DNA of 64,000 nucleotides, taken from an uncultured Hyphomicrobiales bacterium (GTDB taxonomy: Bacteria; Bacteroidota; Ignavibacteria; Kapaibacteriales; UBA2268). Below the pieces are notes generated by a model. That model ran no database searches. It was not told the origin of the DNA and saw only the letters and a program-made list of their open reading frames with translations. The position numbers and the translations under genes are program-made. The stretch is from NCBI GenBank assembly GCA_964645005.1, contig CAZXYS010000014.1, forward strand, positions 4,644 through 68,643, given 5' to 3'. Below, piece by piece: positions 1 through 64,000 of this stretch (within the stretch, counting starts at the first letter, position 1; the number at the start of each line of letters is the position of its first letter).

Positions 1-245
1 TAATAGTTGCCGAAGATCTCTTCATATTCCACCAGCTTGCCGCTCTCAATGCGCTTTTCGAACTCTTCCTTCGAGAGGAAATAATATTCCCTGCCGTCAA
101 GTTCTTTTTTACGGGGCTGGCGTGTCGTCGCGGATATTGAAAATGACAGATTCTTGTACTTGCTCAAGAGGTGGCGGGCAACGGTAGATTTGCCGCCCCC
201 GCTCGGCGATGCCAGACATAAAAGCCTTTTTTTACTTCCATCCAT
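1..245 (-). CDS. gmk: guanylate kinase; N-terminal part only, the C-terminus lies beyond the window start
   Basis: The minus-strand translation reads MDGSKKRLLCLASPSGGGKSTVARHLLSKYKNLSFSISATTRQPRKKELDGREYYFLSKEEFEKRIESGKLVEYEEIFGNY. This contains the guanylate kinase P-loop (SGGGKST) and the ISATTR.PR...G.EY.F signature. The start codon lies 4 bp downstream of the stop of the upstream gene. Confidence 0.85.
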   Translation of the reverse strand, partial: MDGSKKRLLCLASPSGGGKSTVARHLLSKYKNLSFSISATTRQPRKKELDGREYYFLSKEEFEKRIESGKLVEYEEIFGNY

Positions 246-248
246 TTA

Positions 249-2990
249 TCAGCCTCTGTTTTTTAATTCCTTCATAAAATTTGTCAGCAGTTCTTTCAAT
301 GTGCTGTCCTTTTCGTAATGCCTGTAGTACTCGAGCTCTTTTTGCCAATAATTGCTGTCTGAATTTATTATAGCTTCATATATTTTTTCTCTCAATGACG
401 TATCAAGTTCGGGAATAAATTTTCGCAGTTTTTTAGCATTGTTATAATTCGGCTCAATTCGGGGGATAAGCCTTACGAAGCAACTTTTTATGCTGTCAGG
501 ATATTCGCGGGATAGCAAATTTTTTACAAATTCCGCCTCATAAGTAACTCTTCCGCAAACTGCATTGATCGAGGCTTTTCTGACTATATAGCAGCTATCT
601 GCAATAGCGCTATCCAAAACTGCCATTGAATCCGGCAAAGCTTGTTTGAATTTGGAATGAACAGCGCAGGCTCTGACAATTCGATTCTCATCTTTCATTA
701 ATTTATTCAGTTTTATATTCAAAACTGAATCTTTATAAAACCCGGCTGCAACGGCAGAAAACATGCGCTTCTTCCAGTCTTTTGACTCAATATTTTTTAA
801 AATAGGTTTTACACCTTTTTTGATATGATTCTTTCCGGCGATATTAGCAAATAAACCGTAGGTGAAAGGATTCCCGGATTTGAGAGAATCAATGATCAGT
901 TTATTTACTGCGGAACTATCCCTGTTATAAATTTGGGAAATTATATATTCCAAAGTCTGATTTTCCGTGCATGTTTCGAGGGGTATGGCTGTTTTCAGGA
1001 ATAATACGGCGGCATGCCCTTTCGCGGCTATGTTATCGGCTGCCAGCTTTCTTCTATCCGGTCTTAGAGTATTTCTATCGGCAGCCAATTGAAATAATTC
1101 GAAAATATCTGAGGGCAAAGTGAACGTTGTATCTTCTTCACTGCCTTTTTGTGGATAATCTTCTACAACTTCCCCCCTATTTTCAGTTGATTGCCGGGTT
1201 AGATCTGTCGGCGCGATTGTAATTGCAGGTGTATAATCTTTCGAAATAGTTTCAAACACGGGATCAATACTGATTTTTTCAAAATCGAAAGTATTATTAT
1301 TTGTAGTATCCGCAAGAATTGATATTGAATACGCGCAGTTATCCGCAGTTGGCTTTAACTGCGAATACTTGTCTTTTCCGCTTTCATCGGAAAGACATCC
1401 AAAGGAATAATTTGTGCCGGTTCCCATTGAGGAAAAGTCAGCATTATACGCGTCCTTACCCTTATAATCTCGCAGGAAGCCAAGTCCTGCAAAATTGCCA
1501 AATCCCTGAGAATTTTCAAGAGAATTATAAACATCATCGCCTGAATAATCGAATACCATGCCAAGCGAATATCGCTCGGAAGCGCCCTGAGAAAGGTACT
1601 TGCCCTTGTACTCGTCATCTCCGGCAAAGTCGAGCAGGAATCCTATTCCGCCGGAAGCGATATGCTTCAATCCAACCGCAGATCCCTGATTGAAATAAGC
1701 GCTGTCACTATTTCCATTGCCACTTATTGAAGAAACGTAAAGATCATCGCCTGCAAATTCCGCGAGAACGCCTAATCCCTTGGTGAAACCAAATCCCTGA
1801 GAGAAGGAATTGGATTTGTAAATGTCAGATCCCTGATTATCAATTAAAAAGCCATAACCAAATGCCGCAGCGCCAAGACCGAAGTTATTCACTGAATATA
1901 TATCCGATCCGGCAGCATCAAACAACACACCCAATCCAAAGCTGCCAAATCCAAGCGAATAATCACCTGTAGAATAAGTGTCGTTCCCTGCGAGATCGAT
2001 AAGAAAATTGATGCCGAAAACGCCGCTGCCAAAGGCAAAATCACTGCCGCGGTAAACGTCGTCTCCTGAGAAATCCACTATACACCTTATTGGATGAGAA
2101 AGAACGTCGAACTCGTCCATCTCGGGGCAGACATAGGTATCATTGCCGCCAATGTCGATTATCAATGAGAAATTCCCTTTGTAAATATCGTCGCCTTTGC
2201 CGCCGATAGCGAGTTTTCCGTATTCAGTTTCGATTATAGCGGTTTTAGCGCTGTCTTTGTAAATATCCATCAGGTCAATAGTCTGGGCATTTAATTGACG
2301 CAGCGCCTTTAGCAGGGAAAATCCAATTGAGAAAATATCCGAAGATTCAATACTCTCAGCATGTTTGAGGAATTTTTTAAGCTTTTTCAAATCCTTTTTC
2401 TTTTTGATTTCCGGGTTTTTTGTCTCATTTTCCAAATATTCAAAAATTAACTTATAATTTCTCACGAGATAATTAAATGCCTGCGTATTTTGGACGAATG
2501 AATCCTTATCTACCGCATCAGCAGCAAGTATCAAGGACGACACATATTTATGCAGCAGATTCGAAGCTATGAAATTAGCATGTTTCTCTATCTCTACCTC
2601 TAATTTTGCTTCAACGTAATTACCCGGCAGAGATTCGCCGAATCTATAGCTGACATAATCTTTGTTTTTCAAAAGATTAAGAAGCGGCGGGATAGAAGCG
2701 TCAATCGAATTATCCGTAAATCCGGAAATAATGCCGGTCAGCTTTTCCGAAAGATCATAGCATTTTAGCGGGTCGTAAAGCAGGGAATCGATGATCGGCA
2801 GTCTGTGACTTGTATTATCATAATAATCATTTGGAAGCCAAATATCATGACGTTTCAGATCATTTTGCTCAAGAATTCTATTATAAATAAATTTGTCAGT
2901 TTCTGCTTTTTCCTGTGAATGCAGACAAACTGCGGAAAACAGCAATGTTAAAGAGCATATTATATAAATTATTATATTCATATCAAACAA
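249..2990 (-). CDS. secreted 913-aa protein with a central block of ~23-aa tandem repeats (G-x-D-x-Y ... S-x-G-F-G), flanked by HEAT/PBS-lyase-like helical repeats; function unknown
   Basis: A long ORF with an N-terminal signal peptide (MFDMNIIIYIICSLTLLFSAVCLHS). At least 10 degenerate repeats fit the pattern FxGxDxYxxxxxSxGFGxxxGLGxLxD, suggestive of a β-solenoid. The C-terminal third is helical-repeat-like. The gene abuts gmk. Confidence 0.6.
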   Translation of the reverse strand: MFDMNIIIYIICSLTLLFSAVCLHSQEKAETDKFIYNRILEQNDLKRHDIWLPNDYYDNTSHRLPIIDSLLYDPLKCYDLSEKLTGIISGFTDNSIDASIPPLLNLLKNKDYVSYRFGESLPGNYVEAKLEVEIEKHANFIASNLLHKYVSSLILAADAVDKDSFVQNTQAFNYLVRNYKLIFEYLENETKNPEIKKKKDLKKLKKFLKHAESIESSDIFSIGFSLLKALRQLNAQTIDLMDIYKDSAKTAIIETEYGKLAIGGKGDDIYKGNFSLIIDIGGNDTYVCPEMDEFDVLSHPIRCIVDFSGDDVYRGSDFAFGSGVFGINFLIDLAGNDTYSTGDYSLGFGSFGLGVLFDAAGSDIYSVNNFGLGAAAFGYGFLIDNQGSDIYKSNSFSQGFGFTKGLGVLAEFAGDDLYVSSISGNGNSDSAYFNQGSAVGLKHIASGGIGFLLDFAGDDEYKGKYLSQGASERYSLGMVFDYSGDDVYNSLENSQGFGNFAGLGFLRDYKGKDAYNADFSSMGTGTNYSFGCLSDESGKDKYSQLKPTADNCAYSISILADTTNNNTFDFEKISIDPVFETISKDYTPAITIAPTDLTRQSTENRGEVVEDYPQKGSEEDTTFTLPSDIFELFQLAADRNTLRPDRRKLAADNIAAKGHAAVLFLKTAIPLETCTENQTLEYIISQIYNRDSSAVNKLIIDSLKSGNPFTYGLFANIAGKNHIKKGVKPILKNIESKDWKKRMFSAVAAGFYKDSVLNIKLNKLMKDENRIVRACAVHSKFKQALPDSMAVLDSAIADSCYIVRKASINAVCGRVTYEAEFVKNLLSREYPDSIKSCFVRLIPRIEPNYNNAKKLRKFIPELDTSLREKIYEAIINSDSNYWQKELEYYRHYEKDSTLKELLTNFMKELKNRG
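1310..2210 (-). repeat. intragenic tandem ~69-bp (23-aa) repeat array encoding GxDxY/GFG units
   Basis: The protein translation shows periodic GSDIY / GDDVY / GNDTY / GKDAY / GDDLY / GDDEY motifs spaced ~20–25 aa apart. Coordinates are approximate. Confidence 0.5.
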
Positions 2991-3006
2991 AATTAAGCGC
3001 TAATCC

Positions 3007-4224
3007 TCACTTTTCCTTTAAAATCTGACGAATTTTCTCAATATCACCGTCGATATTCCCTGCTTCCTCAATGTCAAAGATCTCGCATAGCAAAGGGTAA
3101 ATATCAATACATCTCAATGTGCCTGTCCGAAAACCTTCTTTAAAAGCCGGACCTTCCGCAAAGAAAATCCCGTGCATATTAATCCATGAATTATCATATC
3201 CGTGAGCGCCTTTCAAAGAATAAGATTTGTTCTCGCTTCCCCTGATGAGCATCCAGCCGGGATCAGCCAGAACAAATATTTCCGAAATGAACGGATGTTT
3301 GGAATAATGCAGGCGCTGAGGGATATTTTCTTTTCTATAAACTGAGTAGTGATCGGCGCAGTTTTTCAGGGAATCCATGATTTGTTCGGAATTTCCATCC
3401 ACGGGACTGATCATGGCAAAAGCGCCGTAGTTCTGCACTTCGTAATCCACATCCTTCAAAATATAGTCCAAATCTACCTGACGAACACTATCCACTTCCG
3501 TCATTCCATGATCTGAAACAACAATAACATTGACGCTGTCCTTCATATTTATCCTGTGCAGCCCTTTGAAAACCTCGCCGACCAGACTGTCTGCGAGAGC
3601 TATTGACGAATCGATTCTCGGGGAATCCGGTCCGTACTGATGACCGCGGGAATCGGTCTCATGAAAATACAGCGTCATGAAATGGGGGCGTTTGTGATAA
3701 GGCAGTTGCAGCCAGTCAAGAACGCCGTTGATCCTATCCATGTAAGGTCTTTCTTCATCATATTTTTCATAATAATCAGGACGGCGGTGTTTTGCCGTAA
3801 GCTCCGAGCCGGGCCAGAAATATGAAGCGGACATAATACCATTGCGTTTAGCTGTAGTCCAGAAAAACTCGCCTAAATACCACTCGGGATTTTGCACCTC
3901 TTTGGAATCTTTGAGAGTATATTCGGTGCCGGTGTATGGATTTTTGAAAGAATTGGCGATAATGCCGTGATTTTCAGGATACATGCCTGTAGCGATCGAG
4001 ACGTGATTGGGAAATGTCGCACTGGGGAAAACCGGCTGCAGGGACAGCGCCGAGGCGCCCTGCTGCATCATCTTTTCCAGATTGGGTGTCAATCTGCGAT
4101 TTGCATAATCATATCGAAATCCGTCCAGCGAGACCAATAATACATACGGCTGCCCGCAGAATATTTCCGCAGGCAGGAACAAAAGGAAAACCAATAGGAC
4201 CGCTTTTTTGAGAAGAGCTTTCAT
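3007..4224 (-). CDS. ectonucleotide pyrophosphatase/phosphodiesterase (type I phosphodiesterase, alkaline-phosphatase superfamily), secreted
   Basis: Signal peptide present. It carries LLVSLDGFRYDY...VFPSATFPNHVSIATGMYPENHGII...VVSDHGM, the canonical ENPP/AP-superfamily metal-binding motifs. Confidence 0.85.
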   Translation of the reverse strand: MKALLKKAVLLVFLLFLPAEIFCGQPYVLLVSLDGFRYDYANRRLTPNLEKMMQQGASALSLQPVFPSATFPNHVSIATGMYPENHGIIANSFKNPYTGTEYTLKDSKEVQNPEWYLGEFFWTTAKRNGIMSASYFWPGSELTAKHRRPDYYEKYDEERPYMDRINGVLDWLQLPYHKRPHFMTLYFHETDSRGHQYGPDSPRIDSSIALADSLVGEVFKGLHRINMKDSVNVIVVSDHGMTEVDSVRQVDLDYILKDVDYEVQNYGAFAMISPVDGNSEQIMDSLKNCADHYSVYRKENIPQRLHYSKHPFISEIFVLADPGWMLIRGSENKSYSLKGAHGYDNSWINMHGIFFAEGPAFKEGFRTGTLRCIDIYPLLCEIFDIEEAGNIDGDIEKIRQILKEK

Positions 4225-4227
4225 TTT

Positions 4228-6147
4228 TTACCTGTTTTTATTTAAAATTTCAATTATTTCCTGTGGAAGATCGCCGCCTTTTTGCGCAAGCTCGACAGCA
4301 TAAAGCCGCCCCTGCTTGAAATCACCCTGCCTGATGTTAATGCCGATCAACTGCCGGTAGCCGCGCAGGTGATCAGGCTTGATCCCGACAGCTTTTTTGA
4401 GACTTTTTTCGGCTTTTTCAAGGTCATTTTTCTGCATATAAAATGTTCCTAAAATATTATATGCATGGAAATTCGTAGTGTCAATAGCAAGGATCTTGTT
4501 GCAGGCTTCTATGCCTTTGTCGAATTTTTCCTGCTTGGCGTAAACTCCTGTCAGGACTATGTATGTATCAATATTATCCGGCTTTATTTCGGCATGTTTT
4601 TCAAGATGTTTTTGCGCCTCCTTGTAATATTTTTGATCGTAGAGCATTTTTCCAAGGAAATATCGGTATTCAGGTTTGTCGGGATCAAGTTCAATAGCTT
4701 TCTCAGCCATATCTATAGCTTTGTCATATTCTTTTAGTTTTTTATAGACAACTGCCAGATTATTATAAAAATCGGGATCGTGATTGACAGTCAATTCTAC
4801 GGCTTTTCCCCAGTATTCCTTAGCTTCTCTGTAGCTGTTGCGGTCGTAATAGACTTTGCCGAGGACGGAATAGAAATTTGCTCTGCCGGGTGCGTCTTCT
4901 ATCGCAGCTTTCCAAAAAGTCTCGGCATCCTTGTATTCACGGCTGTAAGCGAGGGTAATTATTGAAAACAGGGTTATAAGCGCTATCAGGATATTTCTCG
5001 CTGAGGTAGAAATATTCTTCCTATCGCCCTGAAGAAAGCCAAGAAGCATCATAAGCATTCCAAACATCGGCAGGTAGAGCCTGTGCTCGAGATAATCGAA
5101 GAAGTCCGTCGCTATGTGCATCCGAGCAAAGAATCCCGGCAGCAGAAACACAAGAAACCATATAGCGCCGAATATAACCATCTTATTATTCGATTTAACT
5201 AAAAATGGAATGACAATCAGAAGCAAGATCAATACTATCCCCGCTGCCGTGTGCATAGTGTGAGTGACGGCAAGCCCGGACATATTTATCGGCAGGATGA
5301 TCTTCCCCAGCATATCCGGGAAAGCGGATATATTGGCGAAGAATGCCTCGAAGCCGGTTATATCGCGTGTCTGGGTGTTTGCGAGGGCGTTTTCCCTCAG
5401 CAAAAACCAGACTATCCCTATTGCAAGCCACCCTGCGAATATTATGAAATTGTCAATTTTGAATATTTTATCTTTTTTTATCAACGCTGCATATAAAACT
5501 ATCATCAGGGGCAAAAGAGCAGCAGTCTCTTTTGTGAAAATTGCAAGAGCGAACAGAGATAAATGCAGAATTATGTATTGAATCTTTTTTGTATCAAAAT
5601 AATTGATTATGCTGATGAATGACAGCAGTGTGAAGATTGCAAGCAGGGAATCATTCCTGCCGGGGATCCATGCCACTGCCTCAGTCAGTACAGGATGCAC
5701 CGTAAATACGAAAGAGAGAAGCACCGCCGGCGTCCGCCGGAACTTAAATTTGAGCAATGTCATAAAAACAAGAACCGAAGCAATAATATGTAAGATAACA
5801 TTTGTGAAATGGTACATTCCGGGGGATTTGCCACTGATTTGGGAATCGAATATCCAGGAAATTTTTAGAACCGGACGGTAAAGATTGCCGAAGGCATCAG
5901 TGAAAGCCTCGGGAATCTTTGACAGGCTCTCGATTTGCTCGTGCTGCTGAACTATTATCTTGTGATCGTCGAAATGCACAAAATCGAAAGTTAGAGCCTG
6001 CAAATAGATAACGAAAGCAAGAAAAACAATCAGAAAATAAGGCTGCCAGCGCCCGCCGAGGAATTCATCAACAGCCGATCGTCTCTGCGGTTCGGCAGTT
6101 TTCTTCTGTTTGCTCGATTTATTTACCTTCTTTTTTTTCTTACTCAT
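4228..6147 (-). CDS. polytopic membrane protein with C-terminal TPR repeats (TMTC/PMT-like glycosyltransferase-family architecture)
   Basis: 639 aa with a Lys-rich N-terminus and ~10 predicted TM helices (FDFVHFDDHKII-type N-terminal region typical of bacterial TMTC-like proteins). The C-terminal ~220 aa contain repeated TPR-like Y/A/L patterns (YYDRNSYREAKEYWGKAVEL...). Confidence 0.65.
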   Translation of the reverse strand: MSKKKKKVNKSSKQKKTAEPQRRSAVDEFLGGRWQPYFLIVFLAFVIYLQALTFDFVHFDDHKIIVQQHEQIESLSKIPEAFTDAFGNLYRPVLKISWIFDSQISGKSPGMYHFTNVILHIIASVLVFMTLLKFKFRRTPAVLLSFVFTVHPVLTEAVAWIPGRNDSLLAIFTLLSFISIINYFDTKKIQYIILHLSLFALAIFTKETAALLPLMIVLYAALIKKDKIFKIDNFIIFAGWLAIGIVWFLLRENALANTQTRDITGFEAFFANISAFPDMLGKIILPINMSGLAVTHTMHTAAGIVLILLLIVIPFLVKSNNKMVIFGAIWFLVFLLPGFFARMHIATDFFDYLEHRLYLPMFGMLMMLLGFLQGDRKNISTSARNILIALITLFSIITLAYSREYKDAETFWKAAIEDAPGRANFYSVLGKVYYDRNSYREAKEYWGKAVELTVNHDPDFYNNLAVVYKKLKEYDKAIDMAEKAIELDPDKPEYRYFLGKMLYDQKYYKEAQKHLEKHAEIKPDNIDTYIVLTGVYAKQEKFDKGIEACNKILAIDTTNFHAYNILGTFYMQKNDLEKAEKSLKKAVGIKPDHLRGYRQLIGINIRQGDFKQGRLYAVELAQKGGDLPQEIIEILNKNR

Positions 6148-6289
6148 ACAAATTCAGAGAATGTGCTGAAATTAATTAGCGAAAATAATCAATTTCGATA
6201 GAATTAGCATAAGAGAAAAAAGCAAGAAAATTGTTAGGATAATTTTACTTTTTCGGAATGATAGAATTAATAATGGGATATAATCCCGG

Positions 6290-6440
6290 ATTTTTCATTG
6301 AACATAAACAATCTCTTATTCCCCTTCATCCCCAGCCCTTCTCTCCCGGCGGGATAAGGGGGAAAGAAATTATTTTTACACTGAAAGTCCCTTCTCCACT
6401 TGGGAGAAGGGATTTAGGGATGTGGGAATTCTTCTAATGA
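6290..6440. repeat. G/C-rich palindromic intergenic repeat elements (REP-like)
   Basis: It contains the hairpins cccttctcc-acttg-ggagaaggg and ctcccggcgggat, followed by gggatgtggg. The same hairpin + G-run architecture recurs near 12.7 kb, 26.25 kb and 9.6 kb. Confidence 0.5.
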
Positions 6441-6479
6441 ATTTCCCGGGATGAATAATTAGGCGCTGTTTCAACTGTT

Positions 6480-7121
6480 CTATTCATCGAACATGGAATA
6501 CTGTCTGGCAAAGTATTTCCTCAGAAATGTTTTTCTATGCAATGGACAGGGACCGAGTTTATCGATCATGTCGAAATGTTTTTTAGTTCCATAGCCTTTG
6601 TTGTTTTTGAAATCGTATTCGGGATGTTTGGTTGCAGCGTGTTCAACCATCCATCTGTCACGGGTAACTTTGGCAATTATGGATGCTGCCGCAATCGAAA
6701 GGCATGATGCATCACCGTCTATAATAGTTTCATACGGAATACCCATGTCCAAAAAGCTGCTGCCATCTATAAAAATTTTCCCGGGCTGGGGATCAAGCGC
6801 TTCAATAGCCTTATGCATAGCTTTATAAGCTGCCTGAAGGATATTTATCTCATCTATCTGTTCGTTGTCAATAATGCCAACACCGATCGAAACGGAATTG
6901 TCTCTTATATAATGATAGATCACTTCCCGTCTTGCAGGGGAGAGGACCTTGGAATCCGCTATCCCGGATTGTGAGAGATCCGTATCTTTTAATATCACTG
7001 CTGCAGCTACAACCGGACCGGCAATACAGCCGCGTCCGGCTTCATCTACACCGGCTATAAGTGTATTTCTTTCTTTGTAATATTTCTCTAATTTATTATT
7101 CGGAAAATTGTTTGCTGTCAA
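6480..7121 (-). CDS. rnhB: ribonuclease HII
   Basis: The AGVDEAGRGCIAGPVVAAAVIL active-site region (DEAGRG) and its overall length are typical of RNase HII. Confidence 0.9.
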   Translation of the reverse strand: MTANNFPNNKLEKYYKERNTLIAGVDEAGRGCIAGPVVAAAVILKDTDLSQSGIADSKVLSPARREVIYHYIRDNSVSIGVGIIDNEQIDEINILQAAYKAMHKAIEALDPQPGKIFIDGSSFLDMGIPYETIIDGDASCLSIAAASIIAKVTRDRWMVEHAATKHPEYDFKNNKGYGTKKHFDMIDKLGPCPLHRKTFLRKYFARQYSMFDE

Positions 7122-7143
7122 GTTTTATCCGATATTTGTGAAA

Positions 7144-7899
7144 TTACTCTTCTATTAATTTAAGGAATTCATTTCTCAAATTAAAATCATCCAATAGCAA
7201 TCCACGCATAACTGAGGTGACCATGAAAGATTCTTCCTCCGAACCTTTAACTCCGCGTGCAATCATACAATAATGGCGGGCTTTGATAACTACACCTAAA
7301 GCCCTCGGCTTCAGCAGGTTTTCAAGGTAATCAGCAATTTGTTCCCCCAATTCTTCCTGTATCTGCCCACGACGGGAGAACCAGTCTACTATCCTGGACA
7401 TTTTGGACAATCCTATAACATAATCCCCCGGAATATATCCAATAGCGCACCGTCCTGAGATAGTGCTCCAGTGATGCGAGCAAACCGACATTATCTCAAT
7501 CCCCCTGCTGATAATTAGCTCATCAACATTGTGCCGATTCGGAAATACCGTAAGCTTTGGAGCTTTCTCGAATCTACCTCTGAAAAGTTCATTAACATAC
7601 ATTTTTGCTAAACGGCGGGGAGTATGCGTAGAATTTGGATCATTCTTTGATATTCTGAGTATATCAAGCACTTCACTGAATTTTTTTTCAAGAAGTTCAA
7701 CTATCTCTTCTTTTTCCTGCTCGTTCAGAGCCTGATTTCCATTGGCATCAAATACCTTGTAACCGAGATAATTAGTATCCGGATATTTCTCCGTCTCAAC
7801 ATCGTTGAATTCATTTTCCATCTCATCATCATCCAAATCGTATGTACCTTTAAGATTGGATCTCTGAGGATTTATGTCTTGAGCTCTTTCCTTGTCCAT
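7144..7899 (-). CDS. folE: GTP cyclohydrolase I with an acidic ~60-aa N-terminal extension
   Basis: The zinc-ligand motifs C-S-H-H-W (the CEHH equivalent) and HYCMIARGV are present. The N-terminal region LAKMYVNELFRG matches the FolE helix. The start overlaps the queD stop by 1 nt. Confidence 0.88.
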   Translation of the reverse strand: MDKERAQDINPQRSNLKGTYDLDDDEMENEFNDVETEKYPDTNYLGYKVFDANGNQALNEQEKEEIVELLEKKFSEVLDILRISKNDPNSTHTPRRLAKMYVNELFRGRFEKAPKLTVFPNRHNVDELIISRGIEIMSVCSHHWSTISGRCAIGYIPGDYVIGLSKMSRIVDWFSRRGQIQEELGEQIADYLENLLKPRALGVVIKARHYCMIARGVKGSEEESFMVTSVMRGLLLDDFNLRNEFLKLIEE

Positions 7900-8360
7900 T
7901 AGTTACTTCCCTCATTTTGTTGAAAATTCTTGATTTCGACCGGTTCACCGTAATAGTCCACCCAGCTTGATTCAGTCTCAAATATTCTAATATGATGTAG
8001 CTCCGCTCCGTCCAGCTTTTGCTCGAGTATTTCCCAGAACTTGACTGCCAGATGCTCAACTGTAGGAATTATACCCTGCATGAATTCAACATCAAAATTC
8101 AGGTTTTTATGATCTACCTTTTTGATAATCTCTTCATTCATGATCTTCTTTAATTTCTTAAGGTCCATTACATAACCCGTATTAATATCCGGCTTACCCT
8201 TAACTGTTACCTGAAGCACATAATTATGACCATGACCATTTGGGTTATTACATTTGTCGAATATTTCCTCATTTTTCTCAAAGGAAAATTCCGGATTATA
8301 TAGCCTGTGTGATGCTGAAAAAGTCATTCGCTTTGTTAAATAAAGCATGTTTATTTCCAT
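7899..8360 (-). CDS. queD: 6-carboxy-5,6,7,8-tetrahydropterin synthase (QueD / PTPS family)
   Basis: 153 aa with the C-x(3)-H-G-H motif (CNNPNGHGHNY) and TFSASHRL near the N-terminus. It is co-oriented with folE and overlaps it. Confidence 0.85.
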   Translation of the reverse strand: MEINMLYLTKRMTFSASHRLYNPEFSFEKNEEIFDKCNNPNGHGHNYVLQVTVKGKPDINTGYVMDLKKLKKIMNEEIIKKVDHKNLNFDVEFMQGIIPTVEHLAVKFWEILEQKLDGAELHHIRIFETESSWVDYYGEPVEIKNFQQNEGSN

Positions 8361-8500
8361 GATTTGTATATAAATTGATTACTTACAAACCGGATTAAAA
8401 TTATCCGATTTCTCAATATTCGTTTATCTTTGACGTGTTTTTACTTTTAATATTTCGTATATTGTTTAATCGAAATTGTTGTTATAAATATATTTAATTT

Positions 8501-9265
8501 ATGAAAAAAATAAAATTATCATTTGCTTTCATTTTTATCCTGACCCTCGTTTTTGCAGGGTGTTCTACAGTTAAAGAATCAACTGAATTGCAATCACTAT
8601 CAAAACTGCCTGATAGAAAGACCGACCTGAAAACACTCCGATTCAAAGCCAGTTTATCGGTTGATTTCCCTCAGATGAATCAAAACGTAGTTTCCGACGT
8701 AATGCTTTCAGGGGCTGACTCCGCGAAGATAGATCTGACAGGTCCATTTGCGGTTCCTGTAGGGAAATTCTATTCTAACCATAATAAATTTTACTTTTAC
8801 AATACTATGCAAAATGTAATAATAGAAGGTGAACCCACCAGCAGCAATCTGCAACAAACCACGATGATACCTCTATCCTTTTCCGATTTCGCACGGCTTA
8901 TGCGTGTGGAAACACCGGGCGATCCGTCAAAATTCCATCCTGTTGAGAGATATCCCGACAAGAAAAACATCCTTTTCAGAAATAATGAGTATAGCGACAT
9001 AATTGAATACGCTGTTTATTCATTAGAGCAAAATAATATCGTGCAATATCAAAGAAAAGACAGTCAGGGCAACCTGATACTTAACTGCTATTACCGCGGC
9101 TTCAAAAAGCAAGATGGTTTCAGCATGCCCGAAAGGATCATCCTTAATTTCGAACAGATTGAAGGAAAAATAGAGATAAATGTTAAAAGTTTCGGTGTTA
9201 ATGATTTCAATCCAAAAGAAATAGCACCTATACTACCCGATGGCGTAAGAAGGGTCAAAATGTAA
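8501..9265 (+). CDS. hypothetical lipoprotein
   Basis: It has a lipoprotein signal peptide with lipobox LVFAGC|S. At 254 aa it has the size and composition of LolB-like/DUF4292-type outer-membrane lipoproteins, but the family is not confirmed. Confidence 0.55.
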   Translation: MKKIKLSFAFIFILTLVFAGCSTVKESTELQSLSKLPDRKTDLKTLRFKASLSVDFPQMNQNVVSDVMLSGADSAKIDLTGPFAVPVGKFYSNHNKFYFYNTMQNVIIEGEPTSSNLQQTTMIPLSFSDFARLMRVETPGDPSKFHPVERYPDKKNILFRNNEYSDIIEYAVYSLEQNNIVQYQRKDSQGNLILNCYYRGFKKQDGFSMPERIILNFEQIEGKIEINVKSFGVNDFNPKEIAPILPDGVRRVKM

Positions 9266-9532
9266 CAAAATGACATAAAATAAACTTTCAAATCATTTAT
9301 TAATAATCATGCTATTCATCACACTCATTCATCTTGTACTTAGCCTGTAAACGTACATTCCTGAAGGAACATCATTTAAATCCATATTTTTCATTAGAAC
9401 TCTTCAGTACTACTAACAAATTACAATTCATCATTTTAGAAGAACCGCCCCGTAAAGCCTTCGGCTTCATTGAGGCTGACTCATAAGCACTAAATTTTGT
9501 GTAACATTCTTTTTAGCTCAGTGAGGAAACCA

Positions 9533-9692
9533 GTATTCATCAGATTCCTGCCCTGCTAAAGCAGGATCTAAAGACATTCGCAGGAATGACTTTTCTATAC
9601 TTTTGGGTCAGCCTCATACAGGGGTGGTTAATTTCTTAGGGTTAAATTGTTTATGCTAATGAAAGAATAATCTGATGAAATATCCGGGTTTA
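9533..9692 (+). repeat. composite intergenic repeat (REP/MITE-like); modules shared with 52800-52907 (inverted) and 26298-26375
   Basis: attcatcagattcctgccctgctaaagcaggatctaaagacattcgcaggaatgac...cagcctcatacaggggtggtt aligns at ~85–90% over ~105 bp with the reverse complement of 52800-52907. The following ggtggtt...aatgaaa...tgaaatatccgggtt module matches 26298-26375. Confidence 0.7.
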
Positions 9693-9715
9693 TAAAGACA
9701 GCTAATAATTTGTTA

Positions 9716-10387
9716 TCAATTATTAGGATCCGTATATTTTTTTTTGGATAAGGCATATCTCACCAGCGAGGCAGTATTATTTACGCCCAATTTCTGCATT
9801 AAATTATAGCGATGCGATTCCACAGTGCGGACGCTGATAAACAGCTTCTCTGCTATTTCCGGGCTGGACTTGCCATCTGCGACAAGGTCGAGGATTTCCT
9901 GCTCACGCTTGGTGATTACCACCGGCGTATTATCCGGTTCAGTCTCAGGCAGGACTTTCTTCCGCAATGTATTTATTATTGATCGGCTCAGCACTCTTTC
10001 GCCGCTGATCACGGATTTTATAGATTCATTTAATTCTTTTGCGGAGATATCTTTGGATAGGTAGCCGTTGGCGCCCGCTTCCAGTGCCTGTTCTATATGC
10101 TTATAATCTTCAAAGGCTGTTAACATAATAATATACACTTCCGGCATTTCCTGCTTAATTATCTTCGTAACTTCTATGCCGTTCATTTTCGGCATAAGAA
10201 TATCCAGCAGTACAACATCCGGCTCGTGGTATTTGATAAGATCGACTGCATCCTTGCCATTTGCCGCTTCATCCACGATCTTTATATTCTTATTCACATT
10301 CAATAGCCGCCTGATGCCGCTTCTGACGATTTCGTGATCGTCGGCGAGTAATATCGTCACATCCCTGTCGAAATCAAAATTTGCCAT
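9716..10387 (-). CDS. two-component response regulator, NarL/FixJ (LuxR-type HTH) family
   Basis: A receiver domain (ILLADDHEIVRSG...VVLLDILMPKMNG) is followed by a LuxR HTH (LTKREQEILDLVADGKSSPEIAEKLFISVRTVESHRYNLMQKLG). Confidence 0.9.
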   Translation of the reverse strand: MANFDFDRDVTILLADDHEIVRSGIRRLLNVNKNIKIVDEAANGKDAVDLIKYHEPDVVLLDILMPKMNGIEVTKIIKQEMPEVYIIMLTAFEDYKHIEQALEAGANGYLSKDISAKELNESIKSVISGERVLSRSIINTLRKKVLPETEPDNTPVVITKREQEILDLVADGKSSPEIAEKLFISVRTVESHRYNLMQKLGVNNTASLVRYALSKKKYTDPNN

Positions 10388-10450
10388 AATTTTCTATATT
10401 TTTTATTTTTAATTATAATTTACAATTATAACAAAATCAAGAGTAAAATA

Positions 10451-12394
10451 CTATAAATTTTCGATTTCTCTAAGCCATATCATTGGTTCTGCATCGCTCG
10501 GCATTCGCAAATCGCCGCGTGGCGACATCGCCACCGTTCCTATCTTCACCCCGTCGGGCATAGCAGAACGCTTGTACTGCTGCGAGAAAAACCGCTTATA
10601 GAATATCTTAAGCCATTTTTTGATCTGCTCATCTTTAAAAGTGTCTTTAAATGCCATTTTAGCAAGGAAATATATTTTTGCGGGCGTATAACCATTCCTG
10701 AACATATTATATAGAATAAAATCATGGAAAATGTACGGACCAAGTTCTTCTTCGGTTTCCTGGAGTAATTCTCCGCTGTCGCTAGTCGGAAGCAATTCAG
10801 GTGAAATCGGCGTTTCGGCTATATCTTTCAATAGTTTCGACAAATCGCCGGTATAAACATCTTCCGCACACCATTTGATAATATATTTCACAAGTGTTTT
10901 TGGAATGCCGCTATTGATACCGTACATCGACATTTGATCGCCATTATAAGTCGACCAGCCAAGCGCTGTCTCGGACATATCCCCCGTGCCGATGACTATA
11001 GCCTTGTATTTATTAGCCAGGTCCATAAGAATCTGCGTCCGCTCTCGCGCCTGCGCATTTTCATAGACAATATCATGAGTTTCCGGGTCATGCCCTATAT
11101 CTTTAAAATGCTGCTCGACAGCTCTTTTAATAGGAATTAGCAGATTAGTCGTTCCAAGCGCTTCGACAAGCTTTTCTGCGTTGGATCTCGTCCGATCGGT
11201 AGTACCAAACCCGGGCATATTCACGGTATAGATATTTTTCATATCATACCCGAGTCTCTCAAAAGCCTGCACAGTTGCAAGAAGCGCCAGCGTAGAGTCC
11301 AGCCCGCCGGAAATACCGATTACAGCCCTTTCGCAGCCAATATACTTCATTCTCTTGAGCAGTCCCGTAGTCTGGATCGAAAGAATCTCATTGCAGGTCT
11401 GTTTCCGCTTCGAAATATTTTCCGGTATAAAAGGCTTCTCGTCAATTTTTCTAAAGAATTTATCCGTTTCACTCTCATTTATCTCAACATTTACCACACG
11501 AAATCCCTGCAGCGGCATTGCGGCGCCATAGGTGTTATTCCGGACACGCTGAGTGTTCAGATAGCCAATATCAATGTCACTGTAAATTATCTGCGTATCA
11601 AAGCGAAATCGTTCCGTTTGAGTGAGCAGCGAACCATTCTCAGCAATCATTGAGTGACCGGAGCAGACGATATCCGTCGAAGATTCCCCCGGTCCCGCCG
11701 ATGAATACACATAAGCCGCCATACACCGCGCCGACTGCGACTGCACGAGCTGCATACGATAATCCGTCTTACCCAGGAATTCATCGCTGGCGGAAAGATT
11801 GAGTATTATATTTGCCCCTGCGGAAGCCATATTCAGACTTGGCGGGATCACCGCCCACAGATCCTCGCACATCTCGACGCCGAACGAGCAATCAGGCATA
11901 TTCTCAATATTAAACAAAATGTCCGCGCCGAACGGGGTCAGATCACCGCCGATATTTATCATATCATCGATGCGGTCGGTTTCGCCGGAAAACCACCTTT
12001 CCTCGTAAAATTCGCCCGAATTATCGAGAAAAGTCTTCGGCACGGCGCCTTTAATCTGTCCCTGCGAGATAATAACTGCGCAGTTATATAGCTTCCCTTT
12101 CGACTTAAGCGGCGCGCCAACTGCTACGGTGGACTTTGTCGCTTCGGTTTTGTCAGCAATAGCGAACAAACCGTTGACAACGCTGTCCAGCAGCTTTTGC
12201 TGAAAGAACAGGTCGGCGCAGCTATAGCCGGTAAGGCACAATTCGGGGAAAACCATGAAATAGCAGTCATTTTCAACCCCTTTATTTATTGCTTCGACGA
12301 TCTTTTCGACGTTAAAATCCACATCGGCAGCCTTCATCTCAGGTGTTACCGAGCCGATGCGAACATAATCCATGTCGTTCAATTTGAATTTCAT
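10451..12394 (-). CDS. nadE: glutamine-dependent NAD+ synthetase
   Basis: 647 aa with an N-terminal CN-hydrolase (nitrilase) domain and a C-terminal NAD synthetase domain carrying the PP-loop SGGLDS (GISGGLDSTLALL). Confidence 0.9.
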   Translation of the reverse strand: MKFKLNDMDYVRIGSVTPEMKAADVDFNVEKIVEAINKGVENDCYFMVFPELCLTGYSCADLFFQQKLLDSVVNGLFAIADKTEATKSTVAVGAPLKSKGKLYNCAVIISQGQIKGAVPKTFLDNSGEFYEERWFSGETDRIDDMINIGGDLTPFGADILFNIENMPDCSFGVEMCEDLWAVIPPSLNMASAGANIILNLSASDEFLGKTDYRMQLVQSQSARCMAAYVYSSAGPGESSTDIVCSGHSMIAENGSLLTQTERFRFDTQIIYSDIDIGYLNTQRVRNNTYGAAMPLQGFRVVNVEINESETDKFFRKIDEKPFIPENISKRKQTCNEILSIQTTGLLKRMKYIGCERAVIGISGGLDSTLALLATVQAFERLGYDMKNIYTVNMPGFGTTDRTRSNAEKLVEALGTTNLLIPIKRAVEQHFKDIGHDPETHDIVYENAQARERTQILMDLANKYKAIVIGTGDMSETALGWSTYNGDQMSMYGINSGIPKTLVKYIIKWCAEDVYTGDLSKLLKDIAETPISPELLPTSDSGELLQETEEELGPYIFHDFILYNMFRNGYTPAKIYFLAKMAFKDTFKDEQIKKWLKIFYKRFFSQQYKRSAMPDGVKIGTVAMSPRGDLRMPSDAEPMIWLREIENL

Positions 12395-12539
12395 ATTTCC
12401 CCGAAAGATATTCTTTATAATGACAATTTAACGAATAATTGTCAAAAGTGGAAATATAATAAATTTAATAATAGCAACGCTGTTGATCGGTCTTTATTTT
12501 CGGATCGAGGTACAGCCAAACAACCCCAATAATCAGAAA

Positions 12540-12790
12540 CGGCAGCCTGCTTACGGAATTCCGATTACGTAAGCACGAGTTCCCGCAAAGTTGCACTTCG
12601 CTTCATAATCACAGTAAATAGGGCATGTGAAGTACCGTTCAGAATGCAAAAAGCGAGGTAGAGACAGACCTCTGGTCTGTCAAAACAAAAACTTCTCCCT
12701 CAGGAAGAGGACAGTGTGAGGATTCTTATCCCCCCTCCTTGAATAAAGAGGGGGCTAGGGGGTGGTTAAAATGAACAAAATTGAAACACC
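12540..12790. repeat. cluster of G/C-rich palindromic intergenic repeats in the 570-bp nadE upstream region
   Basis: It contains hairpins gcttacg-N11-cgtaagc, gacagacc-tct-ggtctgtc and cccccctcc-ttgaataaag-agggggc, followed by gggggtggtt. This matches the architecture of the 26262-26300 and 6380-6420 repeats. Confidence 0.5.
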
Positions 12791-12966
12791 CACTACCCCA
12801 TACAAAAAGTTGCAGAAAGTTTAAATCGTTCCTTGAAAACTCAGTCAGATATAACAAAACTCATTGAAAAAAAAGGTTACCCCTGTTTTAACAAAGGCAA
12901 CCTAATCTTATCTTATAATACATTTTACTGTCAGATATAACATTTGACAGTACGAAAAGTAGAGAA

Positions 12967-15900
12967 CTACTCTATAATCAGCTTATGCGTTGTTATCTGG
13001 TCTCCGCTCTGCATCTTAAGCATGTACATGCCTGCCGGCAGATCTTCCGGCGTCCAGGTAAATTCATAAACGTTAGCTTCGAGAGTTTTATCGATCAGAG
13101 TTTCGATAGCCTGACCCATCGAATTGTAAACAGTAATGTTTACATCCGAGTAATTGGAAACGAAGAACTGGATCTTCGTTGAACCCGTGAACGGATTCGG
13201 ATAGGACTTGATCATCTTATCACCGTCGCCGGCAATCGCGCCGAATTCTTCGACAGATTGTACCTCGCCCGCAAGTCCGGATTTGGAGAGGAATGTCCAT
13301 CCGGAGAGCCACATATCATCGCCGAAAGCGCCTATATGATTTACCTGTGTGAAGAAGCCGCCGGCTGGGAGGTCAGCTTTATCATTCGTGAATGCCGGAC
13401 CATCTGGTGCAGGTCTCGGATCGAGAACATTGTTTTCTGTCTGATTGAACAGGCGTCCTACACCTCTGATTTGCGGATTCTGCAGCCAGTTATTGTTAGC
13501 TTTCATGTGAGTTTGAACATAACCCTGATCGGATTTTGTCAGTTCAGCCCAGGAAGTGCTGCCGACGCCGAATTCGTACCACAGATTGTTTGCAAATACC
13601 AGATCGCCCGCTTCCATTCTGTCACGGCTGTCGGGATCATCTTTATCTTCTACGTCAATGATTACACCGGAGCTTGTGCCGGGGAAATCATAGAAAATGC
13701 TGTTTTTATAAGTTGGGGAAGAGTTTTGACGGATCTTGAATACCATATTTTCATATTTCGGATATGCATTGGCTCCTGCCCCGATATACGTAGCATTGTA
13801 AATTATTGGCATCGAAGTCGGCTGGGCGCCAACGACATCATCATGACCGTCATGTTCGCCTGCGCGGTCGCCCGCTTTGACCGTATCTTGTATAGCAAAG
13901 AAGAACTGTCCTTTTCCCTGCCAGCCTTGATCGAGGTCAAATGCATCGTCTTTACAGAATGCCGCAACAAGATACTTACAGCTAACCGTGCCGCCGAACC
14001 ATTCGAAGCCGTCGTCATTATTTGCATAAACTTCGACATGCTCGACAGTGGTTCCGCTGCCGACTGCGCCGAATGTAACGCCATTGATCTCGTCGCCGTC
14101 GCCGAGGTCGGTGCCGCCATGCCGTACGGAAACATAACGAAGAACACCGGAATTATCCGCATCATCAGGATTGTTTCCGCCGCCATAGCTTCCTCGCTCT
14201 TCCGTACTTGGAATACCTTCGATATGACCTTCACCGCCTTCGAGGTTGGTTGTGGCATTACCGAGAATTATCAATCCGCCCCACAAGCCGCGTGTACCGG
14301 CTGGGAGGTCGTTAGGATCGTTAGTATCATCAGCTTCCGCTGTGAATATGATAGGATCGTTAGCTGTTCCTTCAGCCATGATCTTACCGCCGCGGGCGAT
14401 GACTAACGCGCTGGCATTTGCGCCTTGTCCGGGCATACCTTTGATAACCGTACCGGCTTCGATATTCAGCACAGCGCCGTCTTCAACGAAAACGAAGCCG
14501 TTAAGGTGATAGGTGTTATTTCTTGTCCAATTATAAGTTTGACCCGATTTGATGTCGCTGTCGAATACCTGAACATCGTTGCCAACTTCGATCGGACGTG
14601 CAATACCGCTCTGATAGAGCATTGTCCAGTTTCCGATCCAGTAGTTGTTCGGTCCAAATGCTCCAAGATAATCTACATCATCATAAAATTTATTATCGTA
14701 TGTGGCTTTGGCTTTGGACATTGCCGGGCTTCCAGCTTTAGGTCTGGGATCAAGGATGTTATCCTTAGTTTTGTTAAACAATCGTCCAACACCTCTGAGC
14801 ATGGGATCTTCAATCCAGTTATTGTTAGCTTCCATGTGAGTTTGAACATAACCCTGATCGGATTTTGTCAGTTCAGCCCAGGAAGTGCTGCCGACGCCGA
14901 ATTCGTACCACAGATTGTTTGCAAATACCAGATCGCCCGCTTCCATTCTGTCACGGCTGTCGGGATCATCTTTATCTTCTACGTCAATGATTACACCGGA
15001 GCTTGTGCCGGGGAAATCATAGAAAATGCTGTTTTTATAAGTTGGGGAAGAGTTTTGACGGATCTTGAATACCATATTTTCATATTTCGGATATGCATTG
15101 GCTCCTGCCCCGATATACGTAGCATTGTAAATTATTGGCATCGAAGTCGGCTGGGCGCCAACGACATCATCATGACCGTCATGTTCGCCTGCGCGGTCGC
15201 CCGCTTTGACCGTATCTTGTATAGCAAAGAAGAACTGTCCTTTTCCCTGCCAGCCTTGATCGAGGTCAAATGCATCGTCTTTACAGAATGCCGCAACAAG
15301 ATACTTACAGCTAACCGTGCCGCCGAACCATTCGAAGCCGTCGTCATTATTTGCATAAACTTCGACATGCTCGACAGTGGTTCCGCTGCCGACTGCGCCG
15401 AATGTAACGCCATTGATCTCGTCGCCGTCGCCGAGGTCGGTGCCGCCATGCCGTACGGAAACATAACGAAGAACACCGGAATTATCCGCATCATCAGGAT
15501 TGTTTCCGCCGCCATAGCTTCCTCGCTCTTCCGTACTTGGAATACCTTCGATATGACCTTCACCGCCTTCGAGGTTGGTTGTGGCATTACCGAGAATTAT
15601 CAATCCGCCCCACAAGCCGCGTGTACCGGCTGGGAGGTCGTTAGGATCGTTAGTATCATCAGCTTCCGCTGTGAATATGATAGGATCGTTAGCTGTTCCT
15701 TCAGCCATGATCTTACCGCCGCGGGCGATGACTAACGCGCTGGCATTTGCGCCTTGTCCGGGCATACCTTTGATAACCGTACCGGCTTCGATATTCAGCA
15801 CAGCGCCGTCTTCAACGAAAACGAAGCCGTCGAGATGGTAAACATTATCAGAAGTCCAGGTTACTTGTTGTCCGGCTTGAATGTCATCATCGGTGACGTT

Positions 15901-15972
15901 TATATCAGCGGACAAAGCTGCAAAGGGGGCAAAAAGAATGATTATAAGGATCGCATAGAGTTTGTAATTCAT
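12967..15972 (-). CDS. secreted T9SS-cargo protein with two tandem ~443-aa repeated domains (possible β-helix) and a C-terminal Por secretion sorting domain
   Basis: Signal peptide MNYKLYAILIIILFAPFAALSA. The C-terminus KSYPNPFTGSTKIQFFVSNYSDVNITVYNSMGQ...LKMQSGDQITTHKLIIE has the YPNPF T9SS C-terminal domain pattern. The internal domain is duplicated. Confidence 0.8.
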   Translation of the reverse strand: MNYKLYAILIIILFAPFAALSADINVTDDDIQAGQQVTWTSDNVYHLDGFVFVEDGAVLNIEAGTVIKGMPGQGANASALVIARGGKIMAEGTANDPIIFTAEADDTNDPNDLPAGTRGLWGGLIILGNATTNLEGGEGHIEGIPSTEERGSYGGGNNPDDADNSGVLRYVSVRHGGTDLGDGDEINGVTFGAVGSGTTVEHVEVYANNDDGFEWFGGTVSCKYLVAAFCKDDAFDLDQGWQGKGQFFFAIQDTVKAGDRAGEHDGHDDVVGAQPTSMPIIYNATYIGAGANAYPKYENMVFKIRQNSSPTYKNSIFYDFPGTSSGVIIDVEDKDDPDSRDRMEAGDLVFANNLWYEFGVGSTSWAELTKSDQGYVQTHMEANNNWIEDPMLRGVGRLFNKTKDNILDPRPKAGSPAMSKAKATYDNKFYDDVDYLGAFGPNNYWIGNWTMLYQSGIARPIEVGNDVQVFDSDIKSGQTYNWTRNNTYHLNGFVFVEDGAVLNIEAGTVIKGMPGQGANASALVIARGGKIMAEGTANDPIIFTAEADDTNDPNDLPAGTRGLWGGLIILGNATTNLEGGEGHIEGIPSTEERGSYGGGNNPDDADNSGVLRYVSVRHGGTDLGDGDEINGVTFGAVGSGTTVEHVEVYANNDDGFEWFGGTVSCKYLVAAFCKDDAFDLDQGWQGKGQFFFAIQDTVKAGDRAGEHDGHDDVVGAQPTSMPIIYNATYIGAGANAYPKYENMVFKIRQNSSPTYKNSIFYDFPGTSSGVIIDVEDKDDPDSRDRMEAGDLVFANNLWYEFGVGSTSWAELTKSDQGYVQTHMKANNNWLQNPQIRGVGRLFNQTENNVLDPRPAPDGPAFTNDKADLPAGGFFTQVNHIGAFGDDMWLSGWTFLSKSGLAGEVQSVEEFGAIAGDGDKMIKSYPNPFTGSTKIQFFVSNYSDVNITVYNSMGQAIETLIDKTLEANVYEFTWTPEDLPAGMYMLKMQSGDQITTHKLIIE
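13506..14500. repeat. copy 2 of a ~995-bp perfect tandem repeat inside the T9SS gene (1329-bp period)
   Basis: The nucleotide sequence 13506-14500 is identical to 14835-15829 (for example ccctgatcggattttgtcagttcagcccaggaagtgctgccgacgcc at both). Antisense ORFs 13258..14406 and 14425..15735 translate identically over this span. Confidence 0.9.
14835..15829. repeat. copy 1 of the ~995-bp perfect tandem repeat
   Basis: See 13506-14500. The flanks diverge (HMEANNNWIEDPMLRG... versus HMKANNNWLQNPQIRG...). Confidence 0.9.
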
Positions 15973-16002
15973 ATAATAAAACCTCCATTATATTTTAAAA
16001 AA

Positions 16003-18918
16003 TTAATTTATACTATAAGAAATACCTATCGAAAATGTTCTGCCATAGTTATATTGATAATATATATAGTCTTTGCCTTTGAATTCCTGGGCTTTTTTAA
16101 CTCCGGCATTCAGTAAGTTCTTTGCGGAAGCTTTTACCTTGAATCCATCAAAGAGTCGCTGCGAAACGACAATATTCAGATCCGGCTCCGGAAACTGATA
16201 TACGTCGGGTGCTCCCAACGGACTGACCTCAGAGAGTCTCTTCCCGAACACATAGTAGTGTAGGGTTGCCGTAGTACCCCAATCGGGATTTACATAACCA
16301 AGATCGAAGTTTACGATATAGGGTGATTGCCCTTGAAGGGGTCTGTAAGCTGACGCATTCGGGTCGTACTCTCTGATTATCTTGAGTTCATCTTCAGCGA
16401 TCTTAACTTCCGAGTGGATCAATGTTACATTGAATCCTGTCTGAAAATATTTCAACGGTTCGTAGAATGTTCCGAGATTCTTTCTGAATTCGAACTCCAG
16501 ACCGTAAACTGTGGCATCATCAACGTTCTGGAAGTTAATCTCACCGTTTTCGTTTTTAATAACTCTTTCGATGGAATTTTTGAATGATTTGTAAAAGCCG
16601 CTGACAGCAATGATCTCGCCTGGATTCAAGAACCATTCCCATCTTATATCATAATTATCTACAATAGTTCTCTTAAGATTAGGATTCCCGAGGAATATGA
16701 AACTGCCGATAAAATCAAGTGAGGGATACGGCGCCAACTCGCGCATGGTCGGTCTGGCAACGGTTTTACCGTAAGCTGCCCTCAAATTCATATTGCTAAA
16801 TAATTGATAGACAAGATTCACCGATGGCAGCAGATCAAATTGCTCGACTTCTCCTGTGTCAAGTCCGGGATCATGTGAAGCAACCCAAAGATCCGTAGTT
16901 TCGTATCTTGCGCCGCCGATTATTCTTAGATTGTCATAGATGTACCAGTCGATCATACCGTATAGAGCCTGAATATTTCTTTCGCCGTCGTAGCTGCTTC
17001 GTTTTTCTGTCGCGTCGACAACGTGGACGCCCCATTGATAAGTCTGAAGAAGAGAATCATAACCGACTATTCCCATATTATCCTGGCTGAAGTATGCGAA
17101 TGGATCGCCGTAATATCCTTTATCATTGCCCTGATACTTGAATAGGTAGCGTTTCTCTCTGAATTCTCTGAATTTATCCTGATATGAAAATCCTGTCTTG
17201 AATTTGAGTTGTGCTCCAATAACTTCTTTAAGAGGAATTTCAAAATTAACATTGAAATTATATAATTTTTCCTCTAACTGTCTGTAATATCGGGTGGGTG
17301 CAGAATAAAGATTCGTATGAATATAATGTGTGGTTCCGCTGACTGTATCGCCTTTTTCCTTATCGTAGTATGACCAGTGGTGAAAATCATTATTGAAAAA
17401 TCTCATGTCCGGCTCATCCTGAGAGGTCACATTATACGCAAAGTTCCAGTCTAATTTAGAATTCAACAACCACGGGAAGAAATGCTCGCCTTTAAGCTGA
17501 TTTGATGAAATAGACCGCTCCGTGTATTTTAAAGCTCTTGTCTGCATTGTGTCATGAATATCATTCAGATCGTCGGGGAAGATTCCTTCCATGTACCGCG
17601 CCTGAGAAAGCCCGCTCTGATTTCTCATATAATTATATGTTATCTGATGATTTTCATGGAAATTATATGCTGCGTTTACCATCGAACCCCAGAGCGCCTC
17701 ATCTTCTCCTTTATTATCGGCATAATCGTAGGAAACCCGAAGGGAATCAATATTATTTCCTTCGCCTTTTCTAACATATTTATTGTAATCGCCGTTATTA
17801 TAAAGTTTGTATTTTCTGTCATAGCTGAGAGTAGCAAAGAACCCAAGGCTGTTTCCAAACAACTCGAACTGATCGCCGGCGGAAAGTGAGAAGCCGGAAT
17901 TCATTGGGACATGTTTTCTTTTAGGCGCCATTTCGTTATTAAAAGCTTTTGACATTTTGTCTAATTTGTGAGCTGCTTCATCATCCGCATAGGTCATCCC
18001 GTAGTCTGGGACTTCATTGTTCTTGACAATTCCCGGTAATGAGCGCTTACCATTGTCAAAACCAACCCAGTCGGTGCTGCTGTTTGAATATCCGAGAAAA
18101 TCATCGGAAAATGAAGTCTGATCATTATAAGAAGAAGACAGTGAAAAGTTCAGGCTGAATTCCTCAGGGTAAGACCTTGTGGAAATATTAACCGTACCGC
18201 CGGTAAAGCTTCCCGGTTTGTCGGGAGTAGCTGTTTTTACGGTAGTGATGTTCTCGATAAGATTTGTTGGAAAAAGATCGAGATGAACGGATTTTTTATC
18301 CGGGTCGGCGGTAGGAAGATCAGCGCCGTTCAACTGGGTATTACTGTATCTGTCGCCCAAGCCGCGGATATATACGTGTTTGCCTCCGACTGTGGCAGCG
18401 CCGGTAAGCTGCTTGATGGCGTCGGCAGCGTTGCCGCCGCCGGTTCTGGATATTTCTTCCGCGCCAATGGCATCACTGAAAGCTTCCGCTTTCTGACGTT
18501 CTTTGAGCAAAGCGGCGCCGGTTTCCTTAACAGATTTTGCAGTAACTACAACCTCATCTTTTTCCAGAACTTCTTCCTGCATGGAAATATTTATTTTAGT
18601 CACATCATTAGGTTCCACTACTACATTGGTGACTTCCTTTTTGGCATAACCTACATAAGAGAATACCAGCGTATATTCGCCCGGTGGCACATTCTTGATT
18701 AAATAGCTGCCGTCGAATTTACTTACAGCTCCCATTTTCGTGTCTTTTATCATTACACGGGCTCCGATCATATCGCCGCCTGTCTTTTTCTCCACTATTT
18801 TGCCGGAAATTCGCCCTTTTTCTTTACTGTCCTGAGCATAAGTTGATATGCTTAAGAAAACAGTGAACATTAATGCAAAAATGAAAAGAATTCTCATGTT
18901 TTGAATTACCTTTTTCAT
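16003..18918 (-). CDS. TonB-dependent outer-membrane receptor (SusC-like, carboxypeptidase-regulatory-like N-terminal domain)
   Basis: It has a signal peptide, an N-terminal CarbopepD_reg-like β-sandwich (GKIVEKKTGGDMIGARVMIKDTKMGAVSKFDGSYLIKNVPPGEYTLVFSYVGYAKK), a plug region, and a 971-aa barrel ending ...GRTFSIGISYSIN. Confidence 0.8.
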   Translation of the reverse strand: MKKVIQNMRILFIFALMFTVFLSISTYAQDSKEKGRISGKIVEKKTGGDMIGARVMIKDTKMGAVSKFDGSYLIKNVPPGEYTLVFSYVGYAKKEVTNVVVEPNDVTKINISMQEEVLEKDEVVVTAKSVKETGAALLKERQKAEAFSDAIGAEEISRTGGGNAADAIKQLTGAATVGGKHVYIRGLGDRYSNTQLNGADLPTADPDKKSVHLDLFPTNLIENITTVKTATPDKPGSFTGGTVNISTRSYPEEFSLNFSLSSSYNDQTSFSDDFLGYSNSSTDWVGFDNGKRSLPGIVKNNEVPDYGMTYADDEAAHKLDKMSKAFNNEMAPKRKHVPMNSGFSLSAGDQFELFGNSLGFFATLSYDRKYKLYNNGDYNKYVRKGEGNNIDSLRVSYDYADNKGEDEALWGSMVNAAYNFHENHQITYNYMRNQSGLSQARYMEGIFPDDLNDIHDTMQTRALKYTERSISSNQLKGEHFFPWLLNSKLDWNFAYNVTSQDEPDMRFFNNDFHHWSYYDKEKGDTVSGTTHYIHTNLYSAPTRYYRQLEEKLYNFNVNFEIPLKEVIGAQLKFKTGFSYQDKFREFREKRYLFKYQGNDKGYYGDPFAYFSQDNMGIVGYDSLLQTYQWGVHVVDATEKRSSYDGERNIQALYGMIDWYIYDNLRIIGGARYETTDLWVASHDPGLDTGEVEQFDLLPSVNLVYQLFSNMNLRAAYGKTVARPTMRELAPYPSLDFIGSFIFLGNPNLKRTIVDNYDIRWEWFLNPGEIIAVSGFYKSFKNSIERVIKNENGEINFQNVDDATVYGLEFEFRKNLGTFYEPLKYFQTGFNVTLIHSEVKIAEDELKIIREYDPNASAYRPLQGQSPYIVNFDLGYVNPDWGTTATLHYYVFGKRLSEVSPLGAPDVYQFPEPDLNIVVSQRLFDGFKVKASAKNLLNAGVKKAQEFKGKDYIYYQYNYGRTFSIGISYSIN

Positions 18919-19195
18919 AAACCCTACATCTTTTTTTATGAAAAAATGATTATGTAAAAATTGACTTATTTAACAATCTCAAAATTCGCTTGATATTATG
19001 AATTAGATATAAATGGTATGTTAATGTTAAGTTAAATGTAAGAATAGGGTATTTGTATTGCTAATGGTGCTGATGATAAGAAGTTTGCAAAGAGTGTTAA
19101 TTAGGTGTTAAGAAAAGGAAGAAATATTAAGTTTTGCAGAAAATTATCTGTAAATCTAACAAATTTTGAATAGTTTAATAATTTAAGGTAGAATT

Positions 19196-19636
19196 TTAAT
19201 ATTGGTATTGGATTCCAGCTCTGAAAAATCTAAGAGATGACAAAAGCAAAGGGATGCCCATAACAATTAAATAAGTGTACAGCCATACCGGATTGATAAT
19301 CTCAAGATTTTTGATTACTATACTCATAGTGATCATTGTACCTACCAATATGTAGCTTTTAAAATCGAAAAAGGAAAAAAGGCAAGGTCTCTTGATCTTA
19401 ATATTTTTTATCCGCTTGATGTGGCGCGGCGTTATCCTGCGGAACATGCCAAAGTAAAATAATCCGCCGCCGGCAATGCCTATCGTTATATTTATGATGA
19501 TCTGGTCAACATGTTCAGTCAGAAACGATAATGATCTATATAGCAGCATTGAACCCGCGAAAGACCAAAATATCCCTGCTGCGAAGAATAACCCTTTTTT
19601 TGGCACTGCCGGTTTGAATTTTTTTAGAATATTCAT
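19196..19636 (-). CDS. hypothetical small membrane protein
   Basis: A 146-aa ORF with ~4 hydrophobic segments and no recognisable motif. Confidence 0.4.
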   Translation of the reverse strand: MNILKKFKPAVPKKGLFFAAGIFWSFAGSMLLYRSLSFLTEHVDQIIINITIGIAGGGLFYFGMFRRITPRHIKRIKNIKIKRPCLFSFFDFKSYILVGTMITMSIVIKNLEIINPVWLYTYLIVMGIPLLLSSLRFFRAGIQYQY

Positions 19637-19839
19637 AATTACCCTTTTTAATTTTTTATTTTCATAACGAGAATAAACGATAAAAATTATATCCGGCTAA
19701 TATTAATTCTTGGGAATACTAAATTCGTTGAAATTATCTGGCTGCCCGATTGCTAAGGACAAACTAAAAGAATGTATGGGGTAATTCGTTTATGGATTAA
19801 GCTTTTAGTAAAATTAGTAAATTAATAAAAAGGTATATT

Positions 19840-20457
19840 ATGCAGAATCAATTAGTTCCGATTGTTGTTGAACAAACCAGCCGAGGCGAGAGATCTTATG
19901 ATATATATTCTCGCTTATTAAAAGAAAGAATTATATTTTTAGGCATGCCGATCGACGACCATGTCTCTAGTCTTGCAATAGCACAGATGCTATTCTTAGC
20001 AAGCGAAGACCCTGAAAAGGATATTCATCTATATATCAATACACCGGGCGGCAGTGTAAGTGCTGGATTAGCTATATACGACACAATGCAGTTTGTTAAA
20101 CCGGATATAAGCACCATTGCCATTGGGCTGGCAGCTTCTATGGGGCAGCTATTGCTTAGCGCCGGTACAAAAGGGAAGCGTTTTGCACTCCCCAATTCAA
20201 ATATACTTATGCATCAACCTATCGGTGGAACACAGGGACAGGCTACGGATATTGAAATATATACAAAACAAATGTTGAAAACCCGCGAGCGCTTATTCGA
20301 GATAATCGCCAAACATACTGAGAGGGATATAAAGAAGATCAGAAAAGATGCGGACAGAGATAATTATATGAGCGCTGAGGAAGCTCTGGATTACGGAATC
20401 GTCGATAAAATACTTACATATGCACCGGATATGTCCGGCGGGAAAAAAGAAGAATGA
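19840..20457 (+). CDS. clpP: ATP-dependent Clp protease proteolytic subunit
   Basis: [25 protein letters not shown]...[20 protein letters not shown]...MHQP are the canonical ClpP Ser/His motifs. Confidence 0.95.
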
Positions 20458-20484
20458 TTTTAAAAATAATTAATTAATATAAAT

Positions 20485-21753
20485 ATGTCAAAAGATAGTA
20501 ATCACAAAAATTATCAAATAAGATGTTCTTTTTGTGGGAGGAGTTCTCAAGAGGTGTCCAACCTTATTGAAGGTCCCAACAATGTATACATTTGCGATAT
20601 ATGCGTGAATAATTCTGTGGAGATCATTGAGCAAAATGCAAAAAAATCCCTGACACTTGAAGGTGAATCAAGATTACCCCATCCTTCGGAACTTAATCAG
20701 ATGTTGGATGAATATGTCATAAGTCAGGATTATGCCAAAAGAGTGATATCAGTAGCGGTATATAACCATTACAAAAGGATTGGAAACAGCCGCAATACTG
20801 AGGAATTCCCTGATGTGGAATTGGAGAAGAGCAATATTCTGCTCATGGGACCCACTGGAACCGGAAAGACACTGCTGGCACGGACTTTAGCGAGAATTCT
20901 AAAAGTACCTTTCGCTATAGCAGATGCCACGACTATTACGGAAGCAGGCTATGTCGGTGATGATGTGGAAACTATCCTTGTAAATCTGCTTCAGAATGCC
21001 AATTACAATGTCAAGCTTGCGGAAAGAGGTATAGTCTATATTGATGAACTCGACAAAATTGGCAGGAAAAGCGAATCAACAAGCATAACCAGAGATGTTT
21101 CAGGTGAAGGCGTCCAACAGGCTCTGCTTAAGATCCTCGAAGGAACCAAATGCGGAGTACCTCCCAAAGGCGGACGCAAGCATCCGGAACAACCGCTTAT
21201 CTACATTGACACTTCGAATATATTATTTATCTGCGGCGGAGCATTTGATGGCTTGGAGAAAACTATTGCTCAGCGCCTTAGAACCTCTACCATAGGATTT
21301 ACAGCTAAAACAGAGCATGCTATTGAAGACAATGATGAACTCTTAAAACATGTTGAGCCTGAAGATCTTCTTAAGTTCGGTTTCATTCCGGAACTCGTCG
21401 GTAGACTGCCGGTTCTGGCTCCGCTTGAAGATCTGGACACCGAAGCTATGCTGATAATTCTTCAGGAACCCAAAAATGCCCTTGTTAAGCAGTACAAAAA
21501 ACTTTTCAAGATAGAAGGAGTTGATCTGGAATTTGAAGAGGATGCTCTCAGAGCTATTGTAGAAAAAGCGAAAGCAAGAAAAACTGGTGCTCGGGGCTTA
21601 AGATCCATTCTCGAAGAAGTCATGCTGCCGATAATGTATACTCTGCCTGATATTCCGAATCTTGAGAAGTGTATTGTTCACAAAAAAACTGTTACCGAAA
21701 AGGCAGAACCATACTATGAATTTGCTTCAGGTAAAAAGCAAAGGTATGCTTAG
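20485..21753 (+). CDS. clpX: ATP-dependent Clp protease ATP-binding subunit ClpX
   Basis: An N-terminal C4 zinc finger (CSFCGRS...CDIC), Walker [12 protein letters not shown] and Walker [11 protein letters not shown] are present. It lies immediately downstream of clpP. Confidence 0.95.
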
Positions 21754-21787
21754 TCTTTAATATAGAACATAAGTATATTAACCAATT

Positions 21788-21819
21788 AAAGCCAATCGAT
21801 TGATATCTCGATTGGCTTT
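21788..21819 (+). terminator. intrinsic terminator-like perfect palindrome after clpX
   Basis: aaagccaatcga-ttgatatc-tcgattggcttt is a 12-bp perfect stem, followed by aatatttta. Confidence 0.6.
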
Positions 21820-21992
21820 AATATTTTATAATAAACATAATTATTTAATTGAATTTTTTTGAAACTTTTTATAAAAAATTACGAATATAGTCATTGTGAA
21901 TATGCATAAGGTTTTATCACTGTATTTGGCGGATAACTCCTTAAATAAAAATAATATATTTAGTTACATTAATTTAAAGAAGGGTAGTAATA

Positions 21993-22664
21993 ATGTTAAG
22001 AGTTTTTGTATTTATAAGTACTATAATTTTGTTATCAGTGACGGCATTAGCTCAAAATAACGGAGATGACGAGATTGAAACTTTTTTTGGCGGAAAGGAT
22101 TTCAAAAGCTCTGGTTACGGAGGACCTCATATTAAATTCACACAATTCAATGATGATTTCTCTATAATGGTTGGCGGCAGAGGCGGTTGGACAATTAACA
22201 AAATTTTTACAATTGGGCTTTCCGGTTCAGGCCTTGTAACATTGCCGCAGATTGATTACTATGATGAGGTTGAAAGAGAAAATATCAACGCAGACCTGGT
22301 TTTTGGATACGGCGGTTTATATCTCGAGTATATTAATAAACCCCAAAGTATGGTACACTTCTCGGGCAACTGTCTTTTTGGTTTTGGTGGTTCAGCGCTA
22401 GCAGATAGAAGAGACTACCTGCATAACGGACACGATTACGACTATGATGGAAATCATGAACCGTGGGCTGCTTATTTCGTACTGGAACCGGCACTGGCAG
22501 TAGAATTTAACGTAACAAGTTTTTTCAGGATCGGTGTTGAGGCGAGCTATAGGATTGTCGAAGAAATCAGAAGCAGCGATTCATTTAAAAATGTGGATGA
22601 ATTGAAAGATTTCCAGCCCAGTGGATTTAGCGGCGGGCTGGTATTCCAGTTTGGCTCTTTTTGA
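21993..22664 (+). CDS. hypothetical secreted / outer-membrane β-barrel-like protein
   Basis: Signal peptide (MLRVFVFISTIILLSVTALAQ). It is Gly/aromatic-rich with alternating patterns and ends in a C-terminal Phe (...GGLVFQFGSF), as in small OMPs. Confidence 0.5.
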   Translation: MLRVFVFISTIILLSVTALAQNNGDDEIETFFGGKDFKSSGYGGPHIKFTQFNDDFSIMVGGRGGWTINKIFTIGLSGSGLVTLPQIDYYDEVERENINADLVFGYGGLYLEYINKPQSMVHFSGNCLFGFGGSALADRRDYLHNGHDYDYDGNHEPWAAYFVLEPALAVEFNVTSFFRIGVEASYRIVEEIRSSDSFKNVDELKDFQPSGFSGGLVFQFGSF

Positions 22665-22714
22665 TTGATTTAATCCTATTATCAAATCAATTAATTTTGA
22701 TTTAAATATCTAAT

Positions 22715-22759
22715 GCTCCCTCAAACTCTTTGCAATAGGGTGGAGGGAGCATTTTTTTT
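22715..22759 (+). terminator. rho-independent terminator
   Basis: gctccctc-N19-gagggagc is followed by a T8 run. Confidence 0.7.
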
Positions 22760-22768
22760 CCGTACAGA

Positions 22769-23314
22769 TCATTTGACCAGCTTGGAAATAGCCTTGAATT
22801 CATCTGTACCCGAATAGACAAGCAGTTCAAACAAAATTGATTCATAAGTCGAAATTCTCGCACCTTCTTGTCTCATTCTTTCGATAGCCACAGCTTTATC
22901 ATTTGGATTCCTGGACGATACACAATCCTCGATTACAACAGGCAGGTAATTCTTTTCTATGAGGTCTATCACTGTCTGCAGAACACAAACATGAGCTTCA
23001 ATTCCAGCCACTATTACAAATTCCTTGTTTTGTTTTTCAAATTCGTTCATAAAATTAATATCATCACAGCAACTGAAAGCCATTTTTTCCAGTGGTTTAT
23101 AATCTCTCGCAAGGGCTTTTTGCACATGGGGTATAGTTTGTCCCAGACCTTTAGTATATTGTTCTGTCACTGTTATAGGTAATTCGAGGATCTTCAATCC
23201 TTCTATCAATTTTGAAATTTTTTGTTCCAGTTCAATATTTTCATAAATATGAGGGAAAAGCTTGCTTTGAATATCAATCATCAAAGATGTTGTATTTTCT
23301 CTGTTGATTCTCAT
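22769..23314 (-). CDS. isochorismatase-family cysteine hydrolase
   Basis: A conserved Asp lies in LMIDIQ, and the catalytic Cys is in VIVAGIEAHVCVLQTVIDL. Confidence 0.8.
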   Translation of the reverse strand: MRINRENTTSLMIDIQSKLFPHIYENIELEQKISKLIEGLKILELPITVTEQYTKGLGQTIPHVQKALARDYKPLEKMAFSCCDDINFMNEFEKQNKEFVIVAGIEAHVCVLQTVIDLIEKNYLPVVIEDCVSSRNPNDKAVAIERMRQEGARISTYESILFELLVYSGTDEFKAISKLVK

Positions 23315-23370
23315 GATTTTCCTTTCAAAAAACTAAAATTAATGATATCAATTTTTCAAATTATAAATTT

Positions 23371-24099
23371 TTACGCTCTTGCCAAAGTGGCTCCGTCCAC
23401 TCTGCGAGCGCCCATTTCAAGAAGAGCTTCTGCACAGGCATTAATTGTTGATCCAGTTGTTAACACGTCATCTATGAGTAAGAAGGCTCTGCCAGCAACG
23501 TCCACTTTTTTGGAAGCTTTTCGAAAAGCGCCTGTGACATTCTTTTTTCTTTGTGATGCATCAAGAGCTGTTTGAGTCTGAGTGTAGCGTACTCTTTTTA
23601 AGATTTGTTTGTCAAATGGTATATTCAGGGCTTTGCTGACACCTTCCGCTATGAAATCGGATTGATTGAATCCCCGCTCTCTTTGCTTTACTTTATGGAT
23701 AGGAACGGGAATGATAGCACTATAATCAGTGCTTTCCACAGTAGATATTAATTTGCCGAGCAATTTTCCCAATTCTTTTCCAATGTCATGTAATTTGCGG
23801 TATTTCATTGTGTGGATGATCTGCATGTAGTCAAAATCCTCCTTCAGGTACATCAAAGAAAATATCTTTGTAAGGGCAATTTCATCAGCGGGAAAATTTA
23901 GAAGAAGTTCCGCGTGAAGCTCGTCCGGTTGAGGTGCCAGGGGCATCGAATCTATGCACTTAGTGCAGATGTAGGAAAAATCTGCTCCCTGAGCAATCCT
24001 GTCCCGGCATATCTCGCAGTGTTTGGGCGCTATGGTGTCAAATATGGAATTATAGATGGATTTGGTAAATCCTGATAAAATATTTTGCTGCAATGGCAT
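23371..24099 (-). CDS. comF: ComF-family protein (zinc-ribbon + phosphoribosyltransferase domain)
   Basis: An N-terminal double Cys pair (CEICRDRI...CTKC) is followed by the C-terminal PRTase motif FLLIDDVLTTGSTI. Confidence 0.8.
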   Translation of the reverse strand: MPLQQNILSGFTKSIYNSIFDTIAPKHCEICRDRIAQGADFSYICTKCIDSMPLAPQPDELHAELLLNFPADEIALTKIFSLMYLKEDFDYMQIIHTMKYRKLHDIGKELGKLLGKLISTVESTDYSAIIPVPIHKVKQRERGFNQSDFIAEGVSKALNIPFDKQILKRVRYTQTQTALDASQRKKNVTGAFRKASKKVDVAGRAFLLIDDVLTTGSTINACAEALLEMGARRVDGATLARA

Positions 24100-24111
24100 T
24101 TGAATTTGTCT

Positions 24112-24561
24112 TTATATTTCTCTTTTAATCAGATTTTCCAATGTAAGTTTTTTTACCGGAAAATAAAAGATATAAATTGAACAAATCAGCAAAGCTATGT
24201 CTTCAATGATCTTTTCCCAGCCTATCTTGCCGCCTGTACCACAACCACAATCTGCGTTTATACCCTTCAAAGTTGCTATTAATAAAGCTGCGATGAATAT
24301 TATAAGTAAAATACCCGAAAGAACGGCGCTGGTTTTTAATCTTATACCCAAAACAAGGAAGACACCGATCACCAGTTCCAACCAGGGGAGAACCAATGCC
24401 ATCAGATTTATGGAACTGTCAAACAGTATTCCGTAATTCTCTATCTGGTTTGCAAATTCCAGTGGATTAAGAATTTTATCTACCGATGCAATCAGAAAAA
24501 CAACACCTAAAATCAGCCGGGCTAAAAGGCTCAAAAACGGGTTCTCCAGTATCTTTTTCAT
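24112..24561 (-). CDS. DoxX/MauE-family small membrane protein
   Basis: It has four TM helices and a C-terminal CGCG motif (GINADCGCGTGG), typical of the MauE/DoxX-like family. Confidence 0.55.
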   Translation of the reverse strand: MKKILENPFLSLLARLILGVVFLIASVDKILNPLEFANQIENYGILFDSSINLMALVLPWLELVIGVFLVLGIRLKTSAVLSGILLIIFIAALLIATLKGINADCGCGTGGKIGWEKIIEDIALLICSIYIFYFPVKKLTLENLIKREI

Positions 24562-24796
24562 AATCTCTATGTTAAAAATTTATCAGTCACTTTAAAATAA
24601 TTTATAAAGACTATTGAGACCTTTTTATATTTGATTATTTACAAACAGACGGACTCTCTATATATGATAAAGCACTTAGTCATAATGAAGTAAAATCACT
24701 TTACGAAAAGTAATATCATGTATTATCTGTAAATGACTTTGTAACTTCTATAAAAAATTATAATTTGCAAAGTTATTAATTTACAATTAACAAAAT

Positions 24797-26155
24797 TTGG
24801 CGGATTATAAAATGTCATTTATAAGATCAATATCGGGTATCAGAGCAACTCTTGGGGATGGGCTGATACCCGATTTAATTGCTAAATATGCTGCGGGCTT
24901 TGCTAATTATCTTCCTGAAGGTCAAATCATTATTGGCAGAGACGGCAGACCGTCAGGTATCTGGATGGAACATTTGGTTGCCGGTACTCTTGCAGCTTGC
25001 GGAAGAGAAGTCACCATTATTGGTGCAGTTCCCACACCAACCGTACAATTAACTGTCGAAAAAAGTGACGCAGCGGGAGGTATATCAATTACTGCATCTC
25101 ATAATCCGCAGGAATGGAACGGACTTAAATTTCTCAATGGGAATGGTGTTTTTCTTAACAAAGAGGAAAATCTTGAATTCTGGAATCATATTGATAAGAA
25201 TAAACTGCTCTATTCCCTAAATCCATCGGAAACAAAAATTACGTATGACCTTAAAGCCGTTGATAGACATATTATCTCAGTGATAAATATCCTGGAAGAT
25301 ATTAAAATTATCCGTAAGAAAAACTATTTTGCAGTCGTCGATGCTGTCAATGCTTCAGGTTCGATAGCTGTGCCGGAGCTGCTTAATGCACTTGGCTGTA
25401 GAATCAACTGCCTTCACTGCGATGCTTCGGGAATTTTCCCGCATACACCTGAGCCGGTTCCCGATAATTTGACCGAGCTGGCTAAAACAGTTAAATCCGT
25501 CTCTGCTCATATCGGGATAGCTGTTGATCCCGATGCCGATCGACTTGTGCTGATTGATGAAAAAGGGAATTCAATTGGAGAGGAGAAGACTATTGCCCTG
25601 GCTGTTAAATCAGTTTTAAGTTCGGAAGAAGTTGGTGATGAACCGAATGTGGTTGTGAATTACTCTACCAGCAGAATGGTTGACGATGTATGTGAAGAAT
25701 TTGGTGCCAAGCTATATCGCTCGCCGGTAGGAGAAATAAACGTAGTGGAAAAAATGAAGCAAACTGAAGCTGTCATCGGTGGCGAAGGCAGCGGGGGAGT
25801 GATATATCCCGAATGTCATTACGGACGGGATTCTCTTGTAGGGATAGCGCTTATCATGAAACTAATGGCTGAGTCAGATAAAACGCTCACTCAATTATCC
25901 GCAGAATTTACGGATTACAAGATGATAAAGCTTAAAAGAGAATTCCACGGCGATATAAGGGAGACTTCGGACAAAATTGAGAACGAATTTCCAAGAGACA
26001 GCATAACACGTGATGACGGCATAAAAATAGATCTTGAAGAAGGCTGGGTTCAACTGCGCACCTCAAATACAGAACCTATTGTCAGAATAATCGCCGAAGC
26101 CCGAACACAGGAAGAAGCTCGGCAATTAACTGACAAGATTATAGCTTTATTGTAA
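24797..26155 (+). CDS. phosphohexomutase (phosphoglucosamine / phosphomannomutase family)
   Basis: The active-site Ser loop is TASHNP (SITASHNPQEWNGLKF), and the Mg-binding DPDADR (GIAVDPDADR) is present. Confidence 0.85.
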   Translation: MADYKMSFIRSISGIRATLGDGLIPDLIAKYAAGFANYLPEGQIIIGRDGRPSGIWMEHLVAGTLAACGREVTIIGAVPTPTVQLTVEKSDAAGGISITASHNPQEWNGLKFLNGNGVFLNKEENLEFWNHIDKNKLLYSLNPSETKITYDLKAVDRHIISVINILEDIKIIRKKNYFAVVDAVNASGSIAVPELLNALGCRINCLHCDASGIFPHTPEPVPDNLTELAKTVKSVSAHIGIAVDPDADRLVLIDEKGNSIGEEKTIALAVKSVLSSEEVGDEPNVVVNYSTSRMVDDVCEEFGAKLYRSPVGEINVVEKMKQTEAVIGGEGSGGVIYPECHYGRDSLVGIALIMKLMAESDKTLTQLSAEFTDYKMIKLKREFHGDIRETSDKIENEFPRDSITRDDGIKIDLEEGWVQLRTSNTEPIVRIIAEARTQEEARQLTDKIIALL

Positions 26156-26249
26156 TGTCCTCTTAGTCAGCGTAAAAGTATTAAACCCAATTTTTGCATT
26201 AGAAAAACATCTATCAGAATAAATAGCTTAACTTTAAGAACTTAACCAC

Positions 26250-26375
26250 CCCTTCTTTTCCCCTCCTTAGTAAGGAGGGGAGTGAAGCCGGAGGCTTTAC
26301 CGGGTGGTTCTTATAATTTACCAAATTGTAATATTTTAGTAGGATTGATGATTTCTAATGAAATATCCGGGTTAA
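26250..26375. repeat. intergenic REP-like repeat (hairpin cccctcctta-gtaaggagggg plus gggtggtt module)
   Basis: aaccaccccttcttttcccctccttagtaaggaggggagtgaagccggaggctttaccgggtggtt contains nested palindromes. gtgaagccggaggctttac is the inverted match of 9446-9465, and 26298-26375 matches 9618-9692. Confidence 0.65.
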
Positions 26376-26502
26376 AGCAAGGTATCATTGCGAGGAGCAT
26401 AGCGACGAAGCAATCTCAAGCTAATGTGACTGCATCGCATTAAACGATACCTGGCTAATTTTTATCTTCAATACAAAATCAGATATTGATGATATCAATA
26501 AG

Positions 26503-27228
26503 TTAAATTTCAATTTTTTCATTAACATCTAACTCATAAGGCTCTTTATTTTTTTGAAATATTCGTGCCCCATTTATTCCGACCAATTTTATAGTTTCAC
26601 CCTCTGTCCGGATCGAGCAACCTTCCCGCAATCCAATAACTACAGTATCGTTGTATGCGTGAAATTCATTTATCCTTGTTTCGCGTGTCTCTCCTTTATG
26701 TGTTGAACCGTGTTCCGGATCAAGATAATGAGGATTTATCTGATATGGGAAAACATCTATGGCTTTGAAACTGCTGATCTCCATTATGGGCATATCGTTT
26801 GTAGTCATTATTGAAGGACAGGCAGCATTTGAACCAGCGCTGGTTCCTATATATGGCATACCTTTATTTACTTTATCCCTGATGGCATCAAGCAAATTGT
26901 ATTTCTGCAATTGACCGAGTAGTACAAAGGAATTGCCGCCCCCGATGAAAACAGCTTCCGCATTCTCTCCAGCCTGTTTGGGATCGTCGTATTCATGAAC
27001 AGAGTCAAGCTGATAGCCCATTTTTTCAAATCGTTCCCTTGCCTTTGACGTATATTCATCATGGCTTATTCCGCTGGGTCTGGCAAATGGTACGAAAGTT
27101 ACCTTTTTTACATCTTTGCCGAGGAAATCCGTTATTTCATCTGCACAATGATCCAAATAACCGCTGCCGTGAAGCGTGGAATTGCTAATCAATAGTAATC
27201 GTTTCATATCTTCTTCCGTTTTTTTCAA
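26503..27228 (-). CDS. pepE: dipeptidase E (S51 family, α-aspartyl dipeptidase)
   Basis: MKRLLLISNSTLHGSGYLDHC at the N-terminus and IGTSAGSN (nucleophile Ser) are typical of PepE. The true start is probably the internal Met at 27204. Confidence 0.8.
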   Translation of the reverse strand: MKKTEEDMKRLLLISNSTLHGSGYLDHCADEITDFLGKDVKKVTFVPFARPSGISHDEYTSKARERFEKMGYQLDSVHEYDDPKQAGENAEAVFIGGGNSFVLLGQLQKYNLLDAIRDKVNKGMPYIGTSAGSNAACPSIMTTNDMPIMEISSFKAIDVFPYQINPHYLDPEHGSTHKGETRETRINEFHAYNDTVVIGLREGCSIRTEGETIKLVGINGARIFQKNKEPYELDVNEKIEI

Positions 27229-27375
27229 AATTTTCTTTACAAATTTCTAAAAATTTACTTACAATTTTAAAAGCGTTTCAGAGATTTTGCTAAATTGGTT
27301 ATTTTGTAATTTACAAAAAAATGAAAATGTTACTTTTTATCATTTTTTCAGTCATTTTATTAACTGGAGCAAGCT

Positions 27376-27804
27376 TTGATCGATCTTAATAATTTAGAGT
27401 CTTTAATAGCATTATTCTGGTTCATCATCATATTGACGATGTATAATTCATGGCGGCTGGCTGTGTTAATTTACAGATTGAAATTTAATTTTTGGAAAAA
27501 GTTAAAATATAAGATGAAACGAAAAAATCTGGTTATATTTATTATAGGTCTGATCTTATTTTTCTTAGGCTGGTATTTCCTGACTACTCGAGAATATATG
27601 CCAACGTATTCATATCTTACAATTGGCTTAAGCATTATCCTTTCGGGTTATCATGTATATCAGCAGCTGCTTCGTTTTAAATGGGCGCCTTGGCGGGTTC
27701 TTTTAACCAGGATAGGTATATTGAAGCACGTTATAGCTGCTTTTGCGGCTGTTTTTTTTACGGGAGTACCGATCTTAATTATATTTTATGGCATAATTTC
27801 ATGA
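27376..27804 (+). CDS. hypothetical membrane protein
   Basis: 142 aa with 4 hydrophobic helices and no motif. Confidence 0.4.
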   Translation: MIDLNNLESLIALFWFIIILTMYNSWRLAVLIYRLKFNFWKKLKYKMKRKNLVIFIIGLILFFLGWYFLTTREYMPTYSYLTIGLSIILSGYHVYQQLLRFKWAPWRVLLTRIGILKHVIAAFAAVFFTGVPILIIFYGIIS

Positions 27805-27820
27805 GCAATACGGACTGATT

Positions 27821-29962
27821 TTGAAGAATGAAAGAATAAACGGAAAAAACGCTATGACTAATGCTGAATACTCAGCTAAATATATACATATCATTTTCTT
27901 AGCTCTTTTGCTAATAATTTTTTTAAAAAATGATCTTCATTCACAGACAAAAAAAAAGCATCGGCTTCCCGGAACCACTGAGAAAAGCGATTCCCTGATT
28001 ATTGCTCCAAAGGACAGTCTGATGACGGCGGATTCATTGAATCAAATCTCCGATACAACCGCTGCTGCTGACACAACCATAAAGAAAGACACTATCCCTT
28101 TATATACTCCGCTTTACACACATGGAAGCATTTCTCTTACGCCTATGACCAAGTTTAGGAATATAAGAAAAGAAGATCTGCTCAAAGTGAATTATGTTTC
28201 TATATCTGAAATATTAAATAAAAAGCTTCCGATATATCCACTTTCGCTTGATGGTCATATACTTTACAATCATTTTTCTATCATGGGCGCGGCGCCAACA
28301 AATACGGCATTTACTTTCAATGGAAGAACATTGAACGATCCGGAGTTCGGCACGCTCAATCCCGAACAAATACCCCCTGAATTTCTGGAAAGTGCTGAAA
28401 TTCTTGTTGGCAGTGATGCTGTTATTTTTGGAGATAATTCATCAGGAGCCCTTATTAACATCCAGGAGATAAGATACAACACAGGGCAGCCGTATACACG
28501 GATGTGGTTAGGGGAAGCCGGTTATAAATTCTTAGGTGTTGATGGAATTTACAGTCAGAATTTCAAGAAGAACTGGAATTTTAATTTTGGCTTCAGGAGA
28601 TTAGCCGGCGATAATAGATTTGAAAATTCAGCCGCGGACAATTGGAATGTAAGGGGAATTTTAAGATGGAATCCATCCAACAGAACAAGTATATCCTTTG
28701 TCGAAAATTTTACAAATTTCGGAATGGGATTAAATGGCGGTGTTGATGAAACGGCAACGCCGAGCGAATTCTACTGCGATGAGATCCGCGCTCAAACACT
28801 ATATACAACGATGGCTGAAAGAATTTTCCGCCATGATATGACGATGACCTTCAGTCATTATCTCGCCGAGGATTCAATATCAGCGGTTTCAGGGACGCTT
28901 TATCTGACAAGAACGTACTGGGACAGAGACCGTTCTGAAGGCATTCTCTTTGCCGAACCAAAAGCTGAGACAAATTACAGCTACATTAATTTCTTCACTG
29001 GAGCCACAGGTAAGTACGAGCAGAATATAACAAAATATTTCAACTTAAATGCAGGTGGAGAGATAAATTATAATGAAATCCCATCCTCTCCATATACAGA
29101 TGAATGGTTCGGAATTAATATGACTGGCTTCGGCAGGCTTGAAATAGACAATCTCCTGCCCCATACGAAGCTTAGTGGTGGTATCAGATTAGGAGCGTTG
29201 TATGGGCAAATAAAAAATTCCTTTGGTGCCAAAGCGATTTTCAATATCACTGACAGCTTTTTAATTACCGCAGATGTATCCCGCTCTGAGAGAATTCCGT
29301 CTTTATCGGAAATAAAAACTGCCAACAAGGAGAATAACACTTTGTTTTATCTTGATGCCAAACTTAATAAGAAGTATTTTAGTATTAATGGTGGTATATT
29401 CACAAGGTTAGTTGGTTCGCCAATATTACATGATACACTCCAAAATGATCGTGGTACGGTTATCGGCACCAGAGCATACAATGGAGATTCAAGAAAGGCT
29501 CTGGGAGCTTATTTCGGTTTGAGTTGGAAAATTCTCAAACATTTCAAAATTCTACCGGTTTATGATGACGGAAATTTGAATATAGCATTCAAAGGTCAAA
29601 CGAATCTAACATTTACAGATGAAGAAAGAGATTATCGTCTTCCATTGTTATTTGGTAATCTGGAAATTTTCTATCAGGGGCTTGCCGGGCACAGCTTAAT
29701 GAATATTGGGATTAGCACATCTGTTACTACTATTTTTGAAGGTGAACGATATATCCCCTCTAGCAGAGCTTATGTCCCGTATTATATCAGGGACAACTTT
29801 TCGTTTAACGGGATCGATATATTTGCCGAATTGAAACTCGGAAATGCTTATCTCCGGTTAATGCTTGAAAATGCACTATCCCAGTGCTATTACTATGTCC
29901 CTATCTATCCTCAATTCGACAGAAACATAAGATTGATGGTCTCGTGGTCATTTTTCGAATAA
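27821..29962 (+). CDS. TonB-dependent receptor-like outer-membrane protein
   Basis: A plug-like region (ILVGSDAVIFGDNSSGALINIQ) is followed by a ~550-aa β-rich region. A signal-peptide-like segment follows the Met at 27854, which is the likely true start. Confidence 0.6.
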   Translation: MKNERINGKNAMTNAEYSAKYIHIIFLALLLIIFLKNDLHSQTKKKHRLPGTTEKSDSLIIAPKDSLMTADSLNQISDTTAAADTTIKKDTIPLYTPLYTHGSISLTPMTKFRNIRKEDLLKVNYVSISEILNKKLPIYPLSLDGHILYNHFSIMGAAPTNTAFTFNGRTLNDPEFGTLNPEQIPPEFLESAEILVGSDAVIFGDNSSGALINIQEIRYNTGQPYTRMWLGEAGYKFLGVDGIYSQNFKKNWNFNFGFRRLAGDNRFENSAADNWNVRGILRWNPSNRTSISFVENFTNFGMGLNGGVDETATPSEFYCDEIRAQTLYTTMAERIFRHDMTMTFSHYLAEDSISAVSGTLYLTRTYWDRDRSEGILFAEPKAETNYSYINFFTGATGKYEQNITKYFNLNAGGEINYNEIPSSPYTDEWFGINMTGFGRLEIDNLLPHTKLSGGIRLGALYGQIKNSFGAKAIFNITDSFLITADVSRSERIPSLSEIKTANKENNTLFYLDAKLNKKYFSINGGIFTRLVGSPILHDTLQNDRGTVIGTRAYNGDSRKALGAYFGLSWKILKHFKILPVYDDGNLNIAFKGQTNLTFTDEERDYRLPLLFGNLEIFYQGLAGHSLMNIGISTSVTTIFEGERYIPSSRAYVPYYIRDNFSFNGIDIFAELKLGNAYLRLMLENALSQCYYYVPIYPQFDRNIRLMVSWSFFE

Positions 29963-29963
29963 T

Positions 29964-32900
29964 CTATCGATTAATCATTAAAGAACCTGTCACGGGTTCG
30001 ACGTAAAGCACATTTTCAACGTTAATTCTATAATAATACGCTCCAACAGGTACTTTTCTGCCTTTTTTGTCAAAGCCGTCCCAATAAATCTCATTTTCAC
30101 CAAGGGATAGGTCTTTTTCCAGAGTCCTGATATGCTGTCCAACAGGATTATAGATCCGAATAACAGCAGTTCCGGCGTTTTCCGGTGCTTTATAAGTTAG
30201 ATTGAATGTCGTATTTTGTTCAAAAGGGTTGGGATAGTTCTTGTATTCAGTTATTTCATAGTTCCTGTTGATATTGAATCTATAAAGCACTGTATCCTTG
30301 TTTCCTGTTGCATCTTCTGCAGTAACCTGTATCCAGTGTTCCGTGAACTCGCTTGTTTGATCAAGTGAATCAGGTCTTAGTCTTAACAACAACTTGTATG
30401 ACGGATTCTGAGGATCCGGCTCTTTTATAAAATTATATTCTTTTGTATTATCCTGATTTTGATAATAACCGTTTATCTTAACTCTGATATTATCATTCGG
30501 TATCTCCAGTGGTGAATTATCATATATATTTATTTCGAACAGCGGGTTTTTAGGCAAATAAATACCTTCGTATAATTCCTGGCTGCCCGAGATAACCACA
30601 ATTTGAGGTTGTTCCTGATCTTCTCTGACATTTAAGATCGATTTTGCGGAATTATTAAATTTGTAAATGTCCATATCGGTACCATCCGGAGATAGTTGGA
30701 AGTTAACATCGTTTTCCGGATTATAACTCTTTGTGTTTACTATGAACTTTTCTTCAACTCTTTCATCAGGAAGCAAATGACTCTTTGAAAAATCAAATTG
30801 ATCAATTACAACATCTTCGGAGGATACTTCAGTATTGACTTTTACCTGATCGGCAGTTGTTCTAAGAGAAATATTCCGTATGGCAAAACCTATCTCCGTT
30901 TCTAAACCTCGCAGAACGGGAGTCTGTGATATTTTTATACTGCTCCTGGGGATTGCAAGTTCCGGTTGAGGAATAAATTCTGATCGTATCTCCGAAATAT
31001 AAGGCTCTTCTTTTATATTTTCGCCTCTGTTAAGAGTAATATCAATATCTATATAAGGATAATTCCCTGCTGATATTCTTGATAGATCTACCTTTCCGAA
31101 TTCATCAAACTCCAGTAATAAGTCCTTTTGGCTGCCGGAGACATTGTAACCTTGTACTATACCTTTAAGTTCGGTTAGATTGGGGGCAGTACTTCCGTCA
31201 ATACTGAAATTCTTCCATTCTTTAGCAGGTCCGATTCTGATGGTTTGCACACTTGCGGCTGTATCGTAAATAGGAACTTTTCCGTCGATTACAGCATCCC
31301 TGCCTTCGGGATCATGAGCTTCCACAACTTCATCCGGTACTGCATCTTTGAATGAAAACATTGCGTAGGAGGAGGATTTTTTAACGGAATCAAACAATGT
31401 TGTTGAAAATTCTTCTCTGAATACTTTTTTAAGTGTATCTATTGAACCAATGCTGGGAGGTGTACGCTTTGAAATGGGTACTTCGAAAGACCTGTCACAG
31501 GTAGCTATGAACACGTAATGGTTATTATTTATTGAATCTCTGATAAAATTAACCAGCTTTATCGATGAGGAATCATCCTTCCATGTGTCAAAGCCATGTA
31601 TCTTTCCTTCACCTGTATTTTTGGAGATAGTTACTACGCTGAAGCCCCTTGCATATTCGGTGTTTACATAAACATCAGAGTTTATTTCAATATTAGCCCA
31701 TCTTTTAGAAGGCGGAGTTCCCTTTGATGAAAGGCAGTAATAATCCACTTGTTTGTCAGGAATTTTATATTTGCCATGATTTTCATTGGTCAAATTGAAA
31801 TTATGTTTGTTCGATGATAATTCCTCAGCAGTATTTTGACTCCAATGTACAATTTCGCTGCCGCCTGTTTCAGAAGCATAAAAAGGTACTTTTAGCCATG
31901 TACTGAATTCTTGCTCATTCATGTTTCTTAATCTTGCGAAGAACCAGTAAGATGTACCATTTTCCAGTTCAATATCCGGTTTCCACTGGATGAAGGATTC
32001 ATCAATATCAAGGTCATCCGTATTTGCGCTGATAAGTGCATTCGCGCTGTCGACAGATGAAGTTTTTAGATGCATCTCGTATTCAAATTCACCTTCCTCA
32101 GCAAAGAGGTTTAATACCCTGAAGATCGGTTCACTGGAATTCACATCCCAGAATGCCATGGGATCAAGGACTGATACTCCCGGGGCGAACACATCTATGG
32201 TAGCTGAGACAGCATTATTTTCTCGATGAATCTCATTAGTTTCCTTCTCCGGGTCAATAATAACATCGATCACATGCTGCCCGGGCATATCTTTCACAGG
32301 TATTTTAAATGAGAAATTCTCATTATAGCAGGTACCGTTAATTTCAAAATCATAAATATCAGTTTTTCCATTGTAAATCCTTATAACCCTGACGATGTAT
32401 GGCTCCGGCAGTGATGTCCCGGCATTATAAATCGAACCGGAAATGGTCACCGAGTCATTTTCTGTGGTGATTATACTTGAACCTTCCTCAGATGCTAATT
32501 GAAAGTCACCTTTAAGGAAATATAGATCGGGAACTGTATCAATTTTAATTCTGGTATATGGATCGCCCAGATACAGATAGTGTTCCAGAGCCCTTAATTC
32601 CAGGTCATTTTTTGTTGATAAGGAAGCCTTGCCTGCAAAGAAAATCTCACCAAGTTCTCTTTTAGCATCTTGTTCCATACCCTGAAGCATGTAATACATT
32701 ATCTTTTTCTCAATAAGGGCACTGCTTACGGCTGTAGCACCCATAGACGCTATAGCCCCTTTCTCCGGAGCCATCAGATAAGATTCATTTCGGGAGTAAA
32801 CTTTTGGATTGGCAAATTCACCTGAATTACAGGAAAGCGTAGAAAAAATAAAATACTTGCCGTAATTATTCAGGGTCTGCACCTGCCAACCATCCAAATC

Positions 32901-35783
32901 AAAATATTCTGCTGAACCATGACCAAGGAAATTAGCCCATACTACCCCATCATTTATGATCTTGCGGACTCTACCAGCGTCTTTTTGCCCGATATTGGCT
33001 TCTTCGCTTTTGCACACCGATTCCGTAATACCACAGATCTCAGGACCTTCTATGTATGGAATGAATAATTCCTTGTCTTTGCAGAAGCCTCTTATCTCAG
33101 CAGGACCGTATCCACCCGAAATAAAGAAAAATTTCTTATGCCAGGGGGATATTTTTGAGGTGTCGTATTGAATCAGCTTATCAACAAAGTTTTCCGCAGT
33201 GTCGCTATTCCTGGCAGGAATTCTTCCGACTATAAAGTTGTTAACCTGCTTATCGTTGGATAATCCGTACCATGTATCACTGGTTGGAAGACCAAAGGTT
33301 GGAACAAGATCTTCGTATTGGGAATTCTTCCAGTTTAATTTAGGATCCCAGCTCGCATCGCCAAACATTATAGCATGTGTCGGTGCTTGTTTCCAATTAT
33401 CAAGTGTATATCTCAGAAAATTCCTTATGGCGTGAGGAGATTTCTTGCCATAGTTAAATTCTTTGTAAATGTCATCAACATTTACAACTTCAATATCGAT
33501 ATCTTGAAAATCTTTTCTGTGTTTAGCAAGTCTTTGTGCCTGATTTAATAAATTTTCATGAGAAATTATCAAGCCGTCGGCAGCGTTATTAGTGTCAGTC
33601 AGGTTAGACGAATTGGTCTTTTTTATCACAGCTTCTTCAACGGTTTTAGAATCATTCATGAAGAATTTGTAAGATGTCTGCTCCTTTATTTTAAGTTCAG
33701 CTTTGTAAGAAATCCCGGCATTGTCCTGAACAAATTTGGAAATTGCTGTCATACCGCTGTTTAATTGATCTCCACTGACAGATGTGCCTTTGCGGAAATA
33801 AAATGCATAGACATCACCCGCAGAATGAGAAGAAGCCCTGTTTAAACCGGCTGCCTTTAATTTATTCAGAAGTCCCTGATGTCCTATAGAGTTCTCGCCG
33901 TTATATACTCCTGATATAAATGTATTGTCAGGCAGGGCATCTATCAATGAAGAAACGTCACCCGGATTTTCATAAGTTTGTACTTTGGGAGTCCCCGGTG
34001 ATTCTACGGGTAGATACATAATGTGAAATCCTCTTTTCTTAGAGATCATACCGGAATCATTGATAACGACAGTAGCTGTAGGTTTATCGCCTGCAATACC
34101 ACCCATGTGAACTGTTGTACCATTCGATGCTTGTAGAAATTTAATGGTTTTGTTTAAGCTGTCAATAGCTGCTATATCAGGGGATTTGAAGCCTGTTACC
34201 TCAATTGAAGAGTTTTCATCAAGATATCCCGGATCAAATATGATATTACCTTTGTATGCCACCGGCTTTGAATTACCTTCCACAGCGTAATAGTCTATAC
34301 CTGCTTTTTTGGTCTTGAATGTATCGGTTGCCATTAACCGCAAACCTACATAATTCAAACCCGGCAGGATTGAGTTTTTTGTAAACTTACCTGTAAACTT
34401 TTTTTCTCTTATAAGGTCGAATCTTTGGATGTCCGCAGTGTCATAATTAACAAGAAAACGCAGTTCATATGAAGGTATGTGCCATGTTCCGTCAATAAAA
34501 ATTGAGTCCAATAAAGTCGTGGCTGCGGTGCTGACATCTATTGATTCCGAAGGATCATCAGATGGAAATACAAAAACAGGCTGTTGAAATTCTTTATCAA
34601 AGCTCTGGTCTATTATTGTCTGGTACCAACCTTCCGGGAAAATATTTTCAGTCTTAAGTAAATATTTGCCAATATAATATATCTTGTCATATTCGATTCT
34701 TTGGTTTATCTTAACCGAGCTAACTTTCTCGACAGTATTTACAGGATCGACATGCGAACTCAACCTGATTCCCCCGGAATTTTGATCATAATACAAATAG
34801 AAAGGCTCATTTTCAGTGTAATGATCAAACCAAGTTGAATCTCCAGCAGCCCGCCTGCCTAGAAAGTAGATTTTCTCATTTCCATCTATGGTATTATTAT
34901 CATCTGATATGTAGCATGGATATTCTTCTCCTTTATAAATCAGATGTAAGTTACTGGTTTTTTTGTTGTTCCATTCAGGGGCGTGCTTCAGGATATCCGT
35001 GACGTCAATCCTGGCTGCTCCGTCGGTAGTAGTCATGACTTTAAGATATTTCCTGTTAGGATCATACCAATCCGGAGCTGATAATATCTCAGGTGTTGTC
35101 TCCCCCTTATTGATCTTAACTTTTGAGTTAGAAACAAGATATCTAAGATGTTTCTTATTTACCACTCCCGAGAATAGTGCCCTTTCACCATTTGAAAAAG
35201 CTGCATCGGACATCGCTGCTTCCTTACCAAAGTCAATATCGACGGTGGATTGATCTAATACAGCTAAATCTCCGGACAGAGGATCATATCTAAAGGGCTG
35301 TATCGTAATCAAATATTCAGGCACTCCGCGCTGCTCACCTAAGTATTCGTAACTTACTGATGGTTCAATTATTTCTTTTGTAATTTGAATATCACTTCCG
35401 TTAATGAACCTTTTTCGTATGGAATCTTGCAGTAGATTACTGTACAAAGGTAAGTTTTTCTTACCGAGTGATTTAATGTTAAACTCGTCAATTTTAGTAT
35501 TTAAATTTGCGTTATGAGGTACTGCAGCAATGAATTTAATTACAGGAATTGCATAACCCGAAAAATTAACAAAAGGATCAACATGATCAGCATTATTGAT
35601 TGTTAACAGCTCAGTTTGATCATGGGTTAAGTATGAGGAAGTGCCAATGTCAGTTTGATTTAATTTTACTCTTAAACCTTCCGGCTTCTCAATTATTTCA
35701 ATGTTTTTGGCAAATAACGTATTTATTGCAAAAAACATTACAAGTATGAATGCGAGTTGTCTCTTCATTTGTATTCCATTCAA
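29964..35783 (-). CDS. gingipain-like cysteine peptidase (MEROPS C25 family) with a T9SS C-terminal sorting domain, 1939 aa
   Basis: A signal peptide is present. The His/Cys catalytic pair is in C25 order and spacing: ANFLGHGSAEYF ... FIFSTLSCNSGEF (compare gingipain GHGS ... CVNGDF). The C-terminus NYPNPFEQNTTFNLTY...AVIRIYNPVGQHIRTL...YYYRINV matches the Por secretion tail. Confidence 0.75.
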   Translation of the reverse strand: MNGIQMKRQLAFILVMFFAINTLFAKNIEIIEKPEGLRVKLNQTDIGTSSYLTHDQTELLTINNADHVDPFVNFSGYAIPVIKFIAAVPHNANLNTKIDEFNIKSLGKKNLPLYSNLLQDSIRKRFINGSDIQITKEIIEPSVSYEYLGEQRGVPEYLITIQPFRYDPLSGDLAVLDQSTVDIDFGKEAAMSDAAFSNGERALFSGVVNKKHLRYLVSNSKVKINKGETTPEILSAPDWYDPNRKYLKVMTTTDGAARIDVTDILKHAPEWNNKKTSNLHLIYKGEEYPCYISDDNNTIDGNEKIYFLGRRAAGDSTWFDHYTENEPFYLYYDQNSGGIRLSSHVDPVNTVEKVSSVKINQRIEYDKIYYIGKYLLKTENIFPEGWYQTIIDQSFDKEFQQPVFVFPSDDPSESIDVSTAATTLLDSIFIDGTWHIPSYELRFLVNYDTADIQRFDLIREKKFTGKFTKNSILPGLNYVGLRLMATDTFKTKKAGIDYYAVEGNSKPVAYKGNIIFDPGYLDENSSIEVTGFKSPDIAAIDSLNKTIKFLQASNGTTVHMGGIAGDKPTATVVINDSGMISKKRGFHIMYLPVESPGTPKVQTYENPGDVSSLIDALPDNTFISGVYNGENSIGHQGLLNKLKAAGLNRASSHSAGDVYAFYFRKGTSVSGDQLNSGMTAISKFVQDNAGISYKAELKIKEQTSYKFFMNDSKTVEEAVIKKTNSSNLTDTNNAADGLIISHENLLNQAQRLAKHRKDFQDIDIEVVNVDDIYKEFNYGKKSPHAIRNFLRYTLDNWKQAPTHAIMFGDASWDPKLNWKNSQYEDLVPTFGLPTSDTWYGLSNDKQVNNFIVGRIPARNSDTAENFVDKLIQYDTSKISPWHKKFFFISGGYGPAEIRGFCKDKELFIPYIEGPEICGITESVCKSEEANIGQKDAGRVRKIINDGVVWANFLGHGSAEYFDLDGWQVQTLNNYGKYFIFSTLSCNSGEFANPKVYSRNESYLMAPEKGAIASMGATAVSSALIEKKIMYYMLQGMEQDAKRELGEIFFAGKASLSTKNDLELRALEHYLYLGDPYTRIKIDTVPDLYFLKGDFQLASEEGSSIITTENDSVTISGSIYNAGTSLPEPYIVRVIRIYNGKTDIYDFEINGTCYNENFSFKIPVKDMPGQHVIDVIIDPEKETNEIHRENNAVSATIDVFAPGVSVLDPMAFWDVNSSEPIFRVLNLFAEEGEFEYEMHLKTSSVDSANALISANTDDLDIDESFIQWKPDIELENGTSYWFFARLRNMNEQEFSTWLKVPFYASETGGSEIVHWSQNTAEELSSNKHNFNLTNENHGKYKIPDKQVDYYCLSSKGTPPSKRWANIEINSDVYVNTEYARGFSVVTISKNTGEGKIHGFDTWKDDSSSIKLVNFIRDSINNNHYVFIATCDRSFEVPISKRTPPSIGSIDTLKKVFREEFSTTLFDSVKKSSSYAMFSFKDAVPDEVVEAHDPEGRDAVIDGKVPIYDTAASVQTIRIGPAKEWKNFSIDGSTAPNLTELKGIVQGYNVSGSQKDLLLEFDEFGKVDLSRISAGNYPYIDIDITLNRGENIKEEPYISEIRSEFIPQPELAIPRSSIKISQTPVLRGLETEIGFAIRNISLRTTADQVKVNTEVSSEDVVIDQFDFSKSHLLPDERVEEKFIVNTKSYNPENDVNFQLSPDGTDMDIYKFNNSAKSILNVREDQEQPQIVVISGSQELYEGIYLPKNPLFEINIYDNSPLEIPNDNIRVKINGYYQNQDNTKEYNFIKEPDPQNPSYKLLLRLRPDSLDQTSEFTEHWIQVTAEDATGNKDTVLYRFNINRNYEITEYKNYPNPFEQNTTFNLTYKAPENAGTAVIRIYNPVGQHIRTLEKDLSLGENEIYWDGFDKKGRKVPVGAYYYRINVENVLYVEPVTGSLMINR

Positions 35784-35930
35784 AATTTACAAATAATAAA
35801 AAGAGTAAAAAAAATCAATAAGAGCCCCGCATTATGTCGACTAATTTTTAATTTGAAAATTAAAACTAAATACTATAAAATCTTAAATGTAAGACTGAGT
35901 ATTATGATTAAAATTGTATTTAAATAAACA

Positions 35931-35980
35931 AAAATATTAAAAAATAAAAAAGCCGTATTAGTAATGACACTAATACGGCT
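35931..35980 (-). terminator. rho-independent terminator for the 36005-37369 gene
   Basis: On the minus strand, agccgtattagt-gtcatt-actaatacggct is followed by ttttttatttttt. Confidence 0.75.
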
Positions 35981-36004
35981 AAAAGGTCTCAAAATTATTT
36001 AAAA

Positions 36005-37369
36005 TTATTGATTCTGCCTTCTTGTGTTATCGCCTTTTTTGACATCTTCTCTGACGCCGACCATGATCTTCTCGGCAATTTCCTGAGCTATTACCTTTCT
36101 GATGTTATCATCGCTGGTCATGTATTCAGAGATAGCATTTTCAACTCTGTTCCGGATAATTTCAGCAGTTTGACCAACCAGTGCATTTGCAAGCTGGTGA
36201 ATATCACTCTGCTGCCCTTTAAGAGTCTCAAGCTGGCTTCTGTTGGCGTCTTCCATCTTCTTGAGCATCTTATCCATACGTTCTTCTTCTTCGGTGTAGA
36301 ACATAGTCACCGCAAGCAGGGTAAGCATAGTAAACTCAAGGAAAATAGCGAGCAGAATGAAAGAAGGTTTTGCTGCCGGGATAAACTTCAGACCACGAAT
36401 ACCAACAGCCACGATAAGGAATGCCGCACCGCCGTATGCCATACCTGTTACATTATTGGCATAACGCTCTGTGAAGTGGTGCGCCATGTAAAGACGCAGC
36501 CCTTTTCCAAAATAAAGGTGATTTCTGCGCCACATTAAGCCATCCTTGGTATCCTGGATTTCTTTTACGACAAAGTCTGAAAAGAATTCCTTGATCCTGC
36601 CGTAAAGTATGTCATTTCTAAAGCGAACCAAATCTACACTTTCGTCAAACAGATCATCAAAATTGACGTGATGTTTGGCGGAAGCAAGCTCTTCAGTTTC
36701 AGTTCTGTCCCAAATATTGATGAATGAATTCTCGACTTCGAATACTTCTTTCTCTGCCAGTGTATCATCAGGCATAATAAGAAGCTCGACGATTTCATCT
36801 GAGAATCCCGTTTGTAGTCGAATTTTGGTTTTGGTTTCATCCACTTGTTTCTCAAAGAACACTGCCATTAGTCCAAGACTTGATGGAAACAGGCTGGTTA
36901 AGAAAACACATAAGAAAAGAGCAATGACCATGGATATCCACCAAAACCCAACCCAGGGTTGCAAGATAATCGGATGCTCTCCAAGGGTTGGTGACTTAGC
37001 GTACCAGTCAATGGATGATTTAACATATCCATGTTCATCTGATGTTCTTTCTTTGAATGTGAAATCAAAAACATAATCGGGATTGATCAAATCTTTTTTG
37101 ATTTCAAGGTTTTTTCCTTTTAACTTAGGCTCTTCTTCTTTTGGAACCGATGCCCAAGCTAATCCTTCAAATTCAACAAACCCGATTTTTTCCAATTGTT
37201 CCCCGCTGGGCATAAACAACGGAACAACAAATTGCGCAGATATAAAGGGTATTACTTTAAACTGAAAAAGAACAAAAAACGCTGCAAAAAGTACCACAAA
37301 AACCAGTATGTGCTGGGCTCCCATTTTATACTTTTTACTTGCTGATTGGGATAGAGATGTTGTTGCCAT
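36005..37369 (-). CDS. hypothetical polytopic membrane protein with a C-terminal coiled coil
   Basis: 454 aa with an N-terminal TM cluster, a second TM cluster, and a C-terminal heptad-rich segment (MLKKMEDANRSQLETLKGQQSDIHQLANALVGQ). Confidence 0.5.
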   Translation of the reverse strand: MATTSLSQSASKKYKMGAQHILVFVVLFAAFFVLFQFKVIPFISAQFVVPLFMPSGEQLEKIGFVEFEGLAWASVPKEEEPKLKGKNLEIKKDLINPDYVFDFTFKERTSDEHGYVKSSIDWYAKSPTLGEHPIILQPWVGFWWISMVIALFLCVFLTSLFPSSLGLMAVFFEKQVDETKTKIRLQTGFSDEIVELLIMPDDTLAEKEVFEVENSFINIWDRTETEELASAKHHVNFDDLFDESVDLVRFRNDILYGRIKEFFSDFVVKEIQDTKDGLMWRRNHLYFGKGLRLYMAHHFTERYANNVTGMAYGGAAFLIVAVGIRGLKFIPAAKPSFILLAIFLEFTMLTLLAVTMFYTEEEERMDKMLKKMEDANRSQLETLKGQQSDIHQLANALVGQTAEIIRNRVENAISEYMTSDDNIRKVIAQEIAEKIMVGVREDVKKGDNTRRQNQ

Positions 37370-37603
37370 ATTTACCCTTACTCCTTAGTTATTTGAATTA
37401 ATTATTTTTTTCATCGGTTGTGTTGAATTTAAGTCCGCTCCGATCCGAAATTTACAAAAAAAAATTTATATTATTGTATAATCCTTAAATATTTTTTGTT
37501 ATTTATACTATTCTTCAAATTTAAAACATAGTTCAAAATAATCCAATTATAATTTTAAAATCAATTAAAATTTGTCGTTTTTAACTATTATACGTTTAAA
37601 TTT

Positions 37604-39457
37604 TTATTTTATATACAGTTTGAAGTTCTTGGGATTATACCATTTTTCCAACAGTTCAACAAATTCTTTGTAATTAGGAGGTTTAATAAAGTCACCGCTA
37701 ATACTAAGACTCCCTTTTATCGTAAAATATTGTACGTCTTCAATCACTGAAATATTAACTTTACCGGCTTCATTGGAAAAATCAATGTTTCCTATGTTAT
37801 GAACAATACTGCTGTTTTCGGGTATCTTGATCTTAAAGTGATATGATTCATTGACATTCCTATGTAATTTGACCGGTGTCTTTCTATCTGACTTAATTGC
37901 CGGAAAATCGAGAGTGTTGAAATCACCGGGATTAAAAGGGATGCTGACTTCCTTAAGATTTCCGGTATTTTGTGGCGGATTTTGGTCATTAATTTTAAAT
38001 TTCGCAGCGAAAGGAGCAAAATCTCCCGCTATGAAGTCGGGATTTTGAAGTTCCGCATCATAAGAATGTTTTGAGAAAGTGCTTTTGACTAATTTTTCAT
38101 TTTCCGATCTCTTTAATCCAGCCTGATAATGCCCGCCAATTTTCACTATACCATTGCCGGAAAATTTGCCTGTAGAGTCAATTTCCAGATTACATGATAA
38201 CTCAAAAATTCCCTTTTGAGCTTTTATCTTGTCTGTTTGCTTCCGAATTTCCGGCTCCCAAGGAGCAAAAAATTTCTTCCCATATAAATATTCAGGTGTA
38301 AAGCTGCTCTGATGTTTGTTTGGATCGAGATACACCTTCTTACCACCTTTTTCGCTGGGCGAGGCTATAACAATGGGATTTTCCAATTCCCCAAGAAACA
38401 ACTTATCATCCGGCATTGAAGCATCTTGCGAGAAAATTGCAGGATAAGCGCCAATATCCAGCGCTTTAAGCATTGCTGCAAATAGAATAGCCCTGTCGAG
38501 ATGATTCCCGACATTTCTGTCGAAGGCTTCCTGCGCCGGCATGGGTGTGCAGCCGGTTTTTAGCGGATCGCAGTTTCCCGTGCCTACATTATTATGGATA
38601 TGATCATAGATTTTGATGATCTTATCCATAGCCGTAAGTTCGTCGGTGGTGAGTTCTTTCACCGATTCTACCGCTTTGTCGTTAAGTGCGAATATATCTT
38701 CTGACTTACTTTTTATATGATCGATTATTTCGTTCTTTTTGGCAGATGAAAAATACAGTGCAGGGACAAATTTCTCGAAATCCGGCTGCTGCGTTTCCTG
38801 TGCCACAAGAGGAACATTTTTAAATTGCCATGTATAAACGTGGAAGCCCTCTTCATTTGTTTTGACCGGGGATTGTGAGCTATTTGCGAGATGGTGCTCA
38901 AAATATTGTCCGTTTGGCACTTTCACGATTACATTAAATTCTCTAACGGGGCTGCGCTTGCCTAAGACCACCTTCCCCTGCAAGCCTGGCAGAAAGTCCT
39001 TCTCTGATGTCAGGGTATAAGCAAATTCCACCGTGCAGCCAAACTCGAGCCCGGTATGTGTGACTACCATTTCCCTTAGATTCATCTCTGGAACATTATC
39101 GGACGCACATCTCGGCAGCACCTCGTTGAATGCATTTTCCGGCGAATGAACAATCTCGCCGGTGGTCATCTTAGTTGCCGACCGTTGGATTTCCAGTTCC
39201 TGATAGTCGGGATTGTAAACAATGAAAGATTCGCCCGACTTTCGATTAAGCGCATAGCTCGTAAGCACTTTTAATTCATGGGAATAGGTGAATTCAGTCG
39301 TGCCGTCCGGCTTCAACACGTAAACATGCGTTATCTTCTTATAGACTTCGTCGGCATTCTCTTCGGAATAACCGGCAGCATGTAAATTGCCGGCTAATAT
39401 TAATGCTAATAAGATTGTAAAAAAATTAGATTTCGATTTGTTCATTGATAATTCCAT
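37604..39457 (-). CDS. secreted transglutaminase-like-fold protein, predicted catalytically inactive (DUF3858-like)
   Basis: Signal peptide present. In the core motif VGNHLDRAILFAAMLKALDIGAYPAIF, His sits where transglutaminase-like enzymes carry the Cys. It is the last gene of an apparent three-gene operon. Confidence 0.55.
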   Translation of the reverse strand: MELSMNKSKSNFFTILLALILAGNLHAAGYSEENADEVYKKITHVYVLKPDGTTEFTYSHELKVLTSYALNRKSGESFIVYNPDYQELEIQRSATKMTTGEIVHSPENAFNEVLPRCASDNVPEMNLREMVVTHTGLEFGCTVEFAYTLTSEKDFLPGLQGKVVLGKRSPVREFNVIVKVPNGQYFEHHLANSSQSPVKTNEEGFHVYTWQFKNVPLVAQETQQPDFEKFVPALYFSSAKKNEIIDHIKSKSEDIFALNDKAVESVKELTTDELTAMDKIIKIYDHIHNNVGTGNCDPLKTGCTPMPAQEAFDRNVGNHLDRAILFAAMLKALDIGAYPAIFSQDASMPDDKLFLGELENPIVIASPSEKGGKKVYLDPNKHQSSFTPEYLYGKKFFAPWEPEIRKQTDKIKAQKGIFELSCNLEIDSTGKFSGNGIVKIGGHYQAGLKRSENEKLVKSTFSKHSYDAELQNPDFIAGDFAPFAAKFKINDQNPPQNTGNLKEVSIPFNPGDFNTLDFPAIKSDRKTPVKLHRNVNESYHFKIKIPENSSIVHNIGNIDFSNEAGKVNISVIEDVQYFTIKGSLSISGDFIKPPNYKEFVELLEKWYNPKNFKLYIK

Positions 39458-39462
39458 TATTG

Positions 39463-40689
39463 TTAATTCATCTTTTTCATTGGTAAAGTAAAGTAAAATG
39501 TAGTGCCTTTATTCTCTTCGCTTTCAACCCAGATCGAGCCTCCGTTTTTCTCAACGAATTCTTTGCAAAGGATCAATCCAAGCCCGGTTCCCTTTTCTTC
39601 TTTCGTTCCGGGTCTCGAGGATTGCTCTTCAATTTTGAACAGCTTATTTTTAATACTCTCATTCATGCCCATACCGCTGTCGTTTACGGACATAATGATC
39701 TTCTCATGGTTCTTCTCAGCTCGAATAGTGATATTATCATCTTTTCCACAGAATTTTATACTATTCGAAACAAGATTCCGTAAAACCGTGGCAATCATAT
39801 TTCTATCTGCGTAAGCCTGAATTTTTTCATCTATTTCATTTTTTACTATTACACCCTTAGAATTCGCAAAGTTTTTTAAAGTATAAGTGATTTGATTTGC
39901 CACTTCATTAAGATCAAGATCTTCAGGGTTGAAATCCACTTTTCCAAGCTGAGATCGTGCCCATCCCAATAAATTGGTTAGCAAATTATATGTTTGTCGG
40001 GAAGATTCGTTAATCATACTGATAAGTTCTTTTCTATCTTCTTCGGAAATTTCGTCGGATGCTTCTAATAGCTCTTTCGAAGCATTCAAAAGCACATTGA
40101 ACGGATTACGCAGATCATGCGCTATTATGGAAAAGAACTTATCTTTCCTCGTGTTCAGCTCTTTGTATTTTTCTTTCGATTCTTTTAGCGCAATTTCAGC
40201 TCTTTTTTTCTCGTCTATATCGAAAACTATTCCGGCAAGCTTCAGCGGATTACCGTTCTCATCTCTCTTAGTAACTATTCCCCGATCATAATACCATTTC
40301 CAGTTACCATCTTTCGTGCGGATTCGGTATTCTGTTTCGTAGGCGGGTTTTCTCATTTCGAGGTGGTCGCGCATATTCTGCATGGTATTTTCATAGTCAT
40401 CCGGATGAAGCATTTCCGTAAAACCCCAGACATCAGGATCGATTTCGCCCTCTTTATATCCAAGAGTTTCAATTTTTCTTTTGTTATAAATAACTTTGCC
40501 GGTGGGAACATCCCATTCCCAGCGCCCCAGATTACCTGCCCAGGCTAAATTGATGTCATCGTCTCTTAAAGAGAACTCTTCTTCCTGTCTTTTCTGCTCG
40601 AATTCAAGCACCTCGAGCTCTTTGATACGATTTTTCAGCCGCTCGTTTTCTTCGATAAGTTCTTGTTTGGTTCTTTTATCATCAGCCAT
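39463..40689 (-). CDS. cytoplasmic sensor histidine kinase (coiled-coil – PAS – HisKA – HATPase)
   Basis: No TM segment. PAS features (EWDVPTGKVIYNKRKIETLGY), H-box FSIIAHDLRNPFN, and the ATP lid GTGLGLILCKEFVEKNGGSIWVES are present. Confidence 0.9.
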   Translation of the reverse strand: MADDKRTKQELIEENERLKNRIKELEVLEFEQKRQEEEFSLRDDDINLAWAGNLGRWEWDVPTGKVIYNKRKIETLGYKEGEIDPDVWGFTEMLHPDDYENTMQNMRDHLEMRKPAYETEYRIRTKDGNWKWYYDRGIVTKRDENGNPLKLAGIVFDIDEKKRAEIALKESKEKYKELNTRKDKFFSIIAHDLRNPFNVLLNASKELLEASDEISEEDRKELISMINESSRQTYNLLTNLLGWARSQLGKVDFNPEDLDLNEVANQITYTLKNFANSKGVIVKNEIDEKIQAYADRNMIATVLRNLVSNSIKFCGKDDNITIRAEKNHEKIIMSVNDSGMGMNESIKNKLFKIEEQSSRPGTKEEKGTGLGLILCKEFVEKNGGSIWVESEENKGTTFYFTLPMKKMN

Positions 40690-40700
40690 AGTGAAAATCC

Positions 40701-42779
40701 TTACCTTTTTAATATAACCGGTTTATCAGAAAGTTTTTTCCTCTGCACAAGCGCCGCTTTGAATTTATCCCAATCTTCCGGCTTATATATTCTTTTTTCC
40801 ATTCTGTGTTCGACGGAAAATTTAAGATTATTTCCTTCAATCTTATATTCAGACTCAAAGCTCGCCGGATCGCCTTTTTCATAAGAACCTTCGATAACTT
40901 CGAATTCAGGAACTTTATCAGCATTTTGGTAATCCGGCAATTTCATTGTCTCATTTATCTTCACCAGTTTTGAGCATCTGATGCGAAAGCCGTATTCTCT
41001 TTCTTGCAAGTTAGTGTCAATCTCTAATTCATATCCGAAAAAATAATCGTCAAACGGATTCTCGGCAGTGATCGGTTTGAACATTAGCTTATCTTCTGTC
41101 ACAAAAGCGTAGTCGGGTATTCTAAAGCTTAGTTCAATATTGAACGGCTCGCTGATGTCGGACGGATCGGTATGCGTCAAACTTGTGATTTCAGCCTTAG
41201 GTGATATATCTGCGAATAACTGCGGGAAATATTCATCGCGCGAACTCTTGAAGCTGCGCAGGAATGCCCTTCTTATCAGGGCGCCGGTCTGACCTTCGGC
41301 TTCGATGGTTATTTTTCCTTTGAGCGTGCCATCCTTTTTGAGTTCAGTATCAGCACTGATATTGAGATAATGATTTTCCGCAGGTGATACCGGTGTCGTC
41401 ATCAAATCGGCGCCGCCGGGAATACCCATAAGCAATTGCTGCTGCTGTTCGGCGCTGGACCATAGTTCTCTAACGCCGGGCACCCAGGTCGGATCGAGCA
41501 ATATCCAGTCACCATCAGATAGTTTAGCTAAAGTCACACTGTGATTGAACTGATCGGCGGGAATTCTGTCTATCCGCGAGCCAGCCATAGTCATCGCCGG
41601 ATAGGACTCGAAACCGGCTGCGCGAAGCATTGTCACCAGCATACCGGCTTTGTCCTTGCATACACCGCAGCGGTCAGTGAAAGTCATTTTACCTGTGTGC
41701 AGGGTATATCCTTCGCCTTCGCCCATCGACAAGCCGGAATAGCGAATATTTTCCGCCACCCAGTGAGTCAATATCTTGATTTTTTCCATTTCGTCATCAA
41801 CGCCTTTCAGCAGTTCATCAGTCTTTTCCTGAACATCCTGTGTAACTTCGAAACTGCCGAAATCCTCGTTCACATTATGAAACCAGACCGCTTTGGCGTA
41901 CCAGTCCGGGGATGTGGACATGAGCAGCTTCGGCGCTACGTTTGATGCATTTACCATATTCGGCTCGCTGCTGAAAGGCTGCATATCCTTCTTGTACCAG
42001 CAATATTCGGTCTTGCCCGAGCGGTTAATTTCTTCTTTATGAGCGATTTTCGCAGTGCCGTAAGTTTTCTTATGCGGATTTACCTGAAGTGTAATATCTT
42101 TGTCTTTTTCTTGGTGGAAACGTATGTACGAAGTCAATTCCCCATTATAAACTTCGTATTGCAGCGGTTTATCCTTCGGCATGAAAATCCTGTAAACTTT
42201 TTCTTCAACAGGTGCCGATGAACGAAAATGAACTATATCGTAATAATGCCCCTTCATCGGCGGAACGAAGCGCTGTTCTTCGCCTTCGCTGTCGCCGAGA
42301 AGCGCGTAAGTGAAACCTTTGCGGTGGATGACAGTCTCGATGGCATCGCCCGGCTCGAGCCGCCCGAATTCCAACGTTTTATTTCTCATGCCCCAGTAAA
42401 TCATGCGCGCAGGGGCTGTATAATCGAGAATGCTCGAGGTATCTGTTTTTTCTACAGAACCATCCTTTCTGTAGATCTTTGCCGAGATTATATCTATCGC
42501 GGCGGATTGCGGATCGTAGTTATAGTGGCGATGCCTGTATTGTTTGGCGCCTTTCCACGTGAGAATTTTCGTCAATTTATGCATTTCCACGCGGCTAAGC
42601 CCGGATTCCTTGACATCCACTTCTGTGCTGTCGTACAGCACGACTACATCTGCATTGGGATATTCTTTCGTTTTTTCGATCAGTTCTCTATTTGGGTCTT
42701 TATTCTGCGAAAAACTTGTATAACAAAACAACAATATTAATATTATTGCCAGAGGAAAGTTCAATTTTAATGCGCTCAT
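40701..42779 (-). CDS. secreted transglutaminase-like cysteine protease superfamily protein (DUF3857-like N-terminus + TGase core)
   Basis: Signal peptide present. The core motif is DRCGVCKDKAGMLVTMLRAAGFESYPAM (the G-x-C...A...LR..G..A pattern of the transglutaminase-like core). Confidence 0.7.
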   Translation of the reverse strand: MSALKLNFPLAIILILLFCYTSFSQNKDPNRELIEKTKEYPNADVVVLYDSTEVDVKESGLSRVEMHKLTKILTWKGAKQYRHRHYNYDPQSAAIDIISAKIYRKDGSVEKTDTSSILDYTAPARMIYWGMRNKTLEFGRLEPGDAIETVIHRKGFTYALLGDSEGEEQRFVPPMKGHYYDIVHFRSSAPVEEKVYRIFMPKDKPLQYEVYNGELTSYIRFHQEKDKDITLQVNPHKKTYGTAKIAHKEEINRSGKTEYCWYKKDMQPFSSEPNMVNASNVAPKLLMSTSPDWYAKAVWFHNVNEDFGSFEVTQDVQEKTDELLKGVDDEMEKIKILTHWVAENIRYSGLSMGEGEGYTLHTGKMTFTDRCGVCKDKAGMLVTMLRAAGFESYPAMTMAGSRIDRIPADQFNHSVTLAKLSDGDWILLDPTWVPGVRELWSSAEQQQQLLMGIPGGADLMTTPVSPAENHYLNISADTELKKDGTLKGKITIEAEGQTGALIRRAFLRSFKSSRDEYFPQLFADISPKAEITSLTHTDPSDISEPFNIELSFRIPDYAFVTEDKLMFKPITAENPFDDYFFGYELEIDTNLQEREYGFRIRCSKLVKINETMKLPDYQNADKVPEFEVIEGSYEKGDPASFESEYKIEGNNLKFSVEHRMEKRIYKPEDWDKFKAALVQRKKLSDKPVILKR

Positions 42780-43151
42780 AAATATCGTTCCGGTATTCTT
42801 AGTAAAGCTATTTTAATTATAATTTTTACAATTTAATTAAAAATAATTTAATTTAAAAAAACAGACATATAAAAAACACTTATTTATCATCATTGATTTC
42901 AAATTTATTGATTTATGACTTATTAAAAAAACTAGTATTTTAAATTTTTAATTTGAAAAAAAACAAATTTTGTTCGTAGTTTATTATTATGAAAAATAAT
43001 TAATCTATCTTTAAAAATTTAGATTTACAAAAAAAAGACTTGATATTTTAGCAAAATTATTTTATATTTTCAACTAATTTCCTTTTCGGCATTACCTCAA
43101 AAATTTGAACTTAAAAACAAATTTTTATTAACAACTTTTCGGGAAAATATT

Positions 43152-46100
43152 ATGTTAACAAATGATACCTCTCACAGCAGTAGATTGCATACTACACTGT
43201 TGACAATTGTATTAATGTTCTTTGCTTTCAGCCAAAATGCATTGTCGCAGGACGCAGCCTACACCGGAAATCCGCGCCCTTTTCATCAGGGATATGTTAA
43301 CCACCCGGTAACAGTTGAAGCCGGAATTGCAAATTTAGAAAACATACCCGTCCGGAATATTAGAATACACTTTCGAATTATTTACATTGATGGGGATCAG
43401 GTTGTTTTCGAACATCGGGATACGCTGGAATCCCTTGATGGTAATTCTTCCGTTAGAATTAAAGCGCCGGAAAGATGGGCGCCGCAAAATGAAGGGCAAT
43501 ATCTTGCTCAATTCTATTTTGAGGCGGATAATGATCAGGAACCGGCTAATAACGCTGTAAACAATGAATTGAGAATCACAGAATGGCCCATGCCATTTGA
43601 TTTGACAATAGAGCAAATAAATTTCACCAGACCATTCGAACAGTTTAACTCAAATATCGGCTTTTTCACATTTACTTATGAGCCGTCTGATAATGTTCAA
43701 TTCGTAAATATCATGGCTGCTCTTCCAAACAGCTCAGAGCCGCCTGTTTGGATTGTTAAGAATTTCCCGATAAGTCCATTCCAATCAAAGCAGACAGTCT
43801 CTGTCTGGGCGGATTTTAAGCCACTGCAAATTGAAAATGGCACCGACATCCATGATTTGATGATTGATTACCAGGTAACCGACGAGATCATCACCGAAGG
43901 ATTCACGATGGATAACGACTATCCTTTGGAAGTCGAGGATGTAGAATACAATGTGGACAGCGATATAACAGAAGTAATCCCGTCCGAAATTCCCACTGAC
44001 ATTCCCGAAATAATGTGGGATCCCGGGGAAATTTACTGGGATTATCGCGGATGCGAAGTTCCTAACATCGATCTGGATTCTTCCGAACATAATCCAGACG
44101 ATGAGCCGGGCTATGAAGGCGACTGGAACGCATGCGGTCCTGCAAGTACCGCAAACAGTATGCAATGGCTCGAGGATAACAACGATAATATTCCCAGCTC
44201 CGGCACAACACACCGCGAAAAAATGAAAGAAATGAGCGGAATGATGGAGCGCGGCAATGAAGACGGCGTCACCACTAACCAGATGCTAAAAGGAAAGCTC
44301 GGCTATATTGACAAGCATAAGCTGCCTATAAAAGTCAAATTCCAGAGTTATTTCGAAAGGGCTGATTCAGTGGAATCACCAAATGATAAATACGGGCATT
44401 CGGCTGAAAACCAGAGTGAATCAACCGGCGCCCCGCCAACTTTCGAATGGATTAAAGAAGAGATGGCAAACGGCGAAGATGTTGAGATAATGTTCGGCTG
44501 GTACGACCGCTCTGGCAACAGACACGGCGGACACTGGGTTGTTCTGACTGGCGTCAGTCAGGTTGGCAATAATACTAAAGGTCTGTACTTCAAAGATGAC
44601 CTGCATCAAGACAGAGAAGGCGGCACGCGCCAGCAATATGTCAACTGGGTCGAAGGCGATGACGGATGGTCGCGCCTTGTCGGTTTGGAAGGACCCAACA
44701 ACTACTGCTGGGTGGAAAGCGCCATTTCCGAAAGCTATGATCCGACAGTAACTCACGATATACAGGATATTCAAATCAATCAGTTGAATTACGACTCATT
44801 CTTCGATGTGTTCACATCTCTCAAATCCCACTTCAAATTCGATTTTGTTCCTGAAGATTATCCGCGATATCTGAATGTATTTGCAAATGATGTTGACGGC
44901 GATAGAGAATGGATACTGCGGAATATTCTGCTGCCGCCATTCGAAGTGAGAAGTGAACTCGCCGTTTGGTGGGATATGAGCGTTCTCGGATACGAAGAAG
45001 GCGACGAGATAGATGAACTTGAAATAGGATTCAAAGTAGATACTGATTATATCAACGAGGAAACTTCTCAAACTTACACTGTCGGCAATTGGCAGCCTAT
45101 ACCCGTCAATGATGTTGAATACAATAAAAAATTGAACACAGTTGAGCAAGACGACGAAAAGCTTGATATAGACATCGAAGTGACATACCTTAGAGATTTC
45201 GAACTCGGCGAAGATATAAAATGGCATTACCGCGGGTGCGAGGTTCCGAACATCGATCTTGACTCTGCCCGAAACAATCCGAATACCGATACAAGCTATG
45301 CCGGTGATGCAAACGCCTGCGGGCCTGCCGGCGCAGCCAACAGCCTTCACTGGCTCGAGACCACGCATCCCAAGCTCAGTGAGAACACCACTCACAGAGA
45401 AAAGCTGAAAGAACTAAGCGATATGATGGATCGCGAGGATAATGGGGGCGTATTCAGAAGAAATTTCATAGAAGCAAAGCTTGAATATATCGATAAATAC
45501 AAGCTTCCAATAAAAGTCAAATTCCGGAGCTGGAAGTTCGGCACCGATTCAATACCTTCACCTGATGATAAATACGGTCATTCGGCAGACAATCAGAATG
45601 ATTCGGCAAATTCATTCCCAAGTTTTGACTGGATGATGAACGAAATGAGAAACGGTGAAGACGTTGAGCTTGAGCTGGGCTATTATGATTCCACAGGCAG
45701 CCGCGGCGGCGGACACTGGGTCACGATCACCGGCGCCAGCGATGTCGGCACTGCACAGGGGTTTTATTTCAAAGATGATATAGATCAATCGGACAGCGGC
45801 GGAACTGAACAGGAATACTGCAACTGGGAAACTTATGAAGGTATGCCATACCTGCCACAACTCTCAACTAAAGACGAAGTTGCGGTTGTCGAGACTGTCG
45901 TTTCCGAAAGCTATGACGCAACTGTATCTCATGATATTAAGGATGTTAAGATTGAGAAGATCAATTACGACATCGGACCCTCGATGTTCGAAGATCAACC
46001 GGGCAAAGGATTGATCACGTTTAAATTCATTCCCGAAGAGGACGATCTTCGCTATGTAAATATGAAGGCGAAAACCAAAAATGACGAAGAATTCTGGGTT

Positions 46101-48638
46101 TGCAGGAATGTATTGCTGCCGCCATTCCAGGATACGAGTGATCTGTCAGTCTGGTTTGATTACGGCTGGCTGGAATATGATCGCGGCGAAATTGATGAAC
46201 TCAGTTTCCTCGACCTGGCTTACAAGATCACTGAAATACCTCTGGCAGAGAGTGAACTTAACTTCAAGGATTATAGAGAAATAGAAGTTTTCGAACTCAA
46301 TTACAATAAGAAATTGAACACTCTTGACGAAGATATAACAAAGTTAGATTTAGCTGAACCCGAACTTAAACCTATAACACCGTTTAAAGAAGTTACCTGG
46401 CATTACAGAGGCTGCGAGGTTCCGAACATCGATCTTGACTCGTCGAAGAATAATCCTTCTACTGTTACGGGTTACGCAGGCGACAGAAATGCCTGCGGAC
46501 CGGCGGCGGCGGCAAACAGCCTGCAATGGCTTGATGATGAGGACGACAACATCGATGATGACAACTCGCACCGTGACAAGCTCAAAGAACTGAGCAAAAT
46601 GATGAAACGCGAGGATAACGGCGGTGTTTACAGGAAGGACTTCATTGAAGCCAAGCTTGAATATATCGACAAGCATAAACTGCCGATCAAGGTCAAATTC
46701 CAGGGATGGAAATTCGGCGCTGACGACGTCGACTCGCCAAATTCCAAATACGGACATAAGGCTCATAATGAGAATGATTCGGCAAAAATGCCTCCCAAAT
46801 GGGATTGGATCATTAGTGAAATGAAGAATGACGAAGACGTCGAACTCGAATTCGGCTACTACGATTCAACCGGTACCCGCCGCGGCGGTCACTGGGTAAC
46901 CGTTACCGGCGTCAGCGATAATGGCAATTACAGAGGAATATATATCAAGGATGACGGCGATCAATTGGATTCCGGCGGAACCCGCCAGCAGTACGTAAAT
47001 CTGGATACTGCTCACGGATATACTTATCTCAAGCAGATTTCATCGAGCAAATATACGTGCTATGTAGAAACGGTGGTCTCCGAAAGCTATGATTCCACTA
47101 TGACATTCGAGGAACCGGAAGACCCCGTCAATATAGAAATTGTGGAATTGAATCTCAGAGGTCGAGGTGACTTTCATATAGATTCTTTCTTCGATATCTA
47201 CACAGAGATCACATTGCCGGATTCCAACGGCAAAGATAAAGATAAATTCCTGAATATGTTTGCAAGATCGCCGGGAAGTGACAGCTTCACGAGGCTCTTC
47301 CCGCTGAAGTTCCCGGCATCTAAGAAGGATACAAACGATCCTGTGCTTGAAGAACGCTTTACTTTCAAACCTATTCGCGTTGAAGGATCAACTAAGAAAA
47401 ACAAAGACGAAATACTCTCATCTCATCAGTTAGAAATTGCTTATGTCCTGGCGGACAGCCTGCTGTCCGACGATTACGAGCCTGCTGACTGGGAAACCTA
47501 CACGGCTGCCGGCAGCAATACCATAACACTGCCGAATGATGCGCTCAGCGATGAATCATACAATCTCAACCGCGTTCAGCCAAGACGGATAAGACTCGAC
47601 GCTTCGGCCTCTCAATTCTCTATGAGGCATGATAAGCCGTCTCTTGATCCGGATAATACTCAGTATAATCCGAGCACGGTTGACGGCTACGCAGGCGATA
47701 TGAACGCCGGCGGTCCCGCCGCAGCCGCTAACGGCATGGGTTGGCTCGAAATGACCCATGACGCGGTAGACACCGAGCACAGCGACAGGATCAAAATGTA
47801 CAGATATAGCAATTATGCTGGCAGAGAAGATGAACTGGGCGTTTACACCAACGACATGATCAAATCGCTGCTCAGCTTCATAGATAATAACAAAGTACCG
47901 GTAGGAGTGGAATTCCGGAGCTTCAAGCTCGGTACGGATAATATAGCCTCACCTGTCGAGCTTTACGGGCATGAAGCGAAGAACATGAATGATGCACCGG
48001 ACGACGGTCCTGATTGGAACTGGGTCAAAGAGAAGCTCGACAACGGTTACGACTTAATGCTCGAATACGGCATCTACGACTCTACCGGTCAGAGAATCGC
48101 CGGTCATTGGGTAAATGTCACAGGCTACGCAGATTACGAGACGGCTCAGGCTATCTACTTCAACTATGATCTCGACCAGCAGAATGAAAGCGATGACAGA
48201 GATTTCGTATCCGAATGGCGCACCGATCAGGACCACGCTTACCTGATGCAGTTCACTTCGGATAATCTTGTTTGCTGGGTCGAGAGTGTTATAGCTAGCA
48301 AGTATGATGAGACTGTTGAATTTGAACCGGGAGATGTTCAGGAACTGCTTAACAGCAAAGATAAACTAAATCTTTCGGTTTACAGGAATCCGAGCGCTGT
48401 CACGGAAGAGATAAACATAAACTTCATTCTTCCTGAGGCAGAGTTTGTCTCGATCGATTTGTACGACCTGAACGGCAGACTGATACACCACATCTACGAC
48501 GGCTACAAGAATTCCGGCGAAGCCACCATTAAATGGGACGGCAGAAATTCGAAGGGCGCCAGAGTATCCAACGGCGCCTATCTGATAATAGTGACAGCCA
48601 ACGATTATCAGTCAGCAGTGAAGATCATACGCGAATAA
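43152..48638 (+). CDS. 1828-aa T9SS-cargo protein with four tandem ~395-aa modules, each carrying a papain-fold-like Cys…His domain (fourth module Cys→Gly); novel architecture
   Basis: Signal peptide present. The motif YRGCEVPNIDLDS..NP....GYAGD.NACGPAAAANSLQWLE ... GGHWVTVTG.SD recurs four times at ~1185-bp spacing (Cys sites at ~44128, 45318, 46494, 47709). The C-terminus LSVYRNPSAVTEEININFILPEAEFVSIDLYDLNGRLI...GAYLIIVTANDYQSAVKIIRE is T9SS-tail-like. Confidence 0.8.
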   Translation: MLTNDTSHSSRLHTTLLTIVLMFFAFSQNALSQDAAYTGNPRPFHQGYVNHPVTVEAGIANLENIPVRNIRIHFRIIYIDGDQVVFEHRDTLESLDGNSSVRIKAPERWAPQNEGQYLAQFYFEADNDQEPANNAVNNELRITEWPMPFDLTIEQINFTRPFEQFNSNIGFFTFTYEPSDNVQFVNIMAALPNSSEPPVWIVKNFPISPFQSKQTVSVWADFKPLQIENGTDIHDLMIDYQVTDEIITEGFTMDNDYPLEVEDVEYNVDSDITEVIPSEIPTDIPEIMWDPGEIYWDYRGCEVPNIDLDSSEHNPDDEPGYEGDWNACGPASTANSMQWLEDNNDNIPSSGTTHREKMKEMSGMMERGNEDGVTTNQMLKGKLGYIDKHKLPIKVKFQSYFERADSVESPNDKYGHSAENQSESTGAPPTFEWIKEEMANGEDVEIMFGWYDRSGNRHGGHWVVLTGVSQVGNNTKGLYFKDDLHQDREGGTRQQYVNWVEGDDGWSRLVGLEGPNNYCWVESAISESYDPTVTHDIQDIQINQLNYDSFFDVFTSLKSHFKFDFVPEDYPRYLNVFANDVDGDREWILRNILLPPFEVRSELAVWWDMSVLGYEEGDEIDELEIGFKVDTDYINEETSQTYTVGNWQPIPVNDVEYNKKLNTVEQDDEKLDIDIEVTYLRDFELGEDIKWHYRGCEVPNIDLDSARNNPNTDTSYAGDANACGPAGAANSLHWLETTHPKLSENTTHREKLKELSDMMDREDNGGVFRRNFIEAKLEYIDKYKLPIKVKFRSWKFGTDSIPSPDDKYGHSADNQNDSANSFPSFDWMMNEMRNGEDVELELGYYDSTGSRGGGHWVTITGASDVGTAQGFYFKDDIDQSDSGGTEQEYCNWETYEGMPYLPQLSTKDEVAVVETVVSESYDATVSHDIKDVKIEKINYDIGPSMFEDQPGKGLITFKFIPEEDDLRYVNMKAKTKNDEEFWVCRNVLLPPFQDTSDLSVWFDYGWLEYDRGEIDELSFLDLAYKITEIPLAESELNFKDYREIEVFELNYNKKLNTLDEDITKLDLAEPELKPITPFKEVTWHYRGCEVPNIDLDSSKNNPSTVTGYAGDRNACGPAAAANSLQWLDDEDDNIDDDNSHRDKLKELSKMMKREDNGGVYRKDFIEAKLEYIDKHKLPIKVKFQGWKFGADDVDSPNSKYGHKAHNENDSAKMPPKWDWIISEMKNDEDVELEFGYYDSTGTRRGGHWVTVTGVSDNGNYRGIYIKDDGDQLDSGGTRQQYVNLDTAHGYTYLKQISSSKYTCYVETVVSESYDSTMTFEEPEDPVNIEIVELNLRGRGDFHIDSFFDIYTEITLPDSNGKDKDKFLNMFARSPGSDSFTRLFPLKFPASKKDTNDPVLEERFTFKPIRVEGSTKKNKDEILSSHQLEIAYVLADSLLSDDYEPADWETYTAAGSNTITLPNDALSDESYNLNRVQPRRIRLDASASQFSMRHDKPSLDPDNTQYNPSTVDGYAGDMNAGGPAAAANGMGWLEMTHDAVDTEHSDRIKMYRYSNYAGREDELGVYTNDMIKSLLSFIDNNKVPVGVEFRSFKLGTDNIASPVELYGHEAKNMNDAPDDGPDWNWVKEKLDNGYDLMLEYGIYDSTGQRIAGHWVNVTGYADYETAQAIYFNYDLDQQNESDDRDFVSEWRTDQDHAYLMQFTSDNLVCWVESVIASKYDETVEFEPGDVQELLNSKDKLNLSVYRNPSAVTEEININFILPEAEFVSIDLYDLNGRLIHHIYDGYKNSGEATIKWDGRNSKGARVSNGAYLIIVTANDYQSAVKIIRE

Positions 48639-48651
48639 TTGCTGAAGATGT

Positions 48652-48683
48652 AAAAAAAAGGCGCCTTTCGGGCGCCTTTTTTG
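48652..48683 (+). terminator. strong bidirectional rho-independent terminator
   Basis: aaaaaaaaggcgcc-tttc-gggcgcctttttt is a GC stem flanked by an A-run and a T-run. Confidence 0.85.
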
Positions 48684-48721
48684 ATATCGAAATCTATTTC
48701 ATTTTACCATTAATCCTGATA

Positions 48722-48768
48722 CTATTTAAAAAAGCTCTTGTAGTAAATTATTTAACTACAAGAGCTTA
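48722..48768 (-). terminator. terminator downstream of tRNA-fMet
   Basis: On the minus strand, aagctcttgtagt-N11-actacaagagctt is followed by ttttttaaat. Confidence 0.65.
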
Positions 48769-48782
48769 ATTGTATTTCTCAG

Positions 48783-48855
<73 letters not shown>

Positions 48856-48985
48856 ATCATTTGTCTTACAAAATTAACGAATATTCTCTGTTTTAAAAAA
48901 ACTTTTTGTTAAAACTGTGAATTTTTCGTTAATTTATAATTTCGATTTCAACGACGTAAAGAGGTCTATCATTATTTGAAATTTT

Positions 48986-51900
48986 ATGGAAACTCATGAA
49001 CAAAAATTAGCACGCGGACTCGACAGACATCTCGTCGTTACTGCCAATGCCGGTTCCGGTAAAACACGGGCGCTCGTCAGCCGATACGTCGATCTCGTGC
49101 TGCAGGGTGTCGATCCCAAGGAAATTGTCGCAATCACTTTCACCCGGAAAGCAGCCGCAGAAATGCAGACCCGCGTCGCCGAAGAACTAGAAAAAATCGC
49201 CTCTGCCGGCGATAGCAAGACTATCGCCCGCATCAAGCGTATCCGCGAGAAGCTAACCTCATCCCGCATTTCCACCATTCACAGCTTCTGCTCAACTTTG
49301 CTGAGGGATTATCCTGTGGAAGCCGGCGTCGATCCTGGCTTCTCGGAATTGACCAATGCGGATAAGCTTAGGATCGAAACAGATGCCGTCAACAACGTCA
49401 TGGAACAGTGGCTGCAACCGGAAAATGAGAGCCGGAAAGCTAAAGCACAGGACTTATTCTCGAAGTTCGGTTTCTATTTCGTCGAGAATATATTGAAGCA
49501 GTTGCTGAACCGCACAGATATTTACGAGAATCTGAAAAAGGTCTATTCAAGCGATTTTAAAAAGATAGAAACTGTCCGCGACGGCTATATCGCCGAGATG
49601 CTCCTGCCGCCTCTGCTCGACGGATTAAGAGAATTGTTGATAATACTGAATTCCGTGGATACGAGCAAATTGAAGAAACCCGATCAGGACTTTCTTATCA
49701 ACTTGTCGGAATCAGTCAATAGCATGATTACTAAGATGAGAAGCGGAGCGTCTCTCAGCCAGGATACCATGTTCGAACTGAAAAATGAGCTTGAGGCTTT
49801 GAAGGAAAGTCCATTTATCACCAAAAAATTTACAATTAATAAAACTAAACTCAAGAATAAATTAATAGGTATTGACGCTGACGAAGCGAACGAAAGGCTC
49901 ATAGGGCTGAACGGGACTTCCGACTTCTTCAATGCTTATGGAAATGTCAACCTGGACGCCGAGCTTTTCGGCTATGCGCACACTTTCTGGGAAATGGCGC
50001 GGGACGTTATTACCTCTGTTGAGGATGAAAAGCAGGAACTGCGCGCCGTCGATTACGGCGACATGCTCATCAAAGCCCGTAATCTGCTGGATGATATTTC
50101 CATCCGCCGCAAGCTGCGGCATAAGATAAAGCATATTCTCGTCGATGAGTTCCAGGATACTAACCCATTGCAATATGAGATAGTTAAGAGCCTCGTACCA
50201 GAAATGAAGCACGTCCGGAATTACGAGCATAATGTTTTTCTTTTCATCGTCGGCGATGCCAAGCAGAGTATCTACGGCTTTCGCTATGCCGATGTGCGCG
50301 TGTTCCTCAAAGCTGCCAATGAATTATCCGAAATAAATCAGCAAAAACTTAGAAACAATGAGCTATCCCGCGAATTTACAGTTCTGTCCGAAAAAACGAC
50401 TGCCCGCACCGGTAAGGAAGCAGCCGGACAGATAGAGCTTTCCGCTACATTTCGTCTGCTGCCCGTGCCGGCTGCGTTCGTGAATGCGATTTTCGACGGA
50501 ATTCCCGAAGAAAGCAGGACAGAATTCGATGTTAATTACTCGCCGCTGGTCTGCGCCCGAAGTGCCGAATACTTGCTGAGCGCGGATGAAAAGCCGATTA
50601 TCAATGAAAACGGCAAAACAGATAATTCGGAAATCAGCTTCGGCTCTGCGAAATTACTTCTCGTTAAGGAAGATAAGAAAAATACAGCCGCCGAAACCGA
50701 AGCAGAACTTCTCGCTAAATACATCAAAAAAGTTGTCAGTGATACAGACGGAATCACTGTTCAGGATAAGGATGGAACTTACCGGCACCCAGGATTTGGC
50801 GATATAAGCATCCTTGCGCGAAAGAAAGCCGATTTGAATGACTTGGCGTCGGTCTTTCAGAAGATGGGAATCCCTTATGCGCTGCACGCCGGCAACAGTT
50901 TCTTCGAGTCGCAGGAAATTGTTGATATTTTTTCATATCTCAAATTCCTGCATAATCGAAATGACGACATCGCGCTTGCGGGCATACTCAAATCGCCGTT
51001 CTTCGGTCTAAGCGACGCTGAATTGCTGAATATCAGCGTCTATGACGGTAATTCCTTCTATGAAAAATTCCTGAATTACTGTGCTGATCTTGAGAAAGAC
51101 GGATCAAACGGCTCTGTCGGGAAAGAGATAGAGCTCTATGCGAGAAGCACTCTATCTGAATTAATAACACTTGCGCCGCGGCTGACGATTTCCCGATTGA
51201 TAGCGAAGATCATTGAGGAAAGCGGCTGGTACGGTGCCGTTGCGGCGAATCCAGCCCGCAGCCAGATGAAAGCCAATATGGACAAGTTCATCCAATATGC
51301 GCGGGACTTTGAAACGCGCGGCTTCCGCAATCTGTACGACTTCGTCGAGGAAATCAATTTTCTGATAACCAAAGGCGCCGACGAGGAAGAAGCCGTCTTC
51401 ATGCCCGGCGGCGACGCAGTCAATCTTATGACTGTCCACGCGGCTAAGGGCTTGGAATTCCCCATCGTGACTATCTATAAGTCCAATTTTTCAACGCGGA
51501 ATCAGGGTGGAACTATTGTGTCGCCGGAACTGGGCATTACTTTCAACACGCCCGATAGCACCGGTGATGCACTGATATCTAAAGAGACGCCGCTGCATTA
51601 CCTGAATAAAAAGAGAGCTGCCCTCGCCGATGAAGCCGAGGAAAAGCGCATTCTCTATGTTGCTCTTACACGCGCACAGGATCATCTCATCGTTAGCGGC
51701 ACTATAACTAATACTCTCAATGGTTTTCTACCGCTGATCCTGGAATCTCTCGGGCTGGACAGCGTCGAGGTGAAAAAATCATCAGCTGTCCTGAACCAAA
51801 GCCTGACATTAGACAAAGAGGTCGGACTGCTGACTGACAGCGGTGTTCAAAATATCGAGCTGTCTTTCCCCGTAGAAATTATCGGCAGTGTGGAAGATAC

Positions 51901-52732
51901 ACAGCCGATAGAAACCGCTGGCGCAGATGATTACGCCGGCGTCAAATTCCTGCTCGACGAAATCCCCGGCAGCATCAACAAAGAGATATTCTCTGCCAGC
52001 AAGCTCACTGCTTACGAAGATAATTTCGACGAATATCTGCTCAAATACAGGCTCGGGCTGAGCACGCTTGAATCCGGCATGAAAATGACCGAGTTCGACC
52101 ACATGGCTAACGAAGACCGTGAAACTGCCACTGTAACCGGAACTTTGATCCACGGCGTAATGGAACGAGTCGCTGAATGGTTCGATGCCGACGGAAAAGT
52201 CGATGAGGAAGAATTGCAGCGAACTGTCCGTCGTGTTATGGAACAGAACAACGCCCCTTTCGAACAGGAAATTGTCGAACAAGTGCTGGAAGAGTGTATA
52301 AATACAGTATCCACGACTCTTATTCAAAAATTGTCAAAAAACATCATCAAGGGCGAACCCGAAAAAGAGCTAATCATGCCTGCCAGCGATGATTATCTTG
52401 TCGGCTCGATGGACCTGCTGCTCAAGAACGAATCCGGCGAATACGAAATCTGGGACTGGAAAACGAACAAGATCGACTATTTCAAGCGCATGGACGAGCA
52501 CGCCGAACATTACAAACTGCAGCTTTCGGTTTACGCATACATGACGGCTCTGCTAAATCCCAGCCAGCAAAAAATTACCGCCAGACTTCTTTTCACCAAA
52601 CAAGCCGGTAAAAATGCCGGCGAGAATGAATGGACCCGCGCTTTCACCTGGAATCGGGAAGAGATAATCGCCCGCGGCGAAAAGCTGATCGAAAGATTAA
52701 GTGAAATAAAGAATAGGACGTATTTTGAGTGA
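48986..52732 (+). CDS. UvrD/REP-type helicase fused to a C-terminal PD-(D/E)xK (RecB-family) nuclease domain (AddA/RecB-like helicase–nuclease)
   Basis: Walker A TANAGSGKT, motif II DEFQDTN, motif III GDAKQSIYGFRYAD, motif V TVHAAKGLEFP and motif VI VALTRAQDHLIV are present. The C-terminal nuclease motifs are GTLIHGVMERV, MDLLLKNESGEYEIWDWKTNK and YKLQLSVYAY. Confidence 0.85.
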   Translation: METHEQKLARGLDRHLVVTANAGSGKTRALVSRYVDLVLQGVDPKEIVAITFTRKAAAEMQTRVAEELEKIASAGDSKTIARIKRIREKLTSSRISTIHSFCSTLLRDYPVEAGVDPGFSELTNADKLRIETDAVNNVMEQWLQPENESRKAKAQDLFSKFGFYFVENILKQLLNRTDIYENLKKVYSSDFKKIETVRDGYIAEMLLPPLLDGLRELLIILNSVDTSKLKKPDQDFLINLSESVNSMITKMRSGASLSQDTMFELKNELEALKESPFITKKFTINKTKLKNKLIGIDADEANERLIGLNGTSDFFNAYGNVNLDAELFGYAHTFWEMARDVITSVEDEKQELRAVDYGDMLIKARNLLDDISIRRKLRHKIKHILVDEFQDTNPLQYEIVKSLVPEMKHVRNYEHNVFLFIVGDAKQSIYGFRYADVRVFLKAANELSEINQQKLRNNELSREFTVLSEKTTARTGKEAAGQIELSATFRLLPVPAAFVNAIFDGIPEESRTEFDVNYSPLVCARSAEYLLSADEKPIINENGKTDNSEISFGSAKLLLVKEDKKNTAAETEAELLAKYIKKVVSDTDGITVQDKDGTYRHPGFGDISILARKKADLNDLASVFQKMGIPYALHAGNSFFESQEIVDIFSYLKFLHNRNDDIALAGILKSPFFGLSDAELLNISVYDGNSFYEKFLNYCADLEKDGSNGSVGKEIELYARSTLSELITLAPRLTISRLIAKIIEESGWYGAVAANPARSQMKANMDKFIQYARDFETRGFRNLYDFVEEINFLITKGADEEEAVFMPGGDAVNLMTVHAAKGLEFPIVTIYKSNFSTRNQGGTIVSPELGITFNTPDSTGDALISKETPLHYLNKKRAALADEAEEKRILYVALTRAQDHLIVSGTITNTLNGFLPLILESLGLDSVEVKKSSAVLNQSLTLDKEVGLLTDSGVQNIELSFPVEIIGSVEDTQPIETAGADDYAGVKFLLDEIPGSINKEIFSASKLTAYEDNFDEYLLKYRLGLSTLESGMKMTEFDHMANEDRETATVTGTLIHGVMERVAEWFDADGKVDEEELQRTVRRVMEQNNAPFEQEIVEQVLEECINTVSTTLIQKLSKNIIKGEPEKELIMPASDDYLVGSMDLLLKNESGEYEIWDWKTNKIDYFKRMDEHAEHYKLQLSVYAYMTALLNPSQQKITARLLFTKQAGKNAGENEWTRAFTWNREEIIARGEKLIERLSEIKNRTYFE

Positions 52733-52799
52733 GATTGACTGATTTAAAAAAGTTTTAAGTTTTGAGTTAAAATTAACTGTTTTACTGAATGTCTCTATG

Positions 52800-52907
52800 A
52801 AGATAATTACACCTGTTTAGAGGCTGTCTCAAAAGTCAGTAAATGTCATTCCTGCGAATGACTTTAGATCCTGCTTTAGCAGGGCAGGAATCTGATGAAT
52901 AGCGGAT
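52800..52907 (-). repeat. inverted copy of the 9533-9640 intergenic repeat
   Basis: The reverse complement ctattcatcagattcctgccctgctaaagcaggatctaaagtcattcgcaggaatgac...cagcctctaaacaggtg matches 9533-9640 at ~85–90% identity. Confidence 0.7.
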
Positions 52908-53075
52908 TGTTTACTGCATTCAGCATGACGTTTCAAGATTTTAGTACTATGTTACACTCTCGATGAAGATGTATTCCAGTATTGATTTTAAAGAATTCAA
53001 TAAATATCAAAATAATTTAGGATTTTAACTGATCTTAATATAAATTAGCAAAGTTATAAACTTTATTGAGGAAAA

Positions 53076-53333
53076 ATGGCGGATTTAATTTTAAATATAA
53101 AAATTGAAAAACTCGAAGAAGGTGGATATCTTGCTTTATCTGAGGATTTGCCGGGTTTATTAGCCGAAGGACGCTCATATCAGGGAACACTTGAAATAGC
53201 TCATGATGTCGCAAAAAAGCTAATAGAATCCTATATCGAGCATAATGATCCTTTACCTGAAAAAATAAAGAAACAACTAAAGCAGCCGCAAAAAAGTCAT
53301 AAATTTAAAATTCCTATTTCTGTAGAGTTATGA
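53076..53333 (+). CDS. hicB: HicB-family antitoxin (UPF0150)
   Basis: 85 aa, LEEGGYLALSEDLPGLLAEGRSYQGTLEIAHDVAKKLIES. Its stop overlaps the hicA ATG (ATGA). Confidence 0.7.
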   Translation: MADLILNIKIEKLEEGGYLALSEDLPGLLAEGRSYQGTLEIAHDVAKKLIESYIEHNDPLPEKIKKQLKQPQKSHKFKIPISVEL

Positions 53334-53556
53334 GCAAGCTGCCTGAGGTCTCTTATAAAGATTTAATCAAAAAGCTAAGAAGAGCAGGTTTTATCTTTGA
53401 CAGGCAGGCAAAAGGCAGTCATGAAATCTGGTATAATCCGAAGACAAAAAGAAGAACTACAATACCTACCCCCCCCCTAAACCTATTTCTAAAGGCACGT
53501 TAAATGCCATTATCAAACAAATCAGTTTAACTGTTAAAGAATTTCAAGAATTGTGA
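53331..53556 (+). pseudogene. hicA: HicA-family mRNA interferase toxin, frameshifted in a C9 homopolymer (53469-53477)
   Basis: The N-terminus MSKLPEVSYKDLIKKLRRAGFIFDRQAKGSHEIWYNPKTKRRTTIP is HicA-like. After the C9 tract the +1 frame reads PKPISKGTLNAIIKQISLTVKEFQEL*, the conserved HicA C-terminus. The in-frame reading terminates early (…PLNLFLKAR*). Confidence 0.7.
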
Positions 53557-53759
53557 TATGATACTATTTTAGCTAATTCACTGATTCAACAAAAAAAATA
53601 TTAATTCCAAATTATCTAGAGCTTCTTTATAAGGTATAATAAAGAAAGCCCTTTCCATCGACGATATAAAGCACTTCCTTTTCAAAGTAAATTGTGTTAA
53701 GTTAACACCCTAATTCTTTGCAATTTATACTGGTTCAGGTTGATTTCCTCCATCCTCAG

Positions 53760-54500
53760 CTACAACTCTACCTGAAATTTAATAAACATATCATAATCCG
53801 CAGCTACGAACGGGAATTTTCTTTTTTCTTCAGTTTGCCCGAAAGCTTTGCTGTATTCCGTGATTATCCAAAAAGCCGGCTTATTTCTTACCGCCTCGGA
53901 AATGATCGCTGCAATCTCCGAATCCACCTTGATTATGTGGTGCGATTTGCGGAAATAATCATTTACCCGAACATTTCTATATTCTCCTAGTAGATACTTA
54001 TTGGTGTCTAATTGATCGAATCGCCAGTGCGCCGAATCCAGATCATTGCGATCGGTGTAACCAGGTCTTAACTCCGCAAAACGCAGAAAGAACTTAATGT
54101 ATTCAAACCCGAGAGTATCATTAGGATCATCCCCGGGCTCGAAATAAAGTTCTTGTTGCGGATCCCAGTTTGCTATGCTGTCTGCCGAGAAATTTTTCAT
54201 CACCGGAGGTATAGTATCACCGGTAATTTTTACATGTCTAATTCTGTAGTTAAATTCCTTGATGACAGCCTTAAGTATGCGATCTTTGTTATCCCTATAT
54301 TCTTTGTATTCCAACATATTAACAAAATCCCTCGATGTATCCGGCGAAGCCTTATCGAAATGTGTCGAGCGGAAAAATATTGGAAGCCTGAATTCAAATG
54401 TACTCAGCTTGTCTATCGTTTCAGTATAACAGCCGCCGAAAAACTGCGACGACAGTGCGATTCCCGCAAGCACCAGTGGTATTATCAATAATCTTTTCAT
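53760..54500 (-). CDS. hypothetical secreted protein / lipoprotein
   Basis: Signal peptide MKRLLIIPLVLAGIALSSQFFGGC with a possible lipobox. 246 aa with no recognised domain. Confidence 0.5.
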   Translation of the reverse strand: MKRLLIIPLVLAGIALSSQFFGGCYTETIDKLSTFEFRLPIFFRSTHFDKASPDTSRDFVNMLEYKEYRDNKDRILKAVIKEFNYRIRHVKITGDTIPPVMKNFSADSIANWDPQQELYFEPGDDPNDTLGFEYIKFFLRFAELRPGYTDRNDLDSAHWRFDQLDTNKYLLGEYRNVRVNDYFRKSHHIIKVDSEIAAIISEAVRNKPAFWIITEYSKAFGQTEEKRKFPFVAADYDMFIKFQVEL

Positions 54501-54555
54501 TTTTTTTAATGACCTTTAATTTATTTATAATATTCTTTTCAAATTTTGGTGTTAC

Positions 54556-55776
54556 TTATTTTTTCTTAGCTTGTTCTCCTTCATCTTCTTCGCGGGTTTT
54601 CTCATCTTCCTCACGTTTCCTTATTCTTTCGATTCTTTCGATATCTTCGAATTGTTCGATAGTTTCTTGCTCGCGTTTTTCTCCCCAAGAAGCTATCCAC
54701 CATGTAATCCCGAATGTTAGCATTGGCTGGGAAGCCCAGGCTGCGTCCCCGTGGAATTCAAAATTATCAAGTCTGTATGACAGCCCTGCTAAAAACCTGA
54801 AGCTGGTGAATGATTCAATGTCGAATTGTATATCTTCAAAATTTCTTACTTCCAGATACGGACTATTAGCGTAATCATCCGGCTCTGCACTCTCAGCGTC
54901 TTTGACAGCTTCAAATTCACCGCTGAGCGTTTCAAATTGTAATCCGGTAAATAAAGTCAATCCATTTTCCCATGACTTGCTGGCATGAAGCCCTCCAACA
55001 AAAGAATTCATACTAAGACCTTCCGATCTGCTAACCATGTGATAACCCAGATGCGCTGCCAGCCCGAAGGTTGTATCTTCGCCAAATAAATTGACAAATC
55101 TATCGAGCTGCTGATTTGCCATTATTCCGAAATAGGAGGTAAATTCATCTTGAACCGGCACTCCCCAGAAACGCAATCTTAGCTGAGTGCGCGTTGGGAA
55201 ACCAACAATAATCTGCGGTACAATTGGAATCCCGGGCATAAAGCTGATATTATTGCCTTCTGCGAACCCAAGAGATTTAAATGATGAATCCGGTACAAGT
55301 TTACCATTTTCGTCATATTTTCTTTCCCTGTATGGATTATTGGCAGCGGAAAAAATTGACCATGATCTGCCGCCGTATATAGTTGGTTCTTCGTAGCTGC
55401 CGCCGATCTGCCGCAGTGTATCTCCGCCGCGCAGCCCCGCATTATCGACAATATCAGTGTTCCCGTAAGCGGCGGGCAGCACAGCGTCGTAGCTTTTCTG
55501 AGCATCAGGGATGAACATTCCGCTAATCGATATATCCAGAGCCACATTCCAGTGATCTTCATATCTTGCGGTAGTAAAGATATTGGAATTGAAGCTCTGT
55601 TCGATCGTGGTAAAAAGAGGTTTTGTATACCCCTGCAACTGTTGAGAGGTAAATAAAGTAAAATCTTTACTAATTTCAATTGGCTCTGCTGATGAGGCAC
55701 CCTCGTATGCAAGGCAAAAAGTCAACATAATCGCGCTGATATGCCCGATAATTTTTATTCTCTTAAAATTTATCAT
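54556..55776 (-). CDS. hypothetical secreted β-rich (outer-membrane-like) protein with a highly charged C-terminal tail
   Basis: It has a signal peptide and is Gly/aromatic-rich. The last 45 aa are EKREQETIEQFEDIERIERIRKREEDEKTREEDEGEQAKKK. Confidence 0.5.
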   Translation of the reverse strand: MINFKRIKIIGHISAIMLTFCLAYEGASSAEPIEISKDFTLFTSQQLQGYTKPLFTTIEQSFNSNIFTTARYEDHWNVALDISISGMFIPDAQKSYDAVLPAAYGNTDIVDNAGLRGGDTLRQIGGSYEEPTIYGGRSWSIFSAANNPYRERKYDENGKLVPDSSFKSLGFAEGNNISFMPGIPIVPQIIVGFPTRTQLRLRFWGVPVQDEFTSYFGIMANQQLDRFVNLFGEDTTFGLAAHLGYHMVSRSEGLSMNSFVGGLHASKSWENGLTLFTGLQFETLSGEFEAVKDAESAEPDDYANSPYLEVRNFEDIQFDIESFTSFRFLAGLSYRLDNFEFHGDAAWASQPMLTFGITWWIASWGEKREQETIEQFEDIERIERIRKREEDEKTREEDEGEQAKKK

Positions 55777-55995
55777 TTATATGACCCCTTTGTGAAAATT
55801 ATAAATTTTGATTCCATATTTGATATAATATGTAAGGAATAAATTAACCTATGTGATTTAGAAGATATGATACAATATAAGGAATTTTAAGAAATAAATA
55901 AAAGTATTTTAAGGTTATACAAAATTTAGATTCATTAAAAAAGTATTGATTATTACACATAAAATAATTATTTTTATATCTCGTAAAGAAAAAAC

Positions 55996-56067
55996 GGCGC
56001 ATTCGTCTAGCGGTTAGGACGCCGGCCTCTCACGCCGGTAACAGGGGTTCGAGTCCCCTATGCGCTG
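55996..56067 (+). tRNA. tRNA-Glu (anticodon CUC)
   Basis: GGCGCATTCGTCTAGCGGTTAGGACGCCGGCCTCTCACGCCGGTAACAGGGGTTCGAGTCCCCTATGCGCTG folds as a cloverleaf: acceptor GGCGCAT/ATGCGCT, anticodon stem CCGGC/GCCGG, loop CTCTCAC, and T-arm AGGGG-TTCGAGT-CCCCT. Confidence 0.85.
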
Positions 56068-56226
56068 CTATTTCTTCCTGTCGCAAATTCCTCGACACAT
56101 TTTTCGCAAATTTTGCTATTTTTCTTTATAAAATAATTGATTTTATTGTTTATAGGTAAAATCCCTGCATCAACATCTCTGAGTTATGAGACATGATAGC
56201 AGCGCTTTTAAATATAAATATCACTC

Positions 56227-56646
56227 ATGTTTAATATACATAATACAGGAGATACCATGAATTTAAACTTATACCACATGCTTCTCGAAAATTATTATTC
56301 AGACCATTTGACATATATTATTGATCGTAATACCTGCGAAATAATATATATGGAAGGGATCGATGAAAATATCAACTCGCAGATGATCGGCGAGAAATGC
56401 TATGAGGTGATTTACGGCAAAAACAAGCCGTGCGAGTTCTGCAATTACGGCTGTCCTAAAGGTGGACATTCGAAGATAAAAGAATGGGATTTCCACAATC
56501 TCTATTCCGGCAAATGGTACATGTCCTACGAGAAAAAGATCCACTGGTTGAAAAGGAAAAACCTTACACTGAAAATGCTCATCGACGTTACCGATCTCAA
56601 GAAGATGGAACTCAAGAACTATCACCTTCTTTTCTCAAAAAATTAA
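56227..56646 (+). CDS. small Cys-rich PAS-like domain protein (hypothetical sensor module)
   Basis: The PAS-like core is YIIDRNTCEIIYMEG...DVTDLKKMELKNYHL, with an inserted Cys cluster CEFCNYGCPKGGH. The likely start is the Met at 56257. It sits immediately upstream of the PAS-HK cluster. Confidence 0.45.
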   Translation: MFNIHNTGDTMNLNLYHMLLENYYSDHLTYIIDRNTCEIIYMEGIDENINSQMIGEKCYEVIYGKNKPCEFCNYGCPKGGHSKIKEWDFHNLYSGKWYMSYEKKIHWLKRKNLTLKMLIDVTDLKKMELKNYHLLFSKN

Positions 56647-56726
56647 GGTATGGTATTTGCACTGATAGTTCTTAATATTTTACTATTATAGTTTATATTT
56701 TGATTTCTAATGACAATTAATTCAAT

Positions 56727-58736
56727 ATGAAAAATCAGAAAAATTTGAAATACAAACAGAAAAGCATTTCGGAAAAAGTATCAGGCAAATTTCCGAAAAA
56801 TTCAAAGTACTTTGAAGAAGCTTTGAAAGCAAGTGAAAGAAAGTATAGTGATCTTTTCAATAGTATTCGGGATGCTATTCTCGTTGCCGATACGGACAGA
56901 AATATTGTTGACTGTAACCCTGCCTTTGAACAATTTTTTGGCTATTCGCTGGAAGAGATTAAAGGGAAAAAGACCAGATTTGTTTATGAAAATGATGAAG
57001 ATTTCAAAAACATGGGTGAATACTTAAAAAATCATTTTGGAGACCCGAATTTTTTCTATACGGTTAACTACCAAAAAAAATCCGGTGAAGTATTCCCCGG
57101 AGAAACCAATGTTTTCTATTTATTTGATGAAAAAGATAATATTTGCGGTTTCATAGGTCTCATAAGAGATGTTTCCGAAAGGAAAAAAGCCGAGGAAGAA
57201 AAAGACAAATTAATCCACGGCATGGGCGAAAGAATAAAAGAACTGAACTGCATATATAACGCAGCCAATACTATCAACAACAGTGATTCCATTGATGAGA
57301 TTTTACGGAAAACGGCTGATTCCATTCCTCCCGGCTGGCATTATCCTGAGATTACCCGTGGTAAAGTAATTTTTGACGGAAAAGAATATGTCTCGGAACC
57401 GTTTAGTGAAACCCAATGGAAACAGCAGTCTGATATTATTATCAATGGTGTCAAAAGGGGCAGCGTTGAAGTTTATTATCTCGAGGAAAAACCGGAATTA
57501 GATGAAGGCCCTTTCGTGAAAGAAGAAAGAGATCTTATCAACAATCTCTCGCAAAAAGTCAGTTGGGCAATTGAGAGAATAGAAACTGTCGAACAACTTA
57601 TAGAAAGTGAAACAAAGCTGCGGCAATCTCAACTTATAGCCGGGATCGGGAACTTTACCTGGGATATAAAAACAGGAGAAGTTAAATGGTCCGAAGGATT
57701 GCACAAATTACTTAAATATGATCCGGAGGAAGAAATTGACTATGACAGGGTTAATAGGTATATCTGCCATCCTGAAGATTTAGGAGAATTAACCCAGTGG
57801 CTTAATGACGCTATTAATTCAGGCAAAAAAAAGCTTCCGCCGAATGATTATCGACTTGTTTGCAAGGACGGGGAAGTTAAAGAAGTACACGCCGAAGGAA
57901 TCATTGAATATGAAAATGACAAACCAGTGAAAGTTTTCGGTACTTTACTCGATATTACCGAACGGAAAAAAAATGAAATCGAACTCCGCGAATTAAATAA
58001 CGAACTCGAAAAAAGAGTACGAGAGCGCACCATCAAACTGGAAAACTCCAACAAAGAACTCGAAGCCTTCGCCTATTCCGTATCCCACGACCTGCGGGCG
58101 CCTCTGCGTCATATCGGCGGTTTCGCCAATTTACTGGAGAAAAAGTTAGCGGATAAATTAGACGAAAAAGAAAAACACTACATGGATACTATCAATGAAT
58201 CCGCGAACAAAATGAGCGAACTGATCGATCATCTTCTCGCCTTTTCACGGATGAGCAGAAGTAAACTGAACAAAATAAATATTGATACAAACAGACTTGT
58301 AAATGACATTGTCCGGGAGTTAGAGCCGGAAATCAGCAACAGAAATATCAATTGGAATATAGACCGGCTGCCCGAAGTTTATACGGATAAAATGCTGCTC
58401 TGGCAGGTGTTTTATAATTTGATATCAAACGCCGTTAAATTTACTGCAGACAGAAATCCCGCCGAGATTTCCATTGGCTGCGAAGAAAATAAAGACAAAT
58501 TTGTATTCCATATCAGCGATAATGGTATAGGATTTGATATGCAATATGCAGAGAAGTTATTTGGCGTTTTCCAGCGCCTGCATAGCGATGAAGATTACGA
58601 AGGCACGGGCATCGGACTTGCCAATGTCAGGCGGATTATCCACCGCCATGGCGGCAGGACATGGGCTGTAGGCGAAGTTGACAGGGGAGCGGCTTTTTAT
58701 TTTTCAATACCAAAGGCGGAGGATAATAATGGATGA
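56727..58736 (+). CDS. multi-PAS sensor histidine kinase (cytoplasmic)
   Basis: It has PAS domains, the H-box AYSVSHDLRAPLRHIGGFANLL, an N-box and G-boxes (GTGIGLANVRRI). Confidence 0.9.
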   Translation: MKNQKNLKYKQKSISEKVSGKFPKNSKYFEEALKASERKYSDLFNSIRDAILVADTDRNIVDCNPAFEQFFGYSLEEIKGKKTRFVYENDEDFKNMGEYLKNHFGDPNFFYTVNYQKKSGEVFPGETNVFYLFDEKDNICGFIGLIRDVSERKKAEEEKDKLIHGMGERIKELNCIYNAANTINNSDSIDEILRKTADSIPPGWHYPEITRGKVIFDGKEYVSEPFSETQWKQQSDIIINGVKRGSVEVYYLEEKPELDEGPFVKEERDLINNLSQKVSWAIERIETVEQLIESETKLRQSQLIAGIGNFTWDIKTGEVKWSEGLHKLLKYDPEEEIDYDRVNRYICHPEDLGELTQWLNDAINSGKKKLPPNDYRLVCKDGEVKEVHAEGIIEYENDKPVKVFGTLLDITERKKNEIELRELNNELEKRVRERTIKLENSNKELEAFAYSVSHDLRAPLRHIGGFANLLEKKLADKLDEKEKHYMDTINESANKMSELIDHLLAFSRMSRSKLNKINIDTNRLVNDIVRELEPEISNRNINWNIDRLPEVYTDKMLLWQVFYNLISNAVKFTADRNPAEISIGCEENKDKFVFHISDNGIGFDMQYAEKLFGVFQRLHSDEDYEGTGIGLANVRRIIHRHGGRTWAVGEVDRGAAFYFSIPKAEDNNG

Positions 58737-59178
58737 TCATAAAACTCTTCTACTTGCTGACGATAATGCCAAAGATATCGAATTAACTCTGGCAGCATTC
58801 GAGGAGATGAACCTTGCAAACAGAGTTATTATTGTCAAAGATGGCGGACAGGTACTGGATTTTCTCTACAGACGCGGTGAATACGTTGGTCGTACCGAAC
58901 CGGACCCTGACGTAATACTTCTTGATATAAAAATGCCTAAAGTCAGCGGGATAGAGATACTAAAACAAATTAAGTCCGATGAGCATCTCAAATACATACC
59001 CGTTGTTATGCTGACATCCTCGAGAGAAGAGAATGACCTTGTAGAAAGCTATAAATACAGCGCAAATTCATACATTGTAAAGCCTATAGATTACAAGGAT
59101 TTTATTAACACAATCAAAAATCTTGGCTTTTACTGGGCTTTTTTGAATGTAACCCCAAAAGAAGAAAAGAAAGATTGA
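58729..59178 (+). CDS. single-domain response regulator (CheY-like receiver)
   Basis: MDDHKTLLLADDN...VILLDIKMPKVSG...VVMLTSS...IVKP. It overlaps the upstream HK stop by 8 bp. The ORF-track start at 58678 is probably too long. Confidence 0.85.
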   Translation: MDDHKTLLLADDNAKDIELTLAAFEEMNLANRVIIVKDGGQVLDFLYRRGEYVGRTEPDPDVILLDIKMPKVSGIEILKQIKSDEHLKYIPVVMLTSSREENDLVESYKYSANSYIVKPIDYKDFINTIKNLGFYWAFLNVTPKEEKKD

Positions 59179-59218
59179 TTGAAATTATAAATTTTGAAAT
59201 TACACATTTTGATTTAAT

Positions 59219-62200
59219 ATGAAAGAATATATAAAAATATTACATCTCGAAGATGATCCCACTGATAAGGAGCTTATCAAAGAGACCCTCGGAGGAGATA
59301 ACTGGCACTGCAACTTTGATTATGCCGAGACGGAAGAGGAATTTACTGCTCACTTAAAAAAAGCGGATTTCGATATTATCCTTGCTGACCTTAAATTGCC
59401 GGATTATGACGGTTTTCAGGCTCTGGAATTAGCTAAAGAGTTGTGTCCTGACAAACCATTTGTATTCGTATCAGGCGAAATGGGTGAGGAAACAGCCGTT
59501 GAAGCAATTAAAAAAGGCGCTACGGACTATGTCCTGAAGCATAATCTGTTCAAATTACCTACGGTTATTAAACGAGTACTAATCGAATACGATGAAAAAG
59601 AAAAAGTCAACAAAGCAGAAAAACATATAGAGCACCTCAACAGGGTGTTAAAATCCGTCAGGAATGTAAATCAGCTTATTGTTAAAGAGAAAGATGTCCG
59701 TAAATTAATACAGCAGTCCTGCAATAATCTTATTGAAAACAGAGGATATAACCACGCATATATTGGCTTGTTCGACAATAAAATGCAGCTTACCGATCTG
59801 GTGCACGCCGGTTTGGGGGAGAGTTTTGAAATATTAAAGAAATATCTTGAAACTAATTCATTTCCTACTTGCTGGAAGAATACTTTATCCGCACAAGGAG
59901 CAATCGTAATTGAAGATGTCGAAAATGAATGCCGGCATTGCCCATTGCAGGTAAATGAAGTTATTTCCGGCAATAGTTCTCTATCAATAAAATTGCAGCA
60001 CGAAAACAAATTCTATGGCTTTATGACCGTTTCAATACCACAGGAATTTGTCGAAGAAGAAGAGGAGAAGGACTTATTCGAAGAGGTAGCCGGGGATATA
60101 TCTTATGCCCTTCATAGTATTGAAACTGCCGAAGAAAGGGAATTAGCCGTTAGTTCCCTCATTGACTCCGAGAAGAAGTTCAGATCGATTTTTAATAATG
60201 CCTCCGACTCAATTTTCATTCACGACTATGAAGGAAATCTGATTGAGGTAAATAGAATTGCCTGTGAGCGTATGGGCTATAGTCAACAAGAATTGTATTC
60301 TATGAAAATTGCTGATTTGATTTCGGAAGAAGAAATAGACAAATTTTCAGACTGGATTTCAACAATCAGAACTTATGGAAGAACATTACAAGAAAGTGCA
60401 GCTGTCTCTAAAGCTGGTAATTCGATCCCTATAGAAATAAGCAGCCGAGCAATTGATTTCGAAGGAGAGCAGGCTATTCTCAGTATTGCCAGAGATATTA
60501 CCGAAAGGAAAGAACAGGAAAAACAACTCGCTGATAGAGAAGAGAAATACAGGCTGCTGGCGGAGAATACACTTGATATCATCTGGCAAATCGACCTTAA
60601 TATGATTATTACTTATATAAGTCCTTCCTGCTATGAAGTAACTGGATATACCCCTGAGGAATCCATCGGAAATAATGTGCTGGATTTTACTTCACAGGAA
60701 GAAGCCCGCAAAATAATGGATGAATATCAGGAAACGGTTAATAAATATCCTGATAAAACAAAAAAATATCTGGAAACTTTTTTATACCATAAGGATGGTC
60801 ATATAATACCAATTGAGATTTCAGCAAGAATTCTTGCTGATGAAAATGATATGCCAATAAGTATGCAGGGCATAACCCGCGACATCACAGAGCGTAAAAA
60901 AGCTGAAAGCGCTTTGCGCGAAAGCGAACGCCGCCTGTCAACACTTATGAGCAACCTGCCCGGTATGGCGTATCGATGTAAATTTGATAGACAATACACA
61001 ATGGAATTTGCCAGCGAGGGTGGGTATACGCTGACCGGCTATCAACCCGAAGAACTTATTGACAACAATGTAATAGCTTACGGCGATTTAATTCTACCCC
61101 AATACAGAGATTATGTCTGGGACTCTGTTCAAATAGCTGTGGATAATGACGAACCTTTCAAACTCGAATACAAGATCATCACCAGGGAAGGCGAAGAAAA
61201 ATGGGTCTGGGAAAGAGGCAATGCAATTAATGTTAATGGCAAAGTAGTTCTTGAAGGTTTTATCGCTGATATAACCGACCGCAAGGAAGCCGAAGAAGAG
61301 ATAAGAAAGTCCCGCCACGACCTGCAAATAAAAAATAAAATTTCCAATGCATTTATAAATACTGATGATTTCTACAATGCCATACTGGATGTATTAAAAG
61401 AAGAACTTGACAGTGAATTTGGTTTTGTAGGATTCATAAACGATAATGGCGATTTTGAAAGCCCCTCAATGACAAGAAATGTCTGGGAAGATTGTGAAGT
61501 GGAAGATAAATCCATTGTATTCCCTAAAGATAAATGGGGCGGCATCTGGGGACAGTCGCTGAAAGAGAAGAAAACCTTATTCAAAAATAAAGACCTGAAT
61601 ACACCCGAAGGGCACGTCCCATTGCATTCGGCATTGGTGTCGCCGATTTTACTTAATGATGAACTTATCGGACTAGTCGCAGCAGCTAATAAAGAAGGCG
61701 GCTATACGCAGGAAGATATCAACTTTATCAAATCTATCTGCACATATCTATCGCCGCTATTCCATTCAAAATTGAAGGAAGAGAAATACAAGACCGATCT
61801 GCTCGAAGCAAAAGAAAGAGCCGAGGAAGGCAACAGAATAAAATCCTCATTCCTCGCCAACATGAGCCACGAAATGCGCACGCCGATGGTCGGCATCCTC
61901 GGTTTCGCCGATATTCTCTATAAGGAGATTCATAATGAAGATCAAAAAGAAATGGCGCAGATGATCCTCACCAGCGGCAGGCGCCTGATGGATACTCTGA
62001 ACCTGCTGCTCGATCTATCAAGGGTCGAAGCCGATAAGCAGGAACTTAATTTCGAAGAAATGTCACTTGCTTTCAGCGTTCTCGATGCCGTTGAGCTATT
62101 CAGCCCCTTAGCCCAGCAGAAGAATCTGTCCCTGGAAACAGAGATCCTCGACGAAAACGTTACTGCCTATCTCGATGAAAATATACTTGTAAAAACCGTC

Positions 62201-62974
62201 AACAACCTTGTTAATAATGCTATCAAATATACAAATAAAGGCAAAGTAAAAGTCATTGTCGATTCTGAAGATGGCGACCAACCCAAAGCTGTTATTAAAG
62301 TGATAGATACAGGTATAGGCATATCCGCGGAAAATCAGAAACTTATCTTCGAAGAATTCCGCCAGGTGAGCGAAGGCATTAGCCGCTCATTCGAGGGCGC
62401 CGGTCTCGGCTTGACAATTACCAAAAAATACATCGAAAAAATGAACGGCGAGATATACGTCGAAAGCGAGCCGAATAAAGGCTCTACCTTCACCGTCAAA
62501 TTCCCCGCCATAGAAGTAACCCAACAGGAAGGACAACCCGAATTAATGACTGAAGAGAGAATGGAATCCGAAATGAATTCACAACAGAATGAAGACCTGC
62601 CCCTTGTTCTTTTAGTCGAGGACGACATTTCATCCAGCGTCCTGACCGAGCGCTACATCAAGGGTATGTGCAGAGTCGAACATGCTGCCAACGGCGAAAA
62701 AGCAGTGGAACAAGCCAAGGAAAAAGTTTATGACGCAATCTTAATGGACATTAACCTCGGCGGCGGCATGAGCGGCATGGACTCTGTCCGCGAAATCAGA
62801 AAATTACCCGAATACAAAAATACTCCAATAATGGCGCTCACCGCCTTTGCAATGAAAGGAGATAAAGAAGAATTTCTTGAGGGCGGCTGCACGCATTATC
62901 TTTCGAAGCCATTCGAACGAGAAGATATAATCGACGTACTTAATGAAATGATAGAAGATAATTCACAAAATTAA
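59219..62974 (+). CDS. hybrid sensor histidine kinase (REC – GAF/PAS ×≥3 – HisKA – HATPase – REC)
   Basis: The N-terminal receiver is ILHLEDDPTDKELIKE...ILADLKLPDYDG. There are multiple PAS domains (ITERK boundaries), the H-box FLANMSHEMRTPM, the ATP-binding GAGLGLTITKK, and a C-terminal receiver LVLLVEDD...ILMDINLGGGMSG...YLSKP. Confidence 0.9.
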   Translation: MKEYIKILHLEDDPTDKELIKETLGGDNWHCNFDYAETEEEFTAHLKKADFDIILADLKLPDYDGFQALELAKELCPDKPFVFVSGEMGEETAVEAIKKGATDYVLKHNLFKLPTVIKRVLIEYDEKEKVNKAEKHIEHLNRVLKSVRNVNQLIVKEKDVRKLIQQSCNNLIENRGYNHAYIGLFDNKMQLTDLVHAGLGESFEILKKYLETNSFPTCWKNTLSAQGAIVIEDVENECRHCPLQVNEVISGNSSLSIKLQHENKFYGFMTVSIPQEFVEEEEEKDLFEEVAGDISYALHSIETAEERELAVSSLIDSEKKFRSIFNNASDSIFIHDYEGNLIEVNRIACERMGYSQQELYSMKIADLISEEEIDKFSDWISTIRTYGRTLQESAAVSKAGNSIPIEISSRAIDFEGEQAILSIARDITERKEQEKQLADREEKYRLLAENTLDIIWQIDLNMIITYISPSCYEVTGYTPEESIGNNVLDFTSQEEARKIMDEYQETVNKYPDKTKKYLETFLYHKDGHIIPIEISARILADENDMPISMQGITRDITERKKAESALRESERRLSTLMSNLPGMAYRCKFDRQYTMEFASEGGYTLTGYQPEELIDNNVIAYGDLILPQYRDYVWDSVQIAVDNDEPFKLEYKIITREGEEKWVWERGNAINVNGKVVLEGFIADITDRKEAEEEIRKSRHDLQIKNKISNAFINTDDFYNAILDVLKEELDSEFGFVGFINDNGDFESPSMTRNVWEDCEVEDKSIVFPKDKWGGIWGQSLKEKKTLFKNKDLNTPEGHVPLHSALVSPILLNDELIGLVAAANKEGGYTQEDINFIKSICTYLSPLFHSKLKEEKYKTDLLEAKERAEEGNRIKSSFLANMSHEMRTPMVGILGFADILYKEIHNEDQKEMAQMILTSGRRLMDTLNLLLDLSRVEADKQELNFEEMSLAFSVLDAVELFSPLAQQKNLSLETEILDENVTAYLDENILVKTVNNLVNNAIKYTNKGKVKVIVDSEDGDQPKAVIKVIDTGIGISAENQKLIFEEFRQVSEGISRSFEGAGLGLTITKKYIEKMNGEIYVESEPNKGSTFTVKFPAIEVTQQEGQPELMTEERMESEMNSQQNEDLPLVLLVEDDISSSVLTERYIKGMCRVEHAANGEKAVEQAKEKVYDAILMDINLGGGMSGMDSVREIRKLPEYKNTPIMALTAFAMKGDKEEFLEGGCTHYLSKPFEREDIIDVLNEMIEDNSQN

Positions 62975-63108
62975 AAATATAATAAAATGATGATGTAAAT
63001 TTTAATCTAATTTAAAATTCATATCAGTTTTTTAGTTTAACTTACAATTTTTAGTAAGTTTGTACTTGGTTATTCAAGTATTTAACATGAACGAAATTGT
63101 GAAATATA

Positions 63109-64000
63109 TGAGCAAACTAAAATTAAATCTGATCGTTATATTTATCATTGGATTAAGCATAAGCCCGCTAAAAGGAGAGTTAACGGAGGAATCATCCACT
63201 GTGACAGAGGACAAAAAAGACACCGTTTGCATAAAATATGAATTCCACCCCGGTGATACATTATATTACAGACTTGAAGCCCATGACAGCATAACTATAG
63301 AGTACAACCCGCCTATACTTAAGAAGCGTTACCAGAGATTGAGAATTGTTTGCGACTCGGTTAATGAAGCAAAACACTTTTTCCTTTCATTGCAAATGAC
63401 CGATTATATTTCCAAACAGAGAGTCCTTGACAGCCAACAGGTCACTCGTAAGAACAATCCCTGGTTGAGCAGAAAAGTTTCTGTCGAAATCGACTCCCTT
63501 GGCAAACGCTGTTCGTACTCGTTAGGAAATGATTCTACTGCTTCCCTTGCCCCGGGTGGAGCATTTCAACCATATTTGATCGTTCCTTTCGGAACATCCT
63601 GCAAAGAAATATCGGAAACATGGATAGTTGAAGACTCAATGTTTATACCGGAGAATGGAATCCCAATGCCGGCAGTAAGACATACCTACTTATATAGAAT
63701 GAAGGAACCTATAGACACCTTGGATAAAACATGCTATAATTTTGAATTTATTAATACAGGGCAGGGGAGCATTGAAATAATCTCCGAAGAAACAAATATG
63801 AAAGTTACATCTGTAATGAATGGTCATGGGACGATGAAAATAGATACGGCAAATTTCATTCCCGTCCACATGTTCGCTGCTTTGGAACAAAAGTTGAAAA
63901 TAAGCTCTCCCGGCAGCGGCACTCAACCGGGCTGGCATTATATAAGTCTGGATTATACTCTCGACAGATATATCCCCGCCAAAAAGCGAGAAGAGGATTA
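63109..64000 (+). CDS. hypothetical secreted protein (3'-partial, runs off the window)
   Basis: The open frame starts MSKLKLNLIVIFIIGLSISPLKGE with a signal peptide and has no stop before the window end. Confidence 0.4.

What the first reader, a model, noticed from the sequence alone, without database searches (positions are those of the whole stretch)
47690..47760. Fourth module has the putative nucleophile Cys replaced by Gly (NAGGPAAAANGMGWLE): a built-in pseudo-enzyme module
Modules 1–3 read NACGPA(S/G/A).ANS(M/L)(Q/H)WL. Module 4 reads NAGGPAAAANGMGWLE, a single TGC→GGC change. The His motif is also degraded (AGHWVNVTGYAD versus GGHWVT.TG.SD). The rest of the module is conserved, so it looks like a retained but catalytically dead copy. 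Dead terminal modules on secreted multi-enzyme proteins often act as substrate-binding or regulatory units.
Basis: seen in the sequence. Interest (0 to 1): 0.6.

Follow-up and report, generated by a model that had tools for sequence, protein, structure and literature searches.

The report
Dead fourth protease module, secreted poly-protease
A 1828-residue secreted protein carries four copies of a papain-type cysteine protease domain, and the last copy has lost its catalytic cysteine but keeps its fold, as do many relatives, so it is a fairly ordinary "pseudo-enzyme" module in an undescribed protease family.

Summary
In the ORF at 43152-48638 (+), modules 1-3 read NACGPA with TGC, and module 4 reads NAGGPA with GGC at 47709-47711. 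A second assembly has the identical sequence.

An AlphaFold model of module 4 (pLDDT 91.7) matches staphopains and other papain-fold peptidases. Gly1520 sits at the N-terminus of the central helix, where the nucleophile belongs. His1652 and Asp1673 occupy the other two triad positions.

- **His motif:** it is intact, not degraded.
- **Extent of change:** this is not one change in a conserved module. Module 4 differs at 13 of 31 family-invariant positions (modules 1-3: 0, 1, 0), and its upstream spacer is also eroded.

Across 186 family proteins, 27 of 286 modules lack the Cys. These occur almost only in multi-module proteins and usually in last position. In four syntenic Kapabacteria orthologues the dead module has dN/dS of about 0.05-0.11, but dS is saturated.

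Best reading: a non-catalytic papain-fold module kept next to the type IX secretion sorting domain, probably for binding or as a scaffold. That role is inferred, not shown. Interest is moderate.

The parts
43152..48638 (+). ORF of 1828 aa: signal peptide, N-terminal beta domain, four units (beta-sandwich spacer plus papain-fold module), and a type IX secretion C-terminal sorting domain
43152..43247 (+). Probable signal peptide (about aa 1-32, ...LLTIVLMFFAFSQNALS|QD)
   Evidence: Read from the translation; no predictor was run
44004..44792 (+). Module 1 (aa 285-547), Cys328/His/Asp complete; Cys codon TGC at 44133-44135
45183..45968 (+). Module 2 (aa 678-939), triad complete; Cys codon TGC at 45318-45320
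46359..47150 (+). Module 3 (aa 1070-1333), triad complete; Cys codon TGC at 46494-46496. Modelled together with its spacer: pLDDT 87.3, pTM 0.89
47151..47573 (+). Spacer 4 (aa 1334-1474): diverged beta-sandwich spacer. The signature W and N of the W...N..LPPF motif are replaced by R and L
   Evidence: 17 bits against the spacer profile, versus 127-167 bits for spacers 1-3
47574..48356 (+). Module 4 (aa 1475-1735): papain-fold module without the nucleophile Cys (pseudo-peptidase)
47628..47630 (+). His1493, at the position of the Cys in the YRGC motif of modules 1-3
47709..47711 (+). GGC codon for Gly1520, at the nucleophile position; first residue of the central helix in the model
48105..48107 (+). 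His1652: the catalytic-position His is retained, in a beta strand
48168..48170 (+). Asp1673: probable third triad residue, Asp in all 131 modules tabulated (the only invariant column of A2), 21 residues after the His
48378..48629 (+). C-terminal sorting domain for type IX secretion (aa 1743-1826)
   Evidence: TIGR04183, 27.1 bits, cut-off 23; FlgD_ig 37.5 bits, cut-off 27; Por_Secre_tail 20.8 bits, below its cut-off of 27

Best explanation
The gene encodes a secreted protein, probably anchored to the cell surface by type IX secretion. It carries four tandem units, each a beta-sandwich spacer followed by a papain-fold (clan CA, staphopain-like) domain.

Units 1-3 have a complete Cys-His-Asp set and are predicted cysteine peptidases. 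Unit 4 lies next to the C-terminal sorting domain. It keeps the fold, the His and the Asp, but has Gly at the nucleophile position. It has also lost about 40% of the residues that are invariant in active modules, so it most likely cannot form the acyl-enzyme and is a pseudo-peptidase.

Cys-less modules recur in this family almost only in multi-module proteins. They are usually the last module, and in one orthologue group the dead module has dN far below dS. The dead unit is therefore most likely kept for a non-catalytic job: holding substrate or a surface ligand in the remnant cleft, or serving as a folded stalk between the cell-surface anchor and the three active modules.

- **Shown:** the substitution, the fold, the recurrence, and the selection signal in relatives.
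- **Inferred:** loss of activity, surface anchoring, and the binding or stalk role.
For: - **Substitution.** GGC versus TGC; identical in a second assembly.
- **Fold.** The module 4 model has pLDDT 91.7 and pTM 0.89. Gly1520 is the first residue of helix 51-66, His1652 lies in strand 179-192, and Asp1673 lies at the end of strand 197-203. Foldseek against the PDB gives staphopains C, B and A (E 7e-5 to 2e-4, probability 1.00, TM 0.55-0.61 on the target), then prostaphopain B, T-Mac, Der p 1 and cathepsins. The unit 3 model gives the same hits.
- **Family survey.** Of 286 modules, 258 have Cys+His and 27 lack the Cys. Only 2 of 104 single-module proteins have a dead module, against 29 of 82 multi-module proteins. 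The dead module is last in 26 of 32 cases, and in 7 of 8 four-module proteins.
- **Erosion.** Module 4 differs at 13 of 31 invariant columns. Spacer 4 scores 17 bits against 127-167.
- **Selection in relatives.** In four syntenic orthologues the dead module has dN 0.188, dS above 1.5, and dN/dS 0.05-0.11. It evolves faster than the active modules (dN 0.067-0.143) but slower than its spacer and the sorting domain.
- **Secretion.** TIGR04183 scores above its cut-off. Other type IX secretion cargo lie in the window.
- **Precedent.** The HlyB C39-like domain lost its Cys, kept its His, and binds substrate (PMC8277102).
Against: - No activity data exist for any member of the family, so even modules 1-3 are only predicted peptidases.
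- No Pfam or NCBIfam model and no PDB sequence reaches significance on the modules.
- The window's own module 4 has no close orthologue, so selection on it could not be measured. The nearest four-module relative, P0009, is 38.5% identical in module 4.
- dS is saturated in the orthologue test, so the dN/dS values are rough.
- Module 4 still has His, Asp, Gln1676, Asn1518 and Trp1531, so a residual or different chemistry is not excluded.
- Whether module 4 shares an ancient origin with the other dead modules or lost its Cys independently is unresolved (46% of bootstrap replicates).
- The survey mixes two overlapping cluster sets, so its counts are not phylogenetically independent.
Confidence: 0.7

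Rival explanations
1. Base-call or assembly error, or a very recent inactivating mutation: module 4 is really an active module with Cys.
For: TGC to GGC is a single-base difference. Read-level data were not available.
Against: - The sequence is identical in a second assembly.
- Module 4 also differs at 12 other family-invariant positions, and lacks the YRGC motif and the spacer signature, as other Cys-less modules do.
- Gly is the commonest residue at this position in Cys-less modules of relatives (11 of 27).
Confidence: 0.03
2. Module 4 is still an enzyme with a different nucleophile or chemistry, for example using the retained His/Asp with water, or the lone Cys1708.
For: - His1652, Asp1673, Gln1676, Asn1518 and Trp1531 are retained.
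- A Cys at the CWVES position is present in 91% of dead modules but only 36% of active ones.
- Seven of the 27 Cys-less modules keep the His.
Against: - Twenty of the 27 Cys-less modules have also lost the His, so the class as a whole is not built around the His.
- Thirteen of 31 invariant positions are changed in module 4, including the acidic GEDVE motif.
- Cys1708 equivalents also occur in active modules 1 and 3. Its distance to the cleft could not be measured.
Confidence: 0.07
3. Unit 4 is a decaying relic with no function of its own, tolerated only because it must stay in frame to keep the downstream sorting domain attached.
For: - Erosion is strong across spacer 4 and module 4.
- Module 4 is the fastest-evolving module in every comparison.
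- The closest homologue, P0002 (49% identity), has three modules and no dead one.
Against: - Frame preservation alone would not maintain a confidently predicted fold (pLDDT 91.7).
- It would not give dN/dS of about 0.05-0.11 in the orthologue group.
- It would not explain the repeated presence of a dead last module in several lineages.
Confidence: 0.15

Closest known systems
Staphopains A, B and C (MEROPS C47) and prostaphopain B
   Same: - Best structural matches.
- Papain fold with the nucleophile at the N-terminus of the central helix.
- His, then Asx about 20 residues later. The staphopain spacing is recalled from memory.
- A beta-rich domain precedes the peptidase, as in the zymogen.
   Different: - No detectable sequence similarity.
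- An insertion of about 35 residues between Cys and His.
- Four tandem copies, type IX secretion, and Asp rather than Asn as the third residue.
- Module 4 lacks the Cys.
C39-like domain (CLD) of HlyB-type ABC transporters
   Same: A clan CA domain that lost the catalytic Cys, kept the His, and is used to bind substrate without cleaving it (PMC8277102). This is the best functional precedent.
   Different: It is a cytoplasmic, single domain fused to a transporter. Its Cys is replaced by Tyr/Leu/Asn, and it binds on the face opposite the old cleft. Here the domain is extracellular and sits in tandem with three intact copies.
Pfam PF13529 Peptidase_C39_2
   Same: It is the only sequence family with any signal: 'faint' precomputed hits on this protein and several homologues.
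   Different: hmmscan of the whole protein (E up to 1) and of each module (E up to 10) finds nothing. It is not a member by Pfam's threshold.
T-Mac / TDE0362 of Treponema denticola and IdeS/Mac-1 (C66)
   Same: Top whole-unit structural hit: a beta domain followed by a papain-fold peptidase, with the Cys at a helix N-terminus (PMC11833123).
   Different: The whole-unit TM score is low (about 0.3). The organism and secretion route differ, there is a single catalytic domain, and there is no dead copy.
CspBA of Clostridioides difficile (active subtilisin-like protease fused to a pseudoprotease)
   Same: An active protease and a catalytically dead paralogue are encoded in one polypeptide, and the dead copy is retained for a non-catalytic role (PMC7200643; title and abstract only).
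   Different: It has a serine-protease fold, is intracellular or spore-associated, and has two domains rather than four.

Membership tests
Papain-like (clan CA) cysteine peptidase fold | Two-lobed papain fold recognisable by structure comparison | tested here: met
   Module 4 model with pLDDT 91.7. Foldseek probability 1.00 to staphopains, T-Mac, Der p 1 and cathepsins. The unit 3 model gives the same hits.
Papain-like (clan CA) cysteine peptidase fold | Nucleophile Cys at the N-terminus of the central helix | tested here: not met
   Module 4 has Gly1520 there. Modules 1-3 have Cys; in the unit 3 model Cys179 is the first residue of helix 179-194.
Papain-like (clan CA) cysteine peptidase fold | General-base His on a beta strand of the second lobe | tested here: met
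   His1652 lies in strand 179-192 of the model. Residue-level superposition on a solved enzyme was not available.
Papain-like (clan CA) cysteine peptidase fold | Asn/Asp that orients the His, on the following strand | tested here: met
   Asp1673, Asp in all 131 modules tabulated and the only invariant column of A2, lies 21 residues after the His at the end of strand 197-203.
Papain-like (clan CA) cysteine peptidase fold | Oxyanion-hole Gln a few residues before the Cys | tested here: inconclusive
   There is no Gln. A conserved Asn sits at Cys-2 and an Asp at Cys-4. Which residue plays this role cannot be decided without coordinates.
MEROPS C47 staphopain / Pfam PF05543 | Significant sequence match to the family model | tested here: not met
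   No Pfam hit on the whole protein (E up to 1) or the modules (E up to 10). A profile search of PDB sequences found nothing at E up to 10.
Pfam PF13529 Peptidase_C39_2 | Score above Pfam's gathering threshold | tested here: not met
   hmmscan gives no hit. Only a 'faint' precomputed hit exists.
Type IX secretion cargo (type A C-terminal sorting domain) | C-terminal sorting domain matching TIGR04183 or PF18962 | tested here: met
   TIGR04183 scores 27.1 bits against a cut-off of 23. PF18962 scores 20.8, below its cut-off of 27, and FlgD_ig scores 37.5.
Type IX secretion cargo (type A C-terminal sorting domain) | N-terminal Sec signal peptide and a host that has the secretion machinery | not tested
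   A signal-peptide-like N-terminus is visible. Other proteins with sorting domains lie in the window. No machinery genes were looked for.
Pseudoenzyme (dead paralogue retained by selection) | Homologous to active enzymes but lacking an essential catalytic residue | tested here: met
Pseudoenzyme (dead paralogue retained by selection) | Maintained under purifying selection | tested here: inconclusive
   Met for the dead module of four syntenic Kapabacteria orthologues (dN/dS 0.05-0.11, dS saturated). It could not be tested for the window's own module 4, which has no close orthologue.
Pseudoenzyme (dead paralogue retained by selection) | Lack of catalytic activity | not testable with these tools
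   Needs an enzyme assay or activity-based probe labelling.

The most novel reading that the evidence does not exclude
The protein belongs to an undescribed family of surface-anchored 'poly-staphopain-like' proteases of Ignavibacteria, Kapabacteria and Bacteroidota. In this family a selected, catalytically dead unit is placed nearest the membrane, as a substrate-capture or pedestal module for the active units.

In addition, the second conserved Cys (the YRGC motif) may form a redox or zymogen latch with the nucleophile Cys. That would explain why it is present in 202 of 259 Cys-containing modules and in 0 of 27 Cys-less ones.
Probability: 0.15. Interest if true: 0.6.

Novelty: new variant of a known kind. 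Interest (0 to 1): 0.38.

Why it matters
Dead copies of enzymes are common, and papain-fold examples are well documented, so the principle is not new.

What is new:
- **The setting.** This is a protease family with no curated model and no solved structure. A search of 1.84 billion cluster representatives gives about 500 hits at E up to 1e-10, all so far from uncultured FCB-group genomes.
- **The architecture.** The family is built as tandem arrays on type IX secretion cargo, with a recurrent rule that the module next to the sorting domain is the dead one.

If the dead unit is a binding or stalk module, it would show how these bacteria organise several proteases on their surface. It would also give a natural pair, active versus dead, for working out the family's substrate.

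Tried and rejected
- **Sequence family searches.** Pfam and NCBIfam scans of the whole protein and of each module found only the C-terminal sorting and FlgD_ig domains. A profile search of PDB sequences found nothing at E up to 10.
- **Phylogeny.** A neighbour-joining tree grouped 14 of the 15 Cys-less modules. After removing the catalytic columns, bootstrapping did not support this: the all-dead clade appeared in 1% of replicates, and window module 4 paired only with dead modules in 46%. I therefore do not claim a single ancient origin.
- **Genome scans.** A tighter alignment worked.
- **Alignment size.** An alignment of all 133 new representatives was too large to be copied. The sequences were recovered through a smaller one.
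- **dN/dS.** dS is saturated (above 1, some undefined), so only the inequality dN much less than dS is used.
- **Cys-Cys distance.** The idea that the YRGC Cys pairs with the nucleophile could not be tested, because model coordinates are not exposed.
- **Literature.** A search for type IX secretion papain-like proteases returned nothing.
Full report
**What is in the sequence**

The finding lies in a single ORF, 43152-48638 on the + strand, of 1828 aa. The motif NA[CG]GPA occurs four times.
- At aa 326, 721 and 1113 it reads NACGPA, with the Cys codon TGC at nt 44133, 45318 and 46494.
- At aa 1518 it reads NAGGPA, with GGC at nt 47709-47711.

The gene and 6.7 kb around it are identical base for base in a Logan assembly of run SRR7048219. 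That assembly may rest on the same reads, so it argues against an assembly artefact but does not replace a look at the reads.

**Architecture**

A profile built from the four copies delimits modules at aa 285-547, 678-939, 1070-1333 and 1475-1735. Each is preceded by a spacer of about 130 aa.

The N-terminus looks like a signal peptide (read). The C-terminus matches the type IX secretion sorting domain: TIGR04183 scores 27.1 bits against a cut-off of 23, and FlgD_ig scores 37.5 bits.

No curated family matches the modules themselves.
- Pfam and NCBIfam scans of the whole protein (E up to 1) and a Pfam scan of each module (E up to 10) give nothing relevant.
- A profile search of all PDB sequences gives nothing.
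- The only hint is a 'faint' precomputed hit to PF13529, Peptidase_C39_2.

**What the module is**

An AlphaFold2 model of module 4, built with 42 aligned modules, is confident (pLDDT 91.7, pTM 0.89). Foldseek against the PDB returns papain-fold cysteine peptidases:
- staphopains C, B and A (E 7e-5 to 2e-4, probability 1.00, TM 0.55-0.61 normalised on the target);
- prostaphopain B;
- the T-Mac protease of Treponema denticola;
- Der p 1 and cathepsins.

In the model, Gly1520 is the first residue of the long helix 51-66. This is the place of the nucleophile in this fold; in T-Mac, for example, Cys412 sits 'at the N-terminal end of alpha3' (PMC11833123). His1652 lies in strand 179-192. Asp1673, which is Asp in all 131 modules tabulated, lies at the end of the next strand, 21 residues later.

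A model of spacer 3 plus module 3 (pLDDT 87.3, pTM 0.89) puts Cys at the first residue of the equivalent helix. It shows the spacer as a beta sandwich packed against the peptidase domain. Its best whole-chain matches are T-Mac (beta domain plus papain fold) and prostaphopain B.

Modules 1-3 are predicted clan CA peptidases with a Cys-His-Asp set.

- **The His motif is not degraded.** The His is there. The Ala two residues before it and the Asn three residues after it both occur in modules with a full triad: 8 and 21 of 258.
- **The module is not 'one change in a conserved copy'.**
  - Module 4 is 35% identical to module 1, while modules 2 and 3 are 53-54% identical to module 1.
  - Of the 31 columns conserved in at least 90% of 258 Cys+His modules, modules 1-3 differ at 0, 1 and 0, and module 4 differs at 13. 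The changes include S to G after the helix Asn, two Lys, and the acidic GEDVE motif, which becomes GYDLM.
  - The N-terminal W-x-YRGC-x-VPNIDLD motif is replaced by FSMRHDKPSLDPD.
  - Spacer 4 scores 17 bits against the spacer profile, versus 127-167 bits for spacers 1-3. It has lost the signature Trp and Asn.

The whole fourth unit has drifted away from the active type while keeping its fold.

**Relatives**

A search of 5.8 billion proteins found 53 homologues, with one to five modules each. A search of 1.84 billion cluster representatives gave 1268 hits at E up to 1e-3 and 518 at E up to 1e-10.

Genome hits are all uncultured FCB-group bacteria: Ignavibacteria, Kapabacteria, Chlorobiota, several Bacteroidota families, and KSB1.

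In 186 proteins I could place 301 modules, 286 of them with both catalytic columns aligned.
- 258 have Cys and His, and 27 lack the Cys. At the Cys position these 27 have Gly 11, Ser 8, Asp 4, and others 4.
- Of those 27, 20 also lack the His and 7, including the window's module 4, keep it.
- Dead modules occur in 2 of 104 single-module proteins and in 29 of 82 multi-module proteins.
- The dead module is the last one in 26 of 32 cases, and in 7 of 8 four-module proteins.

These counts mix two overlapping cluster sets and are not phylogenetically independent, but the pattern is clear.

The nearest relative by overall identity, P0002 (49%), has three modules and no dead one. The only other protein with the same four-module layout and a Gly, P0009, is 38.5% identical in module 4.

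It is unresolved whether the window's module 4 descends from an old dead lineage or lost its Cys on its own.
- A neighbour-joining tree groups the dead modules, but bootstrap support is poor once the catalytic columns are removed.
- The C-terminal module of P0029 keeps Cys and His but already lacks the YRGC Cys. It shares a derived Ser with module 4, so it looks like a live intermediate.

**Is a dead module kept by selection?**

For the window's own module this cannot be measured. I tested it instead in four syntenic orthologues from Kapabacteria, all with a Gly-containing last module.

| Region | mean dN | pairwise dN/dS |
|---|---|---|
| Module 1 (active) | 0.094 | 0.031-0.061 |
| Module 2 (active) | 0.143 | 0.061-0.095 |
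| Module 3 (active) | 0.067 | 0.016-0.032 |
| Module 4 (dead) | 0.188 | 0.046-0.109 |
| Spacer 4 | 0.250 | 0.104-0.220 |
| Sorting domain | 0.443 | 0.088-0.269 |

dS is above 1.5 for the dead module in every pair. It is saturated, so the ratios are rough, but dN is clearly far below dS. The dead module evolves faster than the active ones but is clearly constrained.

**How it most likely works**

- **Shown:** the nucleophile is missing, the fold and the His/Asp are kept, the unit sits next to the sorting domain, and the arrangement recurs and is constrained in relatives.
- **Inferred from established knowledge of the fold:** without the thiol no acyl-enzyme can form, so module 4 is not a cysteine peptidase.
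- **Inferred from knowledge of type IX secretion (my own knowledge, not tested here):** the sorting domain is removed and the new C-terminus is attached to the cell surface. That would make unit 4 the membrane-proximal one.

The most likely role is therefore non-catalytic. It may bind substrate or a surface ligand in the remnant cleft, or act as a folded stalk that holds three active modules away from the cell.

The closest precedent is the C39-like domain of HlyB. It lost its Cys, kept its His, and binds the transport substrate (PMC8277102). Inactive papain-fold domains used as scaffolds or binders are listed in a recent classification of the superfamily (PMC10318531).

The rivals are an error, a different chemistry, and a functionless relic. 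They are set out separately; none is excluded outright, and together they carry about a quarter of the probability.

**An unexplained correlation**

Active modules have only two conserved Cys: the nucleophile, and the Cys of the YRGC motif about 27 residues upstream. The YRGC Cys is present in 202 of 259 modules that have the nucleophile and in 0 of 27 that lack it (Fisher p = 1e-16).

This could mean a disulphide latch on the nucleophile. It could also mark a spacer-peptidase junction used for processing, or simply reflect joint decay. Model coordinates are not exposed by the tools, so the distance could not be measured.

**Context**

The window also encodes other predicted secreted proteases and related genes:
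- a 1939-aa gingipain-like C25 peptidase with the same kind of C-terminal domain;
- another 1001-aa protein with a type IX secretion sorting domain;
- two transglutaminase-like DUF3857 proteins directly upstream.

This fits a proteolytic, surface-decorated lifestyle.

**Verdict**

The interpretation as a pseudo-enzyme module is supported in its core and wrong in two details.

The module is a new variant of a known kind: a dead papain-fold domain, here as the recurrent terminal unit of tandem protease arrays in an undescribed family. Interest is moderate. It would rise if the dead unit proved to be a dedicated capture or pedestal module, or if the two-Cys correlation reflects a latch.

Noticed in passing
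window 44064-44105, 45249-45290, 46425-46466 (aa 305-318, 700-713, 1092-1105); module 4 equivalent at about 47613-47654: Active modules begin with W-x-YRGC-x-VPNIDLD. The Cys of this motif is present in 202 of 259 modules that have the nucleophile Cys and in 0 of 27 that lack it (Fisher p = 1e-16). It could be a disulphide latch, a processing junction, or joint decay.
   Followed up: partly
window 29964-35783 (-): A 1939-aa protein with a Peptidase_C25 (gingipain-like) domain (E 6e-65) and a FlgD_ig C-terminal domain. It is a second large predicted secreted protease close to the gene studied.
   Followed up: no
window 12967-15972 (-): A 1001-aa protein whose only Pfam match is the type IX secretion sorting domain (E 1e-11). 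Paired internal ORFs of equal length (13803-14258 and 15132-15587) suggest an internal duplication of about 1.3 kb.
   Followed up: no
window 37604-39457 (-) and 40701-42779 (-): Two paralogous DUF3857 proteins flank a PAS histidine kinase (39463-40689) directly upstream of the poly-protease gene. One also has a transglutaminase core, which is itself a papain-like fold.
   Followed up: no
P0009, module 2 (aa 673-943): This module has Ser at the nucleophile position, keeps the His, and differs at only 3 of 31 invariant columns. It may be a Ser-nucleophile variant or a very recent loss, unlike the deeply eroded terminal dead modules.
   Followed up: no
P0029, module 2 (aa 687-953): This C-terminal module keeps Cys and His but lacks the YRGC Cys and shares the derived Ser of S-x-YDE with the window's module 4. 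It is a possible live intermediate on the way to a dead terminal module.
   Followed up: partly
P0054 (3926 aa): Five modules at an exact period of 546 aa, all with Cys and His. This looks like a recent tandem amplification of the whole unit in another member of the family.
   Followed up: no
L002-L005 (loci of P0019, P0026, P0017, P0005): The four-module orthologues in Kapabacteria are syntenic: pyruvate:ferredoxin oxidoreductase, then dihydroorotate dehydrogenase, then the poly-protease gene. This context differs from the window's, so the gene family is not tied to one neighbourhood.
   Followed up: partly
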